In this document: positions 1 through 64,000 of the stretch, piece after piece
How positions within the stretch are numbered: the first letter of the stretch is position 1
How the letters are laid out: each line of letters opens with the position of its first letter
Assembly (NCBI GenBank): GCA_016932915.1
Contig: JAFGBY010000030.1
Coordinates: 9,671-73,670, forward strand
Direction: 5' to 3'
From: Acidobacteriota bacterium
Lineage (GTDB): Bacteria; Acidobacteriota; DATKUA01; JAFGBY01
DNA length: 64,000 nucleotides
Translations under genes and position numbers: made by a program
The notes under the pieces: generated by a model
Seen by the model: only the letters and a program-made list of their open reading frames with translations
What the model was told of the DNA's origin: nothing
The model's database searches: none

Positions 1-2403
1 ATTCAGTCTGTTAATACGTGATGGGCCTTTTCCTCTTTCGTACTCCGCAACATTCGTTATATCGATCAATTGACCTGTATTACTACGGACCATCAATTTT
101 TCCAGGTCCTGAGGTTTATCTCTGTCATTCTGTCTGAGACGTACCCAGACCTCATACTGATCTCCACCTTCCTGGAAGGTAGTTACCTGTTTACCGCCTA
201 TAAGTGTGTTAACAGTCGAAGCAATACCAAAAACATTTACTCCGAGATCTGCTGCTTTATGCCTGTTGATATGGATATCGATTTCCGGTTTTCCTGGCCT
301 GAGGGATGAATCCATGTCAACAAAACCTTTCATAGTAGAAAGTTTATCCAGTACTGCTTTACCTTTCACTTCCAACTCATCAAGATCATTACCGGTCAGA
401 GAAAACTGCAACATCTTGTTGCTGAAACCTGCTCCGGACATGGTTGAAGCTTCACCTGTCGAAGCTATAACATCAGTTACACCGGAAACAAGCTCTCGAG
501 TTTCTTTCATTATGTCTTTCAGATCTTTATCCCTCTCTTTTGAACGAGGAATACTAATCAGAATCTGAGCTTTATTCGGTTCATTTACTCCACCAGAGGA
601 ATAGCCAACAGTTGTAAATATACCAGTGAGGTCCTCAAGTTTTTCCTGGATAATTTTCTCAATCTCTCTGGTTTTCATATCCGTCTGTTCAACAGTGAAG
701 CCAATTGGAGTTTCAATATTCAACACAAACTCAGTCCGTTCCATTGAAGTCATGAATTCGCTCTTGATAACTCCAGCACCTGCCATTATGAAAACCACAA
801 GAATGAGCGCTATAGAAATAGATACAACTTTCCAACGGTTATTCAGTGCCCATTCAAGAGATCTGCTGTATGCTTTATTAAGGGATTCCATTCCCTTTTC
901 GAACCTGACATCGAATGCTGTAAATTTATGTTTCCTTCTCAAGAATTTTGAACTGAGCATCGGAGTCAGCCAGAATGATACAAAAAGCGATACCATAACC
1001 GCACCGGCAACCGTTAGACCAAATTCATAAAAGAATTGGCCCATTATTCCGCTCATGAACGCAACAGGAACAAATACCGCGATGATCGTCATAGTAGCCG
1101 CTGTAACAGCAAGACCGATTTCAGATGTTCCGTTAATAGCAGCGTCGATACGTTTTTCACCCATCTCCCGGTGTCGGAATATATTTTCAATAACAACGAT
1201 TGAGTCATCAATGAGGATACCAACTGATAACGCCAAACCCATCATTGACATCATATTCATCGTAAATCCGAGAACAGACATAACCATAAAAGCGGAAATC
1301 AGCGATACAGGGATCGATAATGCCGCAATTACAGTAGCTGAGATATTTCGGAAAAAGAGCAGAATTACCAGGATAGCAAAGATACCACCATAAAGAATCG
1401 AGGTATTAATATCGTTAACCGCTTCCTGGGTAAATGTTGAGGTATCCTGTGCAACGACTATTTTAATCTGGTCTTTATACCTTTCCTGGAGCCGCTCAAG
1501 TTCCTTCTTAACATTATTAGCGAGCGCAATTTCATTTGCATCAGACCTTCTAACAACAAGAAGAGATACTGCCTGTTCGTTGTTCAGCCGTGAGAATGTC
1601 TCTGCGTCTTCTTCACCATCTTCTACATACGCTACATCCCCGATTGTAACCGGTTTCCCATCAATTGATGAAATAACAAGATTCTGAAAATCAGAAGCCT
1701 TTTCAACTTCACCCTGTGTTTTAACCATGAGTTCTTCAACATCGGATTTCATGGTTCCGCCCGGGAAATTAATATTTCCGGTCTGAAGGGTCATTACTAC
1801 ATCATCAGCAGTAAGCTCATAACCGCGTAATTTATCACTATCCAGCCATACCCTGATCTGCCGTTCTCTTCCACCAACAATTTGGACATTACCAACACCC
1901 TGGATCTTCTCAATGTTGTTTTTAATTCTTTTATCAACAAATTCGGTCAGATCCTTAATGGACATTTCACTGGAAATTGCTATTTGAAGAATCGGCATAG
2001 CATTGATATCAAATTTTTGTACAAGCGGTTCTTCGACATCCGTAGGAAGATCATTCCTGATAATAGCGATCTTATCCCGGACATCCTGTGTTACTATATC
2101 GATATCTTTATCGAGCGTAAATTCAATGACAACCTGGCTGACACTCTCAAGGTTAATGGATTTGAGAGTTTTGATGCCCTCCAGAACACCTACAGAGTCT
2201 TCTATAACCTCTGTAACCTTCGATTCTATTGTTTCCGGGTCAGCGCCTGGCAGGACTGTTGTAATAGATACAAGTGGGAAGTCCAGTTCCGGGAACATTA
2301 ATACCGGTAGTCGTGTAAATGCTATCCAACCGAATATCAGCAACGCGGCAATTACCATTGTCGCAAAAATCGGCTGTTTGGCTGCTACTCGTGCGAGTAT
2401 CAT
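1..2403 (-). CDS. RND (HAE1/AcrB-family) efflux transporter permease. The C-terminal part runs off the window start. Minus-strand ATG at 2401-2403.
   Basis: My minus-strand translation from 2403 gives MILARVAAKQPIFATMVIAALLIFGWIAF... followed by long AcrB-like periplasmic and TM segments (e.g. ...SVGILIDDSIVVIENIFRH...). The plus-strand ORFs listed at 70-2419 are low-complexity antisense frames. The gene lies in an operon with HlyD, TolC-like and TetR genes. Confidence 0.8.
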   Translation of the reverse strand, partial: MILARVAAKQPIFATMVIAALLIFGWIAFTRLPVLMFPELDFPLVSITTVLPGADPETIESKVTEVIEDSVGVLEGIKTLKSINLESVSQVVIEFTLDKDIDIVTQDVRDKIAIIRNDLPTDVEEPLVQKFDINAMPILQIAISSEMSIKDLTEFVDKRIKNNIEKIQGVGNVQIVGGRERQIRVWLDSDKLRGYELTADDVVMTLQTGNINFPGGTMKSDVEELMVKTQGEVEKASDFQNLVISSIDGKPVTIGDVAYVEDGEEDAETFSRLNNEQAVSLLVVRRSDANEIALANNVKKELERLQERYKDQIKIVVAQDTSTFTQEAVNDINTSILYGGIFAILVILLFFRNISATVIAALSIPVSLISAFMVMSVLGFTMNMMSMMGLALSVGILIDDSIVVIENIFRHREMGEKRIDAAINGTSEIGLAVTAATMTIIAVFVPVAFMSGIMGQFFYEFGLTVAGAVMVSLFVSFWLTPMLSSKFLRRKHKFTAFDVRFEKGMESLNKAYSRSLEWALNNRWKVVSISIALILVVFIMAGAGVIKSEFMTSMERTEFVLNIETPIGFTVEQTDMKTREIEKIIQEKLEDLTGIFTTVGYSSGGVNEPNKAQILISIPRSKERDKDLKDIMKETRELVSGVTDVIASTGEASTMSGAGFSNKMLQFSLTGNDLDELEVKGKAVLDKLSTMKGFVDMDSSLRPGKPEIDIHINRHKAADLGVNVFGIASTVNTLIGGKQVTTFQEGGDQYEVWVRLRQNDRDKPQDLEKLMVRSNTGQLIDITNVAEYERGKGPSRINRLN

Positions 2404-2434
2404 ATCAATACACCTATAATCCTTTTATTTAATC

Positions 2435-3532
2435 TTATTCAATTTCTATTTTCGCACCTGTGAATAAACCATTGAGTCCGTCCACAACAATTTTATCATT
2501 CGATGTAATACCTTCGATCACTTCTTCAACTCCATCAACGACCGATCCTATTTTGATCCTTGTCTTAACCACACTGTCACCATCCACTTTGAAGATATAT
2601 TTCTGTCCCTGTTCAGATACAATCGCTTTTGTAGGAACAACCAGAGCTTTATTCGATCCTCTAAGTGTCAACACTACTTCAGCGAAGGAACCGGCTTTTA
2701 TCCTGCTCTTCGGGTTAGAAATCTTTCCCTCGAGCATAACGGTTCTTGTCTGCTGATCGACAGCCGGGGAGACAATAGAGACAACGCCTTCATACTTCTC
2801 GCCCGGTAAAGATGTAAAAGAGGAAGAAAATTTATATCCAGGCTGAACCATGGAAGCGTATTTCTCAGGCAGATTAAACTGTACCTTAATAGGATCTATT
2901 TTAATAATTTCAAAAATAGGTCCGCTTGTCATGGTATCAACATATTCACCTGGGTCAATCATCCGCGCTTTTACATAACCTGTAAGAGGGGATTTAAGCT
3001 GTGCATCATTGTATGATCTTTCAGCCAGTTCAACCTGTACATTAGCTGCTTCTTTTGCAGCTTTCATGCTCTCATACTGTGCTTTAACAGCATCGAACAT
3101 ACCCTGCGAAATAGCATTCTTTTCGAATAGTTTTTGTTTACGATCGAGCTCAAGTCTGGCATTTTCGTAAGCCGCTGAAGCCTGCGCCAATGCCGCTTTC
3201 GCCTGCTCGAGATAAAGCTTGAATTTCTCCAGTTCTATCTGAATCAGGATATCTCCTTCTTTAACAAAACTACCTTCATCGACCATAACTTTATCGATAA
3301 CACCGGTTACCTGTGTTTTTATGCTGACATCAAGATCCGCATAAGCTGTTCCGGTCGCAGAAATCTCCTGATCTATATTCATAATTTCTGGTGAGCTTAC
3401 GCTGACCTTAAATATTTTCTCCGAACCATTTCCATTGGTTGTAGCTTCTTCATCATTGCCGGATTTGCAACCCGGTAAAATCAACAGCCCCGTCAGTAGC
3501 AACAGGGTAATAATAACTAATCTCCGTGTCAT
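2435..3532 (-). CDS. RND efflux periplasmic adaptor (HlyD/membrane-fusion protein family) lipoprotein. Start re-assigned to the ATG at 3532 (MTRRLVIITLLLLTGLLILPGC).
   Basis: Lipobox-type signal peptide (LLILPGCKSG). Coiled-coil hairpin region (LELEKFKLYLEQAKAALAQASAAYENARLELDRKQKLFEK). Beta-barrel/MP domains. SD agaggtga lies 7 nt upstream of the 3532 ATG, and the 3562 start would overlap the upstream gene. Confidence 0.8.
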   Translation of the reverse strand: MTRRLVIITLLLLTGLLILPGCKSGNDEEATTNGNGSEKIFKVSVSSPEIMNIDQEISATGTAYADLDVSIKTQVTGVIDKVMVDEGSFVKEGDILIQIELEKFKLYLEQAKAALAQASAAYENARLELDRKQKLFEKNAISQGMFDAVKAQYESMKAAKEAANVQVELAERSYNDAQLKSPLTGYVKARMIDPGEYVDTMTSGPIFEIIKIDPIKVQFNLPEKYASMVQPGYKFSSSFTSLPGEKYEGVVSIVSPAVDQQTRTVMLEGKISNPKSRIKAGSFAEVVLTLRGSNKALVVPTKAIVSEQGQKYIFKVDGDSVVKTRIKIGSVVDGVEEVIEGITSNDKIVVDGLNGLFTGAKIEIE

Positions 3533-3545
3533 TTCTTCACCTCTA

Positions 3546-4832
3546 TTATTCAAAAAGTTCACCGATAGCCTTTTTTAAACTAAGGATCGCAAGGTCTTTC
3601 GAATATTTCATATTCGAAAGAGTGATCTTAGCCTGGTCATATGCATTCATAGCCGTGGAAAGTTCCAGGGCTGTAGCATCGCCGACTTCATATAAACTTG
3701 AATTAAGTTCATAATATTCTTTTGCCAGCTGCAATTGAACTTCTGCAAGCTGGAGTGTAGATTTCATCGTCTGGAGGTTCGAATAAGCTTCCTCTACCTC
3801 AACTTTCACATCGTTCATCAATTTCATCAGTTCCAGGTCAGAAATCCTTTCTTTTGCTTTAGATTCACTTATTTTTGCCCAGGTGTTACCACCGTCAAAC
3901 AAAGTGAAACTTACGACAAGCCCAAGAGAAGCATATCCATCGTAAGGAAAAGAAGCCGCCTGTTCGAAGTACTGGGCCTGGACAGTAACTACCGGATAGA
4001 GACCTCCCCAGGCAATATTCGTTTCATATCCAGCCATCTTCTTTTTAAGTTCGGCCATTTTTATTTCTTTACGTTTGATCAATGCAGTCTGAATCATCTG
4101 ATCCAGATCGGCCTCTGGCTCAATCATGGTCTCCGGTTCAGTTAGCTTATATTCTCCTCTAAGCCCAACCATGTTTGCCAGCTGATTCTTGGATATTGAA
4201 AGAGAATTTCTTTTAAGTGTCAGTTTCCTTTCATTATCCTTCAAGGTCAGTTCCGCCAGAAGTACTGAAGGTTTTGTAACCTCACCGACATCAAATCTTA
4301 ACTGAGCTTTCCCAAGTTCTTTCTGTGCAATCTCTATCGATTGTTCAAGAACTTCGACTTCCTTCTGGTACATAGATATCTGATAATAGAGACCAGCAAT
4401 ACCAAGATATATCATTTCTCTGGTATACCCCTCCGCGGATTCAGCTATATCGGAACCAGCATTTGCCATATTGATCCCGTTGATTGATCTGAAGCCTGTG
4501 AATATCGGCTGGGTAATAGTAGCTTGAAATGTATACGAAAGCCTTGGCATTATTTCAAACTTCGTGCCCTCAAAATCAAGCATATATTCTCTATCATAAT
4601 AAGTTCCCAGGTATGCTGCATCTATAGTCGGGAGAATCGAACTCCAAGCCTGTCGAACTCCGGCGTCGGCAACATCAACCTGATTCGTAGCAATCTTTAT
4701 ACTTTCATTAGATAACAGCGCCTTCTGCCAAAGATCATTCAGTGTGTATTCAGGCACATTTTCAGACCAAATGAAAGAAGTACTACACAGTATCAGACTT
4801 ACTATCATTAGAATTGTAGTTTTAACTCTCAT
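3546..4832 (-). CDS. TolC-like outer membrane efflux protein (OMF family)
   Basis: 428 aa with a signal peptide and two repeated coiled-coil/OEP-like halves (LLAELTLKDNERKLTLKRNSL...). Sits between the TetR and MFP/RND genes. Confidence 0.75.
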   Translation of the reverse strand: MRVKTTILMIVSLILCSTSFIWSENVPEYTLNDLWQKALLSNESIKIATNQVDVADAGVRQAWSSILPTIDAAYLGTYYDREYMLDFEGTKFEIMPRLSYTFQATITQPIFTGFRSINGINMANAGSDIAESAEGYTREMIYLGIAGLYYQISMYQKEVEVLEQSIEIAQKELGKAQLRFDVGEVTKPSVLLAELTLKDNERKLTLKRNSLSISKNQLANMVGLRGEYKLTEPETMIEPEADLDQMIQTALIKRKEIKMAELKKKMAGYETNIAWGGLYPVVTVQAQYFEQAASFPYDGYASLGLVVSFTLFDGGNTWAKISESKAKERISDLELMKLMNDVKVEVEEAYSNLQTMKSTLQLAEVQLQLAKEYYELNSSLYEVGDATALELSTAMNAYDQAKITLSNMKYSKDLAILSLKKAIGELFE

Positions 4833-4839
4833 CTTTCTC

Positions 4840-5502
4840 CTATCCTTCCAAATTTTTTATATAATCAATATTGCCAATTCCCTGTAGAATATATTTGGTA
4901 ACTTCCTCAGCATATTCCTCAGGAGTTGTATCTGTTTCATTTAAAATATTGTCCCATAAAAACTCAGTAGCTATACCGGTGATATAGATATGCGCTTTAT
5001 AGGGATCCACTGCTCTGAAATATCCTGCTTCTAGTCCTTTCGTAAAAAAATCAAATATTGGTTTATGTACATCCTCAATCTCTTTACTGCACTCTTTCTC
5101 AAGCAATTGCAGTATATTAAGGTCCGAAGCCCAACGATCAAGTGATAACAATTGAAAAAGCTTTACATCGCTTCTGAATAACTTATATGTTTCAGCCAAC
5201 ATAAGTTTTGTAAAATCGATCATATCCATTTCGAGATTTTTATCCCACAGATCATTATAAACATTTGTGATCTCGACCATCTTTTTCTTAATCAGCTCGA
5301 CTATTATGCTTTCCTTGCTATCAAACAGTTTATAGATAGTGCCAAGAGCATATTCTGCTTCCTCGGCTATATCCTGCATGGTGACACTTAAAAAACCCTT
5401 GGTTCCAAATATCCTCCATGCTGCATCCAGAATGATGTTCCGCTTGAACTCGGTTTCCATCATTTTTTTTGAATTTTTCTGCATTTCTTTCTCTTTTAAC
5501 AT
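4840..5502 (-). CDS. TetR/AcrR-family transcriptional regulator. The exact start is uncertain. The track start at 5508 is a TTG; in-frame ATGs lie at 5502, 5484 and 5463.
   Basis: N-terminal TetR HTH signature (RNIILDAAWRIFGTKGFLSVTMQDIAEEAEYALGTIYKLFDSKESI). First gene of the efflux operon. Confidence 0.75.
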   Translation of the reverse strand: MLKEKEMQKNSKKMMETEFKRNIILDAAWRIFGTKGFLSVTMQDIAEEAEYALGTIYKLFDSKESIIVELIKKKMVEITNVYNDLWDKNLEMDMIDFTKLMLAETYKLFRSDVKLFQLLSLDRWASDLNILQLLEKECSKEIEDVHKPIFDFFTKGLEAGYFRAVDPYKAHIYITGIATEFLWDNILNETDTTPEEYAEEVTKYILQGIGNIDYIKNLEG

Positions 5503-5719
5503 TTTCAAACTGCTAACATTTACTTCTACTTATACGCATTAATATAGCGTAAGTTCCATAATATAGAACCACCATTTCATTTTTTCAAGCTATATTTACA
5601 TTTTTTTAAACAAATAATACATTTTTTGAAAAGAACGTTTAAAAAGGCGATCGCATGTTATAAGGATATTTTCAATCGTAAATTTAAGATAAGAATACTA
5701 ATAACACTATAATAATAAA

Positions 5720-5765
5720 AAAACTGGTTGATAATAAAATAACGCTGTGGATAACTCCACAGCGT
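5720..5765 (-). terminator. Rho-independent terminator downstream of the MBL-fold gene (10-bp stem acgctgtgga/tccacagcgt, loop taac, T-run on the minus strand)
   Basis: Perfect inverted repeat at 5742-5765 followed (minus-strand sense) by a U-rich stretch. Confidence 0.5.
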
Positions 5766-5797
5766 CATATTTAAAAAGCTTATTATATAGACAGATT

Positions 5798-8005
5798 TTA
5801 TTTTTTAGATTCTGTCTTTTCCTGCTCTGCAATTGCTGACTGGACTTTCTTCATCTCAGAATTCAGCCAATTAAATTCGATCCAATTCCTGCATTTCGAA
5901 CGGAGATTATTTATCGCTTCCAATCTCGCCTTAAGTGCAGGTAAATGTTTTGGATTGTGAATCAGGATTATATCCGTCATATGAAGAGCCTTGACCGGCT
6001 CACCTTCCGCAACGAGCGCGCTCGCTTTTGCAGCTACTTTACCCGCGTCACCTATCAAAGCAACCAGATCCGGATAAATATCGCTAGTGGGAACAGGATA
6101 CATATTTGAGATATTGGTATCATACCATCCAAGATATCCCTCAAAAATACCACGAACATCCCAGGATACCCTTCCAAATGCTTCCGGTATACTTATCTCA
6201 TCCGGTAGTTTTATCTCTTTCATCAACGTATGAACATCCTTCCCAAGATTCATTCCTTTAACAGTCTCATCATGGATATATCTTACTGCATCGCGGTACT
6301 TTGTCAGTTTCATCTTGATAAAATCTTTACCGATAAGTGGTTCGCCGTGACCAGGAAGCAGAATTTCAGGTTCGTAAGAAAGTGCTGTTTCAAGCGCTTT
6401 TATGTATTCAAGAGCTGGCCTTGTTTCAGATCCGCGAAGTGTAGACATATTTGGAACAGAAGAATAATAATTATCGCCTATCAGAACTGTTTTAATCTCA
6501 GGAATCCATATAACGCATTGATCCGGGGTCTCGCCACCGACATGAGTCATAACAAAAGATCTATCCCCAGATTTGTACGTGTAATTATCTATAAACAGCT
6601 CAGTCGCTTTTAAAACCGGCACTTTAGTTTCTACTGTCGGTTGAGGTATATCTTGTCCTGTCTGTTTTGCTATCCGGATTTTCTCGATACTATCAAGCAT
6701 GGAGTTATACCTGACGAAATTCTCATATTCTCTCTGTGCGATCACAGGAATATCTTTACCGTTTTTCCAAAGGTCAATCCCTTCTGTGTGGTCATCATGA
6801 CCATGAGTAAGAAGAATAGCTTTTACATCACCTCCGTGGGCCATCTTGTACAACCAGTTGCCTTCTTTCGAAGCTCCACCCGGATCAAGCATAACATTTC
6901 CTGTTGAAGTCCTGGCCAGGTATGAATTACACGAATTTTCTAATCGGTACAGGTTATCAGTAATCTTGAGGCTTTCCATCACCGTCGTTTCCAGCCAGTT
7001 CTTAACCGAAGCATCAATCTTAAACTCTTTGGCCCAATCGGGGTGAGATTGTATATAGCTCTCATCAACCAGTACATCAATCCCGCTGAAATCGGATATT
7101 TTTTTACCTTCAGGTAGTTTTTCGTGATGTAAAAGTGGATAAAAATTCTTCTGGTCAAGCAACTTGATCTTGTTAAATCCGGGTTTTTTTAACAAGATTG
7201 CGCTTATCACAGCTTGATGGAGAAATGTATATTGCATCCTGCTGGTACAGGCTTTACCTACATATTCTTTATCCTTAGCCAGCTTTTCAAAAGTATCTCT
7301 CCACTGACGTAATATTTTCTTTTCCGGTCTTACAGATACTACACGACAATTTATATAAAATCTGACATTCTTTGAATCAACAACCGTTTCAACGAAAGGA
7401 ACTTCATCCCTATTGATCCCCACTTCTTTATAAATTCCTGACCAGAACGGGCTTATTTCTTTTTCTTTTTCTTCACCAATTCCATTAGTAAGGTATACTG
7501 AAGTGGTCACCGCTTCAACATTGTCTGAAAGCGAAAGGAACGACGGCTCCTTTAGGAAAAACATATGGTTATCAAAATAAACAAGATTGCAGCCGGCGCC
7601 ATCAAGCATCTCCTCAGCTTGAGCTGCCGCATAAACCTTGTGAGCAAACGGGATTTTCGCTGCTTCACTATCTATTTTAAGCGGAAAAGTTTTAACGTTA
7701 TATTTCTCCAGCCATTTATAGCTTTCTCCAAAATCCGGGTTATAAAATACAAGGAAAAGACTGTCCTTATATTTACCGCCGAACTCGTTAAGGCTTTTGA
7801 TTAACATCTCTGCCTGCCGGGTATCAGAGGGTAGCCCGATATAAAGAGCAAACACCATATCAGTAACATCCTGTTTCTGAATCTGGTATACCTTCCTATT
7901 TGTATCCTGGTTGCTGTCTCCCAGAACAAAACTCCCGAAGACCAGCAGCGCAATTACTAGAAATATTCCAATTCTTTCTTTGACTATAAACCTGCTATTT
8001 ATCAC
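5798..8005 (-). CDS. MBL-fold metallo-hydrolase of the alkyl/aryl-sulfatase (SdsA1/YjcS) type with an unrecognised ~380-aa N-terminal domain. Start re-assigned to the GTG at 8005.
   Basis: HxHxDH zinc motif (ILLTHGHDDHTEGID). The downstream segment resembles the alkylsulfatase dimerisation domain (EGYLGWYDTNISNMYPVP). A perfect SD (AAGGAGG) sits 5 nt upstream of the GTG at 8005, and the TTG at 8032 has no SD. N-terminal TM anchor. Confidence 0.55.
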   Translation of the reverse strand: MINSRFIVKERIGIFLVIALLVFGSFVLGDSNQDTNRKVYQIQKQDVTDMVFALYIGLPSDTRQAEMLIKSLNEFGGKYKDSLFLVFYNPDFGESYKWLEKYNVKTFPLKIDSEAAKIPFAHKVYAAAQAEEMLDGAGCNLVYFDNHMFFLKEPSFLSLSDNVEAVTTSVYLTNGIGEEKEKEISPFWSGIYKEVGINRDEVPFVETVVDSKNVRFYINCRVVSVRPEKKILRQWRDTFEKLAKDKEYVGKACTSRMQYTFLHQAVISAILLKKPGFNKIKLLDQKNFYPLLHHEKLPEGKKISDFSGIDVLVDESYIQSHPDWAKEFKIDASVKNWLETTVMESLKITDNLYRLENSCNSYLARTSTGNVMLDPGGASKEGNWLYKMAHGGDVKAILLTHGHDDHTEGIDLWKNGKDIPVIAQREYENFVRYNSMLDSIEKIRIAKQTGQDIPQPTVETKVPVLKATELFIDNYTYKSGDRSFVMTHVGGETPDQCVIWIPEIKTVLIGDNYYSSVPNMSTLRGSETRPALEYIKALETALSYEPEILLPGHGEPLIGKDFIKMKLTKYRDAVRYIHDETVKGMNLGKDVHTLMKEIKLPDEISIPEAFGRVSWDVRGIFEGYLGWYDTNISNMYPVPTSDIYPDLVALIGDAGKVAAKASALVAEGEPVKALHMTDIILIHNPKHLPALKARLEAINNLRSKCRNWIEFNWLNSEMKKVQSAIAEQEKTESKK

Positions 8006-8416
8006 CTTGTCCTCCTTCAAAAAAGCAGTCAACCCTTTTAGGGTCCATTGATAATAAACGGCGCTTAGTGAAAGATGTTCTGAATAACAGATGAAATAAT
8101 GAAATATATTGTGTGTTTTATTAAATCATTATATATAAAAATTGAACTATCAAAAAAACATAACCTCAAAGTTCCTCATCACTTTAACCGAAAAAATCAT
8201 GTCTTATATTTAACCACTAATACGGAATACTATTCTAAAATATAAGGTATTAAAGTTATGTATGAGAAATAAATGATAAATATATAAAGCTTCTCAAAAC
8301 TTTCAAAGGCAAATATCGTTAGTATTAAGTTGAAATGTTGTATTTTTGGTAATTCTGATAAGAAGTTGTATAATATCAAGGACAATTGATATTTACTATT
8401 ATTGAAGGGCAGAAAG

Positions 8417-8827
8417 ATGGTAACACAAAAAATTAAAAAAATACTGGTATTCTTATCTTTTGTTTTCCTTGCTCTTATCCTCAATACTTCATGCGCTTCC
8501 AAAGCGACACTGGATACAGACTATGAACTAAACCTTAAATTCGGGAACGAACTGGCAAAAGGATCTCTCTGGAAGGAAGCGATTATAAGATGGGAAAACG
8601 GGCTGAAAATGAAACCCAATGACGCAAGATTCCATAACAACCTCGCAATTGCATATGAGAATGAAGGGAATTATGAAAAAGCGGAATATCATTATAAAAA
8701 AGCTATACAGTTGAACCCAACGAACGAAATAATCCAGATGAACTGGGAAAGCTTCCAGGGTGTTCTTAAGAATATTAAAAGCACCGAGGATGATAAAACG
8801 GAGGGTAATTCTGATGATAAAAAATAA
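8417..8827 (+). CDS. Small TPR-repeat lipoprotein
   Basis: Signal peptide plus lipobox (LALILNTSCASK). TPR units (FHNNLAIAYENEGNYEKAEYHYKKAIQLNP). ATG at 8417, and the track start at 8402 is a TTG. Confidence 0.6.
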   Translation: MVTQKIKKILVFLSFVFLALILNTSCASKATLDTDYELNLKFGNELAKGSLWKEAIIRWENGLKMKPNDARFHNNLAIAYENEGNYEKAEYHYKKAIQLNPTNEIIQMNWESFQGVLKNIKSTEDDKTEGNSDDKK

Positions 8828-9548
8828 AATCATTAGTAAACTAACATCAATAACGGCTCTAATCCTTTTCAGTGCCCTGATACTTACCATGTTTTCATGC
8901 GGTACATCAAAATATGGCAACAGTATGAATGTAATGATCACCCACAGGACCGAAAGTAAACTGGATATAAAAGATATAAGGACCGTTCTTCTAGCAGGAT
9001 TTGTAAAAACGACCGAAAACAGTTTCGATATTTTAAAACCGACATATGATATCCTAAAACAACAACTGGCTTCCAAGGCAAGTTTTCTTATCCTTTTCGA
9101 AAACCCGCTTGATCTGACCAAAACCAAGATCATCGATAAAGCAAAGAAACAGGAATATGAAGCGAAAGACATCTTTCAATCTCCAGAGATATGGATAGAA
9201 ATAGCAGCTAAATATAAAGTCGATATGATCATTACCGGAGAAATCGGCTTTTCTAATGAGATAGGTAAAGACCTGGTTAAGCTGACCAAATTCCAGGATA
9301 ACAAAGAAGTTACACTCAGCCAGGTAGTCGAAAAAAAGTTTTTCAAACTTGATTTTGTTATCTATATGATCAGCGGCAAAACAGGGAAAATTATACATAC
9401 TGAAAAAATCTACAAAGCAGTGGGCAGGGAAACCGACACAGAAGAATCAGAACCAATACTAATAAATCTCATCCGCGGTTCATTGGAAAACTTGCGAGAG
9501 ATGATGGTTGTTAAATCTAATCCAATCCAAAGAACACTCCTGGAGTAA
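8814..9548 (+). CDS. Hypothetical lipoprotein. Its start overlaps the previous gene by 14 nt.
   Basis: MIKNKIISKLTSITALILFSALILTMFSCG signal peptide/lipobox. No recognisable catalytic motif. Confidence 0.45.
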   Translation: MIKNKIISKLTSITALILFSALILTMFSCGTSKYGNSMNVMITHRTESKLDIKDIRTVLLAGFVKTTENSFDILKPTYDILKQQLASKASFLILFENPLDLTKTKIIDKAKKQEYEAKDIFQSPEIWIEIAAKYKVDMIITGEIGFSNEIGKDLVKLTKFQDNKEVTLSQVVEKKFFKLDFVIYMISGKTGKIIHTEKIYKAVGRETDTEESEPILINLIRGSLENLREMMVVKSNPIQRTLLE

Positions 9549-9558
9549 GGAGAACACA

Positions 9559-12465
9559 ATGAAGACAATAAAAAGCATTTCTGTTTTAATTATTCTTTCC
9601 ATCTTGGTTTCACCGGTTATGTTTTCTCAAACATTTGGTAAGAATAAGGTAAATTACGACGATTTTGACTGGATGGTTTATAAAACCCCGCATTTTGATA
9701 TATTCTATTATTCATCAGAAGAACATCTTCTCAATACGTTCACGCAGTGGCTCGAATCATCCTATATTTATCTTTCAAAAAAGTATGATTGGGTTCTTTC
9801 AAAAAGAATTCCGGTATTCTTCTATAAAACTAAAAGTGAATTTGAACAAACGACTTTGTACCCCGCCTTCCTTCCCTGGAATATTGAAGCTTTCGCTGAA
9901 GGCTTGAGAAACAGGTTCGTAATACCGCTGGATCAACCGCCGGCAGCGATGCAGCAGCTTATTGTGCATGAAATGACCCACATTTTTCAATACGATATTT
10001 TTTATAATCTAAGTTATGCCAAGAGAATACTGGCGACGCCACCAATGTGGCTTATGGAAGGTATGGCTGAACATAGCGCCAGGGGATACACTACAGAGGA
10101 TGAAATGCGTGTCCGGGATATAGTCCTGCATGATGCTGTGCCGGATATCCGTCAACTTGGATCCAGCCAGTTTATTGCGTACCAACTTGGACAGACTATC
10201 ATCGACTATATGGTAGACAGATACAACCAGGAAGGCTTCAATTCTCTTCTGCAATACCTCAGACGCAATGGTGCTGGTGGGGAAAACGTGCTGAAAGGTA
10301 TCGAAGATGTATTTAAAATCACACCTTATGAATTCAGCAATGAATGGCGCAAGTGGTTACGAAGCAAATATATGGAAATGCTGGTAACTAAAAAAGAAGC
10401 GAGCGATTATGGTGATTCAATCAGCCAATCAATAAGACTCAGAATCTTCGGACTGTCATTATCTCCTTCCGGTGAATTGATTACGGCTTTCACAAGCGAC
10501 GGTCTGGATCTCGATATTGCACTTCTGTCTGCAAAAGATGGACACATGATTAAAAACCTAACATCGGGATTGAACGAGGAATATGATTACCTGATAGGGG
10601 GCGAAATAACACATAGATTCCATGGCGGAAAAGATATAGCGTGGTCGCCTGATGGAAACACAGTAGCTGTTTTCGCAAGAACCGGCCAGAAACGTTCCCT
10701 ATTTCTCCTGGATGTATATACAGGAGTTATAAAAGGGAAATTCAGTTTAGAACTTGACCAGGCGCTTAATCCTGAGTTTACAATTGATGGTAAATCTGTT
10801 TTGTTTTCAGCTATTAAAGCAGGAACAAGCAGAGATATTTATAAACTCGATATTGCATCAGGAAAAGTAGAACAGCTTACAAAAGATAACTATTTCAACT
10901 TTGCACCGACTGCATCTAAAGATGGTAAATATGTTTATTTCTTCTCAAACCTTAACGGTTACCGCAAGTTATTCAGATTCCCGATGGATGACCCGTCCAA
11001 AAGAGAACAGATAACTTTCGGTAATTGGAATGACCTGTTCCCATCAATTTCACCAGACGGCAAACGCCTTCTATATATCTCCGATGAAACCGGTATCTAC
11101 AATGTTTATGAAATTGATCTGGAAAACAGAGAAAGAAAACAATATACAGATGTGTTCAGCGGGATTTTCAATCCACAATACACATTAAATAGTGAAACTA
11201 TACTGTTCATGAATTATAACAAGATGGGTTATCAATTCTACAGAATGACCCTGAATAACCCAATCATTGTAAAAAAGATTGATCCAGTAAAGGATGCTCA
11301 AGAACAGAACACCATACGAGCTGATGCCGATTCCTGGAAGGAATGGAATACAGGTTCCACTTATCTTCCTCCAATAGAAGTATCAAAAGATAAACTCGTA
11401 AAAGAACCTTCTTATGATTTCTTTGTAGATGATCTTAACATCAACGCAGGTATGTCCTCCGATGGGACACTCTTGACTCTCTCATACCTGCAATTCAGCG
11501 ATATAACTTCAGCAATCAAATTCCGTTTGAACTTCGCTACAATCGGTTCTTATCGAAATGTCGGGCTTGTATACCTTAACCAACAGGAAAGACTCAACTG
11601 GGGTTTCACTCTATTTGACTATACAAGATATTTCAATTCAAACCTGAATTTCAGCCAGAATGTCAGCAGCGAGCTCCAAACCCTGACTGTTGAAAATATG
11701 GGAGCCACACTCTTCGGTTATTATCCCTTCAGCACGGAAACCAGGTTGGAAGTATCACTTGGTTATGAAAACAGGGATTACAGTTACACAAACGAACTTA
11801 GGGAACAACTCGGTAGCGTAGAAAACTATAATCAATTCTACCAGAGATTTAAAAGCGGTAACTTTGCTCCAATAAGTGTTTCGCTGGTTCATGACAGTAT
11901 TCAATATTATAACTATGAACCTCTCACTGGAACCCGTTTCAGGCTTTCTGCCACACATTCTGTAAAAATTGGCGATGCTATTGACAGCTACACCGATTTC
12001 AATATCGATTACAGGACCTACCTGATGATATCCAGGGATATCGTACTGGCAGTCAGGTTAGTTGGAAACCATAGCTTCGGTGATTCACCTAACATATATT
12101 TCTTCGGAGGTACAGATACCGTAAGAGGCTTGGATTACCTGGAAGTTAACGGTAATACTACATTCTATGGCAACTTCGAATTGAGATTCCCAATAACAAA
12201 GATGGTTGAACTTCCATTCGGAATTTACCTCAGGACAATTCGAGGCCTGGTATTCTTCGATGTAGGTGGAGCTTTCTATGAGGGTGATGATTTCAAATTT
12301 TTCACGGATAACGATTTAATACTGGAGGATGCAGTTGCGGCATATGGGTTCGGATTCAACTTCAACTTTGGCGGCCTAGAATTACACTTTGAATGGGCCA
12401 GGCAGACCGATTTATCCGTAGCCGATGACTGGGAATTCCAGTTCTGGATAGGATATAAATTCTAG
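9559..12465 (+). CDS. Large outer-membrane protein with three regions: an N-terminal gluzincin-like metallopeptidase domain (HEMTH...E), a central TolB/PD40-like beta-propeller, and a C-terminal beta-barrel ending in an aromatic residue.
   Basis: SD AGGAG lies 9 nt upstream of the ATG at 9559. Signal peptide. HExxH (LIVHEMTHIFQYD) with a downstream MEGMAEH. PD40-like repeats (AWSPDGNTVAVFA; SISPDGKRLLYISDETG; FNFAPTASKDGKYVYFFSNLNG). Glycine/aromatic-rich alternating strands and the terminal ...WEFQFWIGYKF (C-terminal Phe). Confidence 0.6.
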   Translation: MKTIKSISVLIILSILVSPVMFSQTFGKNKVNYDDFDWMVYKTPHFDIFYYSSEEHLLNTFTQWLESSYIYLSKKYDWVLSKRIPVFFYKTKSEFEQTTLYPAFLPWNIEAFAEGLRNRFVIPLDQPPAAMQQLIVHEMTHIFQYDIFYNLSYAKRILATPPMWLMEGMAEHSARGYTTEDEMRVRDIVLHDAVPDIRQLGSSQFIAYQLGQTIIDYMVDRYNQEGFNSLLQYLRRNGAGGENVLKGIEDVFKITPYEFSNEWRKWLRSKYMEMLVTKKEASDYGDSISQSIRLRIFGLSLSPSGELITAFTSDGLDLDIALLSAKDGHMIKNLTSGLNEEYDYLIGGEITHRFHGGKDIAWSPDGNTVAVFARTGQKRSLFLLDVYTGVIKGKFSLELDQALNPEFTIDGKSVLFSAIKAGTSRDIYKLDIASGKVEQLTKDNYFNFAPTASKDGKYVYFFSNLNGYRKLFRFPMDDPSKREQITFGNWNDLFPSISPDGKRLLYISDETGIYNVYEIDLENRERKQYTDVFSGIFNPQYTLNSETILFMNYNKMGYQFYRMTLNNPIIVKKIDPVKDAQEQNTIRADADSWKEWNTGSTYLPPIEVSKDKLVKEPSYDFFVDDLNINAGMSSDGTLLTLSYLQFSDITSAIKFRLNFATIGSYRNVGLVYLNQQERLNWGFTLFDYTRYFNSNLNFSQNVSSELQTLTVENMGATLFGYYPFSTETRLEVSLGYENRDYSYTNELREQLGSVENYNQFYQRFKSGNFAPISVSLVHDSIQYYNYEPLTGTRFRLSATHSVKIGDAIDSYTDFNIDYRTYLMISRDIVLAVRLVGNHSFGDSPNIYFFGGTDTVRGLDYLEVNGNTTFYGNFELRFPITKMVELPFGIYLRTIRGLVFFDVGGAFYEGDDFKFFTDNDLILEDAVAAYGFGFNFNFGGLELHFEWARQTDLSVADDWEFQFWIGYKF

Positions 12466-12489
12466 TTTCCAATTTTTATTTTTTATTAT

Positions 12490-12530
12490 CAACCTGCCGT
12501 AAACATCTCACCGGCAGGTTGAATTTTATT
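12490..12530 (+). terminator. Rho-independent terminator after the 9559-12465 gene
   Basis: caacctgccg / cggcaggttg 10-bp stem with a 12-nt loop, followed by aattttatt. Confidence 0.6.
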
Positions 12531-12617
12531 GATCAAAAAGAATTACTGTCATCGCTCTTGCATTAACCATAAGAAAAGTTATAATTAGACAAAGAAATAA
12601 TATTAGAGGGCGCTATT

Positions 12618-13229
12618 ATGGTTGAACATATAGAGTGGCTAGGTCATTCGGCCTTCAGAATAACCGGTGAAAAGACTATCTATATTGACCCCCGTAATCT
12701 GAAGGACGCTGTACCTGCGGATGCAATCCTGATTTCTCACCCTCATGATGACCATTTTTCTCCTGAAGCAATTAAAACACTTCTTACGGGAAATGCGGTA
12801 GTGATATCAATCCCTGATATAGTTAAAAAGCTGCCGGTTCCCGCAAAGACAGTACTCCCGAATGAAAAGGTACATTTAGATAATATTATAATCGAAGCTA
12901 TCCCGGCGTATAATATAAACAAGTCTTTCCACCCCAAACAGAAGGACTGGGTGGGTTTTCTTATAGAAATGAACGGTAAGCGATATTATTATGCCGGCGA
13001 TACAGACGCAATTCCGGAAATGAGAATGTTGAAAAATATCGATGTGGCTATGCTTCCCGTCGGGGGAACATATACAATGAACGCTGAAGAAGCAGCTGCA
13101 GCTGCGAACACATTTAAACCTAAAATTGCCATTCCTTATCACTGGGGTGAAATTGTGGGTACACGTGAAGATGCGGAAAAATTCAAATCACTCTTCAGTG
13201 GTACAACCGAAATCCTCGAGCCAAAGTAA
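12618..13229 (+). CDS. Small MBL-fold metallo-hydrolase
   Basis: ILISHPHDDHFSPEA (HxHxDH) motif, ~200 aa. SD agaggg upstream. Confidence 0.7.
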   Translation: MVEHIEWLGHSAFRITGEKTIYIDPRNLKDAVPADAILISHPHDDHFSPEAIKTLLTGNAVVISIPDIVKKLPVPAKTVLPNEKVHLDNIIIEAIPAYNINKSFHPKQKDWVGFLIEMNGKRYYYAGDTDAIPEMRMLKNIDVAMLPVGGTYTMNAEEAAAAANTFKPKIAIPYHWGEIVGTREDAEKFKSLFSGTTEILEPK

Positions 13230-13238
13230 TCTCTGACA

Positions 13239-13946
13239 TCATCGGATCAACTTGCGCGCATTTTCTTTAAGCCACTGCCTGGCACGTTTAAATTCAGGAA
13301 ATTGACGTTCTTTCCTCCTGAATTCTGCAGGATGTTTCGATAACCTGTTTTTAACTATTCGAGAAGGGTAAATAGCATGTAAAATTTCATGATACATTAG
13401 GTATTCCATCACATACCCTGGAATCTTGGCATTATCTAGTATTGAATTGAAAGTAATGAGGTTATAATCTTTTCTGTAATGTGCATAATAGCTCCGGACA
13501 GATTTCTTACTCCACCCTGTTTTCAAATTCGCAGGCTTCTCACCATTAAAATGGAGATTAATAACTTTCTCATATAAATGATCAAGATCGTAATGTTTGC
13601 CTTCAGCATCATTAATAAGTTTATCAATACGATCAGGATTCCCGATATACGGTTCAATTTCAGCTGAATACTGTTGAAAAATAACCCGGTCTGTCGCAAG
13701 AGGCCTTCGCCTCATTATCTTATGTATCATCATCCTGCCGCCGGCTTTTAAAGCTTCAATATCATTCATTGGCAGCCTTTTATTGTACCGTATCAGCAAT
13801 CCATATTTTTTTACGAATATTTTAATAGTGATAGCGGAGTAATTATAAAACTCAACCTTAACAAATTGCCTTGATGCCTTGCTGTTCTCCCGTCGCCAAT
13901 AGCTGGTCAGGTAGGTTTCAAGGCTTTGTAATAGATTCTCTTCCAT
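13239..13946 (-). CDS. YgjP/DUF45-like (SprT/M48-like) HExxH metal-dependent hydrolase
   Basis: C-terminal YLMYHEILHAIYPSR motif in a ~235-aa basic protein. Family assignment is from memory of the DUF45 signature. Confidence 0.45.
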   Translation of the reverse strand: MEENLLQSLETYLTSYWRRENSKASRQFVKVEFYNYSAITIKIFVKKYGLLIRYNKRLPMNDIEALKAGGRMMIHKIMRRRPLATDRVIFQQYSAEIEPYIGNPDRIDKLINDAEGKHYDLDHLYEKVINLHFNGEKPANLKTGWSKKSVRSYYAHYRKDYNLITFNSILDNAKIPGYVMEYLMYHEILHAIYPSRIVKNRLSKHPAEFRRKERQFPEFKRARQWLKENARKLIR

Positions 13947-14095
13947 AAATTACCTTAAAATGGTACAAACCGGAATATATTAGAGTATAAAAATCCTTAA
14001 TACAAATAATCCTGGTATTTTTTTCCTCTGAATCGTGAATAATTATTAAATTTGAAAGATAAGCGTGTATAATAACCTTAAAAGATGGCGGGTTT

Positions 14096-15895
14096 ATGAC
14101 TAAAGCTAACGTTTTATATCTATTAATAATCCTGGTAATTGTAATTAACTTTTTCTTTCCCTCAGAAATAAATCCACTTATTCAACTGGGCGGGATATAC
14201 GCAATATTCCTTGTTTATATCTCACTTAAAATCGAAGTATTGTATCTAAATAAAAAACTATCTGTTGAAATCCAGAATGCTATTTTCATCTTCCTTGCTA
14301 TTTTAATCTTCTTGATAACAGCAGTCCATGGTGTGTACCTATCGAACAGCAGGGATTATTTTTACATTTTTATGGGATATCTGTTCCTGGCCTCATTTAT
14401 CGGTTCAGTCATGCTCAAGGAGGAATGGATATGGAGAAGTTTTAAGATTCTTGTATTTACTTCATCAATTATCTGCATGTATGCCCTTGCGCAATATCTA
14501 ACCAATTTCTTCGGATTAGCAGATAAAATCGCTGAAATAAAAAACCTGGATCCTTTTATCAGGGATTCTCTCATACAACGACTGGCGGATAAACGGGTTT
14601 TCGCATTTTTTTCTTTACCAACCACTCTAGCAGCATTCCTGGCTTTAATAATGCCCATTGTGGGGGTCCTTTTTATTAGATCAAAAGGAATTAAAAAAAT
14701 TATTATGGCAATTATACTGGGTCTGCATCTTGTCATTCTCTTCCTTACTCAATCATACGGCGGTATTTTAACCCTGTTCGCTGCTGTAGGTGCAGTATGC
14801 CTTCTGATATTGTTCAACAGAAGTAAAAACAGATTAAAAACTATTGGCTATGTATTCTTCTTGATTATAATCGTGGCTGGCGGAATTTATTTGCTGGGTG
14901 AGATCCGCGGCAAGTTATTTGATTTCAGTGATCCTAAAAATCCGGTAGTGTTGCGTCTGACTAACTGGAAAGCAGCTACCAATATTATAAAAGATTATCC
15001 AATGGCCGGCGTGGGCCTCGCAAACTACAAAACAGTTTATCCACAATATTATCAACCAGGCTGGCAGCCATCTGAATTTGCTCATAATACGTATTTACAA
15101 ATTGTAAGCGATGTGGGAATTCCGGCAGGAATAATTCTATTCTTGCTCTTCATCTATTGGTTATGGATGATATTGAAAAAATTCTTTAGCGCCTGCGAGG
15201 CAGCCGATAAAAACCGGCGACAACTCTGTACTGCCCTCTTGATGTCCTCATTTGCCTTTTTGTGTAATAACCTATTTGAAATAAACACCTATTATTTTAG
15301 CTTGGGTATTATGGGTATCTTCATCCTGGCACTGACTACTAAAGTATTGAACCAGGCAAAGGATTCCCAGGAAGGAATTATTTATAATATCCAATTAAAA
15401 AATCATGAGAGCCAGGTGAAGTTCAGGGAAAAGGAAGCGACAATTGTCCTAATTGTTTTATGGTTCATTGTAACAGGCCTGCTCATCCAACGCTTTATCG
15501 GACTGGTTTTTTATAAATCAGCTTCTGACTATTTTAAATCAGGGCATTATACTGTAGCTGAGGATGATATAAGAATTTCAAAATTCGTTGACCCGATAGA
15601 TTCAGAATATTTCTATCTCGATAGTAGAATAAAAACAGAAAACTTTAAAATCACAAAAGATAAAAAGGAAATTGAAAGAGCCATCGAACTCGCTGAGCAC
15701 TCAATTTCGCTTAATCCTCAAATGCCTTACCTACACCGAAACCTGGCATATATATATATCAGGGCAGGAAGAAACTGGGATGCATTAAGGGAATACTATA
15801 AAGCGGATTCACTGTTTCCCATGACAGAAGAACATAAATCCAATCTGGAAGATTTAAAGAAAGCACTAACAGACCCAAATTATGAAAAAAAGTAA
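14096..15895 (+). CDS. Polytopic membrane protein of the O-antigen ligase/Wzy-like type with a C-terminal TPR domain
   Basis: ~10 predicted TM helices with a large loop (Wzy_C-like). C-terminal soluble TPR-like region (NLAYIYIRAGRNWDALREYYKADSLFP). Confidence 0.5.
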   Translation: MTKANVLYLLIILVIVINFFFPSEINPLIQLGGIYAIFLVYISLKIEVLYLNKKLSVEIQNAIFIFLAILIFLITAVHGVYLSNSRDYFYIFMGYLFLASFIGSVMLKEEWIWRSFKILVFTSSIICMYALAQYLTNFFGLADKIAEIKNLDPFIRDSLIQRLADKRVFAFFSLPTTLAAFLALIMPIVGVLFIRSKGIKKIIMAIILGLHLVILFLTQSYGGILTLFAAVGAVCLLILFNRSKNRLKTIGYVFFLIIIVAGGIYLLGEIRGKLFDFSDPKNPVVLRLTNWKAATNIIKDYPMAGVGLANYKTVYPQYYQPGWQPSEFAHNTYLQIVSDVGIPAGIILFLLFIYWLWMILKKFFSACEAADKNRRQLCTALLMSSFAFLCNNLFEINTYYFSLGIMGIFILALTTKVLNQAKDSQEGIIYNIQLKNHESQVKFREKEATIVLIVLWFIVTGLLIQRFIGLVFYKSASDYFKSGHYTVAEDDIRISKFVDPIDSEYFYLDSRIKTENFKITKDKKEIERAIELAEHSISLNPQMPYLHRNLAYIYIRAGRNWDALREYYKADSLFPMTEEHKSNLEDLKKALTDPNYEKK

Positions 15896-17840
15896 AATAA
15901 TCCCACAAAAAGAAACTTTCCTGAGAACATTAAGAGGAATTCTACTCTTATTATTCTTTATCACATTACCGGTTTATAAAGGATCAACTAGCAATGATGG
16001 AATAATGATCTTCCAGAGTTTCCTGTTGATTTTTATTTTTGCATCTGTAATGCCTCAGATATTCAGAACCGGCCGCTTGAGAAAACTGATCACAATCGAT
16101 TTAATCATTATCCTGGCGATTGCACTTTGTTTTTTTCATATTTTGTTTTCTGTGGAAAAATACTCCAGCATAATGCTTTTCACAAATGTTCTACTTACCG
16201 GTCTGTTTTTTATCTTTTACCTGAACCCTATGGATGAAATGGATTTACACCGGTTATGGGTATTCTTTATTCCAGGATATATTATTCAGGTCATAGTGGG
16301 AATTTATCAGCTATTCTTTACCAATATTGAAGCCCTCCGGGGCAGCTTTCGTGATCCGAATTACTACGGCCTTTATTTAACAGTAGGCGCATTAATAACT
16401 CTGGGATTTGCCTTATTTGAATCCAGAACCAAGTTTTTTCTCAAAGTTATTATCTACAGTTCGATCCCAATCGTCTTAATCCTTATTATTATGACAAAAT
16501 CTCGATCAGCGGCAGGAATTTTCATGATTCTGCTCACCGGCATTCTGTTATTTAAAAAGCCGAAATATTCAATTATTGGTATTGCGTTAATAGCGATGGT
16601 AATCATTTTGCCTAATCCATATAAAAACCAGATAAAGGAAACTCATGAGACGGACCCTTATGCATATACAAGAATCGATATATACAAAATGGATCTGAAG
16701 ATGTTTGTTGATCACATGATTGTCGGTACTGGATTAGGTTGCTTTGAAGAATATTCCCCTGAATATAATTTCCCGGTTGAAACAGTAATCGGTCGATACC
16801 GGCAAACACCAAGGCAGGCCCATAGCAGCTATTTCCATTGGATAATTGAAACGGGATTACCTGGACTTGCCTTGTTAGGAATATTTTTCTACATCGTCTT
16901 AAAAAGCTATTTAATTAATATAACTAACATTCTCAAAAAAAGACGGAAACCGAACTATACAACTGGAATTCACTGTGCTCTTCTGGCAATGCTCCTGATG
17001 GCATTATTTCATAATGCACTACATAACAATGCAATCTTCTTGTTAACAATTCTCTCTGTCTCGACGGTTCTAAAAACAGCCAATATGAAGCGTTATAAAA
17101 CTAAAGATTTCGTGATAATTAAGATATTAAGGGAGTGGCGCCTTCTGGCGATTGCATCAACAGTCGTGATCTTCATATGCCTTTTTTATTTCCTTATTTA
17201 TGCTCCCTGGCGCTCACAGGATAAAATAGAAATGGCCCAAAATAAATATGATTTCAATCAATACAAGGATGCATTAAGATATTCAGAGGAAGCGATCCGC
17301 CTAATGCCATTATTCCCCAAAGCTTATATCATGCGAGGCCAAATTTACCAGGATCACTTTCATAGGAATGAAAACCTCAATTCCGCTTTTACCGCCCTTT
17401 TCGAATATGAAAAAGCTGCAGAAATTGCTCCAAGAAATCTAAACGTTCTGGATAGACAATTAGAAATTCTGATATTTATTGAAGAGTATATTCATAAATC
17501 CAATCCCTCTATCTATCTCCCTGACCTCGAGGAAAGAATAATCCGTCTGTACGAGAAAAAAATCGCGTTAGCACCAAAGAATGTTTTTACTCTTTATAAT
17601 TATTCAAATTATCTCGCCAAAAAAAATATTCATGAGAATGCCATCCGTCTTCTATTACATGCAACGGAACTTGAACCAAATTTTGTTGGCGCTCACAGGA
17701 TACTGGGAGAATTATACATGATCGAAGGTAACGCTAAAGAAAGTCAATATCACCTGCAGAAGGTTTTAGAAATTCAATCAAAATATAATTACAAAGATTA
17801 TATAGAACACGATCATTATCTGGCCCAGTTACTGCGGTAA
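15882..17840 (+). CDS. Second Wzy/O-antigen-ligase-like membrane protein with a C-terminal TPR domain. Tandem paralogue of the upstream gene, overlapping it by 14 nt.
   Basis: Same architecture as 14096-15895. C-terminal TPRs (AYIMRGQIYQDHF...; AHRILGELYMIEGNAKESQYHLQKVLEIQ). Confidence 0.5.
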   Translation: MKKSKIIPQKETFLRTLRGILLLLFFITLPVYKGSTSNDGIMIFQSFLLIFIFASVMPQIFRTGRLRKLITIDLIIILAIALCFFHILFSVEKYSSIMLFTNVLLTGLFFIFYLNPMDEMDLHRLWVFFIPGYIIQVIVGIYQLFFTNIEALRGSFRDPNYYGLYLTVGALITLGFALFESRTKFFLKVIIYSSIPIVLILIIMTKSRSAAGIFMILLTGILLFKKPKYSIIGIALIAMVIILPNPYKNQIKETHETDPYAYTRIDIYKMDLKMFVDHMIVGTGLGCFEEYSPEYNFPVETVIGRYRQTPRQAHSSYFHWIIETGLPGLALLGIFFYIVLKSYLINITNILKKRRKPNYTTGIHCALLAMLLMALFHNALHNNAIFLLTILSVSTVLKTANMKRYKTKDFVIIKILREWRLLAIASTVVIFICLFYFLIYAPWRSQDKIEMAQNKYDFNQYKDALRYSEEAIRLMPLFPKAYIMRGQIYQDHFHRNENLNSAFTALFEYEKAAEIAPRNLNVLDRQLEILIFIEEYIHKSNPSIYLPDLEERIIRLYEKKIALAPKNVFTLYNYSNYLAKKNIHENAIRLLLHATELEPNFVGAHRILGELYMIEGNAKESQYHLQKVLEIQSKYNYKDYIEHDHYLAQLLR

Positions 17841-17852
17841 TAAGGAGTTCGT

Positions 17853-20447
17853 ATGAAATCTAAAAATCAAAAACAGATAGCGATAATCCTATTTCTATTA
17901 TCAGGTCTTGTCAGTCTTGTATTCCAGGTAGTATGGCTCAAAATGCTTGTACTGGTATTTGGAAACACTGTGTGGGCTGTAACAACACTACTGACCGCCT
18001 TCATGTCCGGTTTGGCCCTGGGAAGTTGGGTATTCGGTAAAATAGCCGATAGAGTCGAATCTCCGCTAAGGTTATATGGAATTATCGAATCGATAATCGG
18101 TTTAATCGGATTGCTGACACCAATAATATTCAGCAATCTTGATGTAATATACAGGCCACTATATAGACTACTCGGTGGAGATAATCTTCTTCTCGGAGCT
18201 ATTAAATTCATTATAGCCTTCATTGTCCTTTTAATACCTACCTCAATGATGGGAGGTACACTGCCTCTTCTCGCTAAAAAATTTACCGAAGATATTAAAA
18301 ATGCCGGTTCGAATATTGGAACCTTATATACAGTTAATACTTTTGGAGCAGTAATCGGCACTCTGCTTGCTGGATTTGTATTCATCCCGTTCCTGGGCGT
18401 GAAGCTTACTATACTGTTAGCATCACTGATCAATTTTACAATACTTGCCGGTGTCCTGTTTGTAACCAGGGGGGAATCATGCAAATTTGAAACTGCAGGA
18501 TTGTTGAAAACAACTAATAAAATTAAAACCAGTAACAACTTTATATTATGGATTTATTTTGCTTGTGGTTTTGCCGCTTTGTCATACGAGGTACTTTGGA
18601 ACCGAATACTTGTGCTTCACATTGGAAGTAATGTATATGCATACAGTGTCATGCTGGCTGTTTACCTTTTAGGCATCACCCTGGGAGCAGGTTTGATGAG
18701 CTATTTCATCAAGCGGATTAAAAATCCTATCGCATTCCTTTCTATTATCCAGGTTCTTTTATTCCTAGATGTGATATTCCAGATTAAACAATTCTCAAAT
18801 CTCTCTCATACTATAAGAAATATGGGATCACTGATCGGAAGTGGAGGCTATTTCCAATATACAACATCACTGTTTTTCAGTACGTTGCAGATATTGATAA
18901 TCCCTACATTGCTTTTCGGGGCTTCTTTCCCGCTTGCGGTAAAGATTTTTATCAGCGACAAGAAAAACCTTGGTAAAGATACCGGTATGTTATACGCTTT
19001 CAACACAATCGGTACGATATTCGGATCATTCTGCGCTGGATTTGTTTTAATCCCTATATTCGGGGCTCAGTTATCACTTATAATCACAGGGGCATTAAAC
19101 TTCATGATAGCCATATACCTTTTACTCAAATCCGGTAAAATGTTAAAAATCCTGGTTTATGCCTCATCTGTTGCACTCGTGCTTTTTATCACCCTCAATA
19201 TCTTAATTGTTAAAAAAGATGAAGCGTTATTGAATGCGCAGATTTTCAGCGAAGATGAAAACCGCCAGAGGGTTGAAATCCTGAATTTCTCTGAGGATAT
19301 CTATGCTACTGTGACAGTTGAAGAACGGGAAGATGTGAGCGGTGTATGGAAATCGCTCAGCATGAACGGAGTTAATGTCGCCGGTACTTCCTGTGAACTG
19401 TTCACCATACAAAAGCTCCAGGGACATCTACCTTTGCTGCTTCATAAAAATCCAAAATCCGTTCTACATATCGGTTTCGGTAGTGGAGGTACTGCATGGG
19501 CAGTCTCACGTTACCCGGTGGAAAAAATTACCATTGCCGAAATAAGCCGTAGCATAATTGAGAAATCATCAGAATACTTCCAGGATGTTAACCATGGAGT
19601 ACTGAAAGATCCAAGGTTGGATATACATTTTACTGATGGAAGAAACTTTGTTCTCGCTACAGATGAAAAATTCGATGTGATTCTCTCTGATTCAATTCAT
19701 CCGAGATTCAGTGGCAACGGAAGTTTGTATACATACGATTATTATAAATTATTGAGAGACCGCCTAAAACCGGGCGGAGTCGTTTCTCAGTGGCTACCTT
19801 TTTACAGCCTAACAAACCGAAACTTTAAGATGATTATCAAGGCTTTCTATGATGTATTCCCCAACACGACAATCTGGTATACCAACTCTACATTGAATTC
19901 ATATGTGATTGTCACCGGCTCGCTGGATAACGATAAAATTGATTTCAATAACATTGCGGAAAAGCTGAAGATTGACTCTGTAAGAGCTGATCTTGCGGAA
20001 ATAGACACCGAAACGCCATACAAAATATTGGATTATTACATGTTCTCTAACAAGAGAGTCGGTGAATTCCTTAAAGATGTTCCCCCGCATACCGATAATA
20101 ATATGGCTGTCGAATACGAATCCGGGAGGCAGATCAAAAGGTTGATCACAACGATAGAGAATTTTCATTCAATACTCCAGTTCAGAACAGATATTGTACC
20201 GTATCTTGAAAATATCCAAACTGAAGGCCGCTCCAAGTGGGAGATCATTGATATTATACACAAATATCAAAGGGCGACAGAGTTGAACCTGAAGGGGCAG
20301 ATGTTGTTTTACCTCGGAAACAGAGACCAGGCGTTTGGCGAATTTGAGAAGATCCCGTTCCTGAACCCGGATGATCTTGAGCCTGTGGAATACTTCGGAG
20401 CAAAATACCAAAAGCCGTTTCTTACGAAGGCAAGACTTCCAGAATGA
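17853..20447 (+). CDS. Fused MFS-like transporter/spermidine-synthase-like (class I SAM-fold) protein with a C-terminal TPR-like extension
   Basis: N-terminal ~12 TM helices. A spermidine synthase-like core follows (LHIGFGSGGTAWAVSRYP...ITIAEISRSIIE...DPRLDIHFTDGRNFV...FDVILSDSIHP). SD taaggag upstream. Confidence 0.6.
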   Translation: MKSKNQKQIAIILFLLSGLVSLVFQVVWLKMLVLVFGNTVWAVTTLLTAFMSGLALGSWVFGKIADRVESPLRLYGIIESIIGLIGLLTPIIFSNLDVIYRPLYRLLGGDNLLLGAIKFIIAFIVLLIPTSMMGGTLPLLAKKFTEDIKNAGSNIGTLYTVNTFGAVIGTLLAGFVFIPFLGVKLTILLASLINFTILAGVLFVTRGESCKFETAGLLKTTNKIKTSNNFILWIYFACGFAALSYEVLWNRILVLHIGSNVYAYSVMLAVYLLGITLGAGLMSYFIKRIKNPIAFLSIIQVLLFLDVIFQIKQFSNLSHTIRNMGSLIGSGGYFQYTTSLFFSTLQILIIPTLLFGASFPLAVKIFISDKKNLGKDTGMLYAFNTIGTIFGSFCAGFVLIPIFGAQLSLIITGALNFMIAIYLLLKSGKMLKILVYASSVALVLFITLNILIVKKDEALLNAQIFSEDENRQRVEILNFSEDIYATVTVEEREDVSGVWKSLSMNGVNVAGTSCELFTIQKLQGHLPLLLHKNPKSVLHIGFGSGGTAWAVSRYPVEKITIAEISRSIIEKSSEYFQDVNHGVLKDPRLDIHFTDGRNFVLATDEKFDVILSDSIHPRFSGNGSLYTYDYYKLLRDRLKPGGVVSQWLPFYSLTNRNFKMIIKAFYDVFPNTTIWYTNSTLNSYVIVTGSLDNDKIDFNNIAEKLKIDSVRADLAEIDTETPYKILDYYMFSNKRVGEFLKDVPPHTDNNMAVEYESGRQIKRLITTIENFHSILQFRTDIVPYLENIQTEGRSKWEIIDIIHKYQRATELNLKGQMLFYLGNRDQAFGEFEKIPFLNPDDLEPVEYFGAKYQKPFLTKARLPE

Positions 20448-20501
20448 TTTAAGATAGATCAAGAAAAACCGGTTTTTTTTATTTTTACCGCCGCGAATAT
20501 C

Positions 20502-20529
20502 TTGACAAATAAAAGGACATCGTTAATAT
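20502..20529 (+). promoter_or_regulatory. Sigma70-type promoter for tRNA-Gly (TTGACA - 16 nt - TAATAT)
   Basis: -35 TTGACA at 20502-20507 and -10 TAATAT at 20524-20529, ~14 nt before the tRNA 5' end. Confidence 0.5.
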
Positions 20530-20542
20530 AGACACCTGCTGA

Positions 20543-20617
<75 letters not shown>

Positions 20618-20622
20618 TTTTT

Positions 20623-21669
20623 TTAGATATCATCCAGCGAAACATCAATCCTCTTACCATCCTGTGCAAGTAAAATATTGTAAGGCTTTCTGTCCGAATC
20701 TGCTTTGAACTTGAACTCTATTTCGGGATATTCTTTCTGAAAATATTCTCTATTCCTTCCTTTAAGCCCAATAACCAGGGATTGGTCTTTAACCGGGAAA
20801 TGTATCTCAATATTATCTGAAGCTTTATCAATCCGTTTTATTCCCTCGATTAACATCCGGCGATATATCTCACCTTTTACCAGCTGACCGAATGAGGAGT
20901 GCCACGGCCCCGCAACAACCACTCCCTCTCCCTGCAATGCGACTGAAGACTGAAGACCTACCCTGATTACTTTCAGATTATGCTTTTCAGCATCGATCAA
21001 CAAATCAGCACATATAGAGACCGCCTCCTCAAGGACCAGCGGAGAAAATTTGTTCCCGAGATACATTCTATGGAGTTCAGTATCACGAAGGACGATTGTT
21101 GGATGAATTCTGAGTAAATCCGGACTTAGATCGATTACTTTGCTCCAAGATTCCTTTCGAATAGATTCCGTTTCACCTGGCAGGCCAACCATTAGCTGAA
21201 TGCCAGCTTTAATACCATGTGCTTTAATCAATTCCACTGCATTGAGTATATCGTTTGTAGTATGGCCACGGTTCAAAACCTTCAGGATTTCATCATTGAG
21301 AATCTGGGCACCAAGCTCAATCGTGCCCACCTTATACCTCTTCAATACATCCAGGATTTCATTGGAAATAAAGTCGGGACGTGTCGATATCCTTATCTCA
21401 TCTACTTTCCCATTACTTATAAACTCATATACCGCCTCTAGGTAGAATTTTTGAGTCTCTTGAGGTAAAACAGTGAAACTCCCTCCATAGAATGCTATTT
21501 GAATCGTATCGGTACTGTCTCTATTGATGGTCACTAATGATTCTTCGATTTGATGACGGACTTCCTCTATCGAAAGCATATCCACCTTTCCCACTGTATC
21601 TGCTTGATCACAGAAGATACATTTAAAGGGACAGGTTTCCTGCGGAAGAAAAATAGGAATGATAGGCAT
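20623..21669 (-). CDS. Radical SAM protein, ELP3-like radical-SAM domain only (no acetyltransferase domain)
   Basis: N-terminal IIPIFLPQETCPFKCIFCDQ (Cx3Cx2C) resembles the ELP3-family start. TIM-barrel-like remainder (IRISTRPDFISNEILDVLKRYKVGTIELGAQILNDEILKVLNRGHT). 348 aa. Confidence 0.55.
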   Translation of the reverse strand: MPIIPIFLPQETCPFKCIFCDQADTVGKVDMLSIEEVRHQIEESLVTINRDSTDTIQIAFYGGSFTVLPQETQKFYLEAVYEFISNGKVDEIRISTRPDFISNEILDVLKRYKVGTIELGAQILNDEILKVLNRGHTTNDILNAVELIKAHGIKAGIQLMVGLPGETESIRKESWSKVIDLSPDLLRIHPTIVLRDTELHRMYLGNKFSPLVLEEAVSICADLLIDAEKHNLKVIRVGLQSSVALQGEGVVVAGPWHSSFGQLVKGEIYRRMLIEGIKRIDKASDNIEIHFPVKDQSLVIGLKGRNREYFQKEYPEIEFKFKADSDRKPYNILLAQDGKRIDVSLDDI

Positions 21670-21670
21670 T

Positions 21671-22447
21671 TTACTTTACAGATTTTTTGAAACGGTCGAG
21701 GTAAGTCCTCATTTTCCAGAGTTTCTTGAACCTCTTCCTGAGAATTTTATAAGCCTTCTGTGCAGCACGTTGCTCTGCCTGCTTCTTGCTCGATCCGCTT
21801 CCCCGGCTTATCACCTCGCCTTTGATCGAAAGCTGAACTATGAATGTCTTGCTATGCTCTGGGCCTTTTGCTCTGAGTACCTGGTAATCCGGCAGCGCCT
21901 GGTATTCTTTTTGTACCATCTGCTGCACTACCGATTTAAAATCATCGAAGACCAGGTCCTCAATATCAATATCATCCAACATCGGTGCCATGCTACCCAG
22001 GATGAATGACTTCGCAGCTTCTATGCCGCCATCCAGGTAAATTGCTGCTATAAGCGCTTCAACACAATCGGCAATCACAGAGATATATTTCTTCGTACGA
22101 GCCCTTTCCTCTGTTGAAAGCAACATCGCTTTTTCAACACGAAGTTTTTTACCTATCTCATACAGCTGGCGTTTGCTCACAATGAAAGATTTCATCTTTG
22201 TGAGCGGGCCCTCCCTGAGTTTGGGAAATTCCGAGAACAGGTACTCACTGACGACAAGCCCAAGGACTGAATCACCAAGGAATTCAAGGCGTTCGTTATG
22301 CCTTCTTTTAGCCGGAGTGGGATTATTTGTATAGTAAGAGCGGTGAGTTAGCGATTTAATAAGGATGCTATCATCCTTAAACCGATACCCCATTCGCTCC
22401 TGGAGTTTAATTATCTCCTTTGTAATTTTTTCCTCAATTACCGGCAT
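21671..22447 (-). CDS. rnc: Ribonuclease III
   Basis: RNase III signature ERLEFLGDSVLGLVVSEYLF, a second catalytic region (ADCVEALIAAIYLDGG), and a C-terminal dsRBD. Confidence 0.9.
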   Translation of the reverse strand: MPVIEEKITKEIIKLQERMGYRFKDDSILIKSLTHRSYYTNNPTPAKRRHNERLEFLGDSVLGLVVSEYLFSEFPKLREGPLTKMKSFIVSKRQLYEIGKKLRVEKAMLLSTEERARTKKYISVIADCVEALIAAIYLDGGIEAAKSFILGSMAPMLDDIDIEDLVFDDFKSVVQQMVQKEYQALPDYQVLRAKGPEHSKTFIVQLSIKGEVISRGSGSSKKQAEQRAAQKAYKILRKRFKKLWKMRTYLDRFKKSVK

Positions 22448-23161
22448 TTAATCCTCTAATAGTCTTCTGACTGCTTCCTTCTTGTCTTTTGCCTTGGTCA
22501 CTGGCCTTCCAACAACGATATAATCGGAACCATCTTCAATAGCTTTCCTCGGCGTAACAATTCTTTTCTGGTCATCTGCAGCTGCCCAAAGCGGCCTGAT
22601 ACCGGGAGTTACTGTAATAAAACCCTTACCACATTCTTCTTTAACAATTTTGACTTCACCAGCCGAAGCGACTACACCATCCAGACCAGAGGCTTTGGCA
22701 AGTTTGCAGAACAATCTTACCTGTTCTTCGGCAGAATTTCTATATCCAATTTCATTTAAGTCCTCGGAACTGAGTGAAGTAAGAACCGTGACACCAAGTA
22801 TAATAGGTTTCGGGATTGAATTCTCCTCACAGAAAGATTTTACTTTATCTGCTGTCGTCTCCATCATAGCTCTGCCACCGCTCACATGGATATTGAACAT
22901 ATCGACGCCAAGTCTGGCAGCTTCAATACCTGCTGAAGCGACTGTGTTCGGAATATCATGGAATTTAAGATCAAGAAAGACCTTGAATCCCATCTTCAGC
23001 AGTTCCCTTACAAAATCTGGCCCGGCAGCAGTAAAAAGCTGCTTTCCAACTTTCAGGTAATCGACAACTCCTTCAAGTTCTTTTACTGTCTCCAGGGCTT
23101 CCGCTGCGTTTGGAAAATCCAATGGCACAATCAAATGTTTCTTTATATCAATATCCTGCAT
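22448..23161 (-). CDS. pyrF: Orotidine-5'-phosphate decarboxylase
   Basis: LVPLDFP...LKVGKQLF...FLDLKFHDIPNTV motifs typical of PyrF. Confidence 0.85.
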   Translation of the reverse strand: MQDIDIKKHLIVPLDFPNAAEALETVKELEGVVDYLKVGKQLFTAAGPDFVRELLKMGFKVFLDLKFHDIPNTVASAGIEAARLGVDMFNIHVSGGRAMMETTADKVKSFCEENSIPKPIILGVTVLTSLSSEDLNEIGYRNSAEEQVRLFCKLAKASGLDGVVASAGEVKIVKEECGKGFITVTPGIRPLWAAADDQKRIVTPRKAIEDGSDYIVVGRPVTKAKDKKEAVRRLLED

Positions 23162-23162
23162 A

Positions 23163-23594
23163 TTATTCCTCTTTCAATATATAAATCTTAACTGTCGCTG
23201 TGCCGCTGACAATCATATCCAGCGCTTTCGCCGCGGCATATGAAAGATCAAGTATCCTTCCCTTAATAAACGGGCCTCGATCATTTACACGCACTTTTAC
23301 TTCTTTTCCATTATCCTGGTTCACTACAAGCAACATAGTGTTAAATGGCAATGTCCTGTGTGCGGCTGTGTAAGCATACATGTTATATGTTTCACCATTC
23401 GCCGTTTGCCTGCCATGGAATTCATCCCCATACCAGGATGCTATTCCTTCCTGTTCCCAGTCACTGTTTACAGAATAATTATTTGGATCGGGTAAATCCC
23501 TATCATATACACGGACCACGCAAGAAGTAAAAAAGAAAATAGAAACCAGTAAAAATACAGCCGTCTTTATATAATCAGTGTTATTAAAAATCAT
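23163..23594 (-). CDS. rlpA: RlpA-like double-psi beta-barrel (septal ring lytic transglycosylase family) protein
   Basis: [41 protein letters not shown]...[11 protein letters not shown], the DPBB/RlpA signature. N-terminal signal/TM. Confidence 0.7.
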
Positions 23595-24511
23595 ACCCTA
23601 ATAGAACCAATTAACTCTTTAATATCTTCTATACCCTCATCAAGACAGAATTGTTCGATGCCTTCTATTATATCCTCAAATACATGTGGATTGATAAAAC
23701 CGGCAGTACCCACCTGCACTGCTGATGCTCCCGCAATAATGAATTCAAGCGCATCCATTGCGGTCATGATCCCGCCAATTCCTACAATCGGTATATTAAC
23801 AGCTTTCGCTGCCTGGTAGACCATCCTGACCGCAATCGGTTTTATTGCGGGTCCGGATAGACCGCCAATTACATTAGCAACACGGGGTTTGCGCCTCTTT
23901 ACATCAATTGCCATCGCAGGGATAGAGTTGATGAGCGATATTGCATCCGCACCTGAATCTTGAACCGCTTTTGCCATTACTCCGATATTGGAAGCGCTGG
24001 GTGATAACTTCACCCAGAGATCCTTCCCTGTGGCTTTTCGAACGAGAGCTGTCATTTCTCCAGCTACTACGGGATCGACTCCGAACTCAATACCGCCTTT
24101 TTTTATATTCGGGCATGAGATATTCAGTTCGAGGACATCCAGTTCTTGAATCGAATCCATTCGTTCGGCAATCTCTATATATTCCTTTATGTCACGTCCC
24201 CAGATGTTCGCTATAATCTTCGAATCTATCTTTTTTAAAGGAGGTACTTTATCCTTCAGGAAAATATCAATCCCCACATTTTGAAGCCCGATGGCATTTA
24301 TCATCCCGGCTGTGGTTTCATAAATCCTTGGAGATGGATTTCCTTCCACCCTGGCCACCGATACACCTTTTAGCACTACACCGCCGAGGATTGCAGGATT
24401 AAAGAAATCCCCAAACTCCGTACCATAACCGAATGTACCACTTGCAGACATGACTGGATTCTTATAAGTATGGTTCGCTATTTTTACTGACAGGTCAACC
24501 TTACTCACCAT
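23591..24511 (-). CDS. pyrD: Dihydroorotate dehydrogenase, class 1B catalytic subunit
   Basis: DHOD fold motifs ([13 protein letters not shown]; NISCPN; [16 protein letters not shown]; GIGGI). Confidence 0.85.
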
Positions 24512-25341
24512 ACCACCTCGCCCCCAAAAAATACCGGCCCTTCTTTACAAACCCTGCGCTGATAAACTCCGTCCTCTTCTTTAATCGCAATATTGCATCC
24601 CAGGCACACACCGAAGCCGCAAGCCATCCGTTTATCGAATGAAAGCTGAGGATCGATGCCTTTCTGCAAAGCAATATCGGATACAGCTCGCAGCATTCCC
24701 TCTGGGCCGCAAGCCAGGATAGCCGAATTATCAGTTATCTCATCCGCCAACCCCTTAGTTACAAATCCCTTGCTCCCTTGTGAGCCGTCCTCTGTATAGA
24801 GTTTTATATCAATGCCAAGTTTTTCAAACTTATCCGTAAATACAAGGTCATTTGCTCCTGCGCCACCGAAAAGTAATGTAACATCCTTTTTTCCGGCTAG
24901 TTCCATCGCCGGTATATAAAGCGGTGTTATCCCGATGCCGCCCGCAACAAGGATAACCTTCTCTGCACTATTCAGCAAATCCATTTTCCATCCGTTACCC
25001 AGCGGTCCTACGCACCCCAGGACATTTCCTTTTGTCAATTCACTCATCAACCTGGTGCCTTTTCCGATGACAACATATCCTATATTAAATCTGCATGACT
25101 TACCTGATTCTTCAAGAACCTGGAAAAGCCCCATCGGACGCGGAAGAAGGGGGTCAAGCCTGCCGGGAAAGGAAAGCATAACAAAAGCCCCCGGAAACAT
25201 TTTAGGGATAGGGGCCTCGGTTTCGAGCTCTAATAAATAGTAATTATCTTTAATCTGCCTGTTCTCATTAACATGCGCTTTAACCGATTCAATCTTATTC
25301 ATACTCTGGATTATAACAGAATCCTTATTCGTGGCAAACAT
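24505..25341 (-). CDS. pyrK: Dihydroorotate dehydrogenase electron-transfer subunit (FAD/[2Fe-2S])
   Basis: C-terminal MACGFGVCLGCNIAIKEEDGVYQRRVCKEGPVF cysteine cluster. FAD/NAD-binding ferredoxin reductase-like N-terminus. Overlaps pyrD by 7 nt. Confidence 0.8.
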   Translation of the reverse strand: MFATNKDSVIIQSMNKIESVKAHVNENRQIKDNYYLLELETEAPIPKMFPGAFVMLSFPGRLDPLLPRPMGLFQVLEESGKSCRFNIGYVVIGKGTRLMSELTKGNVLGCVGPLGNGWKMDLLNSAEKVILVAGGIGITPLYIPAMELAGKKDVTLLFGGAGANDLVFTDKFEKLGIDIKLYTEDGSQGSKGFVTKGLADEITDNSAILACGPEGMLRAVSDIALQKGIDPQLSFDKRMACGFGVCLGCNIAIKEEDGVYQRRVCKEGPVFFGGEVVW

Positions 25342-25352
25342 CCGGCATGATA

Positions 25353-25382
25353 TAAAAAACCGGCCTGTGTATCAGGCCGGCT
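25353..25382 (-). terminator. Rho-independent terminator after the PDO gene (minus strand)
   Basis: gccggcctg-atacac-caggccgg stem with a T7 run on the minus strand (forward aaaaaaccggcctgtgtatcaggccggctt). Confidence 0.7.
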
Positions 25383-25402
25383 TAAATCAATAAAGACAAG
25401 TT

Positions 25403-26047
25403 TTATTGTCTCAGTTCCAATATTTTATCAAGCACCATCGGCAGCGGGGCTGCTCCTTCTATGCTCGAAGCGTTATCGTTTATAACAGTTCTGGGAACTC
25501 CCATTACACCGTACTTCTTTGAAAGTTCAGGAAATTCTGTCGCTTCTACCATGGATGCCTTAATATTCTTATTTTTATATGCAAGCGCAAATGCTGTCAG
25601 CACTCCTTGCGGGCAGTAAGGGCATGTTGGAGTGACAAACACTTGCAGGTCGACATCATAATCAACCTCAGAGATTTTATTCATCAGCTTTTCATCGATC
25701 TCGAGTTTATCGCTCGAGAGCAGGTCTATTGTTTCCATCAATGTAGAGAATTCATAACCGGAAGGGATACCATAGAACTTTATACCAAAATCGCTGCCAT
25801 CGGCATTTTCGATTATTGTTGCGGGCGCCTTATCCACACCAAAGTTTTTAGCTTCATCGCTATCGACATCAAATTTATGGAAACTGATTTTATCGCTTAT
25901 ATCCGATAATTCGGTCAGTAGCTGTTCTGTTTCTGTACAATACTGACAATCCTTATCAGAAGAAAAATATTTAATCTTGATATCTTTATCTAGTGATTCA
26001 AATCTCTCCTTGACGACCTTTACATCGTCATCACTTAATATTTTCAT
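25403..26047 (-). CDS. Two-thioredoxin-fold protein disulfide oxidoreductase/glutaredoxin-like protein (two CxxC sites)
   Basis: CQYC and CPYC motifs (KDCQYCTETEQ; TPTCPYCPQ) in a ~214-aa protein. SD aggag upstream. Confidence 0.6.
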   Translation of the reverse strand: MKILSDDDVKVVKERFESLDKDIKIKYFSSDKDCQYCTETEQLLTELSDISDKISFHKFDVDSDEAKNFGVDKAPATIIENADGSDFGIKFYGIPSGYEFSTLMETIDLLSSDKLEIDEKLMNKISEVDYDVDLQVFVTPTCPYCPQGVLTAFALAYKNKNIKASMVEATEFPELSKKYGVMGVPRTVINDNASSIEGAAPLPMVLDKILELRQ

Positions 26048-26059
26048 CCAAAACTCCTC

Positions 26060-27343
26060 TTATTTTTTTTCAAAGAGTTTAACGATTTTTGGAGAAAAAT
26101 ATTCCTTTTCTATAACAAAGTCAGGCTTAATTTTGAATAGTTTTTCGATATTACTTTTCGCTTCGCTAAGAAGCTTATCATTTAACGCCCCAGTGGAATA
26201 ATATTCTTCAGCCTGGGCTATTGATAGGAACTGATATGCGACAGATAATTTTTTATCAAAATCATTATATGCATTCAGCAGGGTAACTGCTTCTTCATTT
26301 TTTTTAATCGAATCAGAGAGTTCGCCGGTAAAATACAGGGTCATCCCTTCATTTATATATTGAATAGCCAGGGTGTATTCTATGTCCTTCAGTCGGCGCA
26401 AAACAGTCGTGTTTTCCGGTTCAATCTGCTTTGCAGCGATAAATTTCATCCTAGCATCTTCAAATTTTTCTTCCCGGTAAAGCCTGCTGCCTTCACTTAT
26501 TACTGCTTCAACTCCCAAATCTGATTTTGCAGGCGATGTAGTGGAAGATACTGTCGTTCTGGTTTCACTCGCTACTGAAGCCTTGGCTTTAGCATCCTGG
26601 ATATTTTTTAACAACGCCTTAGCAGGGTTATTATCAGGTTCAAGCGTAAGTACATCTTGAACGGAAGTTTCCGCATTATTATAATCACCGTCGTTATAAT
26701 ACTTCCTTGCTTGTGTGAACAATTCAACAGAACGTTTTTTATTGCCACTCCGGACTATCTTCTGATTAACCGAAGGAAGCAAAGCTGCTTCTTCCCCGGT
26801 TTCCTCAATCAAATCCTTAGCCTTTTTATATTCCTCTAAAGCAAGGTTGTAGTTTCTATTCTCAAAAAAATTGTCTCCGCTTTTAATATGAGCAAGAATC
26901 AAAGGAGATTTACTTGAAGCTTTAGGAGTTGTATCGGGTTCAGTTTTTTTAACCGACGGGTTCAATTTTTCTTCACAAGTGCTGAGCATCGTATTTAATT
27001 TTGAATAGAGATCAGATTTTTGACGAATAATTGTATATTGCTTTGATCTCTCAAAGTATGACTTTGCCTTGGTAAAATCCCCTTTATAATAATAAGCATA
27101 ACCGAGATGATAATAAGGAAGGTAATCGATAAACCTTAAGCCCACAGTTCGAGCATTCATCTTAGGATCTGATTTTTCCAGAATCACCAACTCAAGGTTT
27201 TTAATTGCGCTGTCCCAGTTTCCGTTTTTAATATCATCGAGGGCATTCTCATAGTAGTTATACCATTTCTCAGCAAAAACTAGACTTGACAGGAATAAGA
27301 CCGCAATTATAAAAACCAAAGTAATTTTTCGATAACTTATCAT
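26060..27343 (-). CDS. Secreted TPR-repeat protein. Paralogue of 39207-40691. Start re-assigned to the ATG at 27343.
   Basis: Signal peptide (ITLVFIIAVLFLSSLVFA). N-terminal block FAEKWYNYYENALDDIKNGNW...FIDYLPYYHLGYAYYY shared with the 39207 gene. Multiple TPRs. The track start at 27364 is a TTG. Confidence 0.6.
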   Translation of the reverse strand: MISYRKITLVFIIAVLFLSSLVFAEKWYNYYENALDDIKNGNWDSAIKNLELVILEKSDPKMNARTVGLRFIDYLPYYHLGYAYYYKGDFTKAKSYFERSKQYTIIRQKSDLYSKLNTMLSTCEEKLNPSVKKTEPDTTPKASSKSPLILAHIKSGDNFFENRNYNLALEEYKKAKDLIEETGEEAALLPSVNQKIVRSGNKKRSVELFTQARKYYNDGDYNNAETSVQDVLTLEPDNNPAKALLKNIQDAKAKASVASETRTTVSSTTSPAKSDLGVEAVISEGSRLYREEKFEDARMKFIAAKQIEPENTTVLRRLKDIEYTLAIQYINEGMTLYFTGELSDSIKKNEEAVTLLNAYNDFDKKLSVAYQFLSIAQAEEYYSTGALNDKLLSEAKSNIEKLFKIKPDFVIEKEYFSPKIVKLFEKK

Positions 27344-27373
27344 TGTTTCACTCGTTTTAATCAATTAAAGTAC

Positions 27374-28762
27374 TTAAAAACTAATTATTGTAGATACATA
27401 TATCCTTATTTCCTCAAAACTTGAGGTACTGTATGCATTATTGTTATCCAGGTAATCCCCGGATTCATAAAGTAAAGCTACATCGAATGCGACCGGCCCG
27501 GCTTTAATTCCCAGGCCACCAGTGATACCAAGAAATACTATTTTGTCGTTACTTGCATCCTTAAAGTACTGTGAATCAGTGAAAATACCAAACCTGAATG
27601 GGATAAGTATATCATTTGCCAGATATATATATTCAAAGCCAAACCGGAACTGTTCTGTATCTATTTGTTGAAGGTATTCTTCCGAGTTAACACCTTTCAT
27701 CGTTGGGAAATACACATCGATCGCATATTCCTCCGTTGCTGCATTATTAAAGTTCTTCAGAATCGCATCGGACCACATAGTCCTCGTATAATCAAAAGAA
27801 AAGGTCAACTGGTCCTCTGGTTGTATAGAAAGCCCCGCACCAAAGGTCATTGGCCATTCAAGCGTTGTACTCCCGGTAAATTCCCTATCCTCTATAGTCT
27901 GTGGAGTAAATTTAGAGCCGAACACCTGACCCTTCGCCAGGTTATCATATTCCACCTCTGCATCAAAAGCGCTTTTATAAACAATACCTATTTTTACTCC
28001 GTCGAATGGCTCGATAAGTGCGCCCAGAATCATATTAACCCCGGATATATCAAAAGAATGTTCTGTAGTATACCCAATATCTATAGTAGATATCTCACCA
28101 ATTCCTTCAATACCTTTGGAACCTGCTAGATGCTGATACGCAGTCCCACTATAGCCGTTCATCCAAATATTTATAGAAAAGCCAAAATTGATACCGCTCA
28201 TGATTTTTGAACCGAGACAGAATGAAACAGTATCGAAACCGCCACTGAAAACATCTTCGTATTTGAATCTTCCTTTAAAATAATAGGTCAAACGGGTTGC
28301 AGCGTCGTAACTTGTATTGGAAAACAATATTGAGTTCGCTTTATTCGTTATATCAAAACTTACAGCCCTCTGGTAGCTTATCTGGGGTACTATTTTAAAA
28401 TCGCCTATCCTGAATGGAAAAGTAAAAGACGCAAAATCAAATGTAAAAGATGTGCCACTGTAATCCTGTGTGCCGAGAAATTCATTTCCACCTGAACGGG
28501 CCGGGAACATGTTGCTGTAACTCTGGTTACGTAAGACAAAAGAAAATTCCGGTCGCTCCAGCTGGCCAAGCCCACCAGGATTCCACGAAGCCGCAGTAGC
28601 ATCATCCGCTACAGCGATAAAAGCGCCTCCCATCCCGAGAGCTCTTGCCCCGGAACCGACAACCCCGCTGAAATTCGTACGTGAAACAGACTGAGCAAAA
28701 CCCAGATGGCACAAGGATACAATCACTATAATTACCAGAAACAAGGCTGTTTTAAATTTCAT
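27374..28762 (-). CDS. Outer-membrane beta-barrel protein of the FadL/PorV-like type. Start re-assigned to the ATG at 28762.
   Basis: After the signal peptide: GARALGMGGAFIAVADDATAASWNPGGL (N-terminal hatch/NPA-like motif), then long amphipathic beta-strand-rich sequence. The family could not be resolved without a search. Confidence 0.5.
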   Translation of the reverse strand: MKFKTALFLVIIVIVSLCHLGFAQSVSRTNFSGVVGSGARALGMGGAFIAVADDATAASWNPGGLGQLERPEFSFVLRNQSYSNMFPARSGGNEFLGTQDYSGTSFTFDFASFTFPFRIGDFKIVPQISYQRAVSFDITNKANSILFSNTSYDAATRLTYYFKGRFKYEDVFSGGFDTVSFCLGSKIMSGINFGFSINIWMNGYSGTAYQHLAGSKGIEGIGEISTIDIGYTTEHSFDISGVNMILGALIEPFDGVKIGIVYKSAFDAEVEYDNLAKGQVFGSKFTPQTIEDREFTGSTTLEWPMTFGAGLSIQPEDQLTFSFDYTRTMWSDAILKNFNNAATEEYAIDVYFPTMKGVNSEEYLQQIDTEQFRFGFEYIYLANDILIPFRFGIFTDSQYFKDASNDKIVFLGITGGLGIKAGPVAFDVALLYESGDYLDNNNAYSTSSFEEIRIYVSTIISF

Positions 28763-28772
28763 TAAAAATTCC

Positions 28773-30101
28773 TTATTTATATACTTTAAAATGATTAATT
28801 GCATCCTCGGCAAAATTCGGACTAACATAATCATTGATAGATACAGCCTTACCTGAAACAATACGTATCTCCCGGCTCCTCCTCTGCTCATTCCATTGCG
28901 GGTGTGAGTAGGTTACCCGGTAATTGCCCGGGTTCAATGGAATCTGAGCCGGCGAAACTTTTACTGATTCATCGAGAGTAATTATTTGGCTATTGTCAGT
29001 ATTGACTATCTCATCGATAACAGCATATGGTTTCACGTTAAAAATAAGATTCCCCGCGATAATTCCACCAGTAGTATCCGTTTTATTAAATACAGCAACC
29101 CATAAAATAAAAACAATTGCCAGAACGGCAAATACGCTACCGGCAAGTATGGGAAAATTTTTCTTCCCTCTCTTCGTCTCTTTCTTCTTTTCTTCTTCCT
29201 GTTTCCCGTAATCTATTTCAGTATCTACAATAATGGTTTCCATTTTGTCATCGACTATCATTGTCGGTTCCTGAACATGAAAACCCTGTGTCGTGACTTT
29301 CTGGATCAGTCTTTCGATATCATCCGCCATCGCCTTCATTGTAGGATAGCGGTTTTCAGCCTTCTTCTGTAATGCTTTTTCACAAATGGAAACCAACTCT
29401 GGGAACCTGGATGTGGAAATATCAGAAAAACTTTTAGGCTCTTCACTTAAGATTTTATAGAGAATCGTGGAAATATTATCTCCGGAAAATGGCTTTGTAT
29501 AAGTAAGAATTTCATAAAGGATGACGCCTACCGCAAATTGATCCGAACGTCCGTCTACCTTTTTCCCGCTGACCATCTCAGGAGACATATAATGCGGAGT
29601 GCCCATGATTGTTCCGGTTTTGGTAAGGCCGGAGGTCTGCATGGTTGCCAGGCCAAAATCCATTATCTTTATCGTGCCGTCTGCCAATACTTTGATATTT
29701 GCCGGTTTAATATCACGGTGAAAAACATCATGCTTATGCGCATAATCAAGGCCAAGGCAGATCTGGCGAATAATATCCAGTTTCTCCTTTAGCGCCATAT
29801 CAGGTTTGGAAGCAATAATCGCATCGAGGTCTTTGCCCTCGAGTAATTCCATGGCAATAAATAGCTGGCCATCCTCTTCACCAAAATCGTAGATCGTAAT
29901 AATATTATTATGGCGCAGCTTACCGGCTGAACGGGCTTCACGTATAAATCTTTCCTTGAGGTCGGCATCAGATTCTGTAGATGATATCGTTTTAATTGCA
30001 ACTTGCCGCTCGAGAGTGGGATCGAACGCAAGATATACAACACCCATAGCGCCTTTCCCCAGTTCTTTTTCAACCCGGTATTTTCCGAAATTAGTTTTCA
30101 T
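28773..30101 (-). CDS. Hanks-type Ser/Thr protein kinase with a TM segment and a C-terminal extracytoplasmic PEGA-like domain
   Basis: GKGAMGVVYLA...AIK (subdomains I-II), HRDIKPANI, DFGLA, GTPHYMSPE. TM FPILAGSVFAVLAIVFILWVAVF. C-terminal VKVSPAQIPLNPGNYRVTYSHPQWN. Confidence 0.8.
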   Translation of the reverse strand: MKTNFGKYRVEKELGKGAMGVVYLAFDPTLERQVAIKTISSTESDADLKERFIREARSAGKLRHNNIITIYDFGEEDGQLFIAMELLEGKDLDAIIASKPDMALKEKLDIIRQICLGLDYAHKHDVFHRDIKPANIKVLADGTIKIMDFGLATMQTSGLTKTGTIMGTPHYMSPEMVSGKKVDGRSDQFAVGVILYEILTYTKPFSGDNISTILYKILSEEPKSFSDISTSRFPELVSICEKALQKKAENRYPTMKAMADDIERLIQKVTTQGFHVQEPTMIVDDKMETIIVDTEIDYGKQEEEKKKETKRGKKNFPILAGSVFAVLAIVFILWVAVFNKTDTTGGIIAGNLIFNVKPYAVIDEIVNTDNSQIITLDESVKVSPAQIPLNPGNYRVTYSHPQWNEQRRSREIRIVSGKAVSINDYVSPNFAEDAINHFKVYK

Positions 30102-30178
30102 GAAGAGCCCTCTTAAACTTATGATTTATTATATATTGTACAACTATTAAACTCAAGCAGCCACTTATGCAGAACGCT

Positions 30179-31702
30179 TTAGTGATTATTCCCGGAAAGC
30201 TCAACTTCTATATCATCAGATGCACTATGATCGAGCCTTATTTTTCTGCGCCCCACTGAAACCACCCATGTTTCCCCATCATCCACCCTGCTTTCGAGGA
30301 CAATGCAATTGCCTTTTTTTAAACCCGATTTCTTTGCGCGTTCACCGATTGCTGTGACAGTTGCCTCGGAACCTGTGCGTAGCAGGCTCAACTGAAACTT
30401 TTTACCCTTCGCAACTTGTAATGGATCTGCCGGAATCGACTCCCCGTGAGGTCCCTCTTCCGGGTGACCCAGCATACCGTCGATATAACCGATTGCTTCG
30501 TTATCGTGCAGATGTTCCAGGTGATGGGCTATGCTGTGAACCTGACCTTCGGGCGCCCCAACTTTCTGTAAATAGGTCTCCCAGAGACGATGAGCTCGTA
30601 ATATCCTTACTGCTTCTTTCTCCCCTGAATCGCTGAGCTTGAATCCGCCATCGGAAGAGATAAGCATTTCATCCTGGGTCAACAGGCGGAGGCCTTTCGA
30701 CAGATACTTATCGTGTGAATGAATGTAACCCTTGATAACCTGTTCACTGACAGGTTTACCTCCCTCACGAAGGATAGTCACCAGGATATCCTCAGTGAGT
30801 TCCTGTGGAATCATTCGCATCCTGCGGAGCTTCTTCGCAATCATCCCGTAGCGTGGAGCAACCGCAAGGACAAACAGAAATTGGAAAGTACAGAATAGCA
30901 TAATCGCCCCGCCGCCGGATGAATCGAGCCAGATGCTTATATATAGCCCCCCGATAACACTTGTCGTCCCAAAAAGCGCTGCGAGAAGCATCATCCGGTC
31001 AAGCCGGTCACTCAGCAGGTATGCCGTAGCAGCGGGCGTAATGAGCAGGCCCACAACAAGAATTACACCAACCATGCTGACAGCGCTAACGACTACCAGT
31101 GAAACCGAGGTCGTCAGCAGGTAATCGATCAGCACCACCGGAATTCCTATAGAAGCCGCCATGATGGGATCAAACGCGGTAATCTGGAAATAACGGAAGA
31201 ATAATATAATCAAGGTCAGGACAATCGACGCTACGATTGCCGCCACCCAGAGGTCGCTATCCGCGATTCCAAGCACATCGCCCATTATGAAATGGACTAT
31301 ATCGATATGAATATATTCATGGAAAACCGAAACCAGAACGACGCCGGCAGCAAAGATGCCTGTATAAATAATTCCGATTGCGGTATCTTCCTTTATCCTT
31401 GAAATATTTGAAACAAAACCTATCAACGCCACGGTCACAACCGCAGCAATTATGGAACCGATCAGCATCGCAGGGGCGTATGCCTCCACGTCGAATATCA
31501 GCTTCATAAAGAGGTAACCGCCGCTCACTCCTGCGATCATAGCGTGCGAAAGGGCATCACCCAGGAAGGACATCTTCCTTAGAATAACAAGACATCCGAT
31601 GACAGAGCAGACTACCGCGGCTATTGTCCCGCCGATCATCGATTTTACGAAAAATGCCTGGCCAAGCGGTTCGATAAAAGCGGTATGGAGCAGTTCTATC
31701 AT
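30179..31702 (-). CDS. Metal (Zn/Mn/Fe-type) ABC transporter permease fused C-terminally to a complete DtxR-family metalloregulator (HTH + metal-binding + FeoA/SH3-like)
   Basis: N-terminal ~290 aa form an ABC-3 type permease (8-9 TM). Residues ~300-507 parallel DtxR along their length (RAHRLWETYL vs RKHRLAERLL; HSIAHHLEHLHDNEAIGYIDGMLGHPEEGPHGESIP vs the DtxR metal-site region; terminal SH3-like ...KGNCIVLESRVDDGETWVVSVGRRKIRLDHSASDDIEVE). Confidence 0.7.
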   Translation of the reverse strand: MIELLHTAFIEPLGQAFFVKSMIGGTIAAVVCSVIGCLVILRKMSFLGDALSHAMIAGVSGGYLFMKLIFDVEAYAPAMLIGSIIAAVVTVALIGFVSNISRIKEDTAIGIIYTGIFAAGVVLVSVFHEYIHIDIVHFIMGDVLGIADSDLWVAAIVASIVLTLIILFFRYFQITAFDPIMAASIGIPVVLIDYLLTTSVSLVVVSAVSMVGVILVVGLLITPAATAYLLSDRLDRMMLLAALFGTTSVIGGLYISIWLDSSGGGAIMLFCTFQFLFVLAVAPRYGMIAKKLRRMRMIPQELTEDILVTILREGGKPVSEQVIKGYIHSHDKYLSKGLRLLTQDEMLISSDGGFKLSDSGEKEAVRILRAHRLWETYLQKVGAPEGQVHSIAHHLEHLHDNEAIGYIDGMLGHPEEGPHGESIPADPLQVAKGKKFQLSLLRTGSEATVTAIGERAKKSGLKKGNCIVLESRVDDGETWVVSVGRRKIRLDHSASDDIEVELSGNNH

Positions 31703-32475
31703 ACGGCTGCCTCCTTCGCTTTCAACTCGGTGAAAACACGGAGGTTTCCTTCATAGACTTCACTGAGGAGATCAGTATCCAATACCTTCTCAGGCGGGCC
31801 ATATGCATAAAGACGTTGCTTGATCAAAATAATCCGGTCGAAGTATTCGGCTGCGGTCGCAAGGTCATGATGGACAACAATAAGAGTCTGCCCGTTTTTC
31901 TTGGCAGCTTCGAGGACATCCAGTATCGCCCGCTCCGTGGCGGCATCGACACCTGCGAACGGTTCATCAAGAAGTAACAGATCCGCTCCCTGCGTGAGAG
32001 CCCGCGCCATGAATACCCTCTGCTGTTGTCCACCGGAGAGCTGGCCTATTTGCCGTTTACGGAAGTTCTCCATCTTGACCATCTTCAGCGCTTCATCCAC
32101 CAGATCTCGGTCATCCTTTCCCGGATTTTTCCACCAGGCGATTTTCCCGTATCTGCCCATCAACGCCACCTGCTCGACGGTCACTGGAAAATCCCAGTCC
32201 ACAGCGCCCCGCTGGGGAACGTAAGCAACTTTGCCTTTTGATTCGGCCAGGGGATTCCCGAATACATTTACCGAGCCGAAATCAGGCTCTATAAAGCCAA
32301 GAATCGATTTAAGTAAGGTCGACTTGCCCGAGCCGTTCGGCCCGATAATGCCGACCATTATCCCGGGCGGTATATCAAATGAGATGTCCAGCAGGGCAGG
32401 TTTCGGGCCGTAGCTGACCGTCAGGTTCTTCACCTGCAATGCCGATTCCAAATTACTACTTTTTTTCCCCGCCAT
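31699..32475 (-). CDS. Metal ABC transporter ATP-binding protein (ZnuC/MntA/TroB-like)
   Basis: Walker A GPNGSGKSTLLK, signature LSGGQQQRV, Walker B LLLLDEPFAGVD. Confidence 0.85.
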   Translation of the reverse strand: MAGKKSSNLESALQVKNLTVSYGPKPALLDISFDIPPGIMVGIIGPNGSGKSTLLKSILGFIEPDFGSVNVFGNPLAESKGKVAYVPQRGAVDWDFPVTVEQVALMGRYGKIAWWKNPGKDDRDLVDEALKMVKMENFRKRQIGQLSGGQQQRVFMARALTQGADLLLLDEPFAGVDAATERAILDVLEAAKKNGQTLIVVHHDLATAAEYFDRIILIKQRLYAYGPPEKVLDTDLLSEVYEGNLRVFTELKAKEAAV

Positions 32476-32480
32476 ACCTG

Positions 32481-32966
32481 CTAATTATCCTTCGCCTTGT
32501 CCTCATTAAAAACAACTGTCATCACTACAGGTTCCTCCGGCTCGAACCAGAACACATCGGAGAAATATTTCACCCCATCCTTTTTTATCTCAACATTCAC
32601 TGCAGCTGGGCGTGTTGCGTCTTCAGAAGATCTTGATAGCTCTATAAAAACTTCGTTCTTTCCCTCGATGATTCCCGGGAGATTATTTATCCTGAATGTG
32701 CTGTCAAACGGTGATTTCATCATCTCGCCCGTAAGCCTCATTCCATTGATACTGATCACCGCATTCTCCCCGCCTTGAGCGTTCAGGAGGAAAACCTCTT
32801 CCCAGCTGATTTTAAACGTCGTGGAGATATCCAGGGTATAAATACCTTCCGCTTTTTCGGGCTCCGCAATGTGATGAGTTTCCTCCCCTGTATCACGGAT
32901 ACCCATATAGAGAAACAGGCCACCGATGAGCAGCACGTTTATAAATATCGCAATTAATGGCCTCAT
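32481..32966 (-). CDS. Hypothetical membrane-anchored periplasmic protein within the metal-uptake operon
   Basis: N-terminal TM (LIAIFINVLLIGGLFLYMGI) followed by a ~130-aa soluble domain with His/Glu-rich stretches. No identifiable family. Confidence 0.35.
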   Translation of the reverse strand: MRPLIAIFINVLLIGGLFLYMGIRDTGEETHHIAEPEKAEGIYTLDISTTFKISWEEVFLLNAQGGENAVISINGMRLTGEMMKSPFDSTFRINNLPGIIEGKNEVFIELSRSSEDATRPAAVNVEIKKDGVKYFSDVFWFEPEEPVVMTVVFNEDKAKDN

Positions 32967-32974
32967 CCGTTTTT

Positions 32975-33889
32975 CTACTCCAGAGCTTTCACAATTTTTA
33001 ATACATTCTCGCGCATCATCCCAATGTAAGTATCTCCCGCCGTGCCGTGTTCACCCATTGAATCGGAATACAACTCACCACCTATCTTAATGCCCGTCTC
33101 CCTCGCAATCTCACGGATGAGCTTGGGATTAACGCTGGTCTCCACGAAAAAAGCCCTCACACCCATCTTTTTGGTAGATTCAATTATCTCGATCCTGCGT
33201 TTAGGCGTCATCCCCGCCCCTATCTCTGAGCCGGTCGACCAGCCGACAGGCGCTTGAGCATCGATATTATACGTCCTGCCGAAATAATTGAACGCATCAT
33301 GGCTCGTAATTAGTATCCGCCTATGGGGCGGTATCCTGCTTACTTCTTTCTTGATCCAGGCATGAAGGTTCCGCAGCTGCTGCAGATAAAGCCTGGCCCT
33401 CGCTTCGTACTTTTCCTTGTTTATCGGATCGAGTTTACAAACCGCTTCCGTAATGTTGCGAACGTAGACAGCGGCGTTCCTGGGATCAAACCAGGCATGA
33501 GGATCAGGAACAGTCTGCCCGCTTTTTTCAATTATCAATGGTTCGATCCCGTCCGTGCAGGTGACGATCGGTTTACCCGCATCCTTCGCAAGTGTCGCCA
33601 TCCAGTTTTTCCCTTCGAGATGAAGGCCGTTCTCGAAACAGAGGTCTACGCTTGCAGCGCGCTGGGCATCACCCGGAGTAGGCTGATAAGTATGAGGGTC
33701 AGCTCCCGGCGGAAGCACTGCGTAAACAATGCAGTCATCACCTACTACGTTTTTCACAAAGTCATTAATCTGGGTGGTCGAACAGAATAAAACCGGTTTG
33801 CCTTCTCTTTCGGCAGCTAATAGAAAAAAGGAAAAAACAACCAGGATAAAAACTATATACAAAAATGAGGTTTTAATATTTTTCATCAA
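32975..33889 (-). CDS. Metal ABC transporter substrate-binding protein (cluster A-I, ZnuA/TroA/MntC-like)
   Basis: Signal/TM anchor. Conserved metal-ligand regions (PPGADPHTYQPTPGD; ITSHDAFNYFGRTYNI; YSDSMGEHGTAGDTYIGMM). Confidence 0.8.
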   Translation of the reverse strand: MMKNIKTSFLYIVFILVVFSFFLLAAEREGKPVLFCSTTQINDFVKNVVGDDCIVYAVLPPGADPHTYQPTPGDAQRAASVDLCFENGLHLEGKNWMATLAKDAGKPIVTCTDGIEPLIIEKSGQTVPDPHAWFDPRNAAVYVRNITEAVCKLDPINKEKYEARARLYLQQLRNLHAWIKKEVSRIPPHRRILITSHDAFNYFGRTYNIDAQAPVGWSTGSEIGAGMTPKRRIEIIESTKKMGVRAFFVETSVNPKLIREIARETGIKIGGELYSDSMGEHGTAGDTYIGMMRENVLKIVKALE

Positions 33890-33985
33890 ATGTTTGGACC
33901 AATGGTTAATATAAAGAATCGTTTAGGAATCCATTTTACCAAATCTTTTCTGAACATCAACAAAGCACTGAAAATACTCATACAA

Positions 33986-33998
33986 TACATAAAATGTA
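33986..33998. promoter_or_regulatory. 13-bp perfect palindrome TACATAAAATGTA overlapping the predicted start site of the metal-uptake operon promoter. Candidate operator for the fused DtxR-like domain.
   Basis: Seen in sequence. Minus-strand promoter elements TTGCTG (rc of 34034-34039) - 17 nt - TTATAA (rc of 34006-34011) place the TSS near 33998. Confidence 0.3.
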
Positions 33999-34151
33999 CT
34001 TCGCGTTATAATTTCTATAAAACAAAATCAGCAATTTTGCGTTTATTATTGTGACAGACATAAAATAACCTCTCTGGAGTGGTTAGGTAAAAACGGGTCA
34101 CAATGTAACGGCCCGTTTTTTTTATCATTCTAAAACATTCCCCTATCTTTC

Positions 34152-34179
34152 TTGACAATTTCATACACGGAATTATAGT
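34152..34179 (+). promoter_or_regulatory. Sigma70-type promoter (TTGACA - 16 nt - TATAGT) upstream of the Rieske/cyt b/CydA-like operon. It implies a ~170-nt leader.
   Basis: -35 at 34152-34157 and -10 at 34174-34179. The first gene's ATG is at 34356 with SD AGGAG. Confidence 0.45.
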
Positions 34180-34355
34180 ATCAGTGAATGGATAATATCT
34201 CCCGGATATGTTCACTAATAGTCAAACAACGGTTAAGAACGCAAATTTAAGGTCTTTATATAAATAGAACTCCTGAGGCATCCGGAAAATAATATGCACT
34301 CAGAGTAGTTAATATTATTAACAATTGTATTTTGGGAAAAGGAAGGAGACCTCTT

Positions 34356-35477
34356 ATGCCAATTAGTTATTTCCCGCTGGCTGACCCGATCCCTCTACCG
34401 GCTCCGGTGTGGTTTTTCAAATTGCTCCACACCGTCACATTGACCCTGCATTTTTTTGCAGTGCATCTGTTGATTGCCGGTCTTATCCTCGGGATTGCAT
34501 GGGCGCTGAATGCAAGGTTCAGGGGCCGTAGCGTCAGTATGGAATCCGCTGGGCTTATAACAAACCGCCTCCCGATGGTGATGGCATTTGTTATAAACCT
34601 TGCGATACCGCCGCTGCTGTTCACGCAGGTGCTTTACGGCAATGCCCTGTTCAGCAGCAGTATAATGATCGGCCTGTTCTGGATATCGGTAATTTTCCTT
34701 GTAATCATCCTGTATTATTTCCTCTACATCTCACAGCAGAGGCTGAACAAGGGTAAATCATGGTGGTGGCTGAACTTGATAGCCCTGGTACTCGTTTTTA
34801 AAGTAGCGCTTATCTATGTCAACAATATGACCCTCATGCTGCGGCCTGAAGCCTGGCCGGAGATGTACAAAAACAGCCCGATTGGAGCGCAACTGGCATC
34901 CGGAGACCCGACGATAATCCCCAGGTGGCTGTTCATGATATTCGCTTCACTTGCCCTCGGCGGAACCGGTATACTCATACTTTCCATGAAAAAATCGATC
35001 ACCGACGAAGTAAGGAAATACCTCAGGCTCTGGGGTTGTGCGATAACTGCTGTATTCGCTATGGCGATTATCCCACTAGGTATGTTGGTTATAAACAACC
35101 AACCAGATACCGTTCGCCAGGCGATAAAGGAAATGGATGTTTATTCGCAGTTCCTGAACATCTGGAAAGCCTCAGCGGCGTTACTGGTAATGGCAGCGAT
35201 AATGACAGCAGCACAAGCTTATAACGCTCGGAAAATCTTCCCTGTATTAGCATTTGCTGCCGCATTTATAAATATCCTGAGCTGGGTGGTGGTAAGAGAC
35301 GGCATCCGGGATATCACATTATACGAAAAGGGATTGGATGTATGGAACCGTACAATAGCGACAAACTGGTCTGTAGTAATTTTCTTCCTTGTGCTGTTCC
35401 TGGTTGCAATAGGAGCGCTTATCTGGATGACAAGATTAATTTTCACGATGAAAGAGAAAAAGGAGTCTTATGCCTGA
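34356..35477 (+). CDS. Polytopic membrane protein (~10 TM). Its N-terminal helix motif resembles the downstream CydA-like protein, so it may be a divergent CydA'/CydB-like partner subunit. Start re-assigned to the ATG at 34356.
   Basis: LLHTVTLTLHFFAVHLLIAGLILGIAWAL parallels IAIIHILISHFAVGGGIYLAFAE of the 37055 gene. No soluble domains. The TTG at 34332 lacks an SD, whereas the ATG at 34356 has AGGAG 8 nt upstream. Confidence 0.45.
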   Translation: MPISYFPLADPIPLPAPVWFFKLLHTVTLTLHFFAVHLLIAGLILGIAWALNARFRGRSVSMESAGLITNRLPMVMAFVINLAIPPLLFTQVLYGNALFSSSIMIGLFWISVIFLVIILYYFLYISQQRLNKGKSWWWLNLIALVLVFKVALIYVNNMTLMLRPEAWPEMYKNSPIGAQLASGDPTIIPRWLFMIFASLALGGTGILILSMKKSITDEVRKYLRLWGCAITAVFAMAIIPLGMLVINNQPDTVRQAIKEMDVYSQFLNIWKASAALLVMAAIMTAAQAYNARKIFPVLAFAAAFINILSWVVVRDGIRDITLYEKGLDVWNRTIATNWSVVIFFLVLFLVAIGALIWMTRLIFTMKEKKESYA

Positions 35478-35967
35478 CAAAACAAAAAAAACAGTAAGCA
35501 CTGACCCTGGTAATCGTGAAGATAAAGTTAATGTAACCCGGAGGAAATTTATAAGGGCCGGGATGGGAGCAGCAGGCGTTGCATATGCTGCCGCGCTCGG
35601 TTACCCGGTTTATAGATATCTGGCTGATCCGGCGGAGAAAGCAGCAGCGCAGGCAGCAGAGACAGAAAAAGAATTAGTCGGCGCGGATACGCTGCCGCAG
35701 GGAAGCGCAATGATTTTCCGTTTCGGCGGACAGCCTGCATTATTGATTCATCACGAAGATGGCTCGTGGGTATCGTTCAGCGCAGTATGTACTCACCTCG
35801 CCTGCACGGTTGAGTTCCAGAAAAAAGAAAAACGGATACACTGCGCGTGCCACGGCGGAACATACGATATGTACACGGGGAAGAACATAAGCGGTCCTCC
35901 CCCGAAACCGTTAACCCCTTTTAAAGTGGAGGTGTTAGATGGCAAAGTCAAAATCGCTAGGGCCTGA
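35470..35967 (+). CDS. Rieske [2Fe-2S] iron-sulfur protein with a Tat signal
   Basis: Twin-arginine motif TRRKFIRAGMGAAGVAYAAALG. Rieske boxes CTHLACTV and CACHGGTYD. Confidence 0.85.
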   Translation: MPDKTKKTVSTDPGNREDKVNVTRRKFIRAGMGAAGVAYAAALGYPVYRYLADPAEKAAAQAAETEKELVGADTLPQGSAMIFRFGGQPALLIHHEDGSWVSFSAVCTHLACTVEFQKKEKRIHCACHGGTYDMYTGKNISGPPPKPLTPFKVEVLDGKVKIARA

Positions 35968-37042
35968 TACTATGGGGACACGGTTTTATAAATGGCTCGA
36001 TGAACGCCTGGCTCTGAGCACTATGGCGGGATTCCTTTCGAAGAAAACCGTTCCACAGCATAAGCACTCCCACTGGTATTACTGGGGTGGTATAACGCTT
36101 ACGTTCCTGATCGTACAGTTCATCACCGGCATACTCCTGTTAATATACTACAAACCGGGGCCGGATGCGTTCGAATCGGTCCGATTTATAACTTATGAAC
36201 TTGAATTCGGCTGGTTCATCAGGGGGCTTCATCACTGGAGTGCTAACCTGATGCTACTGGCGTTATTCATACACATGTTCTCTGTTTTCTTCATGCGGGC
36301 ATACCGCAGGCCGAGGGAATTCGGCTGGTGGACAGGTGTATTACTTCTTCTCATCACATTGGGATTCGCATTCAGCGGCTACCTGCTGCCATTTGATGAA
36401 TTATCCTACTTCGCCACTAAAATCGGCCTTGACGTAGCGGAATCATTACCTTTGATCGGCCCCGCTCTTGCCGCAATTGCCCGGGGAGGAACAGACGTAA
36501 CTTACCTGACCATACAGCGGTTCTTCACCCTGCATATTATAGTGCTGCCGTTGATAATCCTGGGAATATTGACAATTCACCTTGTCCTCATCCTAAAGCA
36601 TGGAAATGCCTCACCACCAAGCGAAGAGGCCAAACCGAAGAACAAACGGAAAGAGATAAAATTCTTCTGGGACTTCTTCGTGAAAGATATCACGATGTGG
36701 CTACTTGCTCTAAATTTCCTGATACTGGTCACAATTCTCTTCCCACCGCAGCTCGGCTCACCCGCCGATCCCCTGGCGCCCGCCCCCGAAGGTATACATC
36801 CCGAGTGGTATTTCATGAGCCAGTATCAATTCCTTAAGATATTCGGCAACATTCTACCCGGCGCCATTGGTGAGTTTATAAGTATCGGATTGATGGCATG
36901 TGCCCTGCTTTTATGGGCAATCGTTCCGTTGATTGATAATACCGGAAAGGCAGGGAAAAGAGCAAAAGCGGCAACATATATCGGCTTGTTATCAATAGTA
37001 ATCCTCGTGGTGCTCACAGCGTGGGCATACCTGGCAATATAG
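35939..37042 (+). CDS. Cytochrome b (b6-like N-terminal four-helix bundle fused with a subunit-IV-like C-terminus)
   Basis: His pairs in helices B and D (RGLHHWSANLMLLALFIHMF; TLHIIVLPLIILGILTIHLVLILKHG). PEWY motif (HPEWYFMSQYQFLK). Strong SD GGAGGTG before the ATG at 35939. Overlaps the Rieske gene by 29 nt. Confidence 0.85.
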   Translation: MAKSKSLGPDTMGTRFYKWLDERLALSTMAGFLSKKTVPQHKHSHWYYWGGITLTFLIVQFITGILLLIYYKPGPDAFESVRFITYELEFGWFIRGLHHWSANLMLLALFIHMFSVFFMRAYRRPREFGWWTGVLLLLITLGFAFSGYLLPFDELSYFATKIGLDVAESLPLIGPALAAIARGGTDVTYLTIQRFFTLHIIVLPLIILGILTIHLVLILKHGNASPPSEEAKPKNKRKEIKFFWDFFVKDITMWLLALNFLILVTILFPPQLGSPADPLAPAPEGIHPEWYFMSQYQFLKIFGNILPGAIGEFISIGLMACALLLWAIVPLIDNTGKAGKRAKAATYIGLLSIVILVVLTAWAYLAI

Positions 37043-37054
37043 AGGAGGTGGAAG

Positions 37055-38476
37055 ATGAATTATCCAGTTTGGGTTGTACCGGTGATTGGAAGCGGATGGG
37101 TAATAGGGATAATCGCGATTATTCATATTTTAATATCCCATTTCGCAGTTGGAGGAGGAATCTACCTCGCTTTTGCTGAAAGAAAAGCCAGGAAAGAGAA
37201 CAGGAAAGACTGGCTCGAAATTATCCAAAAACATTCAAGGTTTTTCCTGTACCTTACTATTGTAGCCGGGGCAATGACGGGAGTCGCAATCTGGTTTTCA
37301 ATCGCACTCTCCAGCCCGGAGGCGACAAGCGCGCTCATTCATAACTTCGTTCTCGGCTGGGCATCGGAGTGGACTTTCTTTATAATTGAGATAACCGCGA
37401 TTATAGTCTACTACTATACCTGGAACAGAGTCTCAGCGAAAAAACACGAAGCTGTAGGCTGGATATATGCAATATCCGCGTGGATGAGCCTCTTCATAAT
37501 CAATGGCATCCTGACATTTATGCTCGATCCCGGGAAAGGCTGGTTATCAGTCGCGGGGACGGGCGCAGAACCATCAAAATTCTGGGAAGCTTTTTTTAAT
37601 CCGACCTATTTCCCGAGCCTGTTGATGCGGACCCTTGTTTGTATTACGCTTGCAGGCCTGTTCGCGATGGTAACCGCCAGCCGTATAAATGAAGAAAAGG
37701 AGCCAAAATTAAAGGAACAAATCGTTAAATGGTCGGCAAAATGGCTGATGCCGGCGTTTGCCCTAATTCCAGTTGCAGCGCTCTGGTATTACCTGATGCT
37801 CCCACAGGCAAATAAAGACCTCTTCAAACTTGGAGTCTCCACAATCGGCCAGGGAATATTCACACAGCTAACAAGGAACGCCGTTTTCCTGATTTTCGCT
37901 TCTATTATTCTTTTCTTCATCGCTTATGTATTCCTCTGGCGTCATCCAAAATCCGTCAAACTTTCACATGCACTTTTGATAATCCTTCTCGCGTTCAGCA
38001 TTATCGGTGTAACGGAACATATGCGGGAGATGATGAGAAAACCATATGTAATTGGTAACTATATGTATTCCAACGGAATCAGGAAATTTGACGCGGAAAA
38101 ATTTAATTCGGAGGGATACCTGAGGAATACAATCTGGACAACAGAAGAATCAAAAACCACATGGCATATCCAAGACACAATGACGTCGGAAGAATCAGAC
38201 AATTTATCATCACCCATTCAACCTGATTTGTACAGGGGCGAATTGATGTTCCGCGGGCAGTGTATCGCTTGCCATACAACGAATGGTTACCGCTCGATAA
38301 GTAAATTGCTGAAAGGTCGTGACGAGGCATCGATACGCTCTATCATTGATATGCTGCATGAATACAAAGAAGATTCGCCCTACAGAAAATTTATGCCTCC
38401 ATTGGTCGGAACCAAGGGAGAAGTAGACGCATTGATCAAATACCTGGATTCACTGATTAATAAAATAGATCAATAA
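37055..38476 (+). CDS. Cytochrome bd oxidase subunit I (CydA)-like membrane protein with a C-terminal monoheme c-type cytochrome domain
   Basis: Aligned by eye to E. coli CydA landmarks as recalled from memory. IIHILISHF resembles the YHFLFVPL/H19 region. ASEWTFFIIEIT resembles IEGLMAFFLEST (E99/E107). YYTWNRVSAKKHEAVGW resembles FFGWDRLGKVQH (H126). FNPTYFPSLLMRTLVCITLAGLF resembles LNPVAQVKFVHTVASGYVTGAMF, so the heme b595 ligand His186 is replaced by Arg. C-terminal CIACH (CxxCH) in a ~90-aa soluble tail. SD GAGGAGGTGG. Confidence 0.6.
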   Translation: MNYPVWVVPVIGSGWVIGIIAIIHILISHFAVGGGIYLAFAERKARKENRKDWLEIIQKHSRFFLYLTIVAGAMTGVAIWFSIALSSPEATSALIHNFVLGWASEWTFFIIEITAIIVYYYTWNRVSAKKHEAVGWIYAISAWMSLFIINGILTFMLDPGKGWLSVAGTGAEPSKFWEAFFNPTYFPSLLMRTLVCITLAGLFAMVTASRINEEKEPKLKEQIVKWSAKWLMPAFALIPVAALWYYLMLPQANKDLFKLGVSTIGQGIFTQLTRNAVFLIFASIILFFIAYVFLWRHPKSVKLSHALLIILLAFSIIGVTEHMREMMRKPYVIGNYMYSNGIRKFDAEKFNSEGYLRNTIWTTEESKTTWHIQDTMTSEESDNLSSPIQPDLYRGELMFRGQCIACHTTNGYRSISKLLKGRDEASIRSIIDMLHEYKEDSPYRKFMPPLVGTKGEVDALIKYLDSLINKIDQ

Positions 38477-38488
38477 AAAGACGAAAAT

Positions 38489-38520
38489 GCCGGGCCTTCA
38501 AAGCCCGGCATAATTTTGTT
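38489..38520. terminator. Bidirectional rho-independent terminator between the convergent 37055-38476 (+) and 38531-39082 (-) genes
   Basis: gccgggc-cttcaaa-gcccggc stem-loop flanked by aaaat on the left and ttttgttt on the right. Confidence 0.65.
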
Positions 38521-38530
38521 TGAAAAAAGA

Positions 38531-39082
38531 TTACAGCTTGACACCAATTACAAACAGGACCTCAAGACCACCTAAATCAGACTCTTCGATGCTGAGCAGA
38601 TAATATCTTGCTTCACCACCTATGAACAGCCCACCACCAAGACAGTAATTTAACCCTGCAGCAAACCAGGCACCAAGACCGCTATCATCTGTAATTCCTG
38701 ACATATCATAGCTGCCGAGTAATAAACCGGCGCCTATTTTCGGATCAAGGGCATCTTTACCAAGATGGTAATAGCCACCAAACAGAATAAAAGTCTGGTC
38801 AAGATCAAACAGCTCCAAAACAGAATCCATGGTTGAGAACAACGACAAGCCTGCCGTGAGTTCGATCTCAGGTGTAATCATAAAACCGGCATTTGCGCCA
38901 AAAGCAATGTTATGATCCCAGCTGTCACTAATATCGGAATTTGTAATAATGTGATAACCGATATTTGCTGAAAGTGTGAAACCGGAACTCTTTTTTACTG
39001 GCTCTTCCTGCGCAAAAGCGGTGAAGCTAAAGAGCAGCATAAGGCCCACCAACAACGAAACATAAATATTCTTCCTCATCAA
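38531..39082 (-). CDS. Small outer-membrane beta-barrel protein (OmpW/opacity-porin-like)
   Basis: Signal peptide. Alternating hydrophobic beta-strand pattern. C-terminal ...LFVIGVKL aromatic/hydrophobic terminus. 183 aa. Confidence 0.5.
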   Translation of the reverse strand: MMRKNIYVSLLVGLMLLFSFTAFAQEEPVKKSSGFTLSANIGYHIITNSDISDSWDHNIAFGANAGFMITPEIELTAGLSLFSTMDSVLELFDLDQTFILFGGYYHLGKDALDPKIGAGLLLGSYDMSGITDDSGLGAWFAAGLNYCLGGGLFIGGEARYYLLSIEESDLGGLEVLFVIGVKL

Positions 39083-39206
39083 AATACCTCCACATAAGTT
39101 TGACCTTAATAAATTAACAAGTATGTACTAAATGTCAAGAAATAATTAAAAGATAACTAGACTGATTATATAGATACTAAATAAATTTAAATAATTCTAT
39201 TCTGAA

Positions 39207-40691
39207 CTATTGGAATCTGGAATAGTACTCAATAAATGTAGGATCGAATATCTTTTTACTAAAGCTGTATTCCGGGTCTAATTCTGACACTTTTTTCATA
39301 TATACTTCAGCGGAGGAAAGAAGATTTGCATCCTGTTCACCGGTCAATCTATATCTCGAGAAATATACAAGCCCCAGGAAAGCATTCATACCGGCGCTGT
39401 CTTCGTATGCCGGCAATGCTTCAAGGAAAGTATCCGTAGCTTTTTCCAGGTCTCCAGCTAAATAGTACTTCAAACCGATATTAATCTTATCCCGCCCAAC
39501 GACTTTAAAATCTTTATAGAATCCCCGGACCTGTTCATTTGTGCTGTCCAGTGCGTTGGCTTTATTGTAATAAGTCCTGGCGGACGAATAGTCTTTTTGA
39601 TCAAGCGCCTGTTTCGCGCCATCAATATATTCCCTGATTTCATCTTTCATCTTATCCGAACCGGAAGCAGCCTGGAGTTTTTTATTTATCTCCCCCAGCT
39701 GGTACTTCGCCCTGCTGTTTTCTGGATCAATTCTGAGGGCCCTTTCGAATTTCAATTTAGAATTCACCAGGTCGCCCGCTTTATAATCTTCTATTGCGTT
39801 ATCAACCAGCGCTTCCGCTTCCTTCTGTTTTTGCTGTGAGGCTGCTCTCTCAGAATTACTCCTCGCATCCCTGATAAGTTTATCCAATGTTTTATTTTCC
39901 GGTTGGAGGTTTTGCGCCTGTTTGTACATCTTTATCGCAGATGAATAATCGCCTGATTTTTCATAATCCTTACCGCTGTTTACATAGCGCTCCGCCTTTT
40001 CAGCATTATCAATTTTTGTAATCCATTGGCGCGCTTCTTTATTAGCTGAATCTTCTTTCAGTGCTTTATTGAAAGCGGTCTTTGCAGCTGAATAGTTCCC
40101 ACGGTCGTACTCGCGTCTACCATCTCGAATCGCATTATTGATTCGGCTTTGACGTTGTGCGTTTTGTAATTCTGTAGATGTCAAAACAGTCGTTGAAGTT
40201 TTAACCGTGGCGGTTGGCTGTACTGTAGTAGTGGCAGTGGGTGTAATCGATGTCGGAGTCACAACCGGTGTTGTTGTCGTAGTCGAAGTATTCTGGTTAG
40301 AAGCGCTCACACGCTGTTTTCCATCGCTCAACATACTGTTCAACCTTGAATACAAATCCTTACTTTCACGGATTTCGCCTTCCTGGTTAGAACGCTCAAG
40401 CCATGAAATCGCCTGTGAATAATTTTTTAGTTCATAATGGCAGAGGCCAAGATAATAATAAGGGAAATAATCGATATATTTAGTACCGTAAGCCCTTCTT
40501 CCGGCTTTCGGTGATGGTTCCTGAGCAATCAATCGGTTAAGGATGCTTACCGCCGCGCCGAAATTACCATCATCGATTAATTCTATTGCCCTCTCATATG
40601 TCTCGTACCATCTCTCAGCAAAAACTAATGATGAGAAAAGACAAATAACAACAAGCAGAACAACTGGGCTTTTAATTATATTTCTCATCAT
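39207..40691 (-). CDS. Secreted TPR-repeat protein with a Thr/Pro-rich linker. Paralogue of 26060-27343.
   Basis: Signal peptide. FAERWYETYERAIELIDDGNF...YIDYFPYYYLGLCHY block shared with the 26060 gene. TSTTTTTPVVTPTSITPTATTTVQPTATVKTSTTV linker. Many TPRs. Confidence 0.6.
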   Translation of the reverse strand: MMRNIIKSPVVLLVVICLFSSLVFAERWYETYERAIELIDDGNFGAAVSILNRLIAQEPSPKAGRRAYGTKYIDYFPYYYLGLCHYELKNYSQAISWLERSNQEGEIRESKDLYSRLNSMLSDGKQRVSASNQNTSTTTTTPVVTPTSITPTATTTVQPTATVKTSTTVLTSTELQNAQRQSRINNAIRDGRREYDRGNYSAAKTAFNKALKEDSANKEARQWITKIDNAEKAERYVNSGKDYEKSGDYSSAIKMYKQAQNLQPENKTLDKLIRDARSNSERAASQQKQKEAEALVDNAIEDYKAGDLVNSKLKFERALRIDPENSRAKYQLGEINKKLQAASGSDKMKDEIREYIDGAKQALDQKDYSSARTYYNKANALDSTNEQVRGFYKDFKVVGRDKINIGLKYYLAGDLEKATDTFLEALPAYEDSAGMNAFLGLVYFSRYRLTGEQDANLLSSAEVYMKKVSELDPEYSFSKKIFDPTFIEYYSRFQ

Positions 40692-42853
40692 TCAATCCCC
40701 AGTTCTTTAAGGAATGTCTCAGAATTCATATTCGAGATATTATAATTCAGGTTGTTGACCTGCCCCTCGACCACCGAAACATCGAAGGTCTTTCGGACAT
40801 TCAGACTGTCATTAAACACAGTGATCGTATACTGCCCTACTGGAAGTTTCAGCTCACATGGAGAGACCTTCCCGGCTACCTCTATTTCTTTATTTGAACT
40901 ATCCACAACTGACTCAATGGTTCCCCAGGGCACAACGTTTATTCTTACAAGCCCTTCTCCGGCTACAAGAGGACGGCCAATCGGCTCAGTTTCTTTACCC
41001 TTACCGGTAAATAGGATAACCGCCACGATGGCAATTGCGATAACTGCGACAACTCCTAATATTATTGGAAGTGGAGATTTTCCGGGTTTTTTTGCCTTGA
41101 TTGTAGCGGAAGGCTCCGGTTTGTATTCCTTTGCTGCTCCAGTATAAACAGTTGGGGCATCAGGTGCAATTTCCTGCTTTCGTATACCTGTAGTCGGCGT
41201 CGCGACAACAGTAGGAACAGAAGTACTTTCCATTCCTCCTGAATAAACAGTTTCCTGTTCTGCCGTTTTTGAACTTTTATCCATTAATGTGGCGACTTCA
41301 GAAGTTGTTTTCACACCTGCAGCGACAAATGTTTCGCTATCAGGAGGAACTGCAGCCCCCCCGGTAAGTTTATCCAATTCCGATTTTACTTTAAGGACAT
41401 CTGGATCGTTGGAATCAAGAGAAAGTGCAGCAGACAGGGATTTCTGCGCTTCATAATAATTCTTTACCCTTATGTTCTCCTTGATATGATTTAGAATCAT
41501 ATCAATTTGCTTCTTATCATCAGCCCGATCACGCTTGTTATTGATCGCCTCTCTTAATTCAGTGGAATATTTATTCTTTGGATCGATATCATCAAGAAGT
41601 TTAACTTCTTTTAACGCATCGATATATTGACCTTTGTTTATCAGTGTATTGATCTTCTTGACTTGATCATTAAGCAGCTGTTCTTTTTCCTTATCAGCAA
41701 TCGTAGTCTGGATACGGGAAATCATTATTTTAGCGGAAGTATCATCAGGAAGAATATCGAAAGCGCTTTCAGCCATTTTATAAGCTTCTTTAAATTTCTC
41801 TTCCTTGTAGAGTTTGTCGGCCTGTTTTAATATTCCCTCAACATCGCCTTTTTTAGTTTTGATAAGTTCCGATTCGACCTTTTCAATTAACCTCTTTAAA
41901 ACTGAATTATCAGGATCGAGAGATAGAGCTTTATTATATATCTCCGCTGCATTCTGGAATTTCTTCGCCTTCATCAGGTTTTTACCCTGTTCGATGAGCT
42001 TAACAATCTCTCCCTGAAGCGCTGGCTGAGTAGCCATTTTCTTTTCGCCGTAAAGATCAATGACGGCTTCGAGATCTTTGATCATCTCACTCATTGATTG
42101 ATATCTCTTCTCCTGTTCCTTCTCAACCGCTTTCATAATTACAGTTTCAATTTCGATAGGAACATCGAGATTCAACTCCTCAAAACTTGGCAGTGGTTCG
42201 TGGGCAATTTTATATAAAATAGTTGTGATCGATTCTGATGTAAAAGGTTTCTTGTGAGTCATCATCTCCCACAGGATTATACCTACAGAGAAAATATCTG
42301 AACGGTTATCGATCTTTTTACCCATAACCTGTTCGGGAGACATATAATCAGGGGTACCGATGATCATGCCGGTCTTGGTCATATCGGATGAAGCCATATG
42401 AGCAATACCAAAATCCATTAATTTAGCTTTACCGGTTTTAAGCAGCATTACATTAGCCGGTTTGATATCCCTATGAACAACTCCCTTGTTATGCGCGTAT
42501 TCGCATCCCTTACAAATCTGGAGAATGATATTTAGCTTCTCAGGAAGAGACAGTTCCTGCGTGAGCATTATATGCTTTAAATCATCGCCATCGAGAAATT
42601 CCATAGCGATATAATAGGTCTGGTCATCATGGCCTAAGTCATATATGGTGATTATATTCTCGTGGTTCAGCTGCGCTGCCGCCTGGGCTTCGATCAGGAA
42701 ACGTTTTAACATCTCCTCATCTTTATCAACGCCTTCTAACATAGTTTTCAGCGCAACAAGCCTGCCCAGAACGGAATCCCTGGCACGGTATACCATTCCC
42801 ATGGCGCCCTTGCCTAGTTCACCGATGATTTCATATTTTCCTATCTTCTTCAT
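40688..42853 (-). CDS. Hanks-type Ser/Thr protein kinase with intracellular TPR repeats, a TM segment and a C-terminal extracytoplasmic PEGA-like domain
   Basis: GKGAMGMVYRA, HRDIKPANVML, DFGIA, GTPDYMSPE. TM ILGVVAVIAIAIVAVILF. C-terminal KVSPCELKLPVGQYTITVF. Confidence 0.8.
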   Translation of the reverse strand: MKKIGKYEIIGELGKGAMGMVYRARDSVLGRLVALKTMLEGVDKDEEMLKRFLIEAQAAAQLNHENIITIYDLGHDDQTYYIAMEFLDGDDLKHIMLTQELSLPEKLNIILQICKGCEYAHNKGVVHRDIKPANVMLLKTGKAKLMDFGIAHMASSDMTKTGMIIGTPDYMSPEQVMGKKIDNRSDIFSVGIILWEMMTHKKPFTSESITTILYKIAHEPLPSFEELNLDVPIEIETVIMKAVEKEQEKRYQSMSEMIKDLEAVIDLYGEKKMATQPALQGEIVKLIEQGKNLMKAKKFQNAAEIYNKALSLDPDNSVLKRLIEKVESELIKTKKGDVEGILKQADKLYKEEKFKEAYKMAESAFDILPDDTSAKIMISRIQTTIADKEKEQLLNDQVKKINTLINKGQYIDALKEVKLLDDIDPKNKYSTELREAINNKRDRADDKKQIDMILNHIKENIRVKNYYEAQKSLSAALSLDSNDPDVLKVKSELDKLTGGAAVPPDSETFVAAGVKTTSEVATLMDKSSKTAEQETVYSGGMESTSVPTVVATPTTGIRKQEIAPDAPTVYTGAAKEYKPEPSATIKAKKPGKSPLPIILGVVAVIAIAIVAVILFTGKGKETEPIGRPLVAGEGLVRINVVPWGTIESVVDSSNKEIEVAGKVSPCELKLPVGQYTITVFNDSLNVRKTFDVSVVEGQVNNLNYNISNMNSETFLKELGIE

Positions 42854-42917
42854 ATCGGAATCTATCTCTCGTTCAATTAACTGAAAAATTATCTAAAAGT
42901 ATTACTAAGTAATCCCC

Positions 42918-44279
42918 TCAGAATGCTAATTTAAATTTTACTTTTAATCCCTGATGTTTGCTTAATTCAAGGAGGTCGTTATCCTTCAATACCTGAGCCA
43001 TTACCTTACGGCCATTTACATATGTGCCATTGAGGCTGCCCTTATCGACGATTACATATTCATTATCCTGGTAATGGATCTCCGCATGCAGTTTGCTTAC
43101 TCTGGGCTGCGGAATAACAATATCGTTCGATGAATGCCTGCCGATTTTGATCGGATGCTCCTTGTAAACCGGAGTTTCTTCCGCCCCCAACCCACTGATA
43201 TTTATCAGCTTGAAACCGATGGCCTGTGAAGGTTTATCCTGCGCGGCCGCATCCTCCAGGCTTGTGTTGTAATCAATCGAGGACGGCAGGGAATGCAGGG
43301 AAAAATCGACACTATCTACTGCAATCGAAGCCAAAGCGTCATAAAGTTCTCTTGCAGTGCTGAACCTGCTTGCAGGTTTTTTCTCAAGACACTTCATGAT
43401 TATCTTATCAAGGGTTGAAGAGATATTAACATCTTTAAGCTTCCCAACCTGCTTTGGCTTATCTTTTACCTGTTTGACCATAACGTCGACCGGATTCAGT
43501 GCATTAAATGGTACATCACCCGAAACGACCTCATACATGATTACTCCAAGCGAATAAAGATCAGCACGTTGATCCAGGGTTTCGCCCTGCACCTGCTCCG
43601 GTGACATGTACTGCGGGGTACCAAATACAACTCCTTTTTGAGTGAGTGTACCACCGGTTGTTCTGCCTCCGACATCCATCAGCTTAGCGATACCAAAATC
43701 GAGAACCTTCACAAAATCCTGCCGGTTATTCTTATTGCAGATCATGATGTTCTCGCTTTTTAAATCCCTGTGGATAATACCCTGGCCATGGGCTTCCTCC
43801 AGAACTTCACATATCTGGAGGAAAATCGGTATTGCCCTCTCTTCAGGGAAAGCGCCGTCACGAGTAATCAATACCTTCAAATCAAGGCCATTTATATATT
43901 CCAGGATAATATAAACGAGACCATCCTCGGTTTGCCCAAAATCATACATAGAAACCGCATTAGGATGAGAAAGTTTGGATGTGTTTTTTGCCTCCCGCCT
44001 GAATCTTTCGAACGATTCCGTATTCTCAGCAAAATCCTCCCTCAAGACTTTAATAGCGACATCCTTATCGAGCATAAGGTGTTTTGCCCTGAAAACATAC
44101 CCCATGCCTCCTTCACCCAGTTTCTCTGAGATTACATAATGGCCACCGATCTTTTTACCGATAAATGTAATTTCGGTCGCAGGTGTGGCAGGAAGCCTAT
44201 TGCCACAAAACGGACAGAACTTCCCTTCACTAAAAAAATCGGCAGTTATATCTTTAGTGCAATATGGACAAGCCGGCAT
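42918..44279 (-). CDS. Ser/Thr protein kinase with an N-terminal zinc ribbon and a C-terminal FHA domain
   Basis: CPYCTKDI...CPFCGN. Kinase motifs HRDLKSENIM, DFGIAK, GTPQYMSPE. FHA IKIGRHSSNDIVIP...VIVDKGSLNGTYVNGRKV. Confidence 0.8.
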   Translation of the reverse strand: MPACPYCTKDITADFFSEGKFCPFCGNRLPATPATEITFIGKKIGGHYVISEKLGEGGMGYVFRAKHLMLDKDVAIKVLREDFAENTESFERFRREAKNTSKLSHPNAVSMYDFGQTEDGLVYIILEYINGLDLKVLITRDGAFPEERAIPIFLQICEVLEEAHGQGIIHRDLKSENIMICNKNNRQDFVKVLDFGIAKLMDVGGRTTGGTLTQKGVVFGTPQYMSPEQVQGETLDQRADLYSLGVIMYEVVSGDVPFNALNPVDVMVKQVKDKPKQVGKLKDVNISSTLDKIIMKCLEKKPASRFSTARELYDALASIAVDSVDFSLHSLPSSIDYNTSLEDAAAQDKPSQAIGFKLINISGLGAEETPVYKEHPIKIGRHSSNDIVIPQPRVSKLHAEIHYQDNEYVIVDKGSLNGTYVNGRKVMAQVLKDNDLLELSKHQGLKVKFKLAF

Positions 44280-44315
44280 CTCGTTATTATCTTAATTTAT
44301 TTTCCAGTTAATATG

Positions 44316-45761
44316 TTACAGACCCGGTACCAGACGAGCAGCATGTTCGATCATTATGCCTTCGTTAAGTGTTTCGGCAAACCGCCGGGTCATTACTCCA
44401 ATAACATACCCGTCTTCAGTAAAGATGGGGCCACCACTGTTCCCCGGTAAAACGGATACATCCAACTGTATGGTATTTTCAATCTTACGTATTCTCCCGA
44501 AAGAAGGAGAAGCGTTTGTATTCGCGAGCTCCTGCGGAGAAATACCAAGAGGGAAACCATATACCATAACCGTATCAGCGACTTTATAAGGATCGCGCCC
44601 ACGGTAAATTTTTACGCTTTTAAAAGTCCCGCCAATGGCTTTGAGAATTGCTATATCATTATTATCGCGTTCATGTACTTCAACGTTTATCCCGGCAACC
44701 CAATCCGGATTACGTTTCGGCCTGTACATCCTGTCCTCGGCTGTCGTAAATATCTCAAGGTTGCCATCACGGGTGTTATAAGAATTTTCAAAAGTATATT
44801 TTCCGCCCGCTCTGAACCTCACGCCATTCACCCAAACACTGAGGAAATGATCAACGCGTAAATCCAATGATTTGCTCAGTTCCATCTCATATGCCCACTC
44901 TGGTTGGAATTTCCACGGGTACACGATATGTTTACATGTTACAAGGTATCCATCATCACGAACGAAGAAACCTGTACCATAACTTTCAAGGCTCTTTTTG
45001 AATTTTCCGTTATCATCATAGAAATCAAACCTCGAATAAACGAAGGCAACACTTTGCTTGTGTGTTTCGATCAGGTTGTAGAGTTTATCTTTAGCGCTTG
45101 CCATTTCGGAAGTTATCCGATCAGTCTCAGCCCGCGCTTCTGCAGTTTCCTGCTGAGCTTGCTGTAAATCGTCTTTTACTTCTTTTCCCTGCATCACCAG
45201 GAATACAATAGCACCAATAAGCGCCAGAATAAAAAATGAAGTGACAACTTTAAAAGTACGAGAAGATTTTTTAAGCGCGTTATTAACAGCTTCTTTAATA
45301 AATACAGCGGTACCACCGATTGCGCCACGGTCGGAGGATTTCGCTTTTTGTAGAGCATCATCTATCATCATCGCAACAGTCTGGCTTCCCACTCCTCTTC
45401 CCTGATCGACAGCCTGTGAAACACGCGTTTTAGGAGATGTATCTGACATCCCCGGCAGGGCAATCTGAACTGATGAGCGAGGCCCACCTTTTCCGAATTC
45501 AATATCATCCCCGTTATTGAGTTTTACCCGGGTTATTTTTTTACCGTTAACATACGTGCCGTTTGTACTGCCAAGATCTTCAAGCCAGTACGCTCCATCT
45601 TCCAATGTGATAACAGCATGATTCTTGGAAGCATCAAGATCAGTTTTCGGATCAAACCTCAGGTTATTATCCGATCCCCGTCCGATTGTTATCTTACCCT
45701 GCGAAAATTCCTCTAATTTCCCTTTTAAGGAACCCGCATTGAATGATAATTTTATGCTCAT
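44316..45761 (-). CDS. FHA domain - TM - trypsin-like (S1/HtrA-type) serine protease fusion protein
   Basis: N-terminal FHA (ITIGRGSDNNLRF...LEDLGSTNGTYVNGKKI). TM SFFILALIGAIVFLVM. Catalytic triad candidates TCKHIV (His), NDIAILKA (Asp), PGNSGGPIF (Ser). Confidence 0.7.
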   Translation of the reverse strand: MSIKLSFNAGSLKGKLEEFSQGKITIGRGSDNNLRFDPKTDLDASKNHAVITLEDGAYWLEDLGSTNGTYVNGKKITRVKLNNGDDIEFGKGGPRSSVQIALPGMSDTSPKTRVSQAVDQGRGVGSQTVAMMIDDALQKAKSSDRGAIGGTAVFIKEAVNNALKKSSRTFKVVTSFFILALIGAIVFLVMQGKEVKDDLQQAQQETAEARAETDRITSEMASAKDKLYNLIETHKQSVAFVYSRFDFYDDNGKFKKSLESYGTGFFVRDDGYLVTCKHIVYPWKFQPEWAYEMELSKSLDLRVDHFLSVWVNGVRFRAGGKYTFENSYNTRDGNLEIFTTAEDRMYRPKRNPDWVAGINVEVHERDNNDIAILKAIGGTFKSVKIYRGRDPYKVADTVMVYGFPLGISPQELANTNASPSFGRIRKIENTIQLDVSVLPGNSGGPIFTEDGYVIGVMTRRFAETLNEGIMIEHAARLVPGL

Positions 45762-45779
45762 CGCATCCTCCTTGGATTA

Positions 45780-46784
45780 TTATTGAATTTCAGAATCAGC
45801 AGGGGGAACAATGTAACGTGATGTTTTTTCCAAAACATCATCTTCAGGGCTTGTGAAGTCTACGGTATCCGGTCCATCCGTCTTCTCTGTATCGGATGCC
45901 CTGTTATATGATGCCAGGATAATAGTTATATTATCTTTGCCCCCGGAATTATTCGCTTCCTGTACTAACCTCTTAACCGCTGTTGTTGTATTTGCGGAAG
46001 TCTGAATAATTTCGAAAATCTTCTCATCCAATACCATGTCAGTTAGTCCATCACTACATAACAATATTTTATCATTGGACTGAAGACTAAGTGTATAAAA
46101 GCCAACTTCAACACGTTCGGAAACACCAACAGCCTGCAAAATAACATTTTTAGCAAGATGATGCCGTGCTTCTTCTTTAGTAATGTTTCCCGCTTCGACA
46201 AGTTTACTGACAAGCGACTGGTCTTTTGTAACCTGTATAAAATCATTATCACGAACAAGGTAAAGCCTGCTATCCCCAACCTGTGCGATAAAAAGTTCGT
46301 TCTCAATAATTACAGAGGCGGTAATAGTCGCCCCCATCCCATTATATTTTGAGTTTTTCATCGCTGCTCTGAAAACATCTCTGTTCGCTGTTTTTATTCC
46401 GCCCTGGAGAACAGTGGGAAATTCGTCATTGTCCGGAATCTTTTCGCACCAATTTTTCCTGAACCAGGATTCCATTGAATCTCTTACCATCTGACTGGCA
46501 ACATCACCTGCTGCCGCGCCACCCATACCATCTGTTACCATCAACAGTATGCCTTTGTCTAATGTCGATGCTATCATTTCCTCATCAGACTCAAGCGTCA
46601 AACTTGAGTTGAGATTCATTAGAAGATAGTTATCTTCATTATGTTTTCGCTGACGTCCCACATCGGTATCGTAGGCAAAAACCAGGTAATCGCCCTGCAT
46701 AACTTTCTGGATTTCCTCGGGCGAAAGTTTAATTGTCCTTCTTGATTCGGTGAAATCCTCTTTTTTCTTTCCAAATATAGACAT
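45780..46784 (-). CDS. PP2C-family Ser/Thr protein phosphatase
   Basis: MVTDGMGGAAAGDVAS, LLCSDGLTD, NNSGGKDNITII, the PP2C metal-binding motifs. Confidence 0.85.
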   Translation of the reverse strand: MSIFGKKKEDFTESRRTIKLSPEEIQKVMQGDYLVFAYDTDVGRQRKHNEDNYLLMNLNSSLTLESDEEMIASTLDKGILLMVTDGMGGAAAGDVASQMVRDSMESWFRKNWCEKIPDNDEFPTVLQGGIKTANRDVFRAAMKNSKYNGMGATITASVIIENELFIAQVGDSRLYLVRDNDFIQVTKDQSLVSKLVEAGNITKEEARHHLAKNVILQAVGVSERVEVGFYTLSLQSNDKILLCSDGLTDMVLDEKIFEIIQTSANTTTAVKRLVQEANNSGGKDNITIILASYNRASDTEKTDGPDTVDFTSPEDDVLEKTSRYIVPPADSEIQ

Positions 46785-46795
46785 CCAATTGAGTC

Positions 46796-47698
46796 CTATA
46801 AAATCGGAGCACGATATTTAAAGAGTTGTTTTCCAATTAATAAATGGTCATTGTCTTCCAGCTCAAGTTTCTTTTTAATCTGGATAAATACACCATTACT
46901 ACTACTATTATCTTCGATATAAAATTTCCCTCGTTCATGAGAAAGTATTGCATGACGGTTTGACATAAATTTGTCGTCGGGGAATGAAATATCTCCGCTC
47001 TGGCGCCCGATGAATACGGTATCGTGCGTAATATAATACCTGTTTCCTTCAGCCCTGTTAGAATAGATTTGAATAAGTATAGCGACTATTTTTTTACTTG
47101 AAGCGCCATAATAATTAAATATTTCCTCAGTTTCGTCCTGCAGTGGGATATCCAGGTCTTCAGATGAATATGTCTTGAATTTCAGTAATTGCTGCCCCAT
47201 CAGGATATAAGCATCATTGTATAATTCCGTTCTTTCACTTATTTTATAAAAAATCCCATTAAATGTATCTATGTCTTCCACAATCATTTTATCATCAACA
47301 AATTGAAATGCAGCATGTTCGGGGGATAGGTATGTATCCGCAGGAAAAGTGATGTCTCCCGAAGATCTTCCCAATACCGTTCTTTTCTTCGTTATCTCAT
47401 AGGATTTACCTTCAGAGGAGTCATCATTGATCTGGATAAGTTTTGGATTTATCCTGGCATCAGCAGCTGATTGATAAATTCTGGTTTTTGCAGGGTCTTC
47501 GCCTTCGCTTAGTTCCAGAAATTCATCCAGGTTTTTTGCTATCCTTGTTTTTGGTACGTTATCATTCTCTTGATTCATAGGATTCGCAACAGCATCACCT
47601 GCTATTTCTGTAGCATCATCATCCAGTTTTGCGCCGCACTGCATACAAAAAACATAATTATCATCATTTTGATTACCGCAGTTTGGACATAGTTTCAT
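46796..47698 (-). CDS. Zinc-ribbon protein with two FHA domains
   Basis: CPNCGNQ...CMQCG. FHA1 TVLGRSSGDITFPADTYLSPEHAAFQF. FHA2 TVFIGRQSGDISFPDDKFMSNRHAILS...SSSNGVFI. SD taaggagt upstream. Confidence 0.7.
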   Translation of the reverse strand: MKLCPNCGNQNDDNYVFCMQCGAKLDDDATEIAGDAVANPMNQENDNVPKTRIAKNLDEFLELSEGEDPAKTRIYQSAADARINPKLIQINDDSSEGKSYEITKKRTVLGRSSGDITFPADTYLSPEHAAFQFVDDKMIVEDIDTFNGIFYKISERTELYNDAYILMGQQLLKFKTYSSEDLDIPLQDETEEIFNYYGASSKKIVAILIQIYSNRAEGNRYYITHDTVFIGRQSGDISFPDDKFMSNRHAILSHERGKFYIEDNSSSNGVFIQIKKKLELEDNDHLLIGKQLFKYRAPIL

Positions 47699-47754
47699 AA
47701 AAATACTCCTTAAAAGTCTAAAAATAAAACTGAGTTTTATCTATTATAAACTAT

Positions 47755-47976
47755 CAACTGTCCTTTTTATTAGTCCGTGAAGCAATAAATCCAATACATA
47801 CTGCGATTCCCGCTCCTATCAGCCCACCTACCAGGGGGCCCGGGCCTACAACAGCCCTGGCACCTCAGGTATTACCTGTACTGCCACCACCGAGTGAAAG
47901 CAGGAGGCCAATTCCCGCACCCATCATTATCAGTCCGTTATAGCGCCTGAAAAATTCTCTAAGCTTTTCTTCCATC
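47755..47976 (-). pseudogene. Small glycine-zipper membrane peptide ORF interrupted by an in-frame TGA (36 codons, TGA, then 36 more in-frame codons)
   Basis: My translation: MEEKLREFFRRYNGLIMMGAGIGLLLSLGGGSTGNT * GARAVVGPGPLVGGLIGAGIAVCIGFIASRTNKKDS. The Gly-zipper character continues across the stop. Confidence 0.3.
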
Positions 47977-48068
47977 AGAAATTCCTTTGACACAGTTGAA
48001 TTTAAAGAATAAACAGCCCATAAGCTTTCTCTTCAGTATTTTACCCAAAAAATTCATATATTCAACTG

Positions 48069-49781
48069 TCAATATCCAAAAGCCTTACCATCAAGTCTCG
48101 GATCTGAAGCGCCTCTGAATAACTTTTCTTCATATAAATAATCAGCAATATTTACACAGCCGAAGTATCCCTTCAGCTCGATATTATGACCAATTGCAGT
48201 AAGAGAATCGACAGTCTCAGGACTGAAACCAAAATCCTCCATATATAACTTGTCCGGAAACCATTGATGATGAATCCTTGGGGCTATTATAGCTTCACGG
48301 ATATTCATATCATTTCTCGTGACATTAATCAGAGCCTGAAGTACGGAAGATATGATCTTTGGGCCCCCAGGTGAACCAAGCCCAATCAACCTCTCACCAT
48401 CTTTAACGCAGATTGTTGGTGACATTGAACTAAGCATTCTTTTACCAGGCTCTATCGAGTTCTTTTTCGAGCCGACAAGGTTATACATATTAGGGGCATC
48501 ATATCCCACACTGAAATCATCCATCTGATTATTCAGGAGAATTCCAGTCCCCTTTACGACGGCCTTTGATCCATATCCACCGTTAAGAGTATATGTATTA
48601 CTTACGCAATTTCCCCATTGATCAATAATAGTAAAATGCGTCGTCTCATCCGGTTCAGATACATTGTAAAGATGTTTCTCGTCAGCTTCCAGACTGAGTA
48701 ATTTATCAGGTTTGATGTTACGAGCGATTCCTTTCAGGTAATTCTCATCAAGCAGTTTGGATATTGGTACATCCACAAAATCCGGATCACCCATAAAAAC
48801 CGCCCGGTCACGGAAGCTCACTTTCATAGCCTCGGCTAACAGATGGTAATAGGCGCTGGTATCATACTTGATATCTTCTGATTCTGAATTTTCAAGAATT
48901 CTCAGAACCTGGGCAATTACAATTCCACCGGAACTCGGAGGAGGCATAGTATATATATCATAACCTCTATATTTAAAATGGAGTGGTTCTCTCCATTTAA
49001 TCTTATAACCAGCAAGGTCTTCCATTGTTATCAAACCACCACAAGCCTTCATTTCTTCAGTTAAAATCTTCGCAGTTTGCCCCTGATAAAAATCTCTTTC
49101 ACCCTGCTCCTGTATTCTTTTTAATGTTTCAGCTAGTTCAGGTTGCCTGATAATATCACCGATAATCCACCCTGATTCTCGTTTACTCACAAAAATACTG
49201 CTGGCAGGGAACCGTTCGAATAATGGTCTTTTCTGGTTCAGCGATTCCGCTGTACGCTGGTTTATTGAAAATCCATCGTTTGCTGCAGTTATCGCAGGTT
49301 GCAGTAAATCTGCCCATTTCAGCTTCCCAAACTTCTGATGAGCCACCCACATGCCTTTTACTGTCCCGGGCACTCCGGCGGCCAGGTAGCCGACCTGGAG
49401 TTTATCAAAATTAACTTTCCCGTCTTCATTTCTATAAATCGATTCAGAAACCTGTTGTGGCGCCATTTCCCGGTAATCGAGTGCATATACTCCCCCATCC
49501 CCTGTTCTAATAAGCATAAATCCACCACCTCCAATATTTCCGGCAGTGGGATAAACAACCGCAAGTGAAAACGCAACGGCAACCGCGGCATCAACAGCAT
49601 TACCACCTTTTTTTAAAACCTCGACTCCCACTCTGCTTGCGTACTCGCTAGCGGAAACGACCATACCGTTTCTAGCGGTTTCCGGTTCGATGCTATAGGT
49701 GTATATTTTATTAACAGGAATTAATGATATTATTATCAGTGATATCATAAGCAGAAATAAGATTAATCTGCTTTTACTCAT
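48069..49781 (-). CDS. ggt: Gamma-glutamyltranspeptidase
   Basis: Signal/TM. Nucleophile region ETTHFTIIDQWGNCVS. GGT family length (570 aa) and conserved DDFS...GSPGG blocks. Confidence 0.85.
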   Translation of the reverse strand: MSKSRLILFLLMISLIIISLIPVNKIYTYSIEPETARNGMVVSASEYASRVGVEVLKKGGNAVDAAVAVAFSLAVVYPTAGNIGGGGFMLIRTGDGGVYALDYREMAPQQVSESIYRNEDGKVNFDKLQVGYLAAGVPGTVKGMWVAHQKFGKLKWADLLQPAITAANDGFSINQRTAESLNQKRPLFERFPASSIFVSKRESGWIIGDIIRQPELAETLKRIQEQGERDFYQGQTAKILTEEMKACGGLITMEDLAGYKIKWREPLHFKYRGYDIYTMPPPSSGGIVIAQVLRILENSESEDIKYDTSAYYHLLAEAMKVSFRDRAVFMGDPDFVDVPISKLLDENYLKGIARNIKPDKLLSLEADEKHLYNVSEPDETTHFTIIDQWGNCVSNTYTLNGGYGSKAVVKGTGILLNNQMDDFSVGYDAPNMYNLVGSKKNSIEPGKRMLSSMSPTICVKDGERLIGLGSPGGPKIISSVLQALINVTRNDMNIREAIIAPRIHHQWFPDKLYMEDFGFSPETVDSLTAIGHNIELKGYFGCVNIADYLYEEKLFRGASDPRLDGKAFGY

Positions 49782-50320
49782 TATTTCTCCTTTAAATCGA
49801 GTTTCAAACGTTCCCGCATTTCCAGGAAAAAATCGAGATACGCTTTTGTCTTATAATCAGGATAAGTCCAGGGCATAAACTCAACACCTGATTTGGAATG
49901 GAAAATGTAATCAACCTGGGCGTAAATTCCTCCGGCAAGATAAATCCTGTGAGCAAATGGTTTTGCTGAAGCAAGCACCATACTCGATAATGTAATATAA
50001 CCGGGGTCAAGATTTACCGGCCTATCCACTCCTGGCAAATTGGAGCTATATTTGTTCTCTATTTCATTTGTTTTAATTTTAACATTACTGAGCTTATCCG
50101 GAGTTATCAAATCAGAGAAAGAGAACAGGAATTTCTTGAGATCAGATCCCATCTGTGATTTGTAATAATCGGTAAAATCCCAGTTAACAGGACCGGTTTT
50201 GATATCGATTTGAGAAAACTCCTTTTCAAGGTCGGAGCATAAATCTTCAATAAAATCCAAGGATGCTGTGAGCACTCCGCAGAATAGCTTTACTTTTTCT
50301 ACATCTTTTATCCGTGCCAT
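49781..50320 (-). CDS. Conserved hypothetical protein. Its stop overlaps the ggt start by 1 nt.
   Basis: 179 aa, no recognisable motif. Tight translational coupling with ggt. Confidence 0.4.
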   Translation of the reverse strand: MARIKDVEKVKLFCGVLTASLDFIEDLCSDLEKEFSQIDIKTGPVNWDFTDYYKSQMGSDLKKFLFSFSDLITPDKLSNVKIKTNEIENKYSSNLPGVDRPVNLDPGYITLSSMVLASAKPFAHRIYLAGGIYAQVDYIFHSKSGVEFMPWTYPDYKTKAYLDFFLEMRERLKLDLKEK

Positions 50321-50409
50321 TTGTTTCCGCCGGATAATATTATAATCTGAAGGTATTAAAAGTTAATAGAAACTTGATAGAAAGTGTCCCAATAAAAATA
50401 AATTACCGA

Positions 50410-51282
50410 TTATTCAAACCATTTAGAAAAATCGTCCGGTAAATCTCCACGCTTTTTATACCGCAGAAGAGCATTCTTGCATTCACAATCACGAACGAGC
50501 ACCTCAAGTTTGGGAATCATATTCAGAACGAGTTGTGGTATCGCTTCCTCGATTTTCTTCACTATCTTCAATTCTTCTTCAGTAGCAAGCCCCTCGAACA
50601 ATACTCCCCGTTTATAAGGTCTTTCGGCAATCCCTTCAGCATAATTTACAGGGTAACAAAGCGCTGCATAGCAGAGTTCCATCTCACGGGCGAGAAAAAC
50701 CTCCGGAGCAAGGGTCATCCCGACAGCACTGCCTCCAAGAAGTGTGTAATCCCGGATTTCAGCTGCTGTTTCCAGCCGCGGTCCGGCGGTATTTATATAT
50801 GTCCCCTTATCAAAAACCTTCCCTTTAAAATTTGTCTGAAGATCCGTGACCATAAGAGCTCTGATAGATGGACAGAATGGTTCATCCATCCTGATAACAC
50901 CTATTCCACGGTTCTCGAAAAATGTCCTCTTAGAGGAGTATGAACGATCTATAATATCATCAGGGACGAATAAAGTTCCCGGGCCCATTTCTTCCATCAA
51001 TGATCCAGGGGCGGAAATGGAAATCACTTTTTCCACTCCTTTCTGTCTCAGCGCGTACAAACTCGCTCTCATATCGACAAAAGGAGCCGATATTTCATAT
51101 AAATCTTCTTCCCCGTGGCGGGAGATACAGTAAAAAGGAATTTTCTGGTATATCATAGAGTGCAGAAGATGGCTGCTACCAAAAGGTGTTTTTATCTTCT
51201 GCTGGCTTATTCGGCTTGCCCCATATTTTTCAAGTATCTTATGTAATCCGGTTCTTCCAATAATAGCTAATTTTGTCGCCAT
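50410..51282 (-). CDS. PNP/MTAP-family nucleoside phosphorylase (S-methyl-5'-thioadenosine phosphorylase-like)
   Basis: LAIIGRTGL N-terminus. VDMRASLYALRQKGVEKVISISAPGSLMEEMGPGTLFVPDDIIDRS matches the MTAP core pattern (vNyRANi.aLk.lGv..ii...A.GSL.ee..PGdlv.pDq.IDrT), recalled from memory. Confidence 0.55.
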   Translation of the reverse strand: MATKLAIIGRTGLHKILEKYGASRISQQKIKTPFGSSHLLHSMIYQKIPFYCISRHGEEDLYEISAPFVDMRASLYALRQKGVEKVISISAPGSLMEEMGPGTLFVPDDIIDRSYSSKRTFFENRGIGVIRMDEPFCPSIRALMVTDLQTNFKGKVFDKGTYINTAGPRLETAAEIRDYTLLGGSAVGMTLAPEVFLAREMELCYAALCYPVNYAEGIAERPYKRGVLFEGLATEEELKIVKKIEEAIPQLVLNMIPKLEVLVRDCECKNALLRYKKRGDLPDDFSKWFE

Positions 51283-52343
51283 AAGGGTTCTCCTAGAATA
51301 TTATATAACATATCGCGCCTCTCGGCTTTTAAACCATAATCTTCTATAAGCCTGACAATATCTTTTTCCTGCATCCTGAAAGTAACTCCCGCAGCTTTTA
51401 CAACATTTTCTTCAATCATCAAACTTCCAAAATCATCCGCTCCATATCCCAGAGCCACCTGGGCTATCTTCGGTCCCTGTGTAACCCAGGATACCTGGAG
51501 ATGTTTAATATTATCAAGATAAAGGCGCGCAAGCGCAAGCGTCCTGAGATACTCAAGAGCAGAAACTTTTTTTATATCCAGCTTTGTATTTGCTGGTTGA
51601 AAGGTCCAGGGGATAAACGCGGTAAAACCACCGGTTTCATCCTGGAGTGATCGAATCCTGTCCATATGCTCAATCCGCTCCTCAATAGTCTCGATATGCC
51701 CGAACATCATCGTTGCAGTTGTTTTTAAGCCTTTCTTGTGAGCTTTGCGCATTACATCCAACCATTCATCAACCGTATATTTATTCGGAGAAACCTCTTT
51801 CCGAACCCTGTCGACTAGTATCTCAGCGCCGCCTCCAGGGATAGAATCCAGTCCACTTTTAATCAGTCTTTCAAGGGTTTCATCGATCGTTATACCTGAA
51901 GTCTCTGAGATATGAATCACCTCCGGTGGGCTGAGAGCATGAAGATGGATATCAAAATCACTCTTTATCTTCTTGAACAAGGTTTCATAATAATTTATAT
52001 CAAGATCCGGATGCAGGCCTCCCTGTAGAAGAACCTGTGTACCACCCAGTTCCAATGTTTCTCTGATTTTTTCCGCAAGTACGTCGTAATCCAAGAGATA
52101 ACCACCAGAATGATGATTCTCCCTGTAATAAGCGCAGAACTTACACCCCGACTTGCATATATTGGTGTAATTGATATTCCTGTCGAGGATATAAGTTACT
52201 CTACGTTCTGGGACAAGATCAAACCTTCTGCGATCAGCAAGAGTAGCCAGATCTGTAAGATCCCATTTATTGTAAAGCTCAACTGTGGTTTGTTTATCCA
52301 GGCGATTCCAGGAATTTGTGTTCTTATTTTTCAGGGACGACAT
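51267..52343 (-). CDS. Radical SAM enzyme of the MqnC/MqnE family (cyclic dehypoxanthinyl-futalosine synthase / aminofutalosine synthase)
   Basis: RVTYILDRNINYTNICKSGCKFCAYY (Cx3Cx2C in the Mqn context) and FIPWTFQPANTKL. ATG at 52343, and the track start at 52355 is a TTG. Confidence 0.75.
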   Translation of the reverse strand: MSSLKNKNTNSWNRLDKQTTVELYNKWDLTDLATLADRRRFDLVPERRVTYILDRNINYTNICKSGCKFCAYYRENHHSGGYLLDYDVLAEKIRETLELGGTQVLLQGGLHPDLDINYYETLFKKIKSDFDIHLHALSPPEVIHISETSGITIDETLERLIKSGLDSIPGGGAEILVDRVRKEVSPNKYTVDEWLDVMRKAHKKGLKTTATMMFGHIETIEERIEHMDRIRSLQDETGGFTAFIPWTFQPANTKLDIKKVSALEYLRTLALARLYLDNIKHLQVSWVTQGPKIAQVALGYGADDFGSLMIEENVVKAAGVTFRMQEKDIVRLIEDYGLKAERRDMLYNILGEPLWRQN

Positions 52344-52347
52344 CAAG

Positions 52348-53154
52348 CTAACCAAAAAATCTTAACTCGGGTAATTCCTCGATCAGCTTGTAGTACTCAG
52401 CATAACGATAGAACTCTATCAATCCCTGCTGGGCACGAAGGCCGAAGTTAAACTTGATGTTTTCCTTAAGATATGACAGATTTTTCTTGTAGGTGCCTTT
52501 ATTGCTCTCAGCGTAATCCCTTGCAATTTTCGAGAGATTAAGAACACCGGTTTTCATGCTTTTATTAAAAGAGTCAAGATAATCGCTTTTAATTTTCCCA
52601 AGCGGACCGGACCAGATAGCATACACAAAGGGATAACCTGTCATTTTTGTCCAGTCGGAACCGAGATCCCTTACCACAAATCCATTTATATCGCTATATA
52701 AGGCATTATCACCGATCAGAAGAGCCGCATCTGCTTTCTTCAGCATTTTAGGAAGAGACGGTTCCATTTCGATAAAATCCGGTGATATATTGTAGAGTTC
52801 CCGGCATAAAATTTTAAGGAGAGCTATACTTGTAAGGCTGTTTTTATCTACAGCCACAGTTGTTACATCTTCAATATTTTTCTTCAATATAAGCAGCACC
52901 GAACCAACCGGGCCACGCGATGTGATGGCAACTTTATCTATTATCCTATATCTTGAATTCTTTGGGTATTCGATACTGGGCAACAGCGCCAGGTCAACCT
53001 TGTTTGTTCGCAGCAGTTCAGAGCACTCCGCAGGAGTGCCATAAATAATCTCATATTCACCTTTGACCGCTCCATTTTCGAAACCATATACCAGCGGCCT
53101 ACTATTCAAAAAATTGGTCACAGCCAATTTAATTTTCGGTTCTTTCTTCTCCAT
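52348..53154 (-). CDS. mqnA: MqnA-type (chorismate dehydratase; MqnA/MqnD fold) menaquinone biosynthesis protein, futalosine pathway. Start re-assigned to the ATG at 53154.
   Basis: IKLAVTNFLNSRPLVYGF resembles the MqnA N-terminus (YLNtlPlfyg). ~268 aa periplasmic-binding-protein-like fold. The upstream ATG at 53175 lies inside the promoter spacer. Confidence 0.6.
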   Translation of the reverse strand: MEKKEPKIKLAVTNFLNSRPLVYGFENGAVKGEYEIIYGTPAECSELLRTNKVDLALLPSIEYPKNSRYRIIDKVAITSRGPVGSVLLILKKNIEDVTTVAVDKNSLTSIALLKILCRELYNISPDFIEMEPSLPKMLKKADAALLIGDNALYSDINGFVVRDLGSDWTKMTGYPFVYAIWSGPLGKIKSDYLDSFNKSMKTGVLNLSKIARDYAESNKGTYKKNLSYLKENIKFNFGLRAQQGLIEFYRYAEYYKLIEELPELRFFG

Positions 53155-53160
53155 CGTTGC

Positions 53161-53189
53161 ATTATACCTCAACATGTGATTTTTGACAA
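53161..53189 (-). promoter_or_regulatory. Near-consensus sigma70 promoter (TTGTCA - 17 nt - TATAAT) whose -10 ends 6 nt before the mqnA ATG. The mRNA is leaderless or near-leaderless.
   Basis: Minus-strand reading ...TTGTCAaaaatcacatgttgaggTATAATgcaacgATGgag. -35 is rc of 53184-53189 and -10 is rc of 53161-53166. Confidence 0.55.
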
Positions 53190-53271
53190 CGCAGTATTTT
53201 TATATAAATACCCGCATTTTTAATACGAAATATATACAATTCATCTTCCCGCCCCCGGTAAATCCCCATTT

Positions 53272-54609
53272 TTACCGGTCTTTCAGGTTTTCCTTGAAGT
53301 AGCTGACAAGTCCTGATATTGAAATCTCATCCTGGTCACCTTCAGGGAACTTCTTTATCTTTACCTTCCCCTCACTAATTTCCTCTTCGCCTAATATTAC
53401 AACGAAAGGTATACCGACCTTATCTGCATATTTAAGCTGTTTCCCCATCTTAACATTATCCGGATAAAGCTCGGCATTTATACCACCATTACGCAGTCGG
53501 GCAAGTAATTTGAAAGCTTCAAGATTCTCGTTGTTACCAAAGTTAGTTATCATAACACTCGTAGAATTCGGAGGAACTTGCACAAGATTAAATTCTTTAA
53601 CCGCTTCTATGATTCTCTCCAACCCAAGTGAGGTTCCAACTGCCGCAATATCATCCTTTAAGAACATTCCAACCAGCTTATCATATCTTCCTCCGCCTGT
53701 GATTGATCCAACCTTTGGCCTTGAAATTTCTGTTTCGAAAACCATTCCGGTGTAATAATCCAACCCACGGGCAAGAGATATATCAAACTGGTAGCGTTTC
53801 TCATAAATTCCTATTGCTTGCATGTAAGAATCGAGTGTGGACATTTCTTCAAGCGCTAAGACCGCTTCCTGGATACCGCCCAAGTCCTTTTTAAGAGAAT
53901 CGAGATAATCCCGATTCGAAGAAAACTTTCTCTCAATTAATTTGAAGATACTCTCAATATGTTCATTTGAGAAACCTGATTTCTTTAATTCTTCCTTAAC
54001 ACCATTGGGACCTATTTTATCGAGTTTATCAATTGACCTGCAGACCGGAATAAGCGCATCCTCTCCCAGTCCTGAAAAAATCAATATCGAGTTCAACAGG
54101 TTTCGATGATTAATCCTTATAACAAACTCGTCAAATCCCAGGTTAAGAAGAGAAGAATTAACTACAGACAGAATTTCAGCTTCCGCGGTAATTGATTGAG
54201 AACCAAGAATATCAACATCGCACTGATAAAACTCACGGAACCTCCCCTTCTGTGGTTTATCTGCGCGCCAAACCGGTTGAATTTGATATCTTTTAAATGG
54301 CTTTGGTAATTCCTGGTATTGCGCTACCACCCTTGCCAGAGGCACTGTAAGGTCATAACGGAGGGCAACATCACGCTCACCCTGATCCTTGAATTTGTAT
54401 ATCAACCTGTCGCCTTCTTCACCATATTTTCCGGCAAGAATATCAAGGTGCTCTAAAGCTGGAGTTTCCAGAGGGAGAAAACCATGAGCTTCAAAGACGG
54501 TTCTTATTCTCTTTATAACTTCATTTCTCAGAAGCATATCTTCAGGTAATATATCCCTGAAACCCTTAAGTAATCTAGGCTCAATTTTATTATTCGTCAT
54601 TTTCTCCAA
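53272..54609 (-). CDS. hisS: Histidyl-tRNA synthetase
   Basis: Class II motifs and the HisRS signature (LRYDLTVPLARVV; FKRYQIQPVWRADKPQKGRFREFYQCDVDI; GGGRYD). C-terminal anticodon-binding domain. Confidence 0.9.
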   Translation of the reverse strand: MEKMTNNKIEPRLLKGFRDILPEDMLLRNEVIKRIRTVFEAHGFLPLETPALEHLDILAGKYGEEGDRLIYKFKDQGERDVALRYDLTVPLARVVAQYQELPKPFKRYQIQPVWRADKPQKGRFREFYQCDVDILGSQSITAEAEILSVVNSSLLNLGFDEFVIRINHRNLLNSILIFSGLGEDALIPVCRSIDKLDKIGPNGVKEELKKSGFSNEHIESIFKLIERKFSSNRDYLDSLKKDLGGIQEAVLALEEMSTLDSYMQAIGIYEKRYQFDISLARGLDYYTGMVFETEISRPKVGSITGGGRYDKLVGMFLKDDIAAVGTSLGLERIIEAVKEFNLVQVPPNSTSVMITNFGNNENLEAFKLLARLRNGGINAELYPDNVKMGKQLKYADKVGIPFVVILGEEEISEGKVKIKKFPEGDQDEISISGLVSYFKENLKDR

Positions 54610-54825
54610 CTTCTCTCTTTTAGAGTTTCAACTCCGAGCATCTCAAACCAACCTGAAGGTATTTAACCGAAAAATCAGCTGATATCCTGATTAATCATCC
54701 TCCAGCATTTATATTCATTATCAAAGGTGAAAATATATCATATCCAGGGCATTTTGGGAATCATGCATTTTTGGAAAAAAGATTTTAATTTTCTACATTT
54801 GAAGATATTTAATCAAAAGTAATAT

Positions 54826-54853
54826 AAAAAAAACGCCCTTTTGCAAGGGCGTT
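54826..54853 (-). terminator. Rho-independent terminator after the 54877-56052 TPR gene (minus strand)
   Basis: aacgccctt-ttgc-aagggcgtt hairpin preceded on the forward strand by A8, which is a U-tract on the minus strand. Confidence 0.65.
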
Positions 54854-54876
54854 AAATATATTCAAGGAAGGGTACG

Positions 54877-56052
54877 CTATTTACCCTCAGCCTCTGCTAG
54901 TTTCTTACATTCAGGATGATTGGGCTGTTTATCGCAGTCAATTTCAATATCACCACGATCACGGTCCTTGATTCTCTCTATAATTCTGGCTTTTACAGCC
55001 AGCATCTTGGAATTTGAAGGACAACGTTTTTCAGCTCCAGTAATAGCTGTGAGTGCATTATCGAGATCAACACTCTTTTTTCCGCCGTGTACATACTTGT
55101 TTTCCCACGCTTCAGCATAATGAACAAGCGGCATACACTCTTTTAAAGGTGTATTCTCGACAGCGACTTTAAGATAACTTAAGGCATTCATGTACTTTTT
55201 ATCGTAGAGATATACTTCACCGAGTTTATCGTTACCACGCCAATCGCCTGGAAACATAACTGTATATCTCTGGAGTATCTTTATCGCATCATCCCAATTC
55301 TTCAGACCGATATTGGCATCAGCATCGAGTATCATACATTTCTTGTTTCTGAGGTCCAATTTAAGACATGCATCTGTATTCTTTGCGGCTTCTTTAAAGT
55401 CGCCGTCTTTAATCAGAACTTCAGCAAACATTGCATAAGTATTTGCATTCTTTGGAGCTTTCTTTAAAAGATCAATAGCATCTTTGTTTTTATTTCTTTT
55501 CATCAATGTTTTGATCAAAAGCTCAGCAATACCTGCATTGTTTTTATCTGTGTTGTATGCTCTTCTGAGATCTCTCTCTGCGGCACTCCAATCTTCAGTT
55601 TTGAAATATATCTTACCGCAAATACTGAATATTTTTGCCTGAAATTCAGGTTTCGAAGCTACACCTTTTGCCTGAACACAATATTTCTCGGCTTCTTTCC
55701 TGTCCGATTTATTTGCCCAGCTTGAATAATAAAGATGGGTAAACTCATATAAAACCGAAAAAGTTTCATCTTCACCGCTTGCCAGTTCAGCAGCTTCTTT
55801 TAAGCTGGAAACAGCATCGTCTTTTTGGTTCAGACCGCGATATGCTTTAGCTTCCAGATAAACAGGATAATACCATCCTGATTCCTTAGCCTGCAAATCT
55901 TGCGAACATTTAAGAGCTTCGTTATATTTCTGGTAATTCAGGAGTTTGACGCATTCTTTATAATCCTGCGCTAACAGATCTCCATTCGTAAACATAAATA
56001 GTACAAATGTCAGAACAAGCGCCATCGCTACTTTATTTCTCATTCTTTGCAT
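54877..56052 (-). CDS. Secreted TPR-repeat protein (last gene of the TonB-ExbBD operon)
   Basis: Signal peptide (MALVLTFVLFMFTNGDLLA). Multiple TPRs (WYYPVYLEAKAYRGLNQKDDAVSSLKEA...). Confidence 0.55.
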   Translation of the reverse strand: MQRMRNKVAMALVLTFVLFMFTNGDLLAQDYKECVKLLNYQKYNEALKCSQDLQAKESGWYYPVYLEAKAYRGLNQKDDAVSSLKEAAELASGEDETFSVLYEFTHLYYSSWANKSDRKEAEKYCVQAKGVASKPEFQAKIFSICGKIYFKTEDWSAAERDLRRAYNTDKNNAGIAELLIKTLMKRNKNKDAIDLLKKAPKNANTYAMFAEVLIKDGDFKEAAKNTDACLKLDLRNKKCMILDADANIGLKNWDDAIKILQRYTVMFPGDWRGNDKLGEVYLYDKKYMNALSYLKVAVENTPLKECMPLVHYAEAWENKYVHGGKKSVDLDNALTAITGAEKRCPSNSKMLAVKARIIERIKDRDRGDIEIDCDKQPNHPECKKLAEAEGK

Positions 56053-56078
56053 CCCTGCACCTCTCTGTCGTTCTTATT

Positions 56079-56762
56079 CTAGTTTAATATGAAGTTTACT
56101 GTTACCGTACCATATATTTCGACTTTTCTACCGCCGACTGTGGCAGGATAGCATTTCCAGTTTTTAACTGCTTCAATCGCGGCATCATCAAATCCAAATT
56201 GTTTACCAGGAGATGAAAGAACTTTTGCATCTCTGATTCTACCGTTTGTATCCCATACAACTTGCAGGATAACGACGCCTTTAATTCTGGCTTTTCTAGC
56301 AAGGTCAGGATAGTAAGGCAGTGGTTTTTCATAACATTCTGGTTTTTTGACATTTATACCATCAGCAAAGATGGGTCCGCGTCCATCGGGCTCAAAAATC
56401 CAACCTTGTTCATCAGTGGCGTCTTCTTCCGTATCTTCCCAGGCATATTCCTGAGTTACTTCGGGCACATCCGGATCAGGGTCAGGAATTACAGCAGAGG
56501 TCATTTTAACTTTAACTACACGTTTTTTCGGTTGCTGCTTTGGTGGTTTCGGAGGGGTAATCTCTTTGAAGACCAAGTCTTCAACATTCCCCTGTGAACC
56601 AATTACGTCCTTACCTGATGGGAAAACTACCCAGAGCATAATAAGAAAGAAGAGCATTGAGCCGAGCAATGATTTTTTCAGCAGTGTATTATCGTAATGA
56701 ATACCAGTCATATACTTTAAACTGCTATGATCATCATGCATCATGTTGTCTTGATCGCTCAT
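56079..56762 (-). CDS. tonB: TonB-family energy transducer
   Basis: N-terminal TM anchor, a Pro/Lys-rich spacer (TPPKPPKQQPKKRV), and a TonB C-terminal domain (YPDLARKARIKGVVILQVVWDTNGRIRDAKVLSSPGKQFGFDDAAIEAVKNWKCYPA). Confidence 0.75.
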   Translation of the reverse strand: MSDQDNMMHDDHSSLKYMTGIHYDNTLLKKSLLGSMLFFLIMLWVVFPSGKDVIGSQGNVEDLVFKEITPPKPPKQQPKKRVVKVKMTSAVIPDPDPDVPEVTQEYAWEDTEEDATDEQGWIFEPDGRGPIFADGINVKKPECYEKPLPYYPDLARKARIKGVVILQVVWDTNGRIRDAKVLSSPGKQFGFDDAAIEAVKNWKCYPATVGGRKVEIYGTVTVNFILN

Positions 56763-56819
56763 TTAATTCCTCCTCGTTCCCTCTCTATATCTTTTAGACA
56801 ACTAATTTCAAATTCAGTT

Positions 56820-57305
56820 TCATTCCGGCCTGAAAGCATCAGCTTCGGCCAAAGAGGGAATGGTTATTTTAATTTTCTTCTGCTCTTTTGGTAATTTACC
56901 CTTATTGAAATCACCCCACATCCTATCTTCAACTTGTTTGACTTTATCCAGAACCTGCACCATTTTTTCATATGATTGATTTTCGCTACAATGAATGATA
57001 ACCGGTTTATTCGGGTTAATTTCTAGCTTATTTTTAACATATTCAAAAATGCTGTTGATGGTTGCCGGATTGTTATCCATCTCAAGGTTGCCGTTTTGGT
57101 TGATATAAAGATATATCGCGGGATTCTTTTTATCTGGTGGAGTTTCATCATCTGATTGTTCAGGTACTTTGAAGAAGATACCACGATTGATCGCAATAAC
57201 GGTCGTTAACATGAAAAACACTAGAAGAAGAAATGCGATATCCGCAAAAGACCCTGTCGGTATTTCCGGATTGGATATGTTTCTTTGTTTTAACTTTCTA
57301 GCCAT
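56820..57305 (-). CDS. exbD: ExbD/TolR-family biopolymer transport protein
   Basis: N-terminal TM (FADIAFLLLVFFMLTTVIAI) plus a periplasmic domain. 161 aa. Confidence 0.75.
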   Translation of the reverse strand: MARKLKQRNISNPEIPTGSFADIAFLLLVFFMLTTVIAINRGIFFKVPEQSDDETPPDKKNPAIYLYINQNGNLEMDNNPATINSIFEYVKNKLEINPNKPVIIHCSENQSYEKMVQVLDKVKQVEDRMWGDFNKGKLPKEQKKIKITIPSLAEADAFRPE

Positions 57306-57322
57306 CGAATTCCTTCTCCCCC

Positions 57323-57778
57323 CTATGTTCCACTCTTAGCATCGGATAAGAATACAATATTCTTAACTGCATTGGTGCTTTTAATAGCATTCAGGATTTG
57401 GTCAACATATCGATAAGGAATATCCCTGTCTATTTTCATGATGAAGAGCTTATTAGGCGATGCATTTATCTGTGTGAAAATCCACCCTTCAAGACGATCT
57501 ACCGGAAACGGTATATCCTTCTGAAGCGGTTGGCTCATAATTTTGCCATCGGTGACTCTAAGTTCAACGACGCCTTCACCTTTTCTATGAGCAATAATCC
57601 AAGCTGCATCTTTATCTTCAATCTGAAATCGTAATTCCGCCCTTGGCAGGTTAACCATTGAGCGGTCAACAGGGAAAGTTGAGGTAACCATGAAGAAGAC
57701 AAGCAGTAAGAATGCTATGTCAGCCATTGGCGCTGTGGGAACATATGATTCAATTCGAGCGCCTTTGCGTAATTTCAT
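57323..57778 (-). CDS. exbD: ExbD/TolR-family biopolymer transport protein (second copy)
   Basis: MADIAFLLLVFFMVTSTFPV TM. 151 aa. Confidence 0.75.
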   Translation of the reverse strand: MKLRKGARIESYVPTAPMADIAFLLLVFFMVTSTFPVDRSMVNLPRAELRFQIEDKDAAWIIAHRKGEGVVELRVTDGKIMSQPLQKDIPFPVDRLEGWIFTQINASPNKLFIMKIDRDIPYRYVDQILNAIKSTNAVKNIVFLSDAKSGT

Positions 57779-57791
57779 AGATTAACCTCTC

Positions 57792-58430
57792 TTATCTCTT
57801 TTTTCCCATCTCAGTAAAAGTCTCTATAAGAATGGTGGAACCGGTTTCGATCTCAAGAACGAATCTGGAAATCTTCGCTGTGAACCAGTTATAAGCAACC
57901 AGTGTGGGAACAGCGATAGCCAAACCCGATGCAGTTGTGATCAGCGCTTCTGAAATACCTTTCGCAACTGCGCCTGGATCACTAAGACCCTGCTGCTGCA
58001 AAGTTTTAAATGAAGCGATCATACCGGTAACAGTACCAAGGAATCCCATAAGAGGAGCAATATTTGAAACGGTTGCGAGAACAGCAAGACCTCTCTCTAA
58101 ACGAGCGAGTTCATGAGTAGAAGCAATTTCCATTGATCTTTCAATTTCTTCTTCTGTTTCGCCGTAACGGCTTAAACCGGCTTTCAAAATATTTGCAATA
58201 GGGCCACCATATTCTTCACATACCGCGATAGCTTCTTTTACACTTTTCTTCTTTAAAAGAGCAGCACGAATATTTGTCAGAAACTCTTCAGTATTTATTT
58301 TAGCCTTTGCAAGTGCAATCCATCTTTCAATAACAAAAGCAATACCTGTAATCGCAGTAAGGAGAAGCGGCCACATCATAAATCCGCCGTCCTTAAAGAA
58401 CTGCAACAAAGAACCTGCAACTAATGACAT
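57792..58430 (-). CDS. exbB: MotA/TolQ/ExbB proton-channel protein
   Basis: Three TM helices with the conserved ...GTVTGMIASFKTLQQQG...ALITTASGLAIAVPTLVAYNWF region. SD AGGAGG upstream. Confidence 0.8.
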   Translation of the reverse strand: MSLVAGSLLQFFKDGGFMMWPLLLTAITGIAFVIERWIALAKAKINTEEFLTNIRAALLKKKSVKEAIAVCEEYGGPIANILKAGLSRYGETEEEIERSMEIASTHELARLERGLAVLATVSNIAPLMGFLGTVTGMIASFKTLQQQGLSDPGAVAKGISEALITTASGLAIAVPTLVAYNWFTAKISRFVLEIETGSTILIETFTEMGKKR

Positions 58431-58559
58431 CGTTAGCGTAACCTCCTGGTTAATTTTATTTTAGTTCGGTGCATTTACTACGCCAAATTCTATAGCCTAC
58501 TGCCGGTGCGTAACTACGGTGCTACATCCCTGGCAGAGCACCTTCTTTCAAACCCGCAG

Positions 58560-58589
58560 ATTTTATCACGAGGGTTTTTTAGATGTCAA
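58560..58589 (-). promoter_or_regulatory. Sigma70-type promoter for the exbB operon (TTGACA - 18 nt - TAAAAT), giving a ~130-nt structured leader
   Basis: Minus-strand reading ccTTGACAtctaaaaaaccctcgtgaTAAAATctgcggg. Confidence 0.45.
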
Positions 58590-58708
58590 GGAAATCAACA
58601 CAATTAAAAACGAAGATACGAATGTTAGATATTGGATAATACGAATGTATTTTTTCCGTTCAGACCATAAAAACAACGAATTTTCTAAATCTTGATAGCA
58701 AAAAATGC

Positions 58709-59656
58709 CTAACTAAATTTCATCACTTTAGCAATACCTTCTGCGACCTTAAGAGCTCTGTAGGCTTCTATTCCGTTAACACCTATATTATCTTCTCCGC
58801 GTATCGCTGCAATAAAATTTGAGAGTTCAAACTGAAGTTGATCCAGCTCGGTAATATCAGGATTGTTAATTTGTATTTGTTTCTTTCCATCAGTGATAAT
58901 CGTTTTAGCCTGGTATGAAGAACGGTTGAGAAAATCCACGGAAGTATACTGATTCTTCTCGTAAACTCTCAGCTTCCTGCATTTACTCTCAGTCACCCTG
59001 CTGGCTGTTAGATTAGCCACTGTACCATTTTCAAATTCAAGCCGAACCTGGGCAATATCTGCTACTTCAGTCAATACTTTCATCCCGATTGCTTTAATAT
59101 CCAAAACCTCAGAATCAACAAGGCTCAGTACAATATCCAGATCATGAATCATCATATCAAAGACGACATCAGCATCTTTAATCCTCGCAGGAAATGGGCT
59201 AACTCTGTTAGTTTCCAGATAAATCGGCTCCTTGATAGACTCTCTTACTGAAAGGAAAGCCGGATTAAATCTTTCGACATGACCAACATGAAGAACCAAG
59301 CCTTTGCTTTCAGCAGTTTGGATAAGCTTCAACGCATCATTTGATTTATCTGTAATCGGCTTTTCTACAAATACATTTATATTCTTATCAAGAAAATATT
59401 GCGCCGTCTCTGCATGCAAACCTGTTGGCGTTACAATTACAACGCCATCAATTTCATCATTAATCGCCTCGATAGAGCTATAGAAACTAACGCCGTGTTT
59501 CCCTGATATCTCATTCCCGCGTGCAGCATCAGAATCTACTACTGCAGAGAGTTCAGCATCTTCAATACCATTTATAATCCTTGCATGGTGTTGGCCAAAG
59601 GAACCCACACCAATAATTGCAATTCTTACCTTATTTATTTCCAGCATATTCTTCAT
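58709..59656 (-). CDS. Gfo/Idh/MocA-family NAD(P)-dependent oxidoreductase (possible GnnA-like UDP-GlcNAc 3-dehydrogenase given the lipid A context)
   Basis: N-terminal Rossmann VRIAIIGVGSFGQHHARII. Gfo/Idh/MocA C-terminal alpha/beta domain. Adjacent to lpxI-fabZ-lpxD. Confidence 0.7.
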   Translation of the reverse strand: MKNMLEINKVRIAIIGVGSFGQHHARIINGIEDAELSAVVDSDAARGNEISGKHGVSFYSSIEAINDEIDGVVIVTPTGLHAETAQYFLDKNINVFVEKPITDKSNDALKLIQTAESKGLVLHVGHVERFNPAFLSVRESIKEPIYLETNRVSPFPARIKDADVVFDMMIHDLDIVLSLVDSEVLDIKAIGMKVLTEVADIAQVRLEFENGTVANLTASRVTESKCRKLRVYEKNQYTSVDFLNRSSYQAKTIITDGKKQIQINNPDITELDQLQFELSNFIAAIRGEDNIGVNGIEAYRALKVAEGIAKVMKFS

Positions 59657-60473
59657 TAATACCTATAAATACAATATTATTTATATCCGCTAGTTCTTTA
59701 CTTTTCTCAATATCAATAATAATTGTTTTACCCGCTTCAACAGCAAGCGCGGCTGCCTTGACTGCTGCCAGGTTCTCAATAGTTGATGGCCCAATCACAG
59801 GAACATCAAAACGTGGATCCTGGTTTGGTTTCGCAACCTTAACCAGAACTGCCATAGAAGGACATAAATCCTTAGAGCGTTTTATTAATTCATCGGTTCC
59901 TTCAATTGCCTCAACACCTACTACTGCTCTCTCGCGAACCATAACGGACTGCCCGATGTCATGTTTACCGATGGCTTTAGCAAGCTCCCATCCGAATAAA
60001 ATCTCTTTCCGTATCAGTTCATCAGGCTGTGTTTTACCGATCAACCCAAGAGGTGCCATTTTATCTTTAAGAAACAGTGTTGAATCAAGAAAGCGGATTC
60101 CATTATCTTCGAAAAGCTGCACAAACGCGCTCAGCAATGAATCCGCCCGGCGGTCTTTGAGGGTGAGATAGACTTTTTCAATATTTTTATCAAAGTTAAT
60201 ATTTCTGAAAATTCTTCGGTGGTCAACCCGCCCCACCATCAAACAGCGGTCCACATTGCTGTTTTTAAAAATCTCGATCGCCTTCCCAATATTGCCAATT
60301 TCAAGCCAGTAAAAATCTTTTGCGAGATCTTCCAGTGAAGCATCAGTCTCTTCTAAAATTGCAATTACGACCGGGTTTTCTCCGTGCTGTAACGCCTCAG
60401 AGAGGACGAACTGTGGGAGGTCTGTACCTCCACAAATTAAACCCAGCCTTCCACCTGAAGGAGACGAACTCAT
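59631..60473 (-). CDS. lpxI: LpxI-family (DUF1009) UDP-2,3-diacylglucosamine hydrolase
   Basis: LGLICGGTDLPQFVLSEA N-terminus and the overall ~280-aa DUF1009 pattern. Lies in the lipid A gene cluster. The call is from memory of the family signature. Confidence 0.6.
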   Translation of the reverse strand: MSSSPSGGRLGLICGGTDLPQFVLSEALQHGENPVVIAILEETDASLEDLAKDFYWLEIGNIGKAIEIFKNSNVDRCLMVGRVDHRRIFRNINFDKNIEKVYLTLKDRRADSLLSAFVQLFEDNGIRFLDSTLFLKDKMAPLGLIGKTQPDELIRKEILFGWELAKAIGKHDIGQSVMVRERAVVGVEAIEGTDELIKRSKDLCPSMAVLVKVAKPNQDPRFDVPVIGPSTIENLAAVKAAALAVEAGKTIIIDIEKSKELADINNIVFIGINEEYAGNK

Positions 60474-60919
60474 TTGGTTTCCTTATCTGCAACAACACAT
60501 GTTTGAATCGCTTCTACTGCCAGCTTGTCACCGACATAACCTTTACTCTGAATTTTCCCGATTTTTCCGGAAAAACGAATAACTTCTATTTCCATCCGAA
60601 ACACATCACCCGGCCTCACAGGATTACGGAATTTGATACTATCCATCGCTGCAAAAAGTATCAGTTTGTCCTTCGGATTTTCTACAGTATCAAAAACCAG
60701 AACTCCCCCTACCTGAGCCATCGCTTCGAGCATCATAACCCCGGGCATAATTGGATTCTCCGGAAAATGACCCTGAAAATAAGGCTCATTCATAGTAACG
60801 TTTTTATAACCGGTCGCACTTTTTCCATGTTCAATTATTTCTACCCTGTCAACCATTAGAAATGGATATCTATGAGGTAGTAATTCCATTATTCCATCGA
60901 TATTTATAACTGTACCCAT
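60470..60919 (-). CDS. fabZ: 3-hydroxyacyl-ACP dehydratase
   Basis: LPHRYPFLMVDRV...YFQGHFPENPIMPGVMMLEAMAQ hotdog-fold signature. Confidence 0.9.
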   Translation of the reverse strand: MGTVINIDGIMELLPHRYPFLMVDRVEIIEHGKSATGYKNVTMNEPYFQGHFPENPIMPGVMMLEAMAQVGGVLVFDTVENPKDKLILFAAMDSIKFRNPVRPGDVFRMEIEVIRFSGKIGKIQSKGYVGDKLAVEAIQTCVVADKETK

Positions 60920-60951
60920 AGTTTTCTCCAGATTATTTTTTTTGACACCTT

Positions 60952-62013
60952 CTACTTGGATCCTTCCCCCGAACCCTTAATAGAAGATAACTCTTTTTCT
61001 AATTGCGCAACTCTCTTCACTAATTCCGGCAATTTCTGTTGAGCTGTTGTCATGCGAAGCCAGGTTCTATGATCAACAGCTGGATATCCCGTAAACACCT
61101 GTCCATCAGGTACATCTTTGATTACAAGTGTTTGAGAACCAATAATTGCATTATCCCCAATTTTTAGATGATCCATAACAGCCGAGTTTCCGGCAATTGT
61201 TACATTCTCACCAAGGACGGTGCTACCGGCAACACCGGACATAGCAATTATAAGGCAATGATCACCTATCTGACAATTATGAGCAATGTGTACAAGGTTA
61301 TCTGTTTTTACATTATTACCGATAACGGTTTCTCCAAAAGTAGCCCTGTCGATAGTGTTATTTGCACCAAACTCGCAATCATCTCCTATCCGGACACGGC
61401 CAACTTGTGGCACCTTGTAATTATGATTCCTGTCTTTGACAAATCCATAACCATCAGACCCGATAACCGTTCCGGAATGAATAATACACTCCTTTCCAAT
61501 TATTGTGTCGTTGTTTATAGAACAACCGGCATGTATAGTCGTTCCATCACCGATTTTAACTTCAGAACCTATATGTGTATTGGGATAAATAATTACATTT
61601 TTCCCGATAACACTATTTTTCCCAATATATACAAAAGGATAAATTACAGCTGTTGAATCCACATTTGCCGATTGCTCGATGAAAGCCTGCTTACTGACAC
61701 CTTCACGTTCTGGTTGCTTATCAAGCAGGTAGCAGTGAATCCTTGCCATGGCAAGTTTTGGATTATCGGTCAGGAGCAGATTTCGGTTTTCCAACCTTTT
61801 ATCAATCCATTCAGGTCGTAGTACTAAAGCTCCTGCTTTGGAATTCACAGCTATATCTATACCCTTCTCGCTGAATAAAAAGGCAATTTCAGAAGAACCT
61901 GCAGCGCGTATATCATTCACTCCGCTGATCTTCGTAGATGGATTCCCTTTTAAATCCAGATTGAAGGATTTCGACAGTTCGTGTAATTCGACTTCCTTAT
62001 AGACTGGTGACAT
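60952..62013 (-). CDS. lpxD: UDP-3-O-acylglucosamine N-acyltransferase
   Basis: Left-handed beta-helix hexapeptide repeats (IGDNAIIGSQTLVIKD...; IGDHCLIIAMSGVAGS...). LpxD-like N-terminal domain. Located between bamA and fabZ. Confidence 0.85.
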   Translation of the reverse strand: MSPVYKEVELHELSKSFNLDLKGNPSTKISGVNDIRAAGSSEIAFLFSEKGIDIAVNSKAGALVLRPEWIDKRLENRNLLLTDNPKLAMARIHCYLLDKQPEREGVSKQAFIEQSANVDSTAVIYPFVYIGKNSVIGKNVIIYPNTHIGSEVKIGDGTTIHAGCSINNDTIIGKECIIHSGTVIGSDGYGFVKDRNHNYKVPQVGRVRIGDDCEFGANNTIDRATFGETVIGNNVKTDNLVHIAHNCQIGDHCLIIAMSGVAGSTVLGENVTIAGNSAVMDHLKIGDNAIIGSQTLVIKDVPDGQVFTGYPAVDHRTWLRMTTAQQKLPELVKRVAQLEKELSSIKGSGEGSK

Positions 62014-64000
62014 TTAGAACATCATCCCCATTGAGAATTGGAAGTCTGTCGTATCATCATATATTCCAGGATCCAGATTGTACGCAAATATCAATCTGAT
62101 CGGAGCATTAAATACAGGCATGAAAATTCTTGCTTCAACACCTGTACTCTTCCGGAGGTTGGAAATACTGAAATCCTGATCTTCCGAGAAAGCATTTCCA
62201 GCATCAAAGAACAGAATTAAACGCATTTCATTACTTATAAGGATTTGATATTCAAAGTTGAATAATAACATGCTGGTACCACCGCTGGGAACACCATATT
62301 CATTCAATTCACCGCCGACAGATCTGAGGTTCAAACCACGTATTGTACGGTCGCCGCCCAGGAAAAATCTCTCGGAATATGGAATTGCATCTTCGTCACC
62401 TAGCGGTTCAATCCAACCGAATTGTGCCCGTACTCCGAATACACCTGATCTCATAATTCTGATAAAATCGACTAATTCAACCGAGGTTTTAAAGAAATTG
62501 AGTGTGCCACCCATCCAGCTTGCGCCATATTCAAGAGATAGAGACCCCTTATAGCCACTTGTAGGAAATAATGGATGATCGATTGTATTGACCCTGAAAG
62601 ATTTGATAATAGAAGAAATGATCAATTCATCTTCAGGGAACAACCAGGGGTAGTTCTCATATAACGTTATGTAATACTGGTAATAGTAATAATAATAACT
62701 GTAGTACTCTTCTTCTTCTTCTGTTACCTCAGGGAAGTTGACACTAACTACTTGATAATTATATGTGATTGCTCCACTCCAGAAATCAGAGATAGGATAT
62801 GACATAGTCAACGTACCTCCAACTCTTTTATCCTCGTATCCCGGGTAATCATAATTCCTGATATAAATAGAAGCTCCAAGACCCATTCTCTGGCCGAGGA
62901 ACCATGGATCCGAGAAATTCAGGCTGAAAGTCTCAGCAAGTGTACCAAGCTGGCCACTGATACCAAACGTGTTTCCGGAGCCAAAGAGGTTTTGAGTTTC
63001 AAATGAGAAGGTACCGAAGAATCCTTCCAGTTCGGAGTAAGCAATACCGAAATTGATTATAGTATTACCGCGTTCCTGTACTCTAATACCTAGATCGACT
63101 TCTTTTGTTTCATTATCTACTTCTGGTTTGAGTTCTATCTGGGGTTCAAAGAAACCAAGCTGCTCAATCCTGTTTTTACTATATTCAATACGCTTGAAAT
63201 CATAAACATCACCTTCAGCAATCAACATCTGTCGTCTGATTACATCATCATTTGTTACGGTGTTTCCGGAGATTTCAACTTTTCTCAGATGATATATATC
63301 ATTCTCTGTTATTGATAAAGTAAGATCGACGGTGTGGTTTTCAGTGTTCTTTTTACGGTTATCCCGTATAGACGCCATTACATATCCTTTAAAACCATAT
63401 TGTTGCTGAAGGAAATCAACCAGACCGGTAACATATGTATGATTGTAAATATCTCCAACTTTAAGAATCATCGGAGAAAGTATTTCCTCAGATGTAAACT
63501 CCTTGTTTCCTTCAACATTTATACTTTGAACAGTGTACTGTTTGCCTTCATTTATATTGATTTCAACAATATATTTCTTTTTCTGTTTACCAATTAAAGG
63601 CCATGTTTCAACTGGAATCAGCCTTGGTTCACTGATCTGAACATCAAGATAACCCACTGTCCAATATAATTCCCTGATGCGTACAACATCACGGGCAAAC
63701 TTTAAATCGTTGAAAACATCCTTCTGGTCAAGAAGCGACAATGCGGTATTATTACCCAAGTCTTCCATAACTTTACGGATTTCCCAATCAGTAAAAGCAT
63801 AATTACCCTGAAAGATAAGCTGCTCAATCTGAATGCTACTTCCCTCAACAATGTCAAACACGATATCACAACGTCCTTTTTCTCTTGGAACGACGTTGAC
63901 GTTGATCTCCGCAGCCCGGTAACCTTTAAAACTAAGAGCTTCTTTTATTACCTGCTTAAACGCAGAAACCGTACCCATATTTAAACGGGTACCTCTTTTA
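62014..64000 (-). CDS. bamA: Outer membrane protein assembly factor BamA. The N-terminus, including the signal peptide and first POTRA domains, runs beyond the window end. The reading frame is open to position 64000.
   Basis: POTRA repeats followed by an Omp85 beta-barrel ending ...DDTTDFQFSMGMMF (C-terminal Phe). Contains an unusual EEEEEYYSYYYYYYQYY low-complexity insertion. Confidence 0.75.
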   Translation of the reverse strand, partial: KRGTRLNMGTVSAFKQVIKEALSFKGYRAAEINVNVVPREKGRCDIVFDIVEGSSIQIEQLIFQGNYAFTDWEIRKVMEDLGNNTALSLLDQKDVFNDLKFARDVVRIRELYWTVGYLDVQISEPRLIPVETWPLIGKQKKKYIVEININEGKQYTVQSINVEGNKEFTSEEILSPMILKVGDIYNHTYVTGLVDFLQQQYGFKGYVMASIRDNRKKNTENHTVDLTLSITENDIYHLRKVEISGNTVTNDDVIRRQMLIAEGDVYDFKRIEYSKNRIEQLGFFEPQIELKPEVDNETKEVDLGIRVQERGNTIINFGIAYSELEGFFGTFSFETQNLFGSGNTFGISGQLGTLAETFSLNFSDPWFLGQRMGLGASIYIRNYDYPGYEDKRVGGTLTMSYPISDFWSGAITYNYQVVSVNFPEVTEEEEEYYSYYYYYYQYYITLYENYPWLFPEDELIISSIIKSFRVNTIDHPLFPTSGYKGSLSLEYGASWMGGTLNFFKTSVELVDFIRIMRSGVFGVRAQFGWIEPLGDEDAIPYSERFFLGGDRTIRGLNLRSVGGELNEYGVPSGGTSMLLFNFEYQILISNEMRLILFFDAGNAFSEDQDFSISNLRKSTGVEARIFMPVFNAPIRLIFAYNLDPGIYDDTTDFQFSMGMMF

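Follow-up and report, generated by a model that had tools for sequence, protein, structure and literature searches.

A WD40-like Omp85 protein with a gluzincin-type peptidase domain, and its conserved partner genes, in Acidobacteriota

The locus and its products

The window, by which we mean the whole stretch of 64,000 nucleotides that was analysed, contains three closely spaced genes, the last of which encodes a large secreted protein:

8417 to 8827, + strand: first gene of the cluster, a small TPR protein (136 aa); signal peptide, possible lipobox LNTSC (Pfam)
8814 to 9548, + strand: periplasmic protein of 244 aa, FlgT_M/PelC/CsgG/LpoB fold class, second gene (homologue HMMs, Foldseek)
9559 to 12465, + strand: main ORF, WD40-like/peptidase Omp85 protein, 968 aa plus stop
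9559 to 9627, + strand: type I signal peptide MKTIKSISVLIILSILVSPVMFS (aa 1-23), cleavage predicted before Q24 (sequence read)
9628 to 9657, + strand: mature N-terminal tail QTFGKNKVNY (aa 24-33), conserved among homologues

The two upstream genes exist as the first-pass annotation had described them: they overlap, by 14 nt, and a gap of 10 nt then leads to the big gene. A GGAGG Shine-Dalgarno sequence lies ahead of the ATG of the 244-aa protein gene and an AGGAG sequence ahead of the ATG at 9559, from which the main ORF runs to a TAG stop (12463-12465). An alternative TTG start at 9508 would yield a longer ORF; the start at 9559 is preferred because both the homologues and the signal peptide favor it, and the NCBI protein, also of 968 aa, is identical to the product. 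The h-region of the signal peptide followed by Q-x-FGKNK is also seen in homologues, and in the mature tail N29 and K30 are invariant, with G27 and K28 at least 90% conserved. AlphaFold2 models this conserved tail at a pLDDT below 50. Scans of the window for promoters and terminators returned nothing above shuffled expectation, and the Rfam scan returned one tRNA only.

The secreted product consists of three modules, namely a clan-MA (gluzincin) peptidase, a TolB/PD40 propeller and a C-terminal barrel. This composition had been claimed earlier from the sequence, and it is borne out by Pfam and NCBIfam matches, by Foldseek and by the AlphaFold2 model of the 968-aa protein (pLDDT 86.7, pTM 0.85).

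Peptidase, propeller and barrel modules

The N-terminal module carries the following features:

9652 to 10428, + strand: clan-MA gluzincin peptidase domain (aa ~32-290), nearest Pfam families Peptidase_MA_2 and M9
9967 to 9981, + strand: HEMTH zinc-binding/catalytic motif (aa 137-141) (homologue alignment)
10048 to 10068, + strand: WLMEGMA (aa 164-170), with E167 as the presumed third zinc ligand (homologue alignment)

Conservation was assessed in an alignment of 120 homologues of 33-61% identity. H137 and E138 are present in 119 of the 120, and H141, W164, E167, G168 and Y208 in all of them. The HExxH motif and its downstream Glu, singled out at first pass, are thus conserved, and we reject a fortuitous motif, since such conservation far exceeds chance. 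The query domain scores 23-27 bits on Peptidase_MA_2 (gathering score, 32.4), and distant family members reach 35-58 bits, over the gathering score. Among 50 family N-domains, 44 match Peptidase_MA_2 (Pfam, E≤0.01) and 44 match Peptidase_M9. The Glu segment aligns with WLNEG of the M1 aminopeptidase 3cia and with WWSEGIAEY of the M9 collagenase 9l5o. Against the PDB, the N-domain profile gave marginal matches only (M1, E=0.03; M9, E=0.33), which single out no particular MEROPS family, and the full-length Foldseek list, in which TolB and BamA predominated, contained no structural neighbor of the peptidase domain. The pattern of conserved residues suggests that the protein is probably competent as a zinc peptidase.

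The second module is a propeller:

10444 to 11277, + strand: six-bladed TolB/PD40-type beta-propeller (aa 296-573) (HMMs, PDB, AlphaFold2, Foldseek)

The blades of PD40/TolB type proposed earlier are confirmed by HMMs (Pfam PD40, E=1.3e-15; TIGR02800, E=1.3e-26), by matches to TolB of the PDB in sequence (E=1.7e-17) and in fold (E=1e-12), and by the model, which shows six four-stranded blades. In the PDB sequence search with the full protein, TolB was the only match. The protein is nonetheless not a true TolB: the TolB N-terminal domain is missing, the TIGR02800 match covers the propeller only and reaches 93.5 bits against an equivalog cut-off of 343, and the flanking genes are not tol-pal. 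These same observations weigh against regarding the protein as a noncatalytic envelope scaffold, one that would link the outer membrane to peptidoglycan or partner proteins in the manner of TolB and use its peptidase-like domain only for binding. Such a role would suit a propeller whose best match is TolB, and the class was read in 2014 as a BamA-BamB-like platform (PMC4104836). However, zinc ligands and a catalytic Glu that stay invariant among sequences of about 34% identity form the pattern of an active enzyme, and we consider a scaffold very improbable.

The remainder of the protein is a short linker and the barrel:

11278 to 11421, + strand: linker (aa 574-621), with a helix at 576-591 and low confidence at 586-604 (AlphaFold2 model)
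11422 to 12462, + strand: 16-stranded Omp85-type beta-barrel (aa 622-968) (AlphaFold2, Foldseek, NF047779)
12106 to 12132, + strand: L6 loop signature GGTDTVRGL (aa 850-858), between strands 11 and 12 (homologue alignment)
12253 to 12267, + strand: strand-13 lid-lock FFDVG (aa 899-903), FxDxG of BamA/TamA type (homologue alignment)
12433 to 12462, + strand: last strand EFQFWIGYKF, with a C-terminal Phe, beta-signal-like (homologue alignment)

A C-terminal beta-barrel had also been predicted at first pass, and it appears in the model as 16 high-confidence strands spread over aa 622-964. Foldseek matched it to BamA barrels (E=2e-10 to 1e-9), with TM-scores of 0.6-0.66 relative to barrel-only targets. 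The query matches NF047779 (Omp85_fam) with E=1.8e-9 and 37.6 bits against a cut-off of 200, and it has no match to PF01103 at E≤1 in Pfam; homologues score 47-78 bits on PF01103 (gathering score, 24), many of them with precomputed PF01103 matches. The signature motifs of Omp85 proteins are (V/I)RG(Y/F) at the tip of L6 and (F/G)xDxG on strand 13 (PMC4490367). In L6, G850, G851 and R856 are found in 120/120 homologues and G857 in 113/120; at the fourth motif position, 68/120 have F or Y and the query has L858. The lid-lock motif lies within strand 890-906 and is similarly constant (F899 in 120/120, D901 in 119/120, G903 in 113/120), as is the terminal F968 (120/120). No POTRA domain was found by Pfam or NCBIfam, and in the model only a helix and a disordered linker separate the propeller from the barrel. 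The barrel is therefore an Omp85 barrel of BamA/TamA type that carries both lid-lock motifs, not a generic anchor. A classical autotransporter (type Va, 12-stranded barrel) was rejected on the strand number, the Omp85 motifs and the lack of any autotransporter family match. Canonical BamA was rejected as well, given the missing POTRA and a score under the NCBIfam Omp85 cut-off.

Family membership and the conserved gene cluster

The product of the main ORF belongs to the WD40-like Omp85 subfamily, in which a peptidase accompanies the propeller: a PD40 propeller precedes the Omp85 barrel, an aminopeptidase-like region is present and POTRA domains are absent. Non-POTRA subfamilies are recognized inside the Omp85/TpsB superfamily, and this one was described by Heinz and Lithgow in 2014 as PD40 repeats with PF01103 and no POTRA, the barrel being modelled on BamA/TamA and the propeller on TolB (PMC4104836). 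The architecture, which had seemed unusual at first pass, was thus already on record, down to aminopeptidase-like matches for the N-terminal region in Table S3 of that paper; its Phyre matches include Tricorn-interacting factor F3, aminopeptidase N and 1k32 (PMC4104836). The main text treats the class only as a BamA-BamB-like fusion or platform, and the HExxH site, the partner genes and the abundance in Acidobacteriota lay outside its analysis (PMC4104836). A 2024 paper characterizes the class by its "divergent WD40 and peptidase domains." We found no functional study of the subfamily in the literature. What is added here is the abundance of the family and its conserved cluster with TPR and FlgT/PelC/CsgG-fold proteins. 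At least 541 species genomes carry the family; close homologues number more than 1340, and the peptidase domain has 1911 representative clusters. Acidobacteriota account for all of the best 80 loci, and the breadth outside that phylum is taken from the accession list of the 2014 paper (PMC4104836).

The three genes had been proposed to form a unit, and comparison of loci upholds this. Of 83 loci, 75 have a TPR homologue 0.8-1.5 kb upstream of the big gene; in the window, the 136-aa protein matches TPR_11, TPR_1 and TPR_2 of Pfam (E about 1e-11 to 1e-12). All 75 of these loci have an ORF of at least 227 aa between the TPR gene and the big gene, and 71 of the 75 ORFs are homologous to the window's 244-aa protein by iterated HMM. 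In a distant locus (L084), a non-TPR gene takes the place of the TPR gene and the middle gene is kept. The first-pass description of both upstream products as lipoproteins is not borne out as such: a lipobox is present on the TPR protein in at least 42 of 75 loci, whereas in the family of the middle protein 113 of 121 members carry an ordinary AxA|G signal peptide that lacks a Cys, and only the window's lineage has one (MFSC). Beyond the cluster, the wider neighborhood is not conserved among the compared loci, and it therefore gives no hint of a pathway.

The middle protein of the cluster is about 230 aa long, and its family has at least 1432 members. A word-indexed homology search with the 244-aa sequence returned the query alone, and a profile built from the syntenic ORFs was required. 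The query has no Pfam match of its own; among 10 syntenic homologues, 9 match FlgT_M and two of these exceed the gathering score. With its AlphaFold2 model (pLDDT 72.8), Foldseek retrieved the FlgT/LPHT ring (3e-7) and also PelC (including the PelBC entry 9h80), CsgG, HpaA and LpoB, at TM-scores of 0.3-0.6. This fold class is that of proteins decorating outer membrane barrels and rings.

Such matches bring up the possibility that the barrel itself does the work, inserting or exporting a dedicated substrate, with the TPR protein and a PelC/CsgG-like ring forming a periplasmic funnel and the peptidase maturing or releasing the cargo. A TPR protein, a PelC-like protein and a barrel mirror the components of PelB/PelC, the terminal Phe and the lid-lock motifs are invariant, and assembly or translocation is the general function of Omp85 proteins (PMC4104836). 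However, no conserved candidate for a cargo gene lies beside the cluster in the loci compared, there is no POTRA to take in substrates, at least one lineage does without the TPR gene and the middle-protein model is moderate in confidence and in TM-score. We consider an exporter unlikely.

A nutritional periplasmic oligopeptidase seems about equally unlikely. Here the propeller would admit short peptides, as in Tricorn, DPP-IV and prolyl oligopeptidase, the gluzincin would trim them and the barrel would be a mere tether. Tricorn_N, Tricorn_2nd and DPPIV_N are among the precomputed Pfam matches on the propeller, 1k32 from the 2014 matches is the Tricorn protease, and the peptidase domain has the weak M1 aminopeptidase match given above. 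Tricorn-interacting factor F3 and aminopeptidase N in the 2014 list point the same way (PMC4104836). An Omp85 barrel with an invariant lid-lock, however, is more than a mere tether calls for, and the conserved partners would be left unexplained; moreover, the Pfam signal for the M9 endopeptidases is as strong as that for aminopeptidase-like families, and peptide or amino-acid transporters are not linked to the cluster.

Orientation, possible role and comparison with known systems

In the AlphaFold2 model, the long loops of the barrel are L3 (18 aa), L4 (24 aa), L6 (25 aa) and L7 (19 aa), and all periplasmic turns are of 2-8 aa, a pattern like that of BamA. With L6 joining strands 11 and 12, and with such short periplasmic turns, strand 1 begins in the periplasm, which is where the N-terminal enzyme and propeller are expected to lie. 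A periplasmic N-terminal side is common to every Omp85 protein of determined topology, and the enzyme domain of PlpD, once thought to be secreted, was placed in the periplasm experimentally (PMC11116518). By homology and strand parity, the N-terminal part of about 600 residues thus likely faces the periplasm. The first-pass annotation had proposed a surface-anchored peptidase; the Omp85 barrel, with its VRG motif in L6, its FxDxG motif and its strand parity, points to the opposite side of the membrane.

For surface display to occur, the barrel would have to carry the protein across the membrane and also anchor it, a type V-like mode of self-secretion, leaving the peptidase to digest external proteins for nutrition or in cell interactions. 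Omp85/TpsB barrels are able to translocate polypeptides, FhaC being the example, and M9-like peptidases, which the family resembles, are typically extracellular. Delivery to the surface was also raised by Heinz and Lithgow for enzyme-Omp85 fusions (PMC4104836). Nevertheless, FxDxG is the form found in insertases (BamA/TamA) and not the GxDxG of translocating TpsB proteins, and the conserved lid-lock implies a closed barrel. A folded peptidase-propeller of 600 residues would need to pass through a 16-strand barrel, the partners carry periplasmic-type signal peptides and belong to periplasmic fold classes, and PlpD, the one studied Omp85 protein with an N-terminal enzyme domain, proved periplasmic (PMC11116518). 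We regard surface display as quite improbable.

The best overall explanation, to which we give about an even chance, is a periplasm-facing metallopeptidase complex tethered to the outer membrane and involved in envelope processing or quality control. After Sec export and removal of the signal peptide, the C-terminal 347 residues would fold into the 16-stranded barrel of BamA/TamA type, closed from the outside by the L6 lid-lock, and the N-terminal ~600 residues would hang off strand 1 into the periplasm. There, the gluzincin-type zinc metallopeptidase would pack against the six-bladed TolB-like propeller, and the FlgT/PelC/CsgG-fold protein and the small TPR protein (often a lipoprotein) would probably join it in a complex beneath the outer membrane. 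This complex may act on polypeptides of the periplasm or envelope, cutting unfolded chains or peptides that the propeller selects or gates. Its most likely role would be to process envelope proteins or control their quality, in a way functionally comparable to BepA at BAM; this role and the substrate class are speculative, and we hold them as possible rather than probable.

A stronger version of the quality-control idea, which we offer as an improbable extension, is that the three-gene unit forms a self-contained machine for outer membrane proteins, a covalent "BamA plus BepA" in Acidobacteriota and other phyla. Substrates that are stalled or bear a beta-signal would be caught at the lateral seam of the BamA-like barrel, threaded further by the TolB-like propeller and degraded by the fused gluzincin, and the FlgT/PelC-like and TPR partners would regulate the process.

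Omp85 proteins are central to the building of the outer membrane, and their subfamilies without POTRA domains have no assigned function. A large subfamily with conserved partners and, judging from its residues, an apparently active protease on a BamA-type barrel offers a tractable entry point to two questions: the uses of Omp85 barrels beyond insertion, and envelope proteolysis in poorly studied phyla such as Acidobacteriota. In practical terms, the locus encodes a catalogued architecture that most likely faces the periplasm, and not a new kind of surface protease.

Several known systems share parts with this one. BamA and TamA have in common with the query the 16 strands, the VRG motif of L6 between strands 11 and 12, FxDxG on strand 13, long L4, L6 and L7 loops and a C-terminal aromatic residue; unlike them, the query has a peptidase and a propeller instead of POTRA domains, and a shorter barrel of about 347 aa. 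PlpD and the patatin-like Omp85 proteins share an N-terminal enzyme fused to the barrel, but PlpD has a patatin lipase and one POTRA and forms homodimers, whereas the query has a metallopeptidase and a propeller. TolB, the best match in sequence and fold, shares the six-bladed PD40 propeller and differs in its N-terminal domain, its tol-pal operon context and a score that the query falls far under. The PelB-PelC parts list (TPR, small alpha/beta protein, outer membrane barrel) resembles the cluster, and the PelBC, CsgG and FlgT rings share a fold class with the 244-aa protein, by a moderate match only; in the cluster, however, the middle protein is mostly unlipidated and no polysaccharide or curli genes are linked. 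BepA, described as a periplasmic zinc metallopeptidase with a TPR module that works in outer membrane protein quality control at an Omp85 barrel, is the functional analogue on which the preferred explanation is modelled; the analogy implies no homology. BepA is an M48 enzyme and a separate polypeptide with its own TPR domain, whereas here the barrel carries a covalently attached Peptidase_MA_2/M9-like domain and a small protein of its own provides the TPR module. From the WD40-like subfamily of 2014, the query shows no difference in kind.

Gene, modules and class of the peptidase-barrel protein

The large protein is encoded directly downstream of two smaller genes:

8417-8827 (+): TPR protein, 136 aa
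8814-9548 (+): middle protein, 244 aa
9559-12465 (+): main ORF, 968 codons followed by a TAG stop

The reading frame of the large protein is real: its ATG (9559) follows an AGGAG Shine-Dalgarno sequence, it ends in a stop codon, and an NCBI entry is identical to the 968-aa product ([quoted passage not shown]). A TTG start at 9508 would lengthen the ORF but is disfavored, since the product of the ATG start opens with a canonical signal peptide (aa 1-23) and its homologues start alike. The predicted mature N terminus, QTFGKNKVNY (aa 24-33; window 9628-9657), ranks with the best-conserved segments of the whole protein, with N29 and K30 invariant and G27 and K28 at least 90% conserved, and is unstructured in the AlphaFold model (pLDDT <50). 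This segment could dock as a strand onto a partner or plug the active site.

The first-pass annotation had read three modules from the sequence, and all are borne out by Pfam and NCBIfam matches, an AlphaFold2 model and Foldseek. In Pfam, PD40 (E=1.3e-15) and DPPIV_N were matched, and Peptidase_MA_2 was sub-threshold over aa 78-267. The NCBIfam matches comprise a flagellinolysin HExxH model (aa 128-240), a TolB propeller model (aa 361-566; E=1.3e-26, far below the equivalog cut-off) and Omp85_fam (aa 719-934; E=1.8e-9, below cut-off). The query's own peptidase and Omp85 scores thus lie under the curated cut-offs, and membership is drawn from motifs, structure prediction and family-level matches. 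Built from 120 homologues, the AlphaFold2 model is confident (mean pLDDT 86.7, pTM 0.85), and the proposed C-terminal barrel emerges as 16 strands.

Modules of the large protein in the AlphaFold2 model
aa ~38-277: N-domain, mainly helical
aa 296-573: propeller, six four-stranded blades
between propeller and barrel: helix and disordered linker
aa 622-964: 16 beta-strands

Foldseek searches of the PDB matched the propeller to TolB (E about 1e-12) and the barrel to BamA, both in barrel-only entries and in BAM complexes (E=2e-10 to 1e-9). None of the methods applied to this protein detected a POTRA domain.

Although it was first considered unusual, this architecture already appears in the work of Heinz & Lithgow (2014, PMC4104836), and the protein is therefore a member of a catalogued class rather than a new one. 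Of the ten bacterial subfamilies that those authors recognized in the Omp85/TpsB superfamily, one is named "WD40-Omp85" or "WD40-like." Architectures combining PF07676 and PF01103 are found in Table S2 of that study, and Table S3 gives Phyre matches to BamA/TamA and to TolB as well as a "best aminopeptidase hit" (1z5h, 4kxd, 4fgm). The main text there takes these proteins for BamA-BamB-like fusions, and a 2024 paper credits the class with "divergent WD40 and peptidase domains." Full-text literature searches found no functional data on the subfamily. The family is large, with more than 1340 homologues of about 970 aa, relatives in at least 541 GTDB species genomes, and 1911 clusters of the peptidase domain at 50% identity, almost always N-terminal and mostly within proteins of 900-1150 aa. 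The best 80 loci all belong to Acidobacteriota (Thermoanaerobaculia, Holophagales, Vicinamibacteria).

The peptidase domain

Among 120 homologues with 33-61% identity to the query, H137 and E138 are kept in 119, and H141, W164, E167, G168 and Y208 in all. Near-invariance of the HExxH and its downstream Glu rules out a chance motif. When 50 N-domains were searched in isolation, 44 matched Peptidase_MA_2 and 44 Peptidase_M9, and more distant representatives reached 35-58 bits on Peptidase_MA_2, above the gathering threshold. An N-domain profile gave weak PDB matches to the M1 aminopeptidase 3cia (E=0.03) and the M9 collagenase 9l5o (E=0.33), both aligned on the Glu-ligand segment, the former also across the HExxH. 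Based on the conserved motif, the Pfam family matches and these alignments, we classify the N-domain at the sequence level as a clan-MA gluzincin domain that forms a family of its own and is most likely catalytically competent. A non-catalytic TolB-like scaffold would agree with the fold of the propeller, and it has the conserved catalytic motif against it.

Elsewhere in the window, a 235-aa ORF at 13239-13946 (-) carries an HEILH motif, has no Pfam match at E<=1e-4 and, judging from its sequence, may be an unclassified small metallopeptidase; a homologous locus (L001) has a syntenic 238-aa gene at the corresponding position, also without Pfam matches.

The Omp85 barrel and its orientation

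Omp85 proteins share (V/I)RG(Y/F) at the tip of L6 and (F/G)xDxG on strand 13, the F form being the BamA/TamA variant and GxDxG that of TpsB translocators (PMC4490367). In the query, the loop joining strands 11 and 12 carries GGTDTVRGL (aa 850-858), and strand 13 contains FFDVG (aa 899-903); across the 120 homologues, R856, F899 and the C-terminal F968 are invariant, D901 is found in 119, and G857 and G903 in 113 each. By motif and predicted fold, this is an Omp85 barrel with the F-form motif, as in BamA/TamA.

Since the extracellular L6 joins strands 11 and 12, strand 1 would start in the periplasm and odd strands would run outwards. In the model, L3, L4, L6 and L7 span 18-25 residues and all seven opposite-side turns 2-8, the same pattern as in BamA. 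Surface display of the peptidase-propeller, as first annotated, would require the folded domains to be threaded through a barrel with a conserved lid-lock; otherwise, strand parity would place the N-terminal 600 residues in the periplasm. PlpD, the sole experimentally studied enzyme-Omp85 fusion, was long believed to be secreted until its enzyme domain was shown to be periplasmic in 2024 (PMC11116518). Together, strand parity, loop lengths and the PlpD precedent make a periplasmic location of enzyme and propeller probable.

The conserved gene unit and its possible function

In 75 of 83 loci, a small TPR gene is located 0.8-1.5 kb upstream of the big gene; in most of the others the upstream DNA is too short. 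Each of the 75 has an ORF of 227 aa or more ending directly before the big gene, and an iterated profile identifies 71 of them as homologues of the window's 244-aa protein (E<=1e-41; 0 shuffled decoys recovered). As the wider neighborhood varies between lineages, the conserved unit is the three genes, in line with the unit first proposed. At a distant locus (L084, 2340-3967), a FlgT-like middle gene (26.5 bits) is kept beside the big gene, and the place of the TPR gene is taken by a gene for a secreted protein of 151 aa, for which no Pfam match is on record; this leaves the middle and big genes as the core pair.

Also within the window, tandem overlapping genes at 14096-15895 and 15882-17840 (+) code for two Wzy_C (O-antigen-ligase-like) membrane proteins; TPR repeats are clear at the C terminus of the second, and the pair also lies downstream in L001. 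The 744-aa product of 5798-8032 (-) has an N-terminal half (~350 aa) without domain assignment, followed by metallo-beta-lactamase and alkyl-sulfatase dimerisation domains. The only Rfam match within the window is a tRNA gene (20543-20614, +), and G+C is 0.46-0.49 at 30001-38000 versus 0.35-0.43 across most of the window.

The middle-protein family has at least 1432 members, and FlgT_M was matched in 9 of 10 homologues, two above the gathering score. Its AF2 model (pLDDT 72.8) matches the FlgT/LPHT ring, HpaA, GNA1162, PelC (including the PelBC transporter), CsgG and LpoB, which assigns the predicted fold to small periplasmic proteins or lipoproteins beneath outer-membrane barrels or rings. 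CsgG and PelC are ring forming, and aa 138-205 of the model hold three unusually long strands (13-24 residues) in an extended hairpin sheet. The label of lipoprotein fits the middle protein at best in the window's lineage, since 113 of 121 family members have an AxA|G signal peptide without Cys; a lipobox is present in the TPR protein in at least 42 of 75 loci. The PelC match would suit another, less probable reading, in which a PelC-like funnel serves a dedicated exporter or insertase.

The best-supported model is that of a zinc peptidase facing the periplasm and tethered to the outer membrane, whose propeller would restrict or deliver substrates and which would work jointly with the two co-encoded periplasmic proteins. 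Propellers play this role in Tricorn, DPP-IV and prolyl oligopeptidases, and the one here matches Tricorn_N, Tricorn_2nd and DPPIV_N. These matches would also suit a less probable nutritional oligopeptidase, which would leave the conserved partner genes to be explained. It is these partners and the breadth of the family that offer a route into the function of POTRA-less Omp85 proteins. For the tethered periplasmic peptidase, we infer that the closest functional analogy would be BepA, a TPR-containing zinc peptidase of family M48 described as acting at BAM on substrates that have stalled there.

Follow-up and report, generated by a model that had tools for sequence, protein, structure and literature searches.

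A conserved cassette in Acidobacteriota and other phyla places Rieske/cytochrome b genes between two bd-type subunits and may encode a quinol-oxidising bd-type assembly

Which enzyme is encoded where the genes for a Rieske protein and a cytochrome b lie between those for two CydA-like membrane proteins, and where would its electrons go? Four such genes (g1-g4, Table 1) were analysed within a 64,000-nt stretch of Acidobacteriota DNA (the window). A previous sequence-only reading had described them as tightly linked, and the open reading frames confirmed this layout, with overlaps of 8 nt (g1/g2) and 29 nt (g2/g3) and a gap of 12 nt between g3 and g4. For g1, the ATG at 34356 is the likelier start, as it is preceded by an AGGAGA Shine-Dalgarno sequence and gives a protein of 373 aa in agreement with NCBI MBN2134420.1. 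Shine-Dalgarno-like sequences precede all four starts.

The promoter and the bidirectional terminator that the sequence-only reading had placed around the genes are both present as candidate sites, and the leader from the promoter to the ATG of g1 would measure about 177 nt. In the sequence scans, the total numbers of promoter-like and hairpin sites did not exceed shuffle expectation, so that both sites lend positional support only and are neither proof nor statistical evidence. An Rfam search of 33880-38600 returned sub-threshold chance matches only and no known riboswitch or leader. The gene overlaps, the Shine-Dalgarno sites and the universal synteny described below argue indirectly for co-transcription of g1-g4.

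Table 1. Positions of genes, candidate signals and sequence motifs in the window
Feature	Position	Strand	Description
Promoter candidate	34152..34179	+	sigma-70-like, TTGACA-16 nt-TATAGT; 11/12 match, top of scanned region
g1 ORF	34332-35477 (alternative TTG start); 34356..35477 (ATG start)	+	373-aa membrane protein
g2	35470..35967	+	Rieske [2Fe-2S] protein
g2 RRKF	35539-35550	+	twin-arginine motif
g2 CTHLAC	35788-35805	+	cluster box
g2 CACH	35842-35853	+	cluster box
g3	35939..37042	+	cytochrome b, fused b6 + subunit IV type
g3 PEWY	36800-36811	+	Qo motif, residues 288-291
g4	37055..38476	+	473-aa OR-C1a-type CydA-like protein with heme c domain
g4 H24	37124-37126	+	body landmark
g4 E105...E112	37367-37390	+	body landmark
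g4 REMMRKP	38024-38044	+	body landmark
g4 heme c domain	38207-38473	+	residues ~385-473
g4 CIACH	38261-38275	+	heme c motif, residues 403-407
g4 MPP	38393-38401	+	heme c motif, residues 447-449
Hairpin	38487..38511	.	intrinsic-terminator-like, bidirectional; 9-11 bp stem, 7 G-C pairs, T-runs on both strands
Outer-membrane beta-barrel gene	38531-39082	-	convergent, beyond hairpin from g4

The g4 protein matched Cyt_bd_oxida_I (PF01654) over residues 15-228 with an E value of 1.1e-20 and 74 bits, well above the gathering cutoff of 26.2. Its assignment to the CydA family therefore stands, whereas the CydA-like part, put at ~400 aa by the sequence-only reading, is shorter: only residues 1-330 form the membrane part, with eight TM helices, and are followed by a structured linker. 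The modelled membrane part shows the bd fold of two four-helix bundles, predicted to be superposable on solved CydA and CydB. At the C-terminus lies a mono-heme class I cytochrome c domain, as the earlier claim of a CxxCH heme c site had it; residues 394-467 matched cytochrome c Pfam models weakly. Its CxxCH is the only one in ORFs of at least 100 aa across the window.

An alignment of 120 g4 homologues with an overall identity of 53-66% revealed invariant H24, E105, E112, Y119, H131, E321, E325, R328, C403, H407 and M447. C406 is kept in 119 of them, and 117 have exactly one CxxCH. H24, E105, E112 and H131 align to H21, E101, E108 and H128 of G. thermodenitrificans CydA. E325 aligns to E. coli E445 via a weak second HMM stretch and fold equivalence; a table of Murali et al. 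(10.1101/2021.01.16.426971) marks E445 as absent in OR-C1a. At the b558 ligand positions, the 120 homologues showed no invariant His in TM5 and no Met in TM7, and the TM6-TM7 connection of g4 is short (~20 residues), so the Q-loop is absent. The quinol-oxidising group qOR1-4a is recognised by the heme b558 ligands H186 and M393 together with a quinol-binding Q-loop, and g4 lies outside it. From the loop charges over the eight helices (K+R 18 inside versus 4 outside), both the N-terminus and the tail with its heme c are predicted to lie in the periplasm and not, as would have spoken against the earlier proposal, in the cytoplasm. This is the same side as that of the Tat-exported Rieske domain.

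These properties (no quinol site, eight TM helices, a C-terminal periplasmic CxxCH) agree with the description of OR-C1a. OR-C1, comprising OR-C1a and OR-C1b, was defined phylogenomically as a group of bd-like oxygen reductases by Murali, Gennis and Hemp 2021 (bioRxiv 10.1101/2021.01.16.426971; ISME J 15:3534), quoted throughout from sections of the preprint text and its supplement. All ten residues of the OR-C1a reference signature (H24, E105, E112, S145, H131, L153, Y119, Y121, V77, W80; Supplementary Table 6) are identical in g4 at the same numbering, and H186 is missing; within the g4 family, position 145 is occupied by S or T. The only cydA of Chloracidobacterium thermophilum, with which g4 shares 55% identity and an identical operon structure, is classed as OR-C and listed as OR-C1a (Cabther_A0912, IMG 2512359796; Supplementary Table 7), and g4 is placed by this orthology.

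The g1 protein has no CxxCH and is modelled with nine TM helices, the N-terminus outside and the C-terminus inside, compared with about eight published for OR-C1b in the preprint (bioRxiv 10.1101/2021.01.16.426971). Searches by BLASTP against g4 and with Pfam and NCBIfam gave no match; homology is therefore taken from the predicted structure, which has a cytochrome bd subunit fold, and from a weak, collinear profile-profile similarity to g4 (E 0.0032). The claim that g1 is CydA-like thus holds at the level of fold and profile and finds nothing behind it in the direct searches. H32 in TM1 is invariant and is the only active-site or channel-type residue kept, the proton-channel glutamates being lost. 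In the naming scheme of Murali et al., g1 falls under OR-C1b: g1-like proteins always adjoin OR-C1a-like genes, and the C. thermophilum orthologue (locus L001) corresponds to IMG 2512359799, which Supplementary Table 7 lists as OR-C1b, three gene IDs from OR-C1a.

The two inner genes are what the sequence-only reading took them for, a Rieske protein and a b6-type cytochrome b with PEWY. The g2 protein matched Pfam Rieske (9e-14) and, under the equivalog cutoffs, the NCBIfam b6f/bc1 iron-sulfur subunit models (6e-20 to 2e-17). It contains both cluster boxes including the disulfide cysteines, and a twin-arginine motif followed by a TM anchor, with a borderline score against the TAT signal model (16.5 bits versus a cutoff of 16.7). 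The g3 protein, a single chain of 367 aa with about seven TM helices, matched Cytochrome_B (1.6e-45) and Cytochrom_B_C (7e-8), and its nearest solved relatives are cytochrome b6 chains (9e-52). The heme-ligand His pairs H98/H112 and H199/H214 are spaced by 14 and 15 residues as in b6. A b6f-type protein with heme c_i was considered for g3 and rejected: b6 Cys35 aligns to a Tyr, leaving g3 with no counterpart of the cysteine that binds heme c_i, and b6 and subunit IV are not split.

From gene content, folds, conserved residues, topology and synteny we infer heme occupancy, subunit contacts, an electron path and O2 as substrate as follows. The g3 and g2 proteins would oxidise quinol at the Qo site with its PEWY motif by a Q-cycle. 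The four-gene cassette contains no c1/f gene and the g4 tail is its only c-type heme, for which reason the periplasmic heme c of g4 is proposed to accept the Rieske electron in the role of c1. The electron would then pass to hemes in the eight-helix CydA-like body, where H24 and E325 occupy the putative axial-ligand positions of the heme d/b595 pair and E105, E112, H131 and S145 would be proton-channel residues facing the cytoplasm. The b558 ligands and the Q-loop, which canonical enzymes use for direct quinol oxidation, have been lost. The g1 protein may pair with g4 as CydB does with CydA and dock the Rieske subunit. Together, Q-cycle and bd-type charge separation would translocate about two charges per electron, compared with one in a canonical bd oxidase. 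The cassette probably forms a self-contained end-piece of a respiratory chain, and we put the chance that a single membrane assembly delivers (mena)quinol electrons to a bd-type catalytic site, with no soluble carrier, at slightly better than even. The route from quinol through bc and cytochrome c to a bd-like enzyme, as drawn by the sequence-only reading, is supported in this form; the CydA HMM match, the topology and the evidence on co-transcription do not speak against it, and the supercomplex and O2 reduction are its conditional parts.

The absent c1/f subunit might also be explained if g4 and g1 were not catalytic: g4 would then be only a polytopic anchor, its c1-like heme c completing a quinol:cytochrome c reductase of the bc type, and g1 would have a structural or assembly role. 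The missing proton-channel glutamates of g1 and missing b558 ligands of g4 would suit this arrangement, which we nevertheless regard as very unlikely. The heme-ligand and proton-channel positions H24, E105, E112, H131, E321 and E325 are invariant in the 120 otherwise divergent g4 sequences, which a passive anchor hardly explains, and elsewhere one TM helix is enough to anchor c1.

Comparison with related genomes revealed the order g1-g2-g3-g4 in all 75 complete loci, bearing out the synteny that the sequence-only reading had put up for checking; seven further loci (82 in total) are cut by contig ends. The flanks of the 82 loci showed no conserved fifth gene. About ten phyla are named in the record titles of these loci. 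Cultured C. thermophilum has the same operon, and in a collection with a single genome per species at least 568 stretches carry the cassette, among them stretches from Acidobacteriota, Verrucomicrobiota, Planctomycetota and Hydrogenedentota. With the sole CxxCH of the window in g4, the conserved heme c residues and this invariable gene order, the features of the cassette exceed chance. In two loci (L083, L084), a g1-like protein carries a fused Rieske domain in a compatible topology; OR-C1a follows directly, with the contig of L084 ending 134 codons into that gene, and a cytochrome b gene is absent, so quinol oxidation encoded in the cassette is not obligatory for the pairing of Rieske and OR-C1 proteins. 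An 807-aa protein joining OR-C1a and g1-like parts (P0364) was rejected as a Rosetta-stone fusion and treated as a frameshift across adjacent genes, since its junction is arginine-rich and out-of-frame-like.

Synteny and the g1::Rieske fusions give indirect support to a physical bc-bd supercomplex. They also bear on whether one promoter could instead serve two separate, co-expressed enzymes that are not hard-wired, a Rieske/cytochrome b complex reducing soluble or membrane-anchored carriers (the C. thermophilum reaction centre included) and an OR-C1a/b cytochrome c oxidase. Most OR-C1 lineages in the published tables have a and b adjacent with no Rieske/cytochrome b genes (consecutive IMG gene IDs; compare L085 and L086), so a dedicated bc module is not required for OR-C1 to function. 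Rieske/cytochrome b of the green-sulfur type likewise has no operon-encoded c1 and uses a separate cytochrome c, according to the abstract of PMC10172866, and Kao and Hunte put the cytochrome b of C. thermophilum, which is of the cassette type, in this green-sulfur-type clade, grouping it with Chlorobi/NC10 sequences carrying PEWY. Two enzymes are still quite improbable in our view, because the bc genes are inserted between the OR-C1 subunits and not beside them, with translational overlaps, in every complete locus, because the fusions exist, and because neither the cassette nor the 64-kb window holds another heme c acceptor.

In the single assembly, the acceptor is most likely O2, which would be reduced to water with protons from the cytoplasm. 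Enzymes of the bd type are reactive towards NO, peroxide and further species as well, and O2 is to that extent unproven as the substrate. The same assembly and electron path could thus serve NO, H2O2 or peroxynitrite detoxification or reduce another small oxidant, as the side reactivities of the bd family discussed in the literature and the occurrence of OR-C relatives in Desulfovibrio, Thermodesulfovibrio and the like, which are strict anaerobes, would allow. An Rrf2-family regulator is encoded divergently upstream in 14 of the 82 loci, restricted to certain lineages; the Rrf2 family includes NO and redox sensors. We think an acceptor other than O2 unlikely: the equivalents of H19, E99, E107 and H126 are the exact set of O2-reducing bd enzymes, many hosts are aerobic or microaerophilic (Acidobacteriaceae, Verrucomicrobiota, C. 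thermophilum), and Murali et al. (10.1101/2021.01.16.426971) class the OR-C family among the oxygen reductases. The most specific form of our proposal is offered tentatively, at somewhat below even chance. It holds that the cassette encodes an obligate four-subunit 'bc-bd' quinol:O2 oxidoreductase, in which the heme c tail of the bd subunit replaces cytochrome c1, and which would combine the high O2 affinity of bd chemistry with energy conservation by a Q-cycle, roughly doubling the charge yield relative to canonical bd, as a widespread, overlooked terminal oxidase.

If the cassette encodes a functional quinol:O2 oxidoreductase of this kind, no earlier bd-type enzyme would have been coupled to a Q-cycle. 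Energy yield and O2 affinity would have to be re-estimated for the host bacteria, and a terminal oxidase would be added that surveys of cydAB, cco and cta genes miss. Oxidase inventories would overlook the cassette, since g4 carries the annotation of an orphan 'ubiquinol oxidase subunit I' and g1 that of a hypothetical protein; an inventory of soil Acidobacteria respiring nanomolar O2 lists no such genes (PMC8407424), whether or not its strains carry the cassette. The present assignments correct the database annotation of both proteins. They also offer a concrete, testable architecture, present in the cultured C. thermophilum as well as in phyla abundant in soil and water, for the OR-C and OR-N branches, whose donors and substrates have so far been guesses. 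No member of either branch was found purified in the literature searched, which contained no biochemical, structural or expression data for OR-C.

Published OR-C1 is among the closest known systems, with g4 matching the OR-C1a pattern and g1 the heme-c-free OR-C1b type. OR-C1a was described as the direct neighbour of OR-C1b, and Murali et al. (10.1101/2021.01.16.426971) proposed cytochrome c as the likely donor for OR-C, whereas here and in all 75 complete relatives Rieske and cytochrome b genes intervene (order b-Rieske-cyt b-a), implying that the electrons come ultimately from quinol by way of a built-in module. Such intervening genes are not mentioned for OR-C in the preprint text and supplement consulted, and full-text literature searches, Cabther locus tags included, returned no description of an OR-C operon with Rieske/cytochrome b. 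The difference lies in their position between OR-C1b and OR-C1a; the petABD link of OR-N1 and OR-N5 is already published and was overlooked when the sequence-only reading held canonical bd oxidases to have no link to bc complexes. In OR-N1 and OR-N5a/b (Nitrospirota, Chloroflexota, Rubrobacter), likewise uncharacterised biochemically, a bd-superfamily protein with no quinol site is linked to petA/petB/petD, and Murali et al. proposed quinol as donor via pet. They differ from the cassette as a separate family with 10-14 TM helices, another residue pattern, a CydA with no fused heme c, and a cytochrome b split into petB and petD where g3 is fused. Compared with canonical CydAB(X) (qOR1-3; PDB 5ir6, 6rko, 7d5i, 9r2g), g4 has neither the b558 ligands (H186, M393) nor the Q-loop, a heme c domain takes the place of TM9 of subunit I, and the partner g1 resembles CydA more than CydB; given these differences, 'cytochrome ubiquinol oxidase subunit I' is a misleading database name for g4. 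A classical c1 is also absent from the actinobacterial bcc-aa3 supercomplex and from green-sulfur-bacterial Rieske/cytochrome b with its membrane-bound cytochrome c-556, hard-wired systems in which the electron exits via a c-type heme belonging or bound to the next enzyme. Gene order alone suggests such an association here, and the next enzyme would be a member of the bd superfamily instead of the heme-copper oxidase or reaction centre that those systems use.

The sequence-only reading had described a Rieske/cytochrome b module flanked by two CydA-like membrane proteins, the second carrying a heme c. We found the four linked open reading frames (ORFs) with the overlaps and the gap it had claimed; they are called g1 (CydA-like, OR-C1b), g2 (Rieske), g3 (cytochrome b) and g4 (CydA-like with heme c, OR-C1a) here. 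An 'Acidobacteria bacterium' MAG contains identical proteins, MBN2134420.1-MBN2134423.1, named in this order hypothetical protein, Rieske protein, cytochrome b subunit and 'cytochrome ubiquinol oxidase subunit I'. Shine-Dalgarno-like sequences lie ahead of all cassette ATGs, and because of this sequence ATG 34356 is favoured as the start of g1; the product then has 373 aa, the length given by NCBI. The promoter-like site and the 3' hairpin are both well positioned, but their numbers in a scan were not above those in shuffled sequence, so they are regarded as supportive only. Transcription from the predicted promoter would give g1 an mRNA leader of about 177 nt; this leader (34180-34355) matched no Rfam family.

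Features of the cassette, its surroundings in the window and the related loci (prefix L, locus coordinates)
Feature	Position	Strand	Remarks
g1	34332/34356-35477	+	ORF
g2	35470-35967	+	ORF; 8-nt overlap with g1
g3	35939-37042	+	ORF; 29-nt overlap with g2
g4	37055-38476	+	ORF; 12-nt gap after g3
Promoter-like site TTGACA-16-TATAGT	34152-34179		upstream of g1
Perfect GC-rich hairpin	38487-38511		3' of g4; T-runs on both strands
ZnuA-like binding protein	32975-33889	minus	part of divergent metal ABC-transporter operon upstream of g1
Permease-DtxR fusion	30179-31702	minus	same operon
Outer-membrane beta-barrel gene	38531-39082	minus	convergent with cassette, beyond g4
Three Ser/Thr protein kinases, FHA-domain proteins, TPR protein, FHA-trypsin-like protease	28773-30101 and 39207-45761	minus	around the cassette
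L083	2472-5506		g1-like::Rieske fusion, then OR-C1a gene directly; no cytochrome b between
L084	217-2290		g1-like::Rieske fusion, then OR-C1a-like gene directly; contig stops 134 codons into the latter
L085	3-3208		OR-C1a-like gene with C-terminal heme c domain(s), then g1-like gene, 4-nt overlap; more distant clade
L086	1-2234		as L085
Rrf2-family regulator in L027	1877-2374	minus	divergently upstream of the cassette

In the divergent operon, an ABC-3 metal-transporter permease (Pfam 4e-58) forms a fusion with the metal-binding/dimerisation domain of a DtxR-type 'iron dependent repressor' (Pfam 2.8e-19); the operon also encodes an ATPase, an unknown protein of 161 aa and the ZnuA-like binding protein. 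Over this operon and the cassette (30001-38000) the G+C content is 0.46-0.49, compared with 0.35-0.43 elsewhere in the window; the composition of membrane proteins or a foreign origin might be the reason.

The g4 product is a bd-superfamily subunit I bearing a predicted heme c tail. Across 120 homologues (53-66% identical to g4), H24, E105, E112, Y119, H131, E321, E325, R328, C403, H407 and M447 were invariant, and C406 of the CxxCH motif was present in 119. The family profile aligned H24, E105, E112 and H131 with H21, E101, E108 and H128 of the Geobacillus enzyme, which Supplementary Table 6 of Murali, Gennis and Hemp (2021; bioRxiv 10.1101/2021.01.16.426971; ISME J 15:3534) equates with H19, E99, E107 and H126 of E. 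coli. The same profile weakly aligned REMMRKP at the end of TM8 with the AE.GRQPW segment carrying the second high-spin heme ligand; as this alignment is not significant alone, E325 is equated with E445 tentatively. The g4 family has neither a conserved His in TM5 nor a conserved Met in TM7, and its TM6-TM7 loop has about 20 residues; the family therefore lacks the heme b558 site as well as the Q-loop seen in quinol-oxidising enzymes. With the quinol site absent, the public name of g4 is misleading.

When a profile of the g4 C-terminal 90 residues was searched against the PDB, the top ranks were all c-type cytochromes (CcoP, QcrC, c552, c553, c6), with weak E-values (best 7e-5) and two beta-amylase chains lower down (E 0.03-0.06). 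Given these matches and a CxxCH motif with C403, H407 and M447 invariant, we assign the tail to a mono-heme class I domain, in agreement with the heme c site first read there. Loop charges (K+R: 18 inside, 4 outside; eight TM helices) predict that the g4 N-terminus and the heme c domain both lie in the periplasm, on the same side as the Rieske cluster.

The g1 product is most readily taken as a putative partner of g4, in the role of subunit II or CydA'. The profile-profile match between the two families was weak but collinear (E 0.0032; residues 158-317 of g1 vs 153-327 of g4), and family-invariant motifs face each other (g1/g4: TLMLRP..W/LTFMLTP..W, DPT..PRW/NPTYWPSL, VRDGIRD/EQAREMLRKP). g1 lacks the channel glutamates, its TM1 histidine H32 is invariant, and CxxCH was absent from all 120 homologues. 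The family comprises 1,670 representative clusters, and no Pfam or NCBIfam model covers it. The public name 'hypothetical protein' is misleading, since a bd-subunit fold is present.

The identities read for the two middle genes were borne out by Pfam. g2 is a Rieske protein (9e-14) that carries a TM anchor, the twin-arginine motif RRKF and, in its CTHLAC/CACH boxes, the disulfide cysteines. The cytochrome b is g3 (1.6e-45 for the N-terminal and 7e-8 for the C-terminal part), with solved cytochrome b6 chains closest to its N-terminal half (9e-52). Its histidine pairs H98/H112 and H199/H214 stand at b6 spacing and PEWY at 288-291; g3 is one fused chain, with Tyr at the position of the b6 heme c_i cysteine. 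No c1- or f-type gene is found in the cassette, and among ORFs of 100 aa or more anywhere in the 64-kb window, the sole CxxCH lies in g4. A g4 serving as a non-catalytic c1-like anchor would fit this lack of a c1 or f gene but not readily the invariant residues at bd-type positions; we consider it very improbable.

A scan covering a single genome for each species matched at least 599 stretches, and at least 568 of these encode a g4 relative. Synteny was compared in 82 loci (80 kept loci and two of C. thermophilum). The order g1-Rieske-cytochrome b-g4 was kept on a single strand in 75, and the other seven end at a contig end directly upstream of cytochrome b or Rieske. By record title (MAG labels may hold errors), the loci belong to Acidobacteriota (many families), Hydrogenedentota, Sumerlaeota, Verrucomicrobiota, Planctomycetota, Armatimonadota, Fibrobacterota, Omnitrophota, Nitrospirales and Thermochlorobacter. 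In Chloracidobacterium thermophilum, which is in culture, the operon recurs with identical overlaps. No conserved fifth gene was found in the flanks of the 82 loci. A divergent Rrf2-family transcription regulator, absent from the window, lies upstream in 14 of the 82, apparently of Acidobacteriaceae/Terracidiphilus type according to titles of example records.

g1-like proteins were always found with OR-C1a-like genes. The L083 and L084 fusion proteins (554 and 556 aa) join the g1-like and Rieske parts via a TM linker with consistent topology (C-terminus in, TM, out), and the complete OR-C1a gene of L083 is 44% identical to g4 and includes the heme c. Through these fusions the Rieske subunit is physically joined to the OR-C1 pair, and without a cytochrome b gene between fusion and OR-C1a gene they show that the cassette need not encode a cytochrome b. 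Two co-expressed yet separate enzymes, a reading against which the fusions speak, appear improbable to us. In L085 and L086 the g1-like proteins carry an extra C-terminal domain, a Tll0287-like heme c (protein P0307) or CusF and SCO1/SenC copper-chaperone domains (protein P0355).

We lean slightly towards g1-g4 forming a single assembly that transfers electrons from quinol via Rieske and heme c to bd-type O2 reduction. Quinol oxidation would take place at the g3 Qo site, and one electron would pass through the Rieske cluster of g2 to the g4 heme c, acting as c1, and from there to two TM hemes of g4 (at H24 and E325). At these hemes O2 would be reduced, with cytoplasmic protons supplied via E112, E105 and H131, while g1 would pair with g4 and dock the Rieske subunit. 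Going by the known energetics of the Q-cycle and of bd enzymes, the charge yield may be about 2 per electron, compared with 1 for canonical bd. The bd-like site might instead reduce a substrate other than O2, a variant of the same scheme that we regard as unlikely but credible. Overall, the observation of the sequence-only reading is confirmed and its interpretation, a self-contained route from quinol to a bd-like terminal reductase, is supported, with none of its three refuting conditions borne out.

Murali et al. divided the bd superfamily into the families qOR, OR-C and OR-N. In their account, OR-C subunit I has eight TM helices, lacks a quinol site, carries a periplasmic heme c at its C-terminus, adjoins a paralogue, OR-C1b, and has cytochrome c as likely donor; g4 agrees with their OR-C1a reference at every position of the conserved-residue row. 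Their tables give C. thermophilum exactly one cydA, of class OR-C, and list Cabther_A0912 (IMG 2512359796) as OR-C1a and a 'hypothetical protein' (IMG 2512359799) as OR-C1b, so both bd-like proteins were already catalogued. The two-ID gap fits the Rieske and cytochrome b genes in the C. thermophilum locus L001; most other a/b pairs in these tables have consecutive gene IDs. As far as the preprint text and supplement go, petA/B/D is linked to OR-N1 and OR-N5a/b and not to OR-C. The literature searched contained no description of the cassette and no biochemistry on any OR-C enzyme. Kao and Hunte (2014) placed the C. thermophilum cytochrome b in the Chlorobi/NC10 PEWY clade, whose complexes, in the descriptions consulted, likewise have no operon-encoded c1. 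The component families are known but uncharacterised, and the Rieske/cytochrome b module inside the OR-C1 pair, with its strict conservation and breadth, appears to be described here for the first time.

Follow-up and report, generated by a model that had tools for sequence, protein, structure and literature searches.

A Rieske/cytochrome b pair between two bd-type genes

In the 64,000-nt stretch of an Acidobacteriota genome analyzed here (the window; contig JAFGBY010000030.1), four tightly packed genes on the plus strand encode, in this order, an OR-C1b-like second bd-type subunit (34356..35477), a Rieske [2Fe-2S] protein (35470..35967), a cytochrome b (35939..37042) and a CydA-like protein of the OR-C1a type (37055-38476). 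The last of these genes is a real ORF of 473 aa, starting with ATG at 37055, ending with a stop at 38476 and preceded by a GGAGG Shine-Dalgarno sequence. The Rieske gene overlaps the OR-C1b-like gene by 8 nt and is in turn overlapped by the cytochrome b gene by 29 nt, while a gap of 12 nt separates the latter from the OR-C1a gene. Upstream of the first gene, TTGACA-16-TATAGT (34152..34179, plus strand) agrees with the sigma-70 consensus at 11 of 12 positions and is a promoter candidate by this consensus match only, the number of sigma-70-like sites in the region not being above the shuffled expectation. At the other end, a GC-rich hairpin flanked by T-rich tails on either strand (38487..38511, a pattern match only) lies 11 nt past the OR-C1a stop and is likely a bidirectional terminator closing the four-gene unit.

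The two central genes are assigned by profile matches. The Rieske protein is recognized by Pfam PF00355 (E = 9e-14) as well as by NCBIfam models for b6f/bc1 Rieske proteins and TAT signals, and bears the twin-arginine motif RRKF at residue 24 and the cluster motifs CTHLAC (107-112) and CACH (125-128). Cytochrome b matches PF00033 (E = 2e-45), PF13631 and PF00032 in Pfam and the cytochrome b6 model of NCBIfam (E = 2e-65), and combines a b6-like N-terminal portion with a C-terminal portion resembling subunit IV in a single chain, with the histidine pairs H98/99-x13-H112 and H199-x14-H214 and an intact PEWY Qo motif (288-291). Neither CxGG nor CxxCH occurs in the cytochrome b sequence, and the sole CxxCH motif for c-type haem in the four-gene unit is located on the CydA-like protein.

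The first gene encodes 373 aa from ATG, or 381 aa when read from an alternative TTG start at 34332, and its product is annotated as "hypothetical" and has nine predicted transmembrane (TM) helices. No Pfam or NCBIfam model is matched, including PF02322 (CydB). Nevertheless, comparison with the family of c-fused CydA-like proteins by hhalign gave 97.2% (E = 3e-11, 270 columns), and the AF2 model of the protein (pLDDT 88) matched CydA and CydB chains at a probability of 1.0. The histidine His32, equivalent to His24 of the CydA-like protein and H19 of E. coli CydA, is invariant and Asp315 is found at the place of E325 and E445, respectively, whereas the two channel glutamates are missing. A 364-aa gene immediately preceding that of an OR-C1a relative with eight haems is clearly related (hhalign 99.95%, E = 1e-38). 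By these profile and model comparisons, the "hypothetical" gene is identified as encoding the paralogous OR-C1b subunit.

The order OR-C1b, Rieske, cytochrome b and OR-C1a is kept in all 74 informative loci, i.e., those with enough upstream DNA, from Acidobacteriota, Hydrogenedentota, Verrucomicrobiota, Planctomycetota, Armatimonadota, Sumerlaeia and one Thermochlorobacter MAG, and the same four genes are present at the locus of a relative of 41% identity. Among these 74 loci, no cytochrome c1/f gene was found in or beside the cluster. A separate conserved cytochrome c1 was also considered and rejected, as no additional CxxCH-bearing ORF is conserved across the 74 loci, and so was a conserved fifth gene, as no flanking family appears in more than 23 of them, these being closely related genomes. 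In other OR-C subclades, Rieske and cytochrome b genes are not adjacent.

Conserved and lost residues of the CydA-like protein

Although sequence identity to canonical CydA amounts to only 14-18% and a BLASTP comparison with E. coli CydA is marginal (E = 1e-4, residues 109-183), the relationship is well above significance by more sensitive means. Residues 15-228 match Pfam PF01654 with E = 1.1e-20 (74 bits versus a cut-off of 26.2), and the family profile matches Geobacillus CydA (5doq_A) with E = 9.6e-13, thereby pairing the columns of H21, E101, E108, H128 and the Glu-RQPW motif and placing the Q-loop opposite a gap. The AF2 model (pLDDT 93.5, pTM 0.91) shows eight TM helices (13-47, 51-86, 88-121, 128-157, 185-208, 217-248, 271-296 and 303-328) making up a membrane domain of residues 1-329 (37055..38041, plus strand), and the ten best PDB matches obtained with Foldseek are all CydA chains (probability 1.0, TM 0.5-0.57). 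No NCBIfam model exists for either of the two bd-type subunits. From profile and fold comparison, the 37055-38476 product is thus identified as a genuine CydA homologue, bearing out the original prediction in this respect.

Residue equivalences were established by MAFFT against E. coli CydA, HMMER against Geobacillus CydA and the family HMM against E. coli CydA, and conservation was calculated from 222 relatives reaching down to about 31% identity. All three alignments agree in equating H24 with H19, E105 with E99, E112 with E107, H131 with H126 and S145 with S140, the distance between E105 and E112 being one residue shorter than that between E99 and E107. Hence, the motif matches that had been made by eye for H19, E99/E107 and H126, located at residues 22-30, 103-114 and 122-131, withstand formal alignment; a further one, made for the block around H186, lies at residues 181-197. 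His24 (codon at 37124..37126, plus strand), corresponding to H21 in Geobacillus and to the axial ligand of a high-spin haem, is conserved in 95% of the relatives. Glu105 and Glu112 (E-x6-E, 37367..37390, plus strand), whose counterparts provide the haem site with its distal residue and the proton channel with its glutamates, reach 97% each, H131 is found in 92%, and the S140 position is always occupied by Ser or Thr. Directly after TM8 lies the motif E321-x3-E325-x2-R328-K-P (38015..38041, plus strand), which as E-x3-E-x2-RKPY corresponds to E-x2-RQPW in E. coli. The second high-spin haem has a conserved Glu ligand, E445 in E. coli, and E325 aligns with this residue as well as with its Geobacillus equivalent. 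E325 is itself present in 96% of the relatives, so that E445, proposed for checking along with Met393, does have an equivalent. E325 was equated with E445 from a short motif as aligned by HMMER, the method used after about residue 230, where MAFFT mis-pairs the sequences, for instance E325 with N414, and the table of Murali et al. (2021), in its available part, has no E445 entry for OR-C1a.

Where TM5 ends on the periplasmic side, Met191-Arg192 (37625..37630, plus strand) stand in the position of H186, and by none of the alignments used does a histidine fall on this position. The original prediction of a replacement of this His by Arg accordingly holds for the loss, whereas the Arg is obtained with HMMER against Geobacillus only (R192); MAFFT and the spacing from the NP motif point to M191, a position varying between L, F and M in the family. 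The latter choice agrees with the Phe (F183) given for the H186 column of the OR-C1a reference (Murali et al., 2021). Arg192 itself is shared by 221 of the 222 relatives (99%), and no mention of this near-invariant residue was found in the available part of the same work. For Met393 there is no conserved counterpart, its column being assigned to A276 at low confidence by the family HMM against E. coli CydA. TM7 contains neither a conserved Met nor a conserved His, and no residue of TM6 or TM7 reaches 85% among the 222 relatives. Likewise, a long Q-loop is absent as had been suspected, TM6 and TM7 being linked by about 22 residues (249-270) that leave the Geobacillus Q-loop aligned to a gap. 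In sum, the alignments indicate that the O2-site residues H24, E105, E112, H131, S145 and E325 are kept and that the b558 ligands and the Q-loop are lost. Besides, three other histidines, to which the model proposed below gives no role, are conserved at 88% (H29), 77% (H60) and 80% (H96).

C-terminal to the membrane domain follows a class-I cytochrome c domain (about residues 385-468, 38207..38458, plus strand), as derived from the family profile, motif conservation and helices of the model, and placed in the periplasm by the positively charged loops of the sequence. Its haem attachment motif CIACH (C403-I-A-C406-H407, 38261-38275) and Met447 (38393-38395), the probable sixth haem ligand, are both encoded on the plus strand. 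Matches to PF13442 and PF00034 stay below the cut-offs of these models, and the family profile matches chains of CcoP, actinobacterial QcrC and cytochrome c6 with E values between 1e-8 and 1e-5. C403, C406, H407 and M447 are invariant in one family alignment (A2), and across the 222 relatives the first three reach 96-97% and M447 93%. Sequence and fold together thus indicate that the four-helix core, the binding place of two high-spin haems in canonical CydA, has remained intact along with its proton channel, and that a periplasmic cytochrome c domain with a single haem stands in place of TM9.

With this architecture the protein belongs to an already known kind, being assigned by its residues to OR-C1a of the cytochrome bd superfamily. 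The preprint by Murali, Gennis and Hemp defining this group reportedly appeared later in the ISME J. In the preprint, the OR-C family with OR-C1a and OR-C1b is delineated bioinformatically (Murali et al., 2021, bioRxiv 10.1101/2021.01.16.426971). All ten reference residues of OR-C1a (H24, E105, E112, S145, H131, L153, Y119, Y121, V77 and W80) are identical in type and number here, and each is the majority residue among the 222 relatives (70-99%). Moreover, the orthologue AEP11669.1 from Chloracidobacterium thermophilum shows 55% identity over 99% of the length and appears, by organism and annotation rather than by a sequence match, to be Cabther_A0912, which is included in the published OR-C1a list with the genome scored as OR-C=1 (Murali et al., 2021). 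In the literature searched, this work was the only prior description of OR-C1a found; Dibrova 2017 and the paper on the Ignavibacterium genome offered nothing on the subject.

Proposed electron path and rival explanations

We consider it probable that the CydA-like protein is the OR-C1a subunit I of a self-contained chain from quinol to O2, in which the fused haem c replaces both cytochrome c1 and haem b558. Quinol would be oxidized at the Qo site of the Rieske/cytochrome b module, with one electron passing by way of the Rieske cluster to haem c of the fused domain, the equivalent of c1 and functional stand-in for b558, and from there to the high-spin haem pair as the site of O2 reduction. Protons for water formation would be drawn from the cytoplasm through the E112/E105 channel, while the second electron would be recycled via haems bL and bH in a Q-cycle. 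We infer the substrate (O2), the type of the haems (b or d) and the assembly of four proteins; the AlphaFold model is an apo model, and haem binding is not visible in it or in the sequence. O2 reduction by OR-C is extrapolated from the qOR enzymes. That a fused cytochrome c could serve as electron entry point and make the Q-loop dispensable had been part of the original prediction, in line with the position of CIACH and Met447 on the only c-type haem protein of the operon, and the same idea is found in Murali et al. (2021), where cytochrome c-fed O2 reduction by OR-C is proposed, albeit not measured.

A narrower proposal holds that the four genes specify one obligate Rieske/cytochrome b plus bd-type assembly without c1, in which the Rieske-reduced haem c feeds a copper-free O2 site; this is put forward tentatively, our doubts slightly outweighing the case for it. 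The competing view, which strikes us as rather unlikely, is that the genes are merely co-regulated and that electrons would pass from the Rieske/cytochrome b part via a soluble or separate cytochrome c to the fused c domain. Other OR-C subclades do work without adjacent Rieske/cytochrome b genes, so the c domain should be able to take electrons from other donors and co-transcription at the present locus is no proof of a physical complex; in addition, the window covers 64 kb of the genome, and other cytochromes c may be encoded elsewhere. Rieske/cytochrome b complexes, however, normally have a c-type acceptor of their own, whereas no c1/f-type gene occurs in or beside the cluster in the 74 loci, and the flanking of the Rieske and cytochrome b genes by the two bd-type genes with overlapping frames is more typical of one assembly. 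The absence of another c subunit from the operon, together with the presence of c subunits of actinobacterial bc1 complexes among the best PDB matches of the c domain, might alternatively suggest that the CydA-like part is a degenerate, haem-free anchor for the c subunit of an unusual bc complex without any terminal reductase. This is very improbable, since conservation of H24, E105, E112, H131 and E325 at 92-97% in relatives down to about 31% identity, subclades without Rieske/cytochrome b included, is unexpected for a mere anchor, which would also have no need for a second paralogous bd-type subunit.

Regarding the reaction itself, a His is indeed absent from the H186 column, with an invariant Arg there or beside it. 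The original prediction had taken the lack of this His as loss of the b595/d site next to a preserved b558, pointing to chemistry other than O2 reduction or to another cofactor. That reading is hardly credible any longer, having been reversed by a swap of haem assignments: H19 ligates a high-spin haem, which in Geobacillus is b595 and in E. coli haem d (Murali et al., 2021; PMC8951039), whereas H186 and M393 ligate the low-spin haem b558 (Murali et al., 2021, Supplementary Table 6; PMC8951039). The residues conserved at 92-97%, equivalent to H19, E99, E107, H126 and E445, are therefore those of the high-spin site and the proton channel, whereas the protein has neither of the b558 ligands and no Q-loop. 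A retained di-haem bd-type site might still act on a substrate other than O2, such as H2O2, NO or another oxidant, or serve mainly in detoxification of O2 or reactive oxygen species. No biochemical study or assay of any OR-C enzyme was found in the literature searched, one multi-haem relative adjoins a canonical cydAB operon, and the conserved residues His29, His60, His96 and Trp80 are missing from canonical oxidases. Desulfovibrionia are sulfate reducers. The multi-haem relatives belong to a type reported from this group (Murali et al., 2021), and alternative physiological roles of high-affinity terminal oxidases were cited by Eichorst et al. Despite these points such a function seems distinctly unlikely, as the full proton channel (E105, E112, H131, S/T145) corresponds to the need of a four-proton reaction from O2 to water, the link to a Rieske/cytochrome b module with a Q-cycle suggests a branch of respiration that conserves energy, and the orthologue is the only member of the bd family scored for the genome of the microaerophile C. 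thermophilum by Murali et al. (2021).

Returning to the OR-C1a reading, what had looked like loss of the O2 site would be the opposite, with the O2 site kept and the quinol front end (b558 and Q-loop) swapped for a cytochrome c. If the one-assembly proposal is true, the four proteins would form a quinol oxidase joining a Q-cycle with bd-type chemistry, with a higher energy yield per electron than that of canonical cytochrome bd, and subunit II, whose H19-equivalent His is invariant, may carry one or more extra haems. The gene order in every informative locus and the absence of a c1 gene predict a supercomplex of the bc-bd type. In databases, the partner is labelled "hypothetical protein" and OR-C1a "cytochrome ubiquinol oxidase subunit I", a name that is misleading for the 37055-38476 product on its own, and because of these names respiratory chains may be mis-scored in Acidobacteriota, Hydrogenedentota, Verrucomicrobiota and Planctomycetota. 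The wiring of OR-C1b, Rieske, cytochrome b and OR-C1a, for which no description under OR-C was found in the available part of Murali et al. (2021), is kept in several poorly studied phyla. With C. thermophilum, a cultured organism carrying an orthologue may be used as a test case.

Comparison with known systems

The locus shares with the OR-C proteins described by Murali et al. (2021) eight TM helices with equivalents of H19, E99, E107, S140 and H126, the lack of b558 ligands and of a quinol site, a C-terminal periplasmic CxxCH domain and a paralogous "b" subunit in which the channel glutamates are missing. However, OR-C1b stands beside OR-C1a in that description, whereas here and in 74 related loci the Rieske and cytochrome b genes are found between them. 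Compared with canonical CydA (E. coli 6rko/6rx4 and Geobacillus thermodenitrificans 5doq), the fold, the high-spin ligands His and Glu and the channel residues are the same, the spacing of the glutamates being of the Geobacillus (qOR3) type. In contrast, H186, M393 and the Q-loop are absent, eight instead of nine TM helices are present and a cytochrome c is fused. Canonical bd oxidases are further encoded with an adjacent CydB gene (PF02322), while the partner here is not a PF02322 protein and lies three genes upstream.

With regard to Rieske/cytochrome b genes in the same operon, the locus resembles OR-N1 and OR-N5a/b from Nitrospirota and Chloroflexi, where petA, petB and petD are encoded with a bd subunit devoid of a quinol site; in the available part of Murali et al. 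(2021), pet genes are mentioned for OR-N1 and OR-N5 only. This likeness suggests quinol entry through a bc-type module in both cases, but it does not define membership. OR-N subunits contain 10-14 TM helices and retain His in the H186 column (H222, H183 and H202), and a fused haem c is no part of their definition (Murali et al., 2021). Assignment of the present protein to OR-N, considered for its pet genes, was consequently rejected on account of its eight TM helices and the lack of a His at this column.

The actinobacterial bcc-aa3 supercomplex (e.g., PDB 7q21, 6hwh and 6adq) offers a functional parallel, though its oxidase part is not homologous, for a path from Rieske/cytochrome b via a membrane-tethered cytochrome c to a terminal oxidase without any soluble carrier. 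There, a haem-copper aa3 oxidase is combined with a separate di-haem c protein, whereas in the predicted four-protein assembly a bd-type subunit itself carries the fused c haem. Finally, archaeal CydAA' (qOR4a/qOR4b) from Caldivirga maquilingensis differs from OR-C1a in that its CydA (qOR4a) has kept H186, M393 and the quinol site and comes with neither haem c nor Rieske/cytochrome b genes. Its paralogous subunit, however, retains the H19 equivalent without E99 and E107, just like the product of the OR-C1b-like gene.

Ligand set of the cytochrome-c-fused CydA homologue

The CydA-like ORF at 37055-38476 (+) starts with ATG behind a GGAGG ribosome-binding site and runs to 473 codons; its product is 100% identical to GenBank MBN2134423.1, named "cytochrome ubiquinol oxidase subunit I" in an Acidobacteria MAG. 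Its similarity to CydA is significant and well above chance, with a Pfam match to PF01654 over residues 15-228 (E = 1.1e-20, 74 bits versus a cut-off of 26.2) and with Geobacillus CydA (5doq_A) matched in the PDB sequences at E = 5.5e-5 by phmmer and at E = 9.6e-13 with a 100-sequence family profile. When the AlphaFold2 model built from the 100-sequence family alignment (pLDDT 93.5, pTM 0.91) was compared with the PDB by Foldseek, CydA chains took the first ten places, each at probability 1.0, with CydB chains next in rank. Identity to the matched chains is 18% at most, hence no close relative with a solved structure is available.

Three independent alignments (MAFFT versus E. coli K-12 CydA, HMMER versus Geobacillus CydA and the family HMM versus E. 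coli CydA) place H24 at H19 of E. coli (H21 in Geobacillus), E105 at E99, E112 at E107 with a Geobacillus-like inter-glutamate spacing shorter by one residue, W123-x-R125 at GWDR, H131 at H126, S145 at S140 and N182-P183 at the NP preceding TM5, confirming the by-eye matches to H19, E99/E107 and H126 in the original prediction. Likewise, E321-x3-E325-x2-R328-K-P-Y after TM8 aligns with W-x3-E445-x2-RQPW of E. coli and its Geobacillus equivalent, so that E445 has a counterpart in E325, which is 96% conserved. Met393, also proposed for checking, has no conserved counterpart, and TM6 and TM7 do not hold any residue reaching 85% conservation in the alignment of relatives. A histidine at the H186 position was found neither by MAFFT nor by NP-motif spacing or HMMER. 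The predicted replacement of His186 by Arg is thus correct regarding the missing His, while an Arg (R192) occupies this column only in the HMMER alignment anchored on the second Pro; by MAFFT and by spacing from the NP motif it is M191. Among 222 full-length relatives, position 191 is variably hydrophobic (L 125, F 44, M 12) and R192 is kept in 221. The presumed lack of a long Q-loop was borne out, the TM6-TM7 connection being about 22 residues long and the Geobacillus Q-loop aligning to a gap.

According to Supplementary Table 6 of Murali et al. (2021) and the review PMC8951039, low-spin haem b558 beside the quinol site has H186 and M393 as axial ligands, H19 binds a high-spin haem (haem d in E. 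coli, b595 in Geobacillus), E445 the other high-spin haem, and the proton channel is made up of E99, E107, S140 and H126. The original prediction had swapped these labels, and what it described as loss of the b595/d site with b558 retained is the reverse. With H19 and E445 as high-spin and H186 and M393 as b558 ligands, the protein is predicted to have kept the O2-reducing site and to have lost the quinol-oxidising haem b558, and the claimed oddity vanishes. The closing idea of the original prediction, a fused cytochrome c rendering the Q-loop dispensable, stands. In this C-terminal class-I cytochrome c, C403-x2-C406-H407 and Met447 do not vary across the 100 aligned sequences, and the domain is periplasmic, since the K/R-rich loops 42-52, 122-130, 209-225 and 296-302 lie on the cytoplasmic side.

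Further positions conserved in the family differ from E. coli CydA, namely H29 (37139-37141; 88%, P24 in E. coli), H60 (77%, M51), H96 (His 80%, Arg 11%; D90) and W80 (99%, E74), with H29 (TM1) and H96 (TM3) sitting close to the haem region in the periplasm-facing half of their helices. These residues could alter haem ligation.

A four-gene unit with Rieske protein and cytochrome b

The ORF is the last of four tightly packed plus-strand genes (overlaps of 8 and 29 nt, last gap 12 nt); pattern matching placed a promoter-like site before them (34152-34179) and a terminator-like hairpin after them (38487-38511). Gene 2 (35470-35967, +) encodes a Rieske protein with twin-arginine signal and the motifs CTHLAC and CACH, and gene 3 (35939-37042, +) a cytochrome b with fused subunit-IV part, showing H-x13-H and H-x14-H pairs and the PEWY Qo motif (both Pfam, NCBIfam). 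By motif inspection, CxGG and CxxCH are absent from this cytochrome b, and the sole c-haem motif of the unit is on gene 4.

Gene 1 (34356-35477, +; 373 aa, annotated hypothetical) did not match any Pfam or NCBIfam family. Its product is a bd-fold paralogue, aligning by hhalign with the family of the gene 4 protein (97.2% over 270 columns), and matches of its AF2 model (pLDDT 88) at probability 1.0 include CydA as well as CydB chains. As it is also homologous (99.95%, E = 1e-38, hhalign) to a gene that abuts an 8-haem OR-C1a relative, OR-C1a being the cytochrome-c-bearing subunit, it is the OR-C1b partner. It has an invariant His32 where CydA has H19 and an Asp in place of E445, both channel glutamates are missing, and R-D-x2-R-D is near-invariant at the E445/RQPW position. 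Because of this His and the R-D-x2-R-D motif, subunit II might bind its own haem; in canonical CydB, quinone occupies the cavity corresponding to that haem position (PMC8951039).

From the best 80 genomic loci plus two from Chloracidobacterium thermophilum, 74 had enough upstream DNA, the other eight ending at contig ends. All 74 show order and strand OR-C1b, Rieske, cytochrome b, OR-C1a, across Acidobacteriota, Hydrogenedentota, Verrucomicrobiota, Planctomycetota, Armatimonadota, Sumerlaeia and one Thermochlorobacter MAG. Any further gene family flanking the unit is present in 23 of these loci at most, and no conserved extra CxxCH ORF was found. The same four genes accompany a relative at 41% identity; remoter OR-C relatives (34% identity, 31% identity and the 8-haem type) have just an a/b pair side by side, without Rieske protein and cytochrome b.

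Four Acidobacteriaceae/Terracidiphilus loci (L059, L070, L075, L056) hold extra stretches of 0.6-0.9 kb between the Rieske, cytochrome b and OR-C1a matches, which could contain small ORFs or cytochrome b extensions. In locus L088 (1-3942), the mono-haem relative at 31% identity directly follows genes for a UbiA-family prenyltransferase and a CtaG/Cox11 copper chaperone, a context normally belonging to haem-copper oxidases, and is followed by its b-type partner gene. On contig L084, a canonical cydAB operon (232-2898; PF01654, PF02322, Rrf2 regulator) divergently adjoins the OR-C1b/OR-C1a pair of the 8-haem type (3910-7544); hence, two bd-type systems coexist side by side.

The respiratory operon has 47.0% G+C versus 40.9% in the whole window, for which membrane-protein codon content or horizontal acquisition may be the cause; the 2-kb blocks containing the neighbouring ABC-transporter genes show 47.6-48.7% (all within 30001-38000). 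These genes belong to a divergent ZnuA/ABC-3 type metal uptake operon (30179-31702, 31699-32475, 32481-32966 and 32975-33889, all -), in which the permease is C-terminally fused to a DtxR-type repressor dimerisation domain (PF02742) and a FeoA-like domain, and an unannotated 161-aa membrane-anchored protein sits between the ATPase and ZnuA genes. A dense signalling cluster (28773-30101 and 40688-47698, -) flanks the respiratory operon, comprising three Ser/Thr kinase-like ORFs recognised by eye and, with Pfam support, a TPR protein, an FHA-trypsin fusion, a PP2C phosphatase and a zinc-ribbon-FHA protein.

Proposed electron route and alternatives

The Rieske/cytochrome b module would oxidise quinol at its Qo site, the second electron driving a Q-cycle, and the Rieske cluster would reduce the fused haem c, which would act as c1 equivalent and b558 replacement. 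From haem c, electrons would pass to the high-spin haems at H24/E105 and E325 for the reduction of O2, with E112 and E105 conducting the protons from the cytoplasm. In this scheme, the reduction of O2, the nature of the haems and the joining of the four proteins in one complex are inferred.

Mere co-regulation of the four genes, with a soluble cytochrome c linking the Rieske/cytochrome b pair to the oxidase subunit, is a minor possibility. A substrate other than O2, or a detoxifying role, appears rather improbable. That the subunit is a haem-free anchor is very unlikely and fits the conservation data poorly, as does the originally predicted arrangement of haem sites, which is scarcely credible.

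Comparison with the described OR-C family

By the definition of Murali, Gennis & Hemp (2021), OR-C proteins lack a quinol site, carry CxxCH on a periplasmic extension at the C-terminus of subunit I, retain H19/E99/E107 and typically have 8 TM helices. The window protein has the features defining this cytochrome bd superfamily family. All ten residues of the OR-C1a reference row (H24, E105, E112, S145, H131, L153, Y119, Y121, V77 and W80; Murali et al., 2021) were found with the same numbering; for the H186 column, the row gives Phe. Moreover, it shares 55% identity over the full length with AEP11669.1 from C. thermophilum, whose Cabther_A0912 is in the authors' OR-C1a list with one haem c and which their genome table scores OR-C = 1 and nothing else (Murali et al., 2021). 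Hence, the protein adds to a family already described bioinformatically; a literature search found no biochemical study of an OR-C enzyme. Relatives amount to 3119 matches among the candidates scored in 90%-identity protein clusters and 1092 cluster representatives at the 50% level, and a single peptide pattern search located them in at least 589 species genomes.

Worth notice are the strictly conserved operon embedding Rieske protein and cytochrome b without c1, the near-invariant Arg192, the E445 equivalent and the invariant His of subunit II. In the passages of Murali et al. (2021) drawn on here, the 'b'-type subunits show the same residue pattern as the gene 1 product. However, the OR-C1a table there has no E445 equivalent, whereas the window protein retains E325; OR-C1b is adjacent to OR-C1a, whereas Rieske and cytochrome b genes lie between them here; and pet genes are named for OR-N1 and OR-N5 only, in contrast to the four-gene unit, which carries them with OR-C1.
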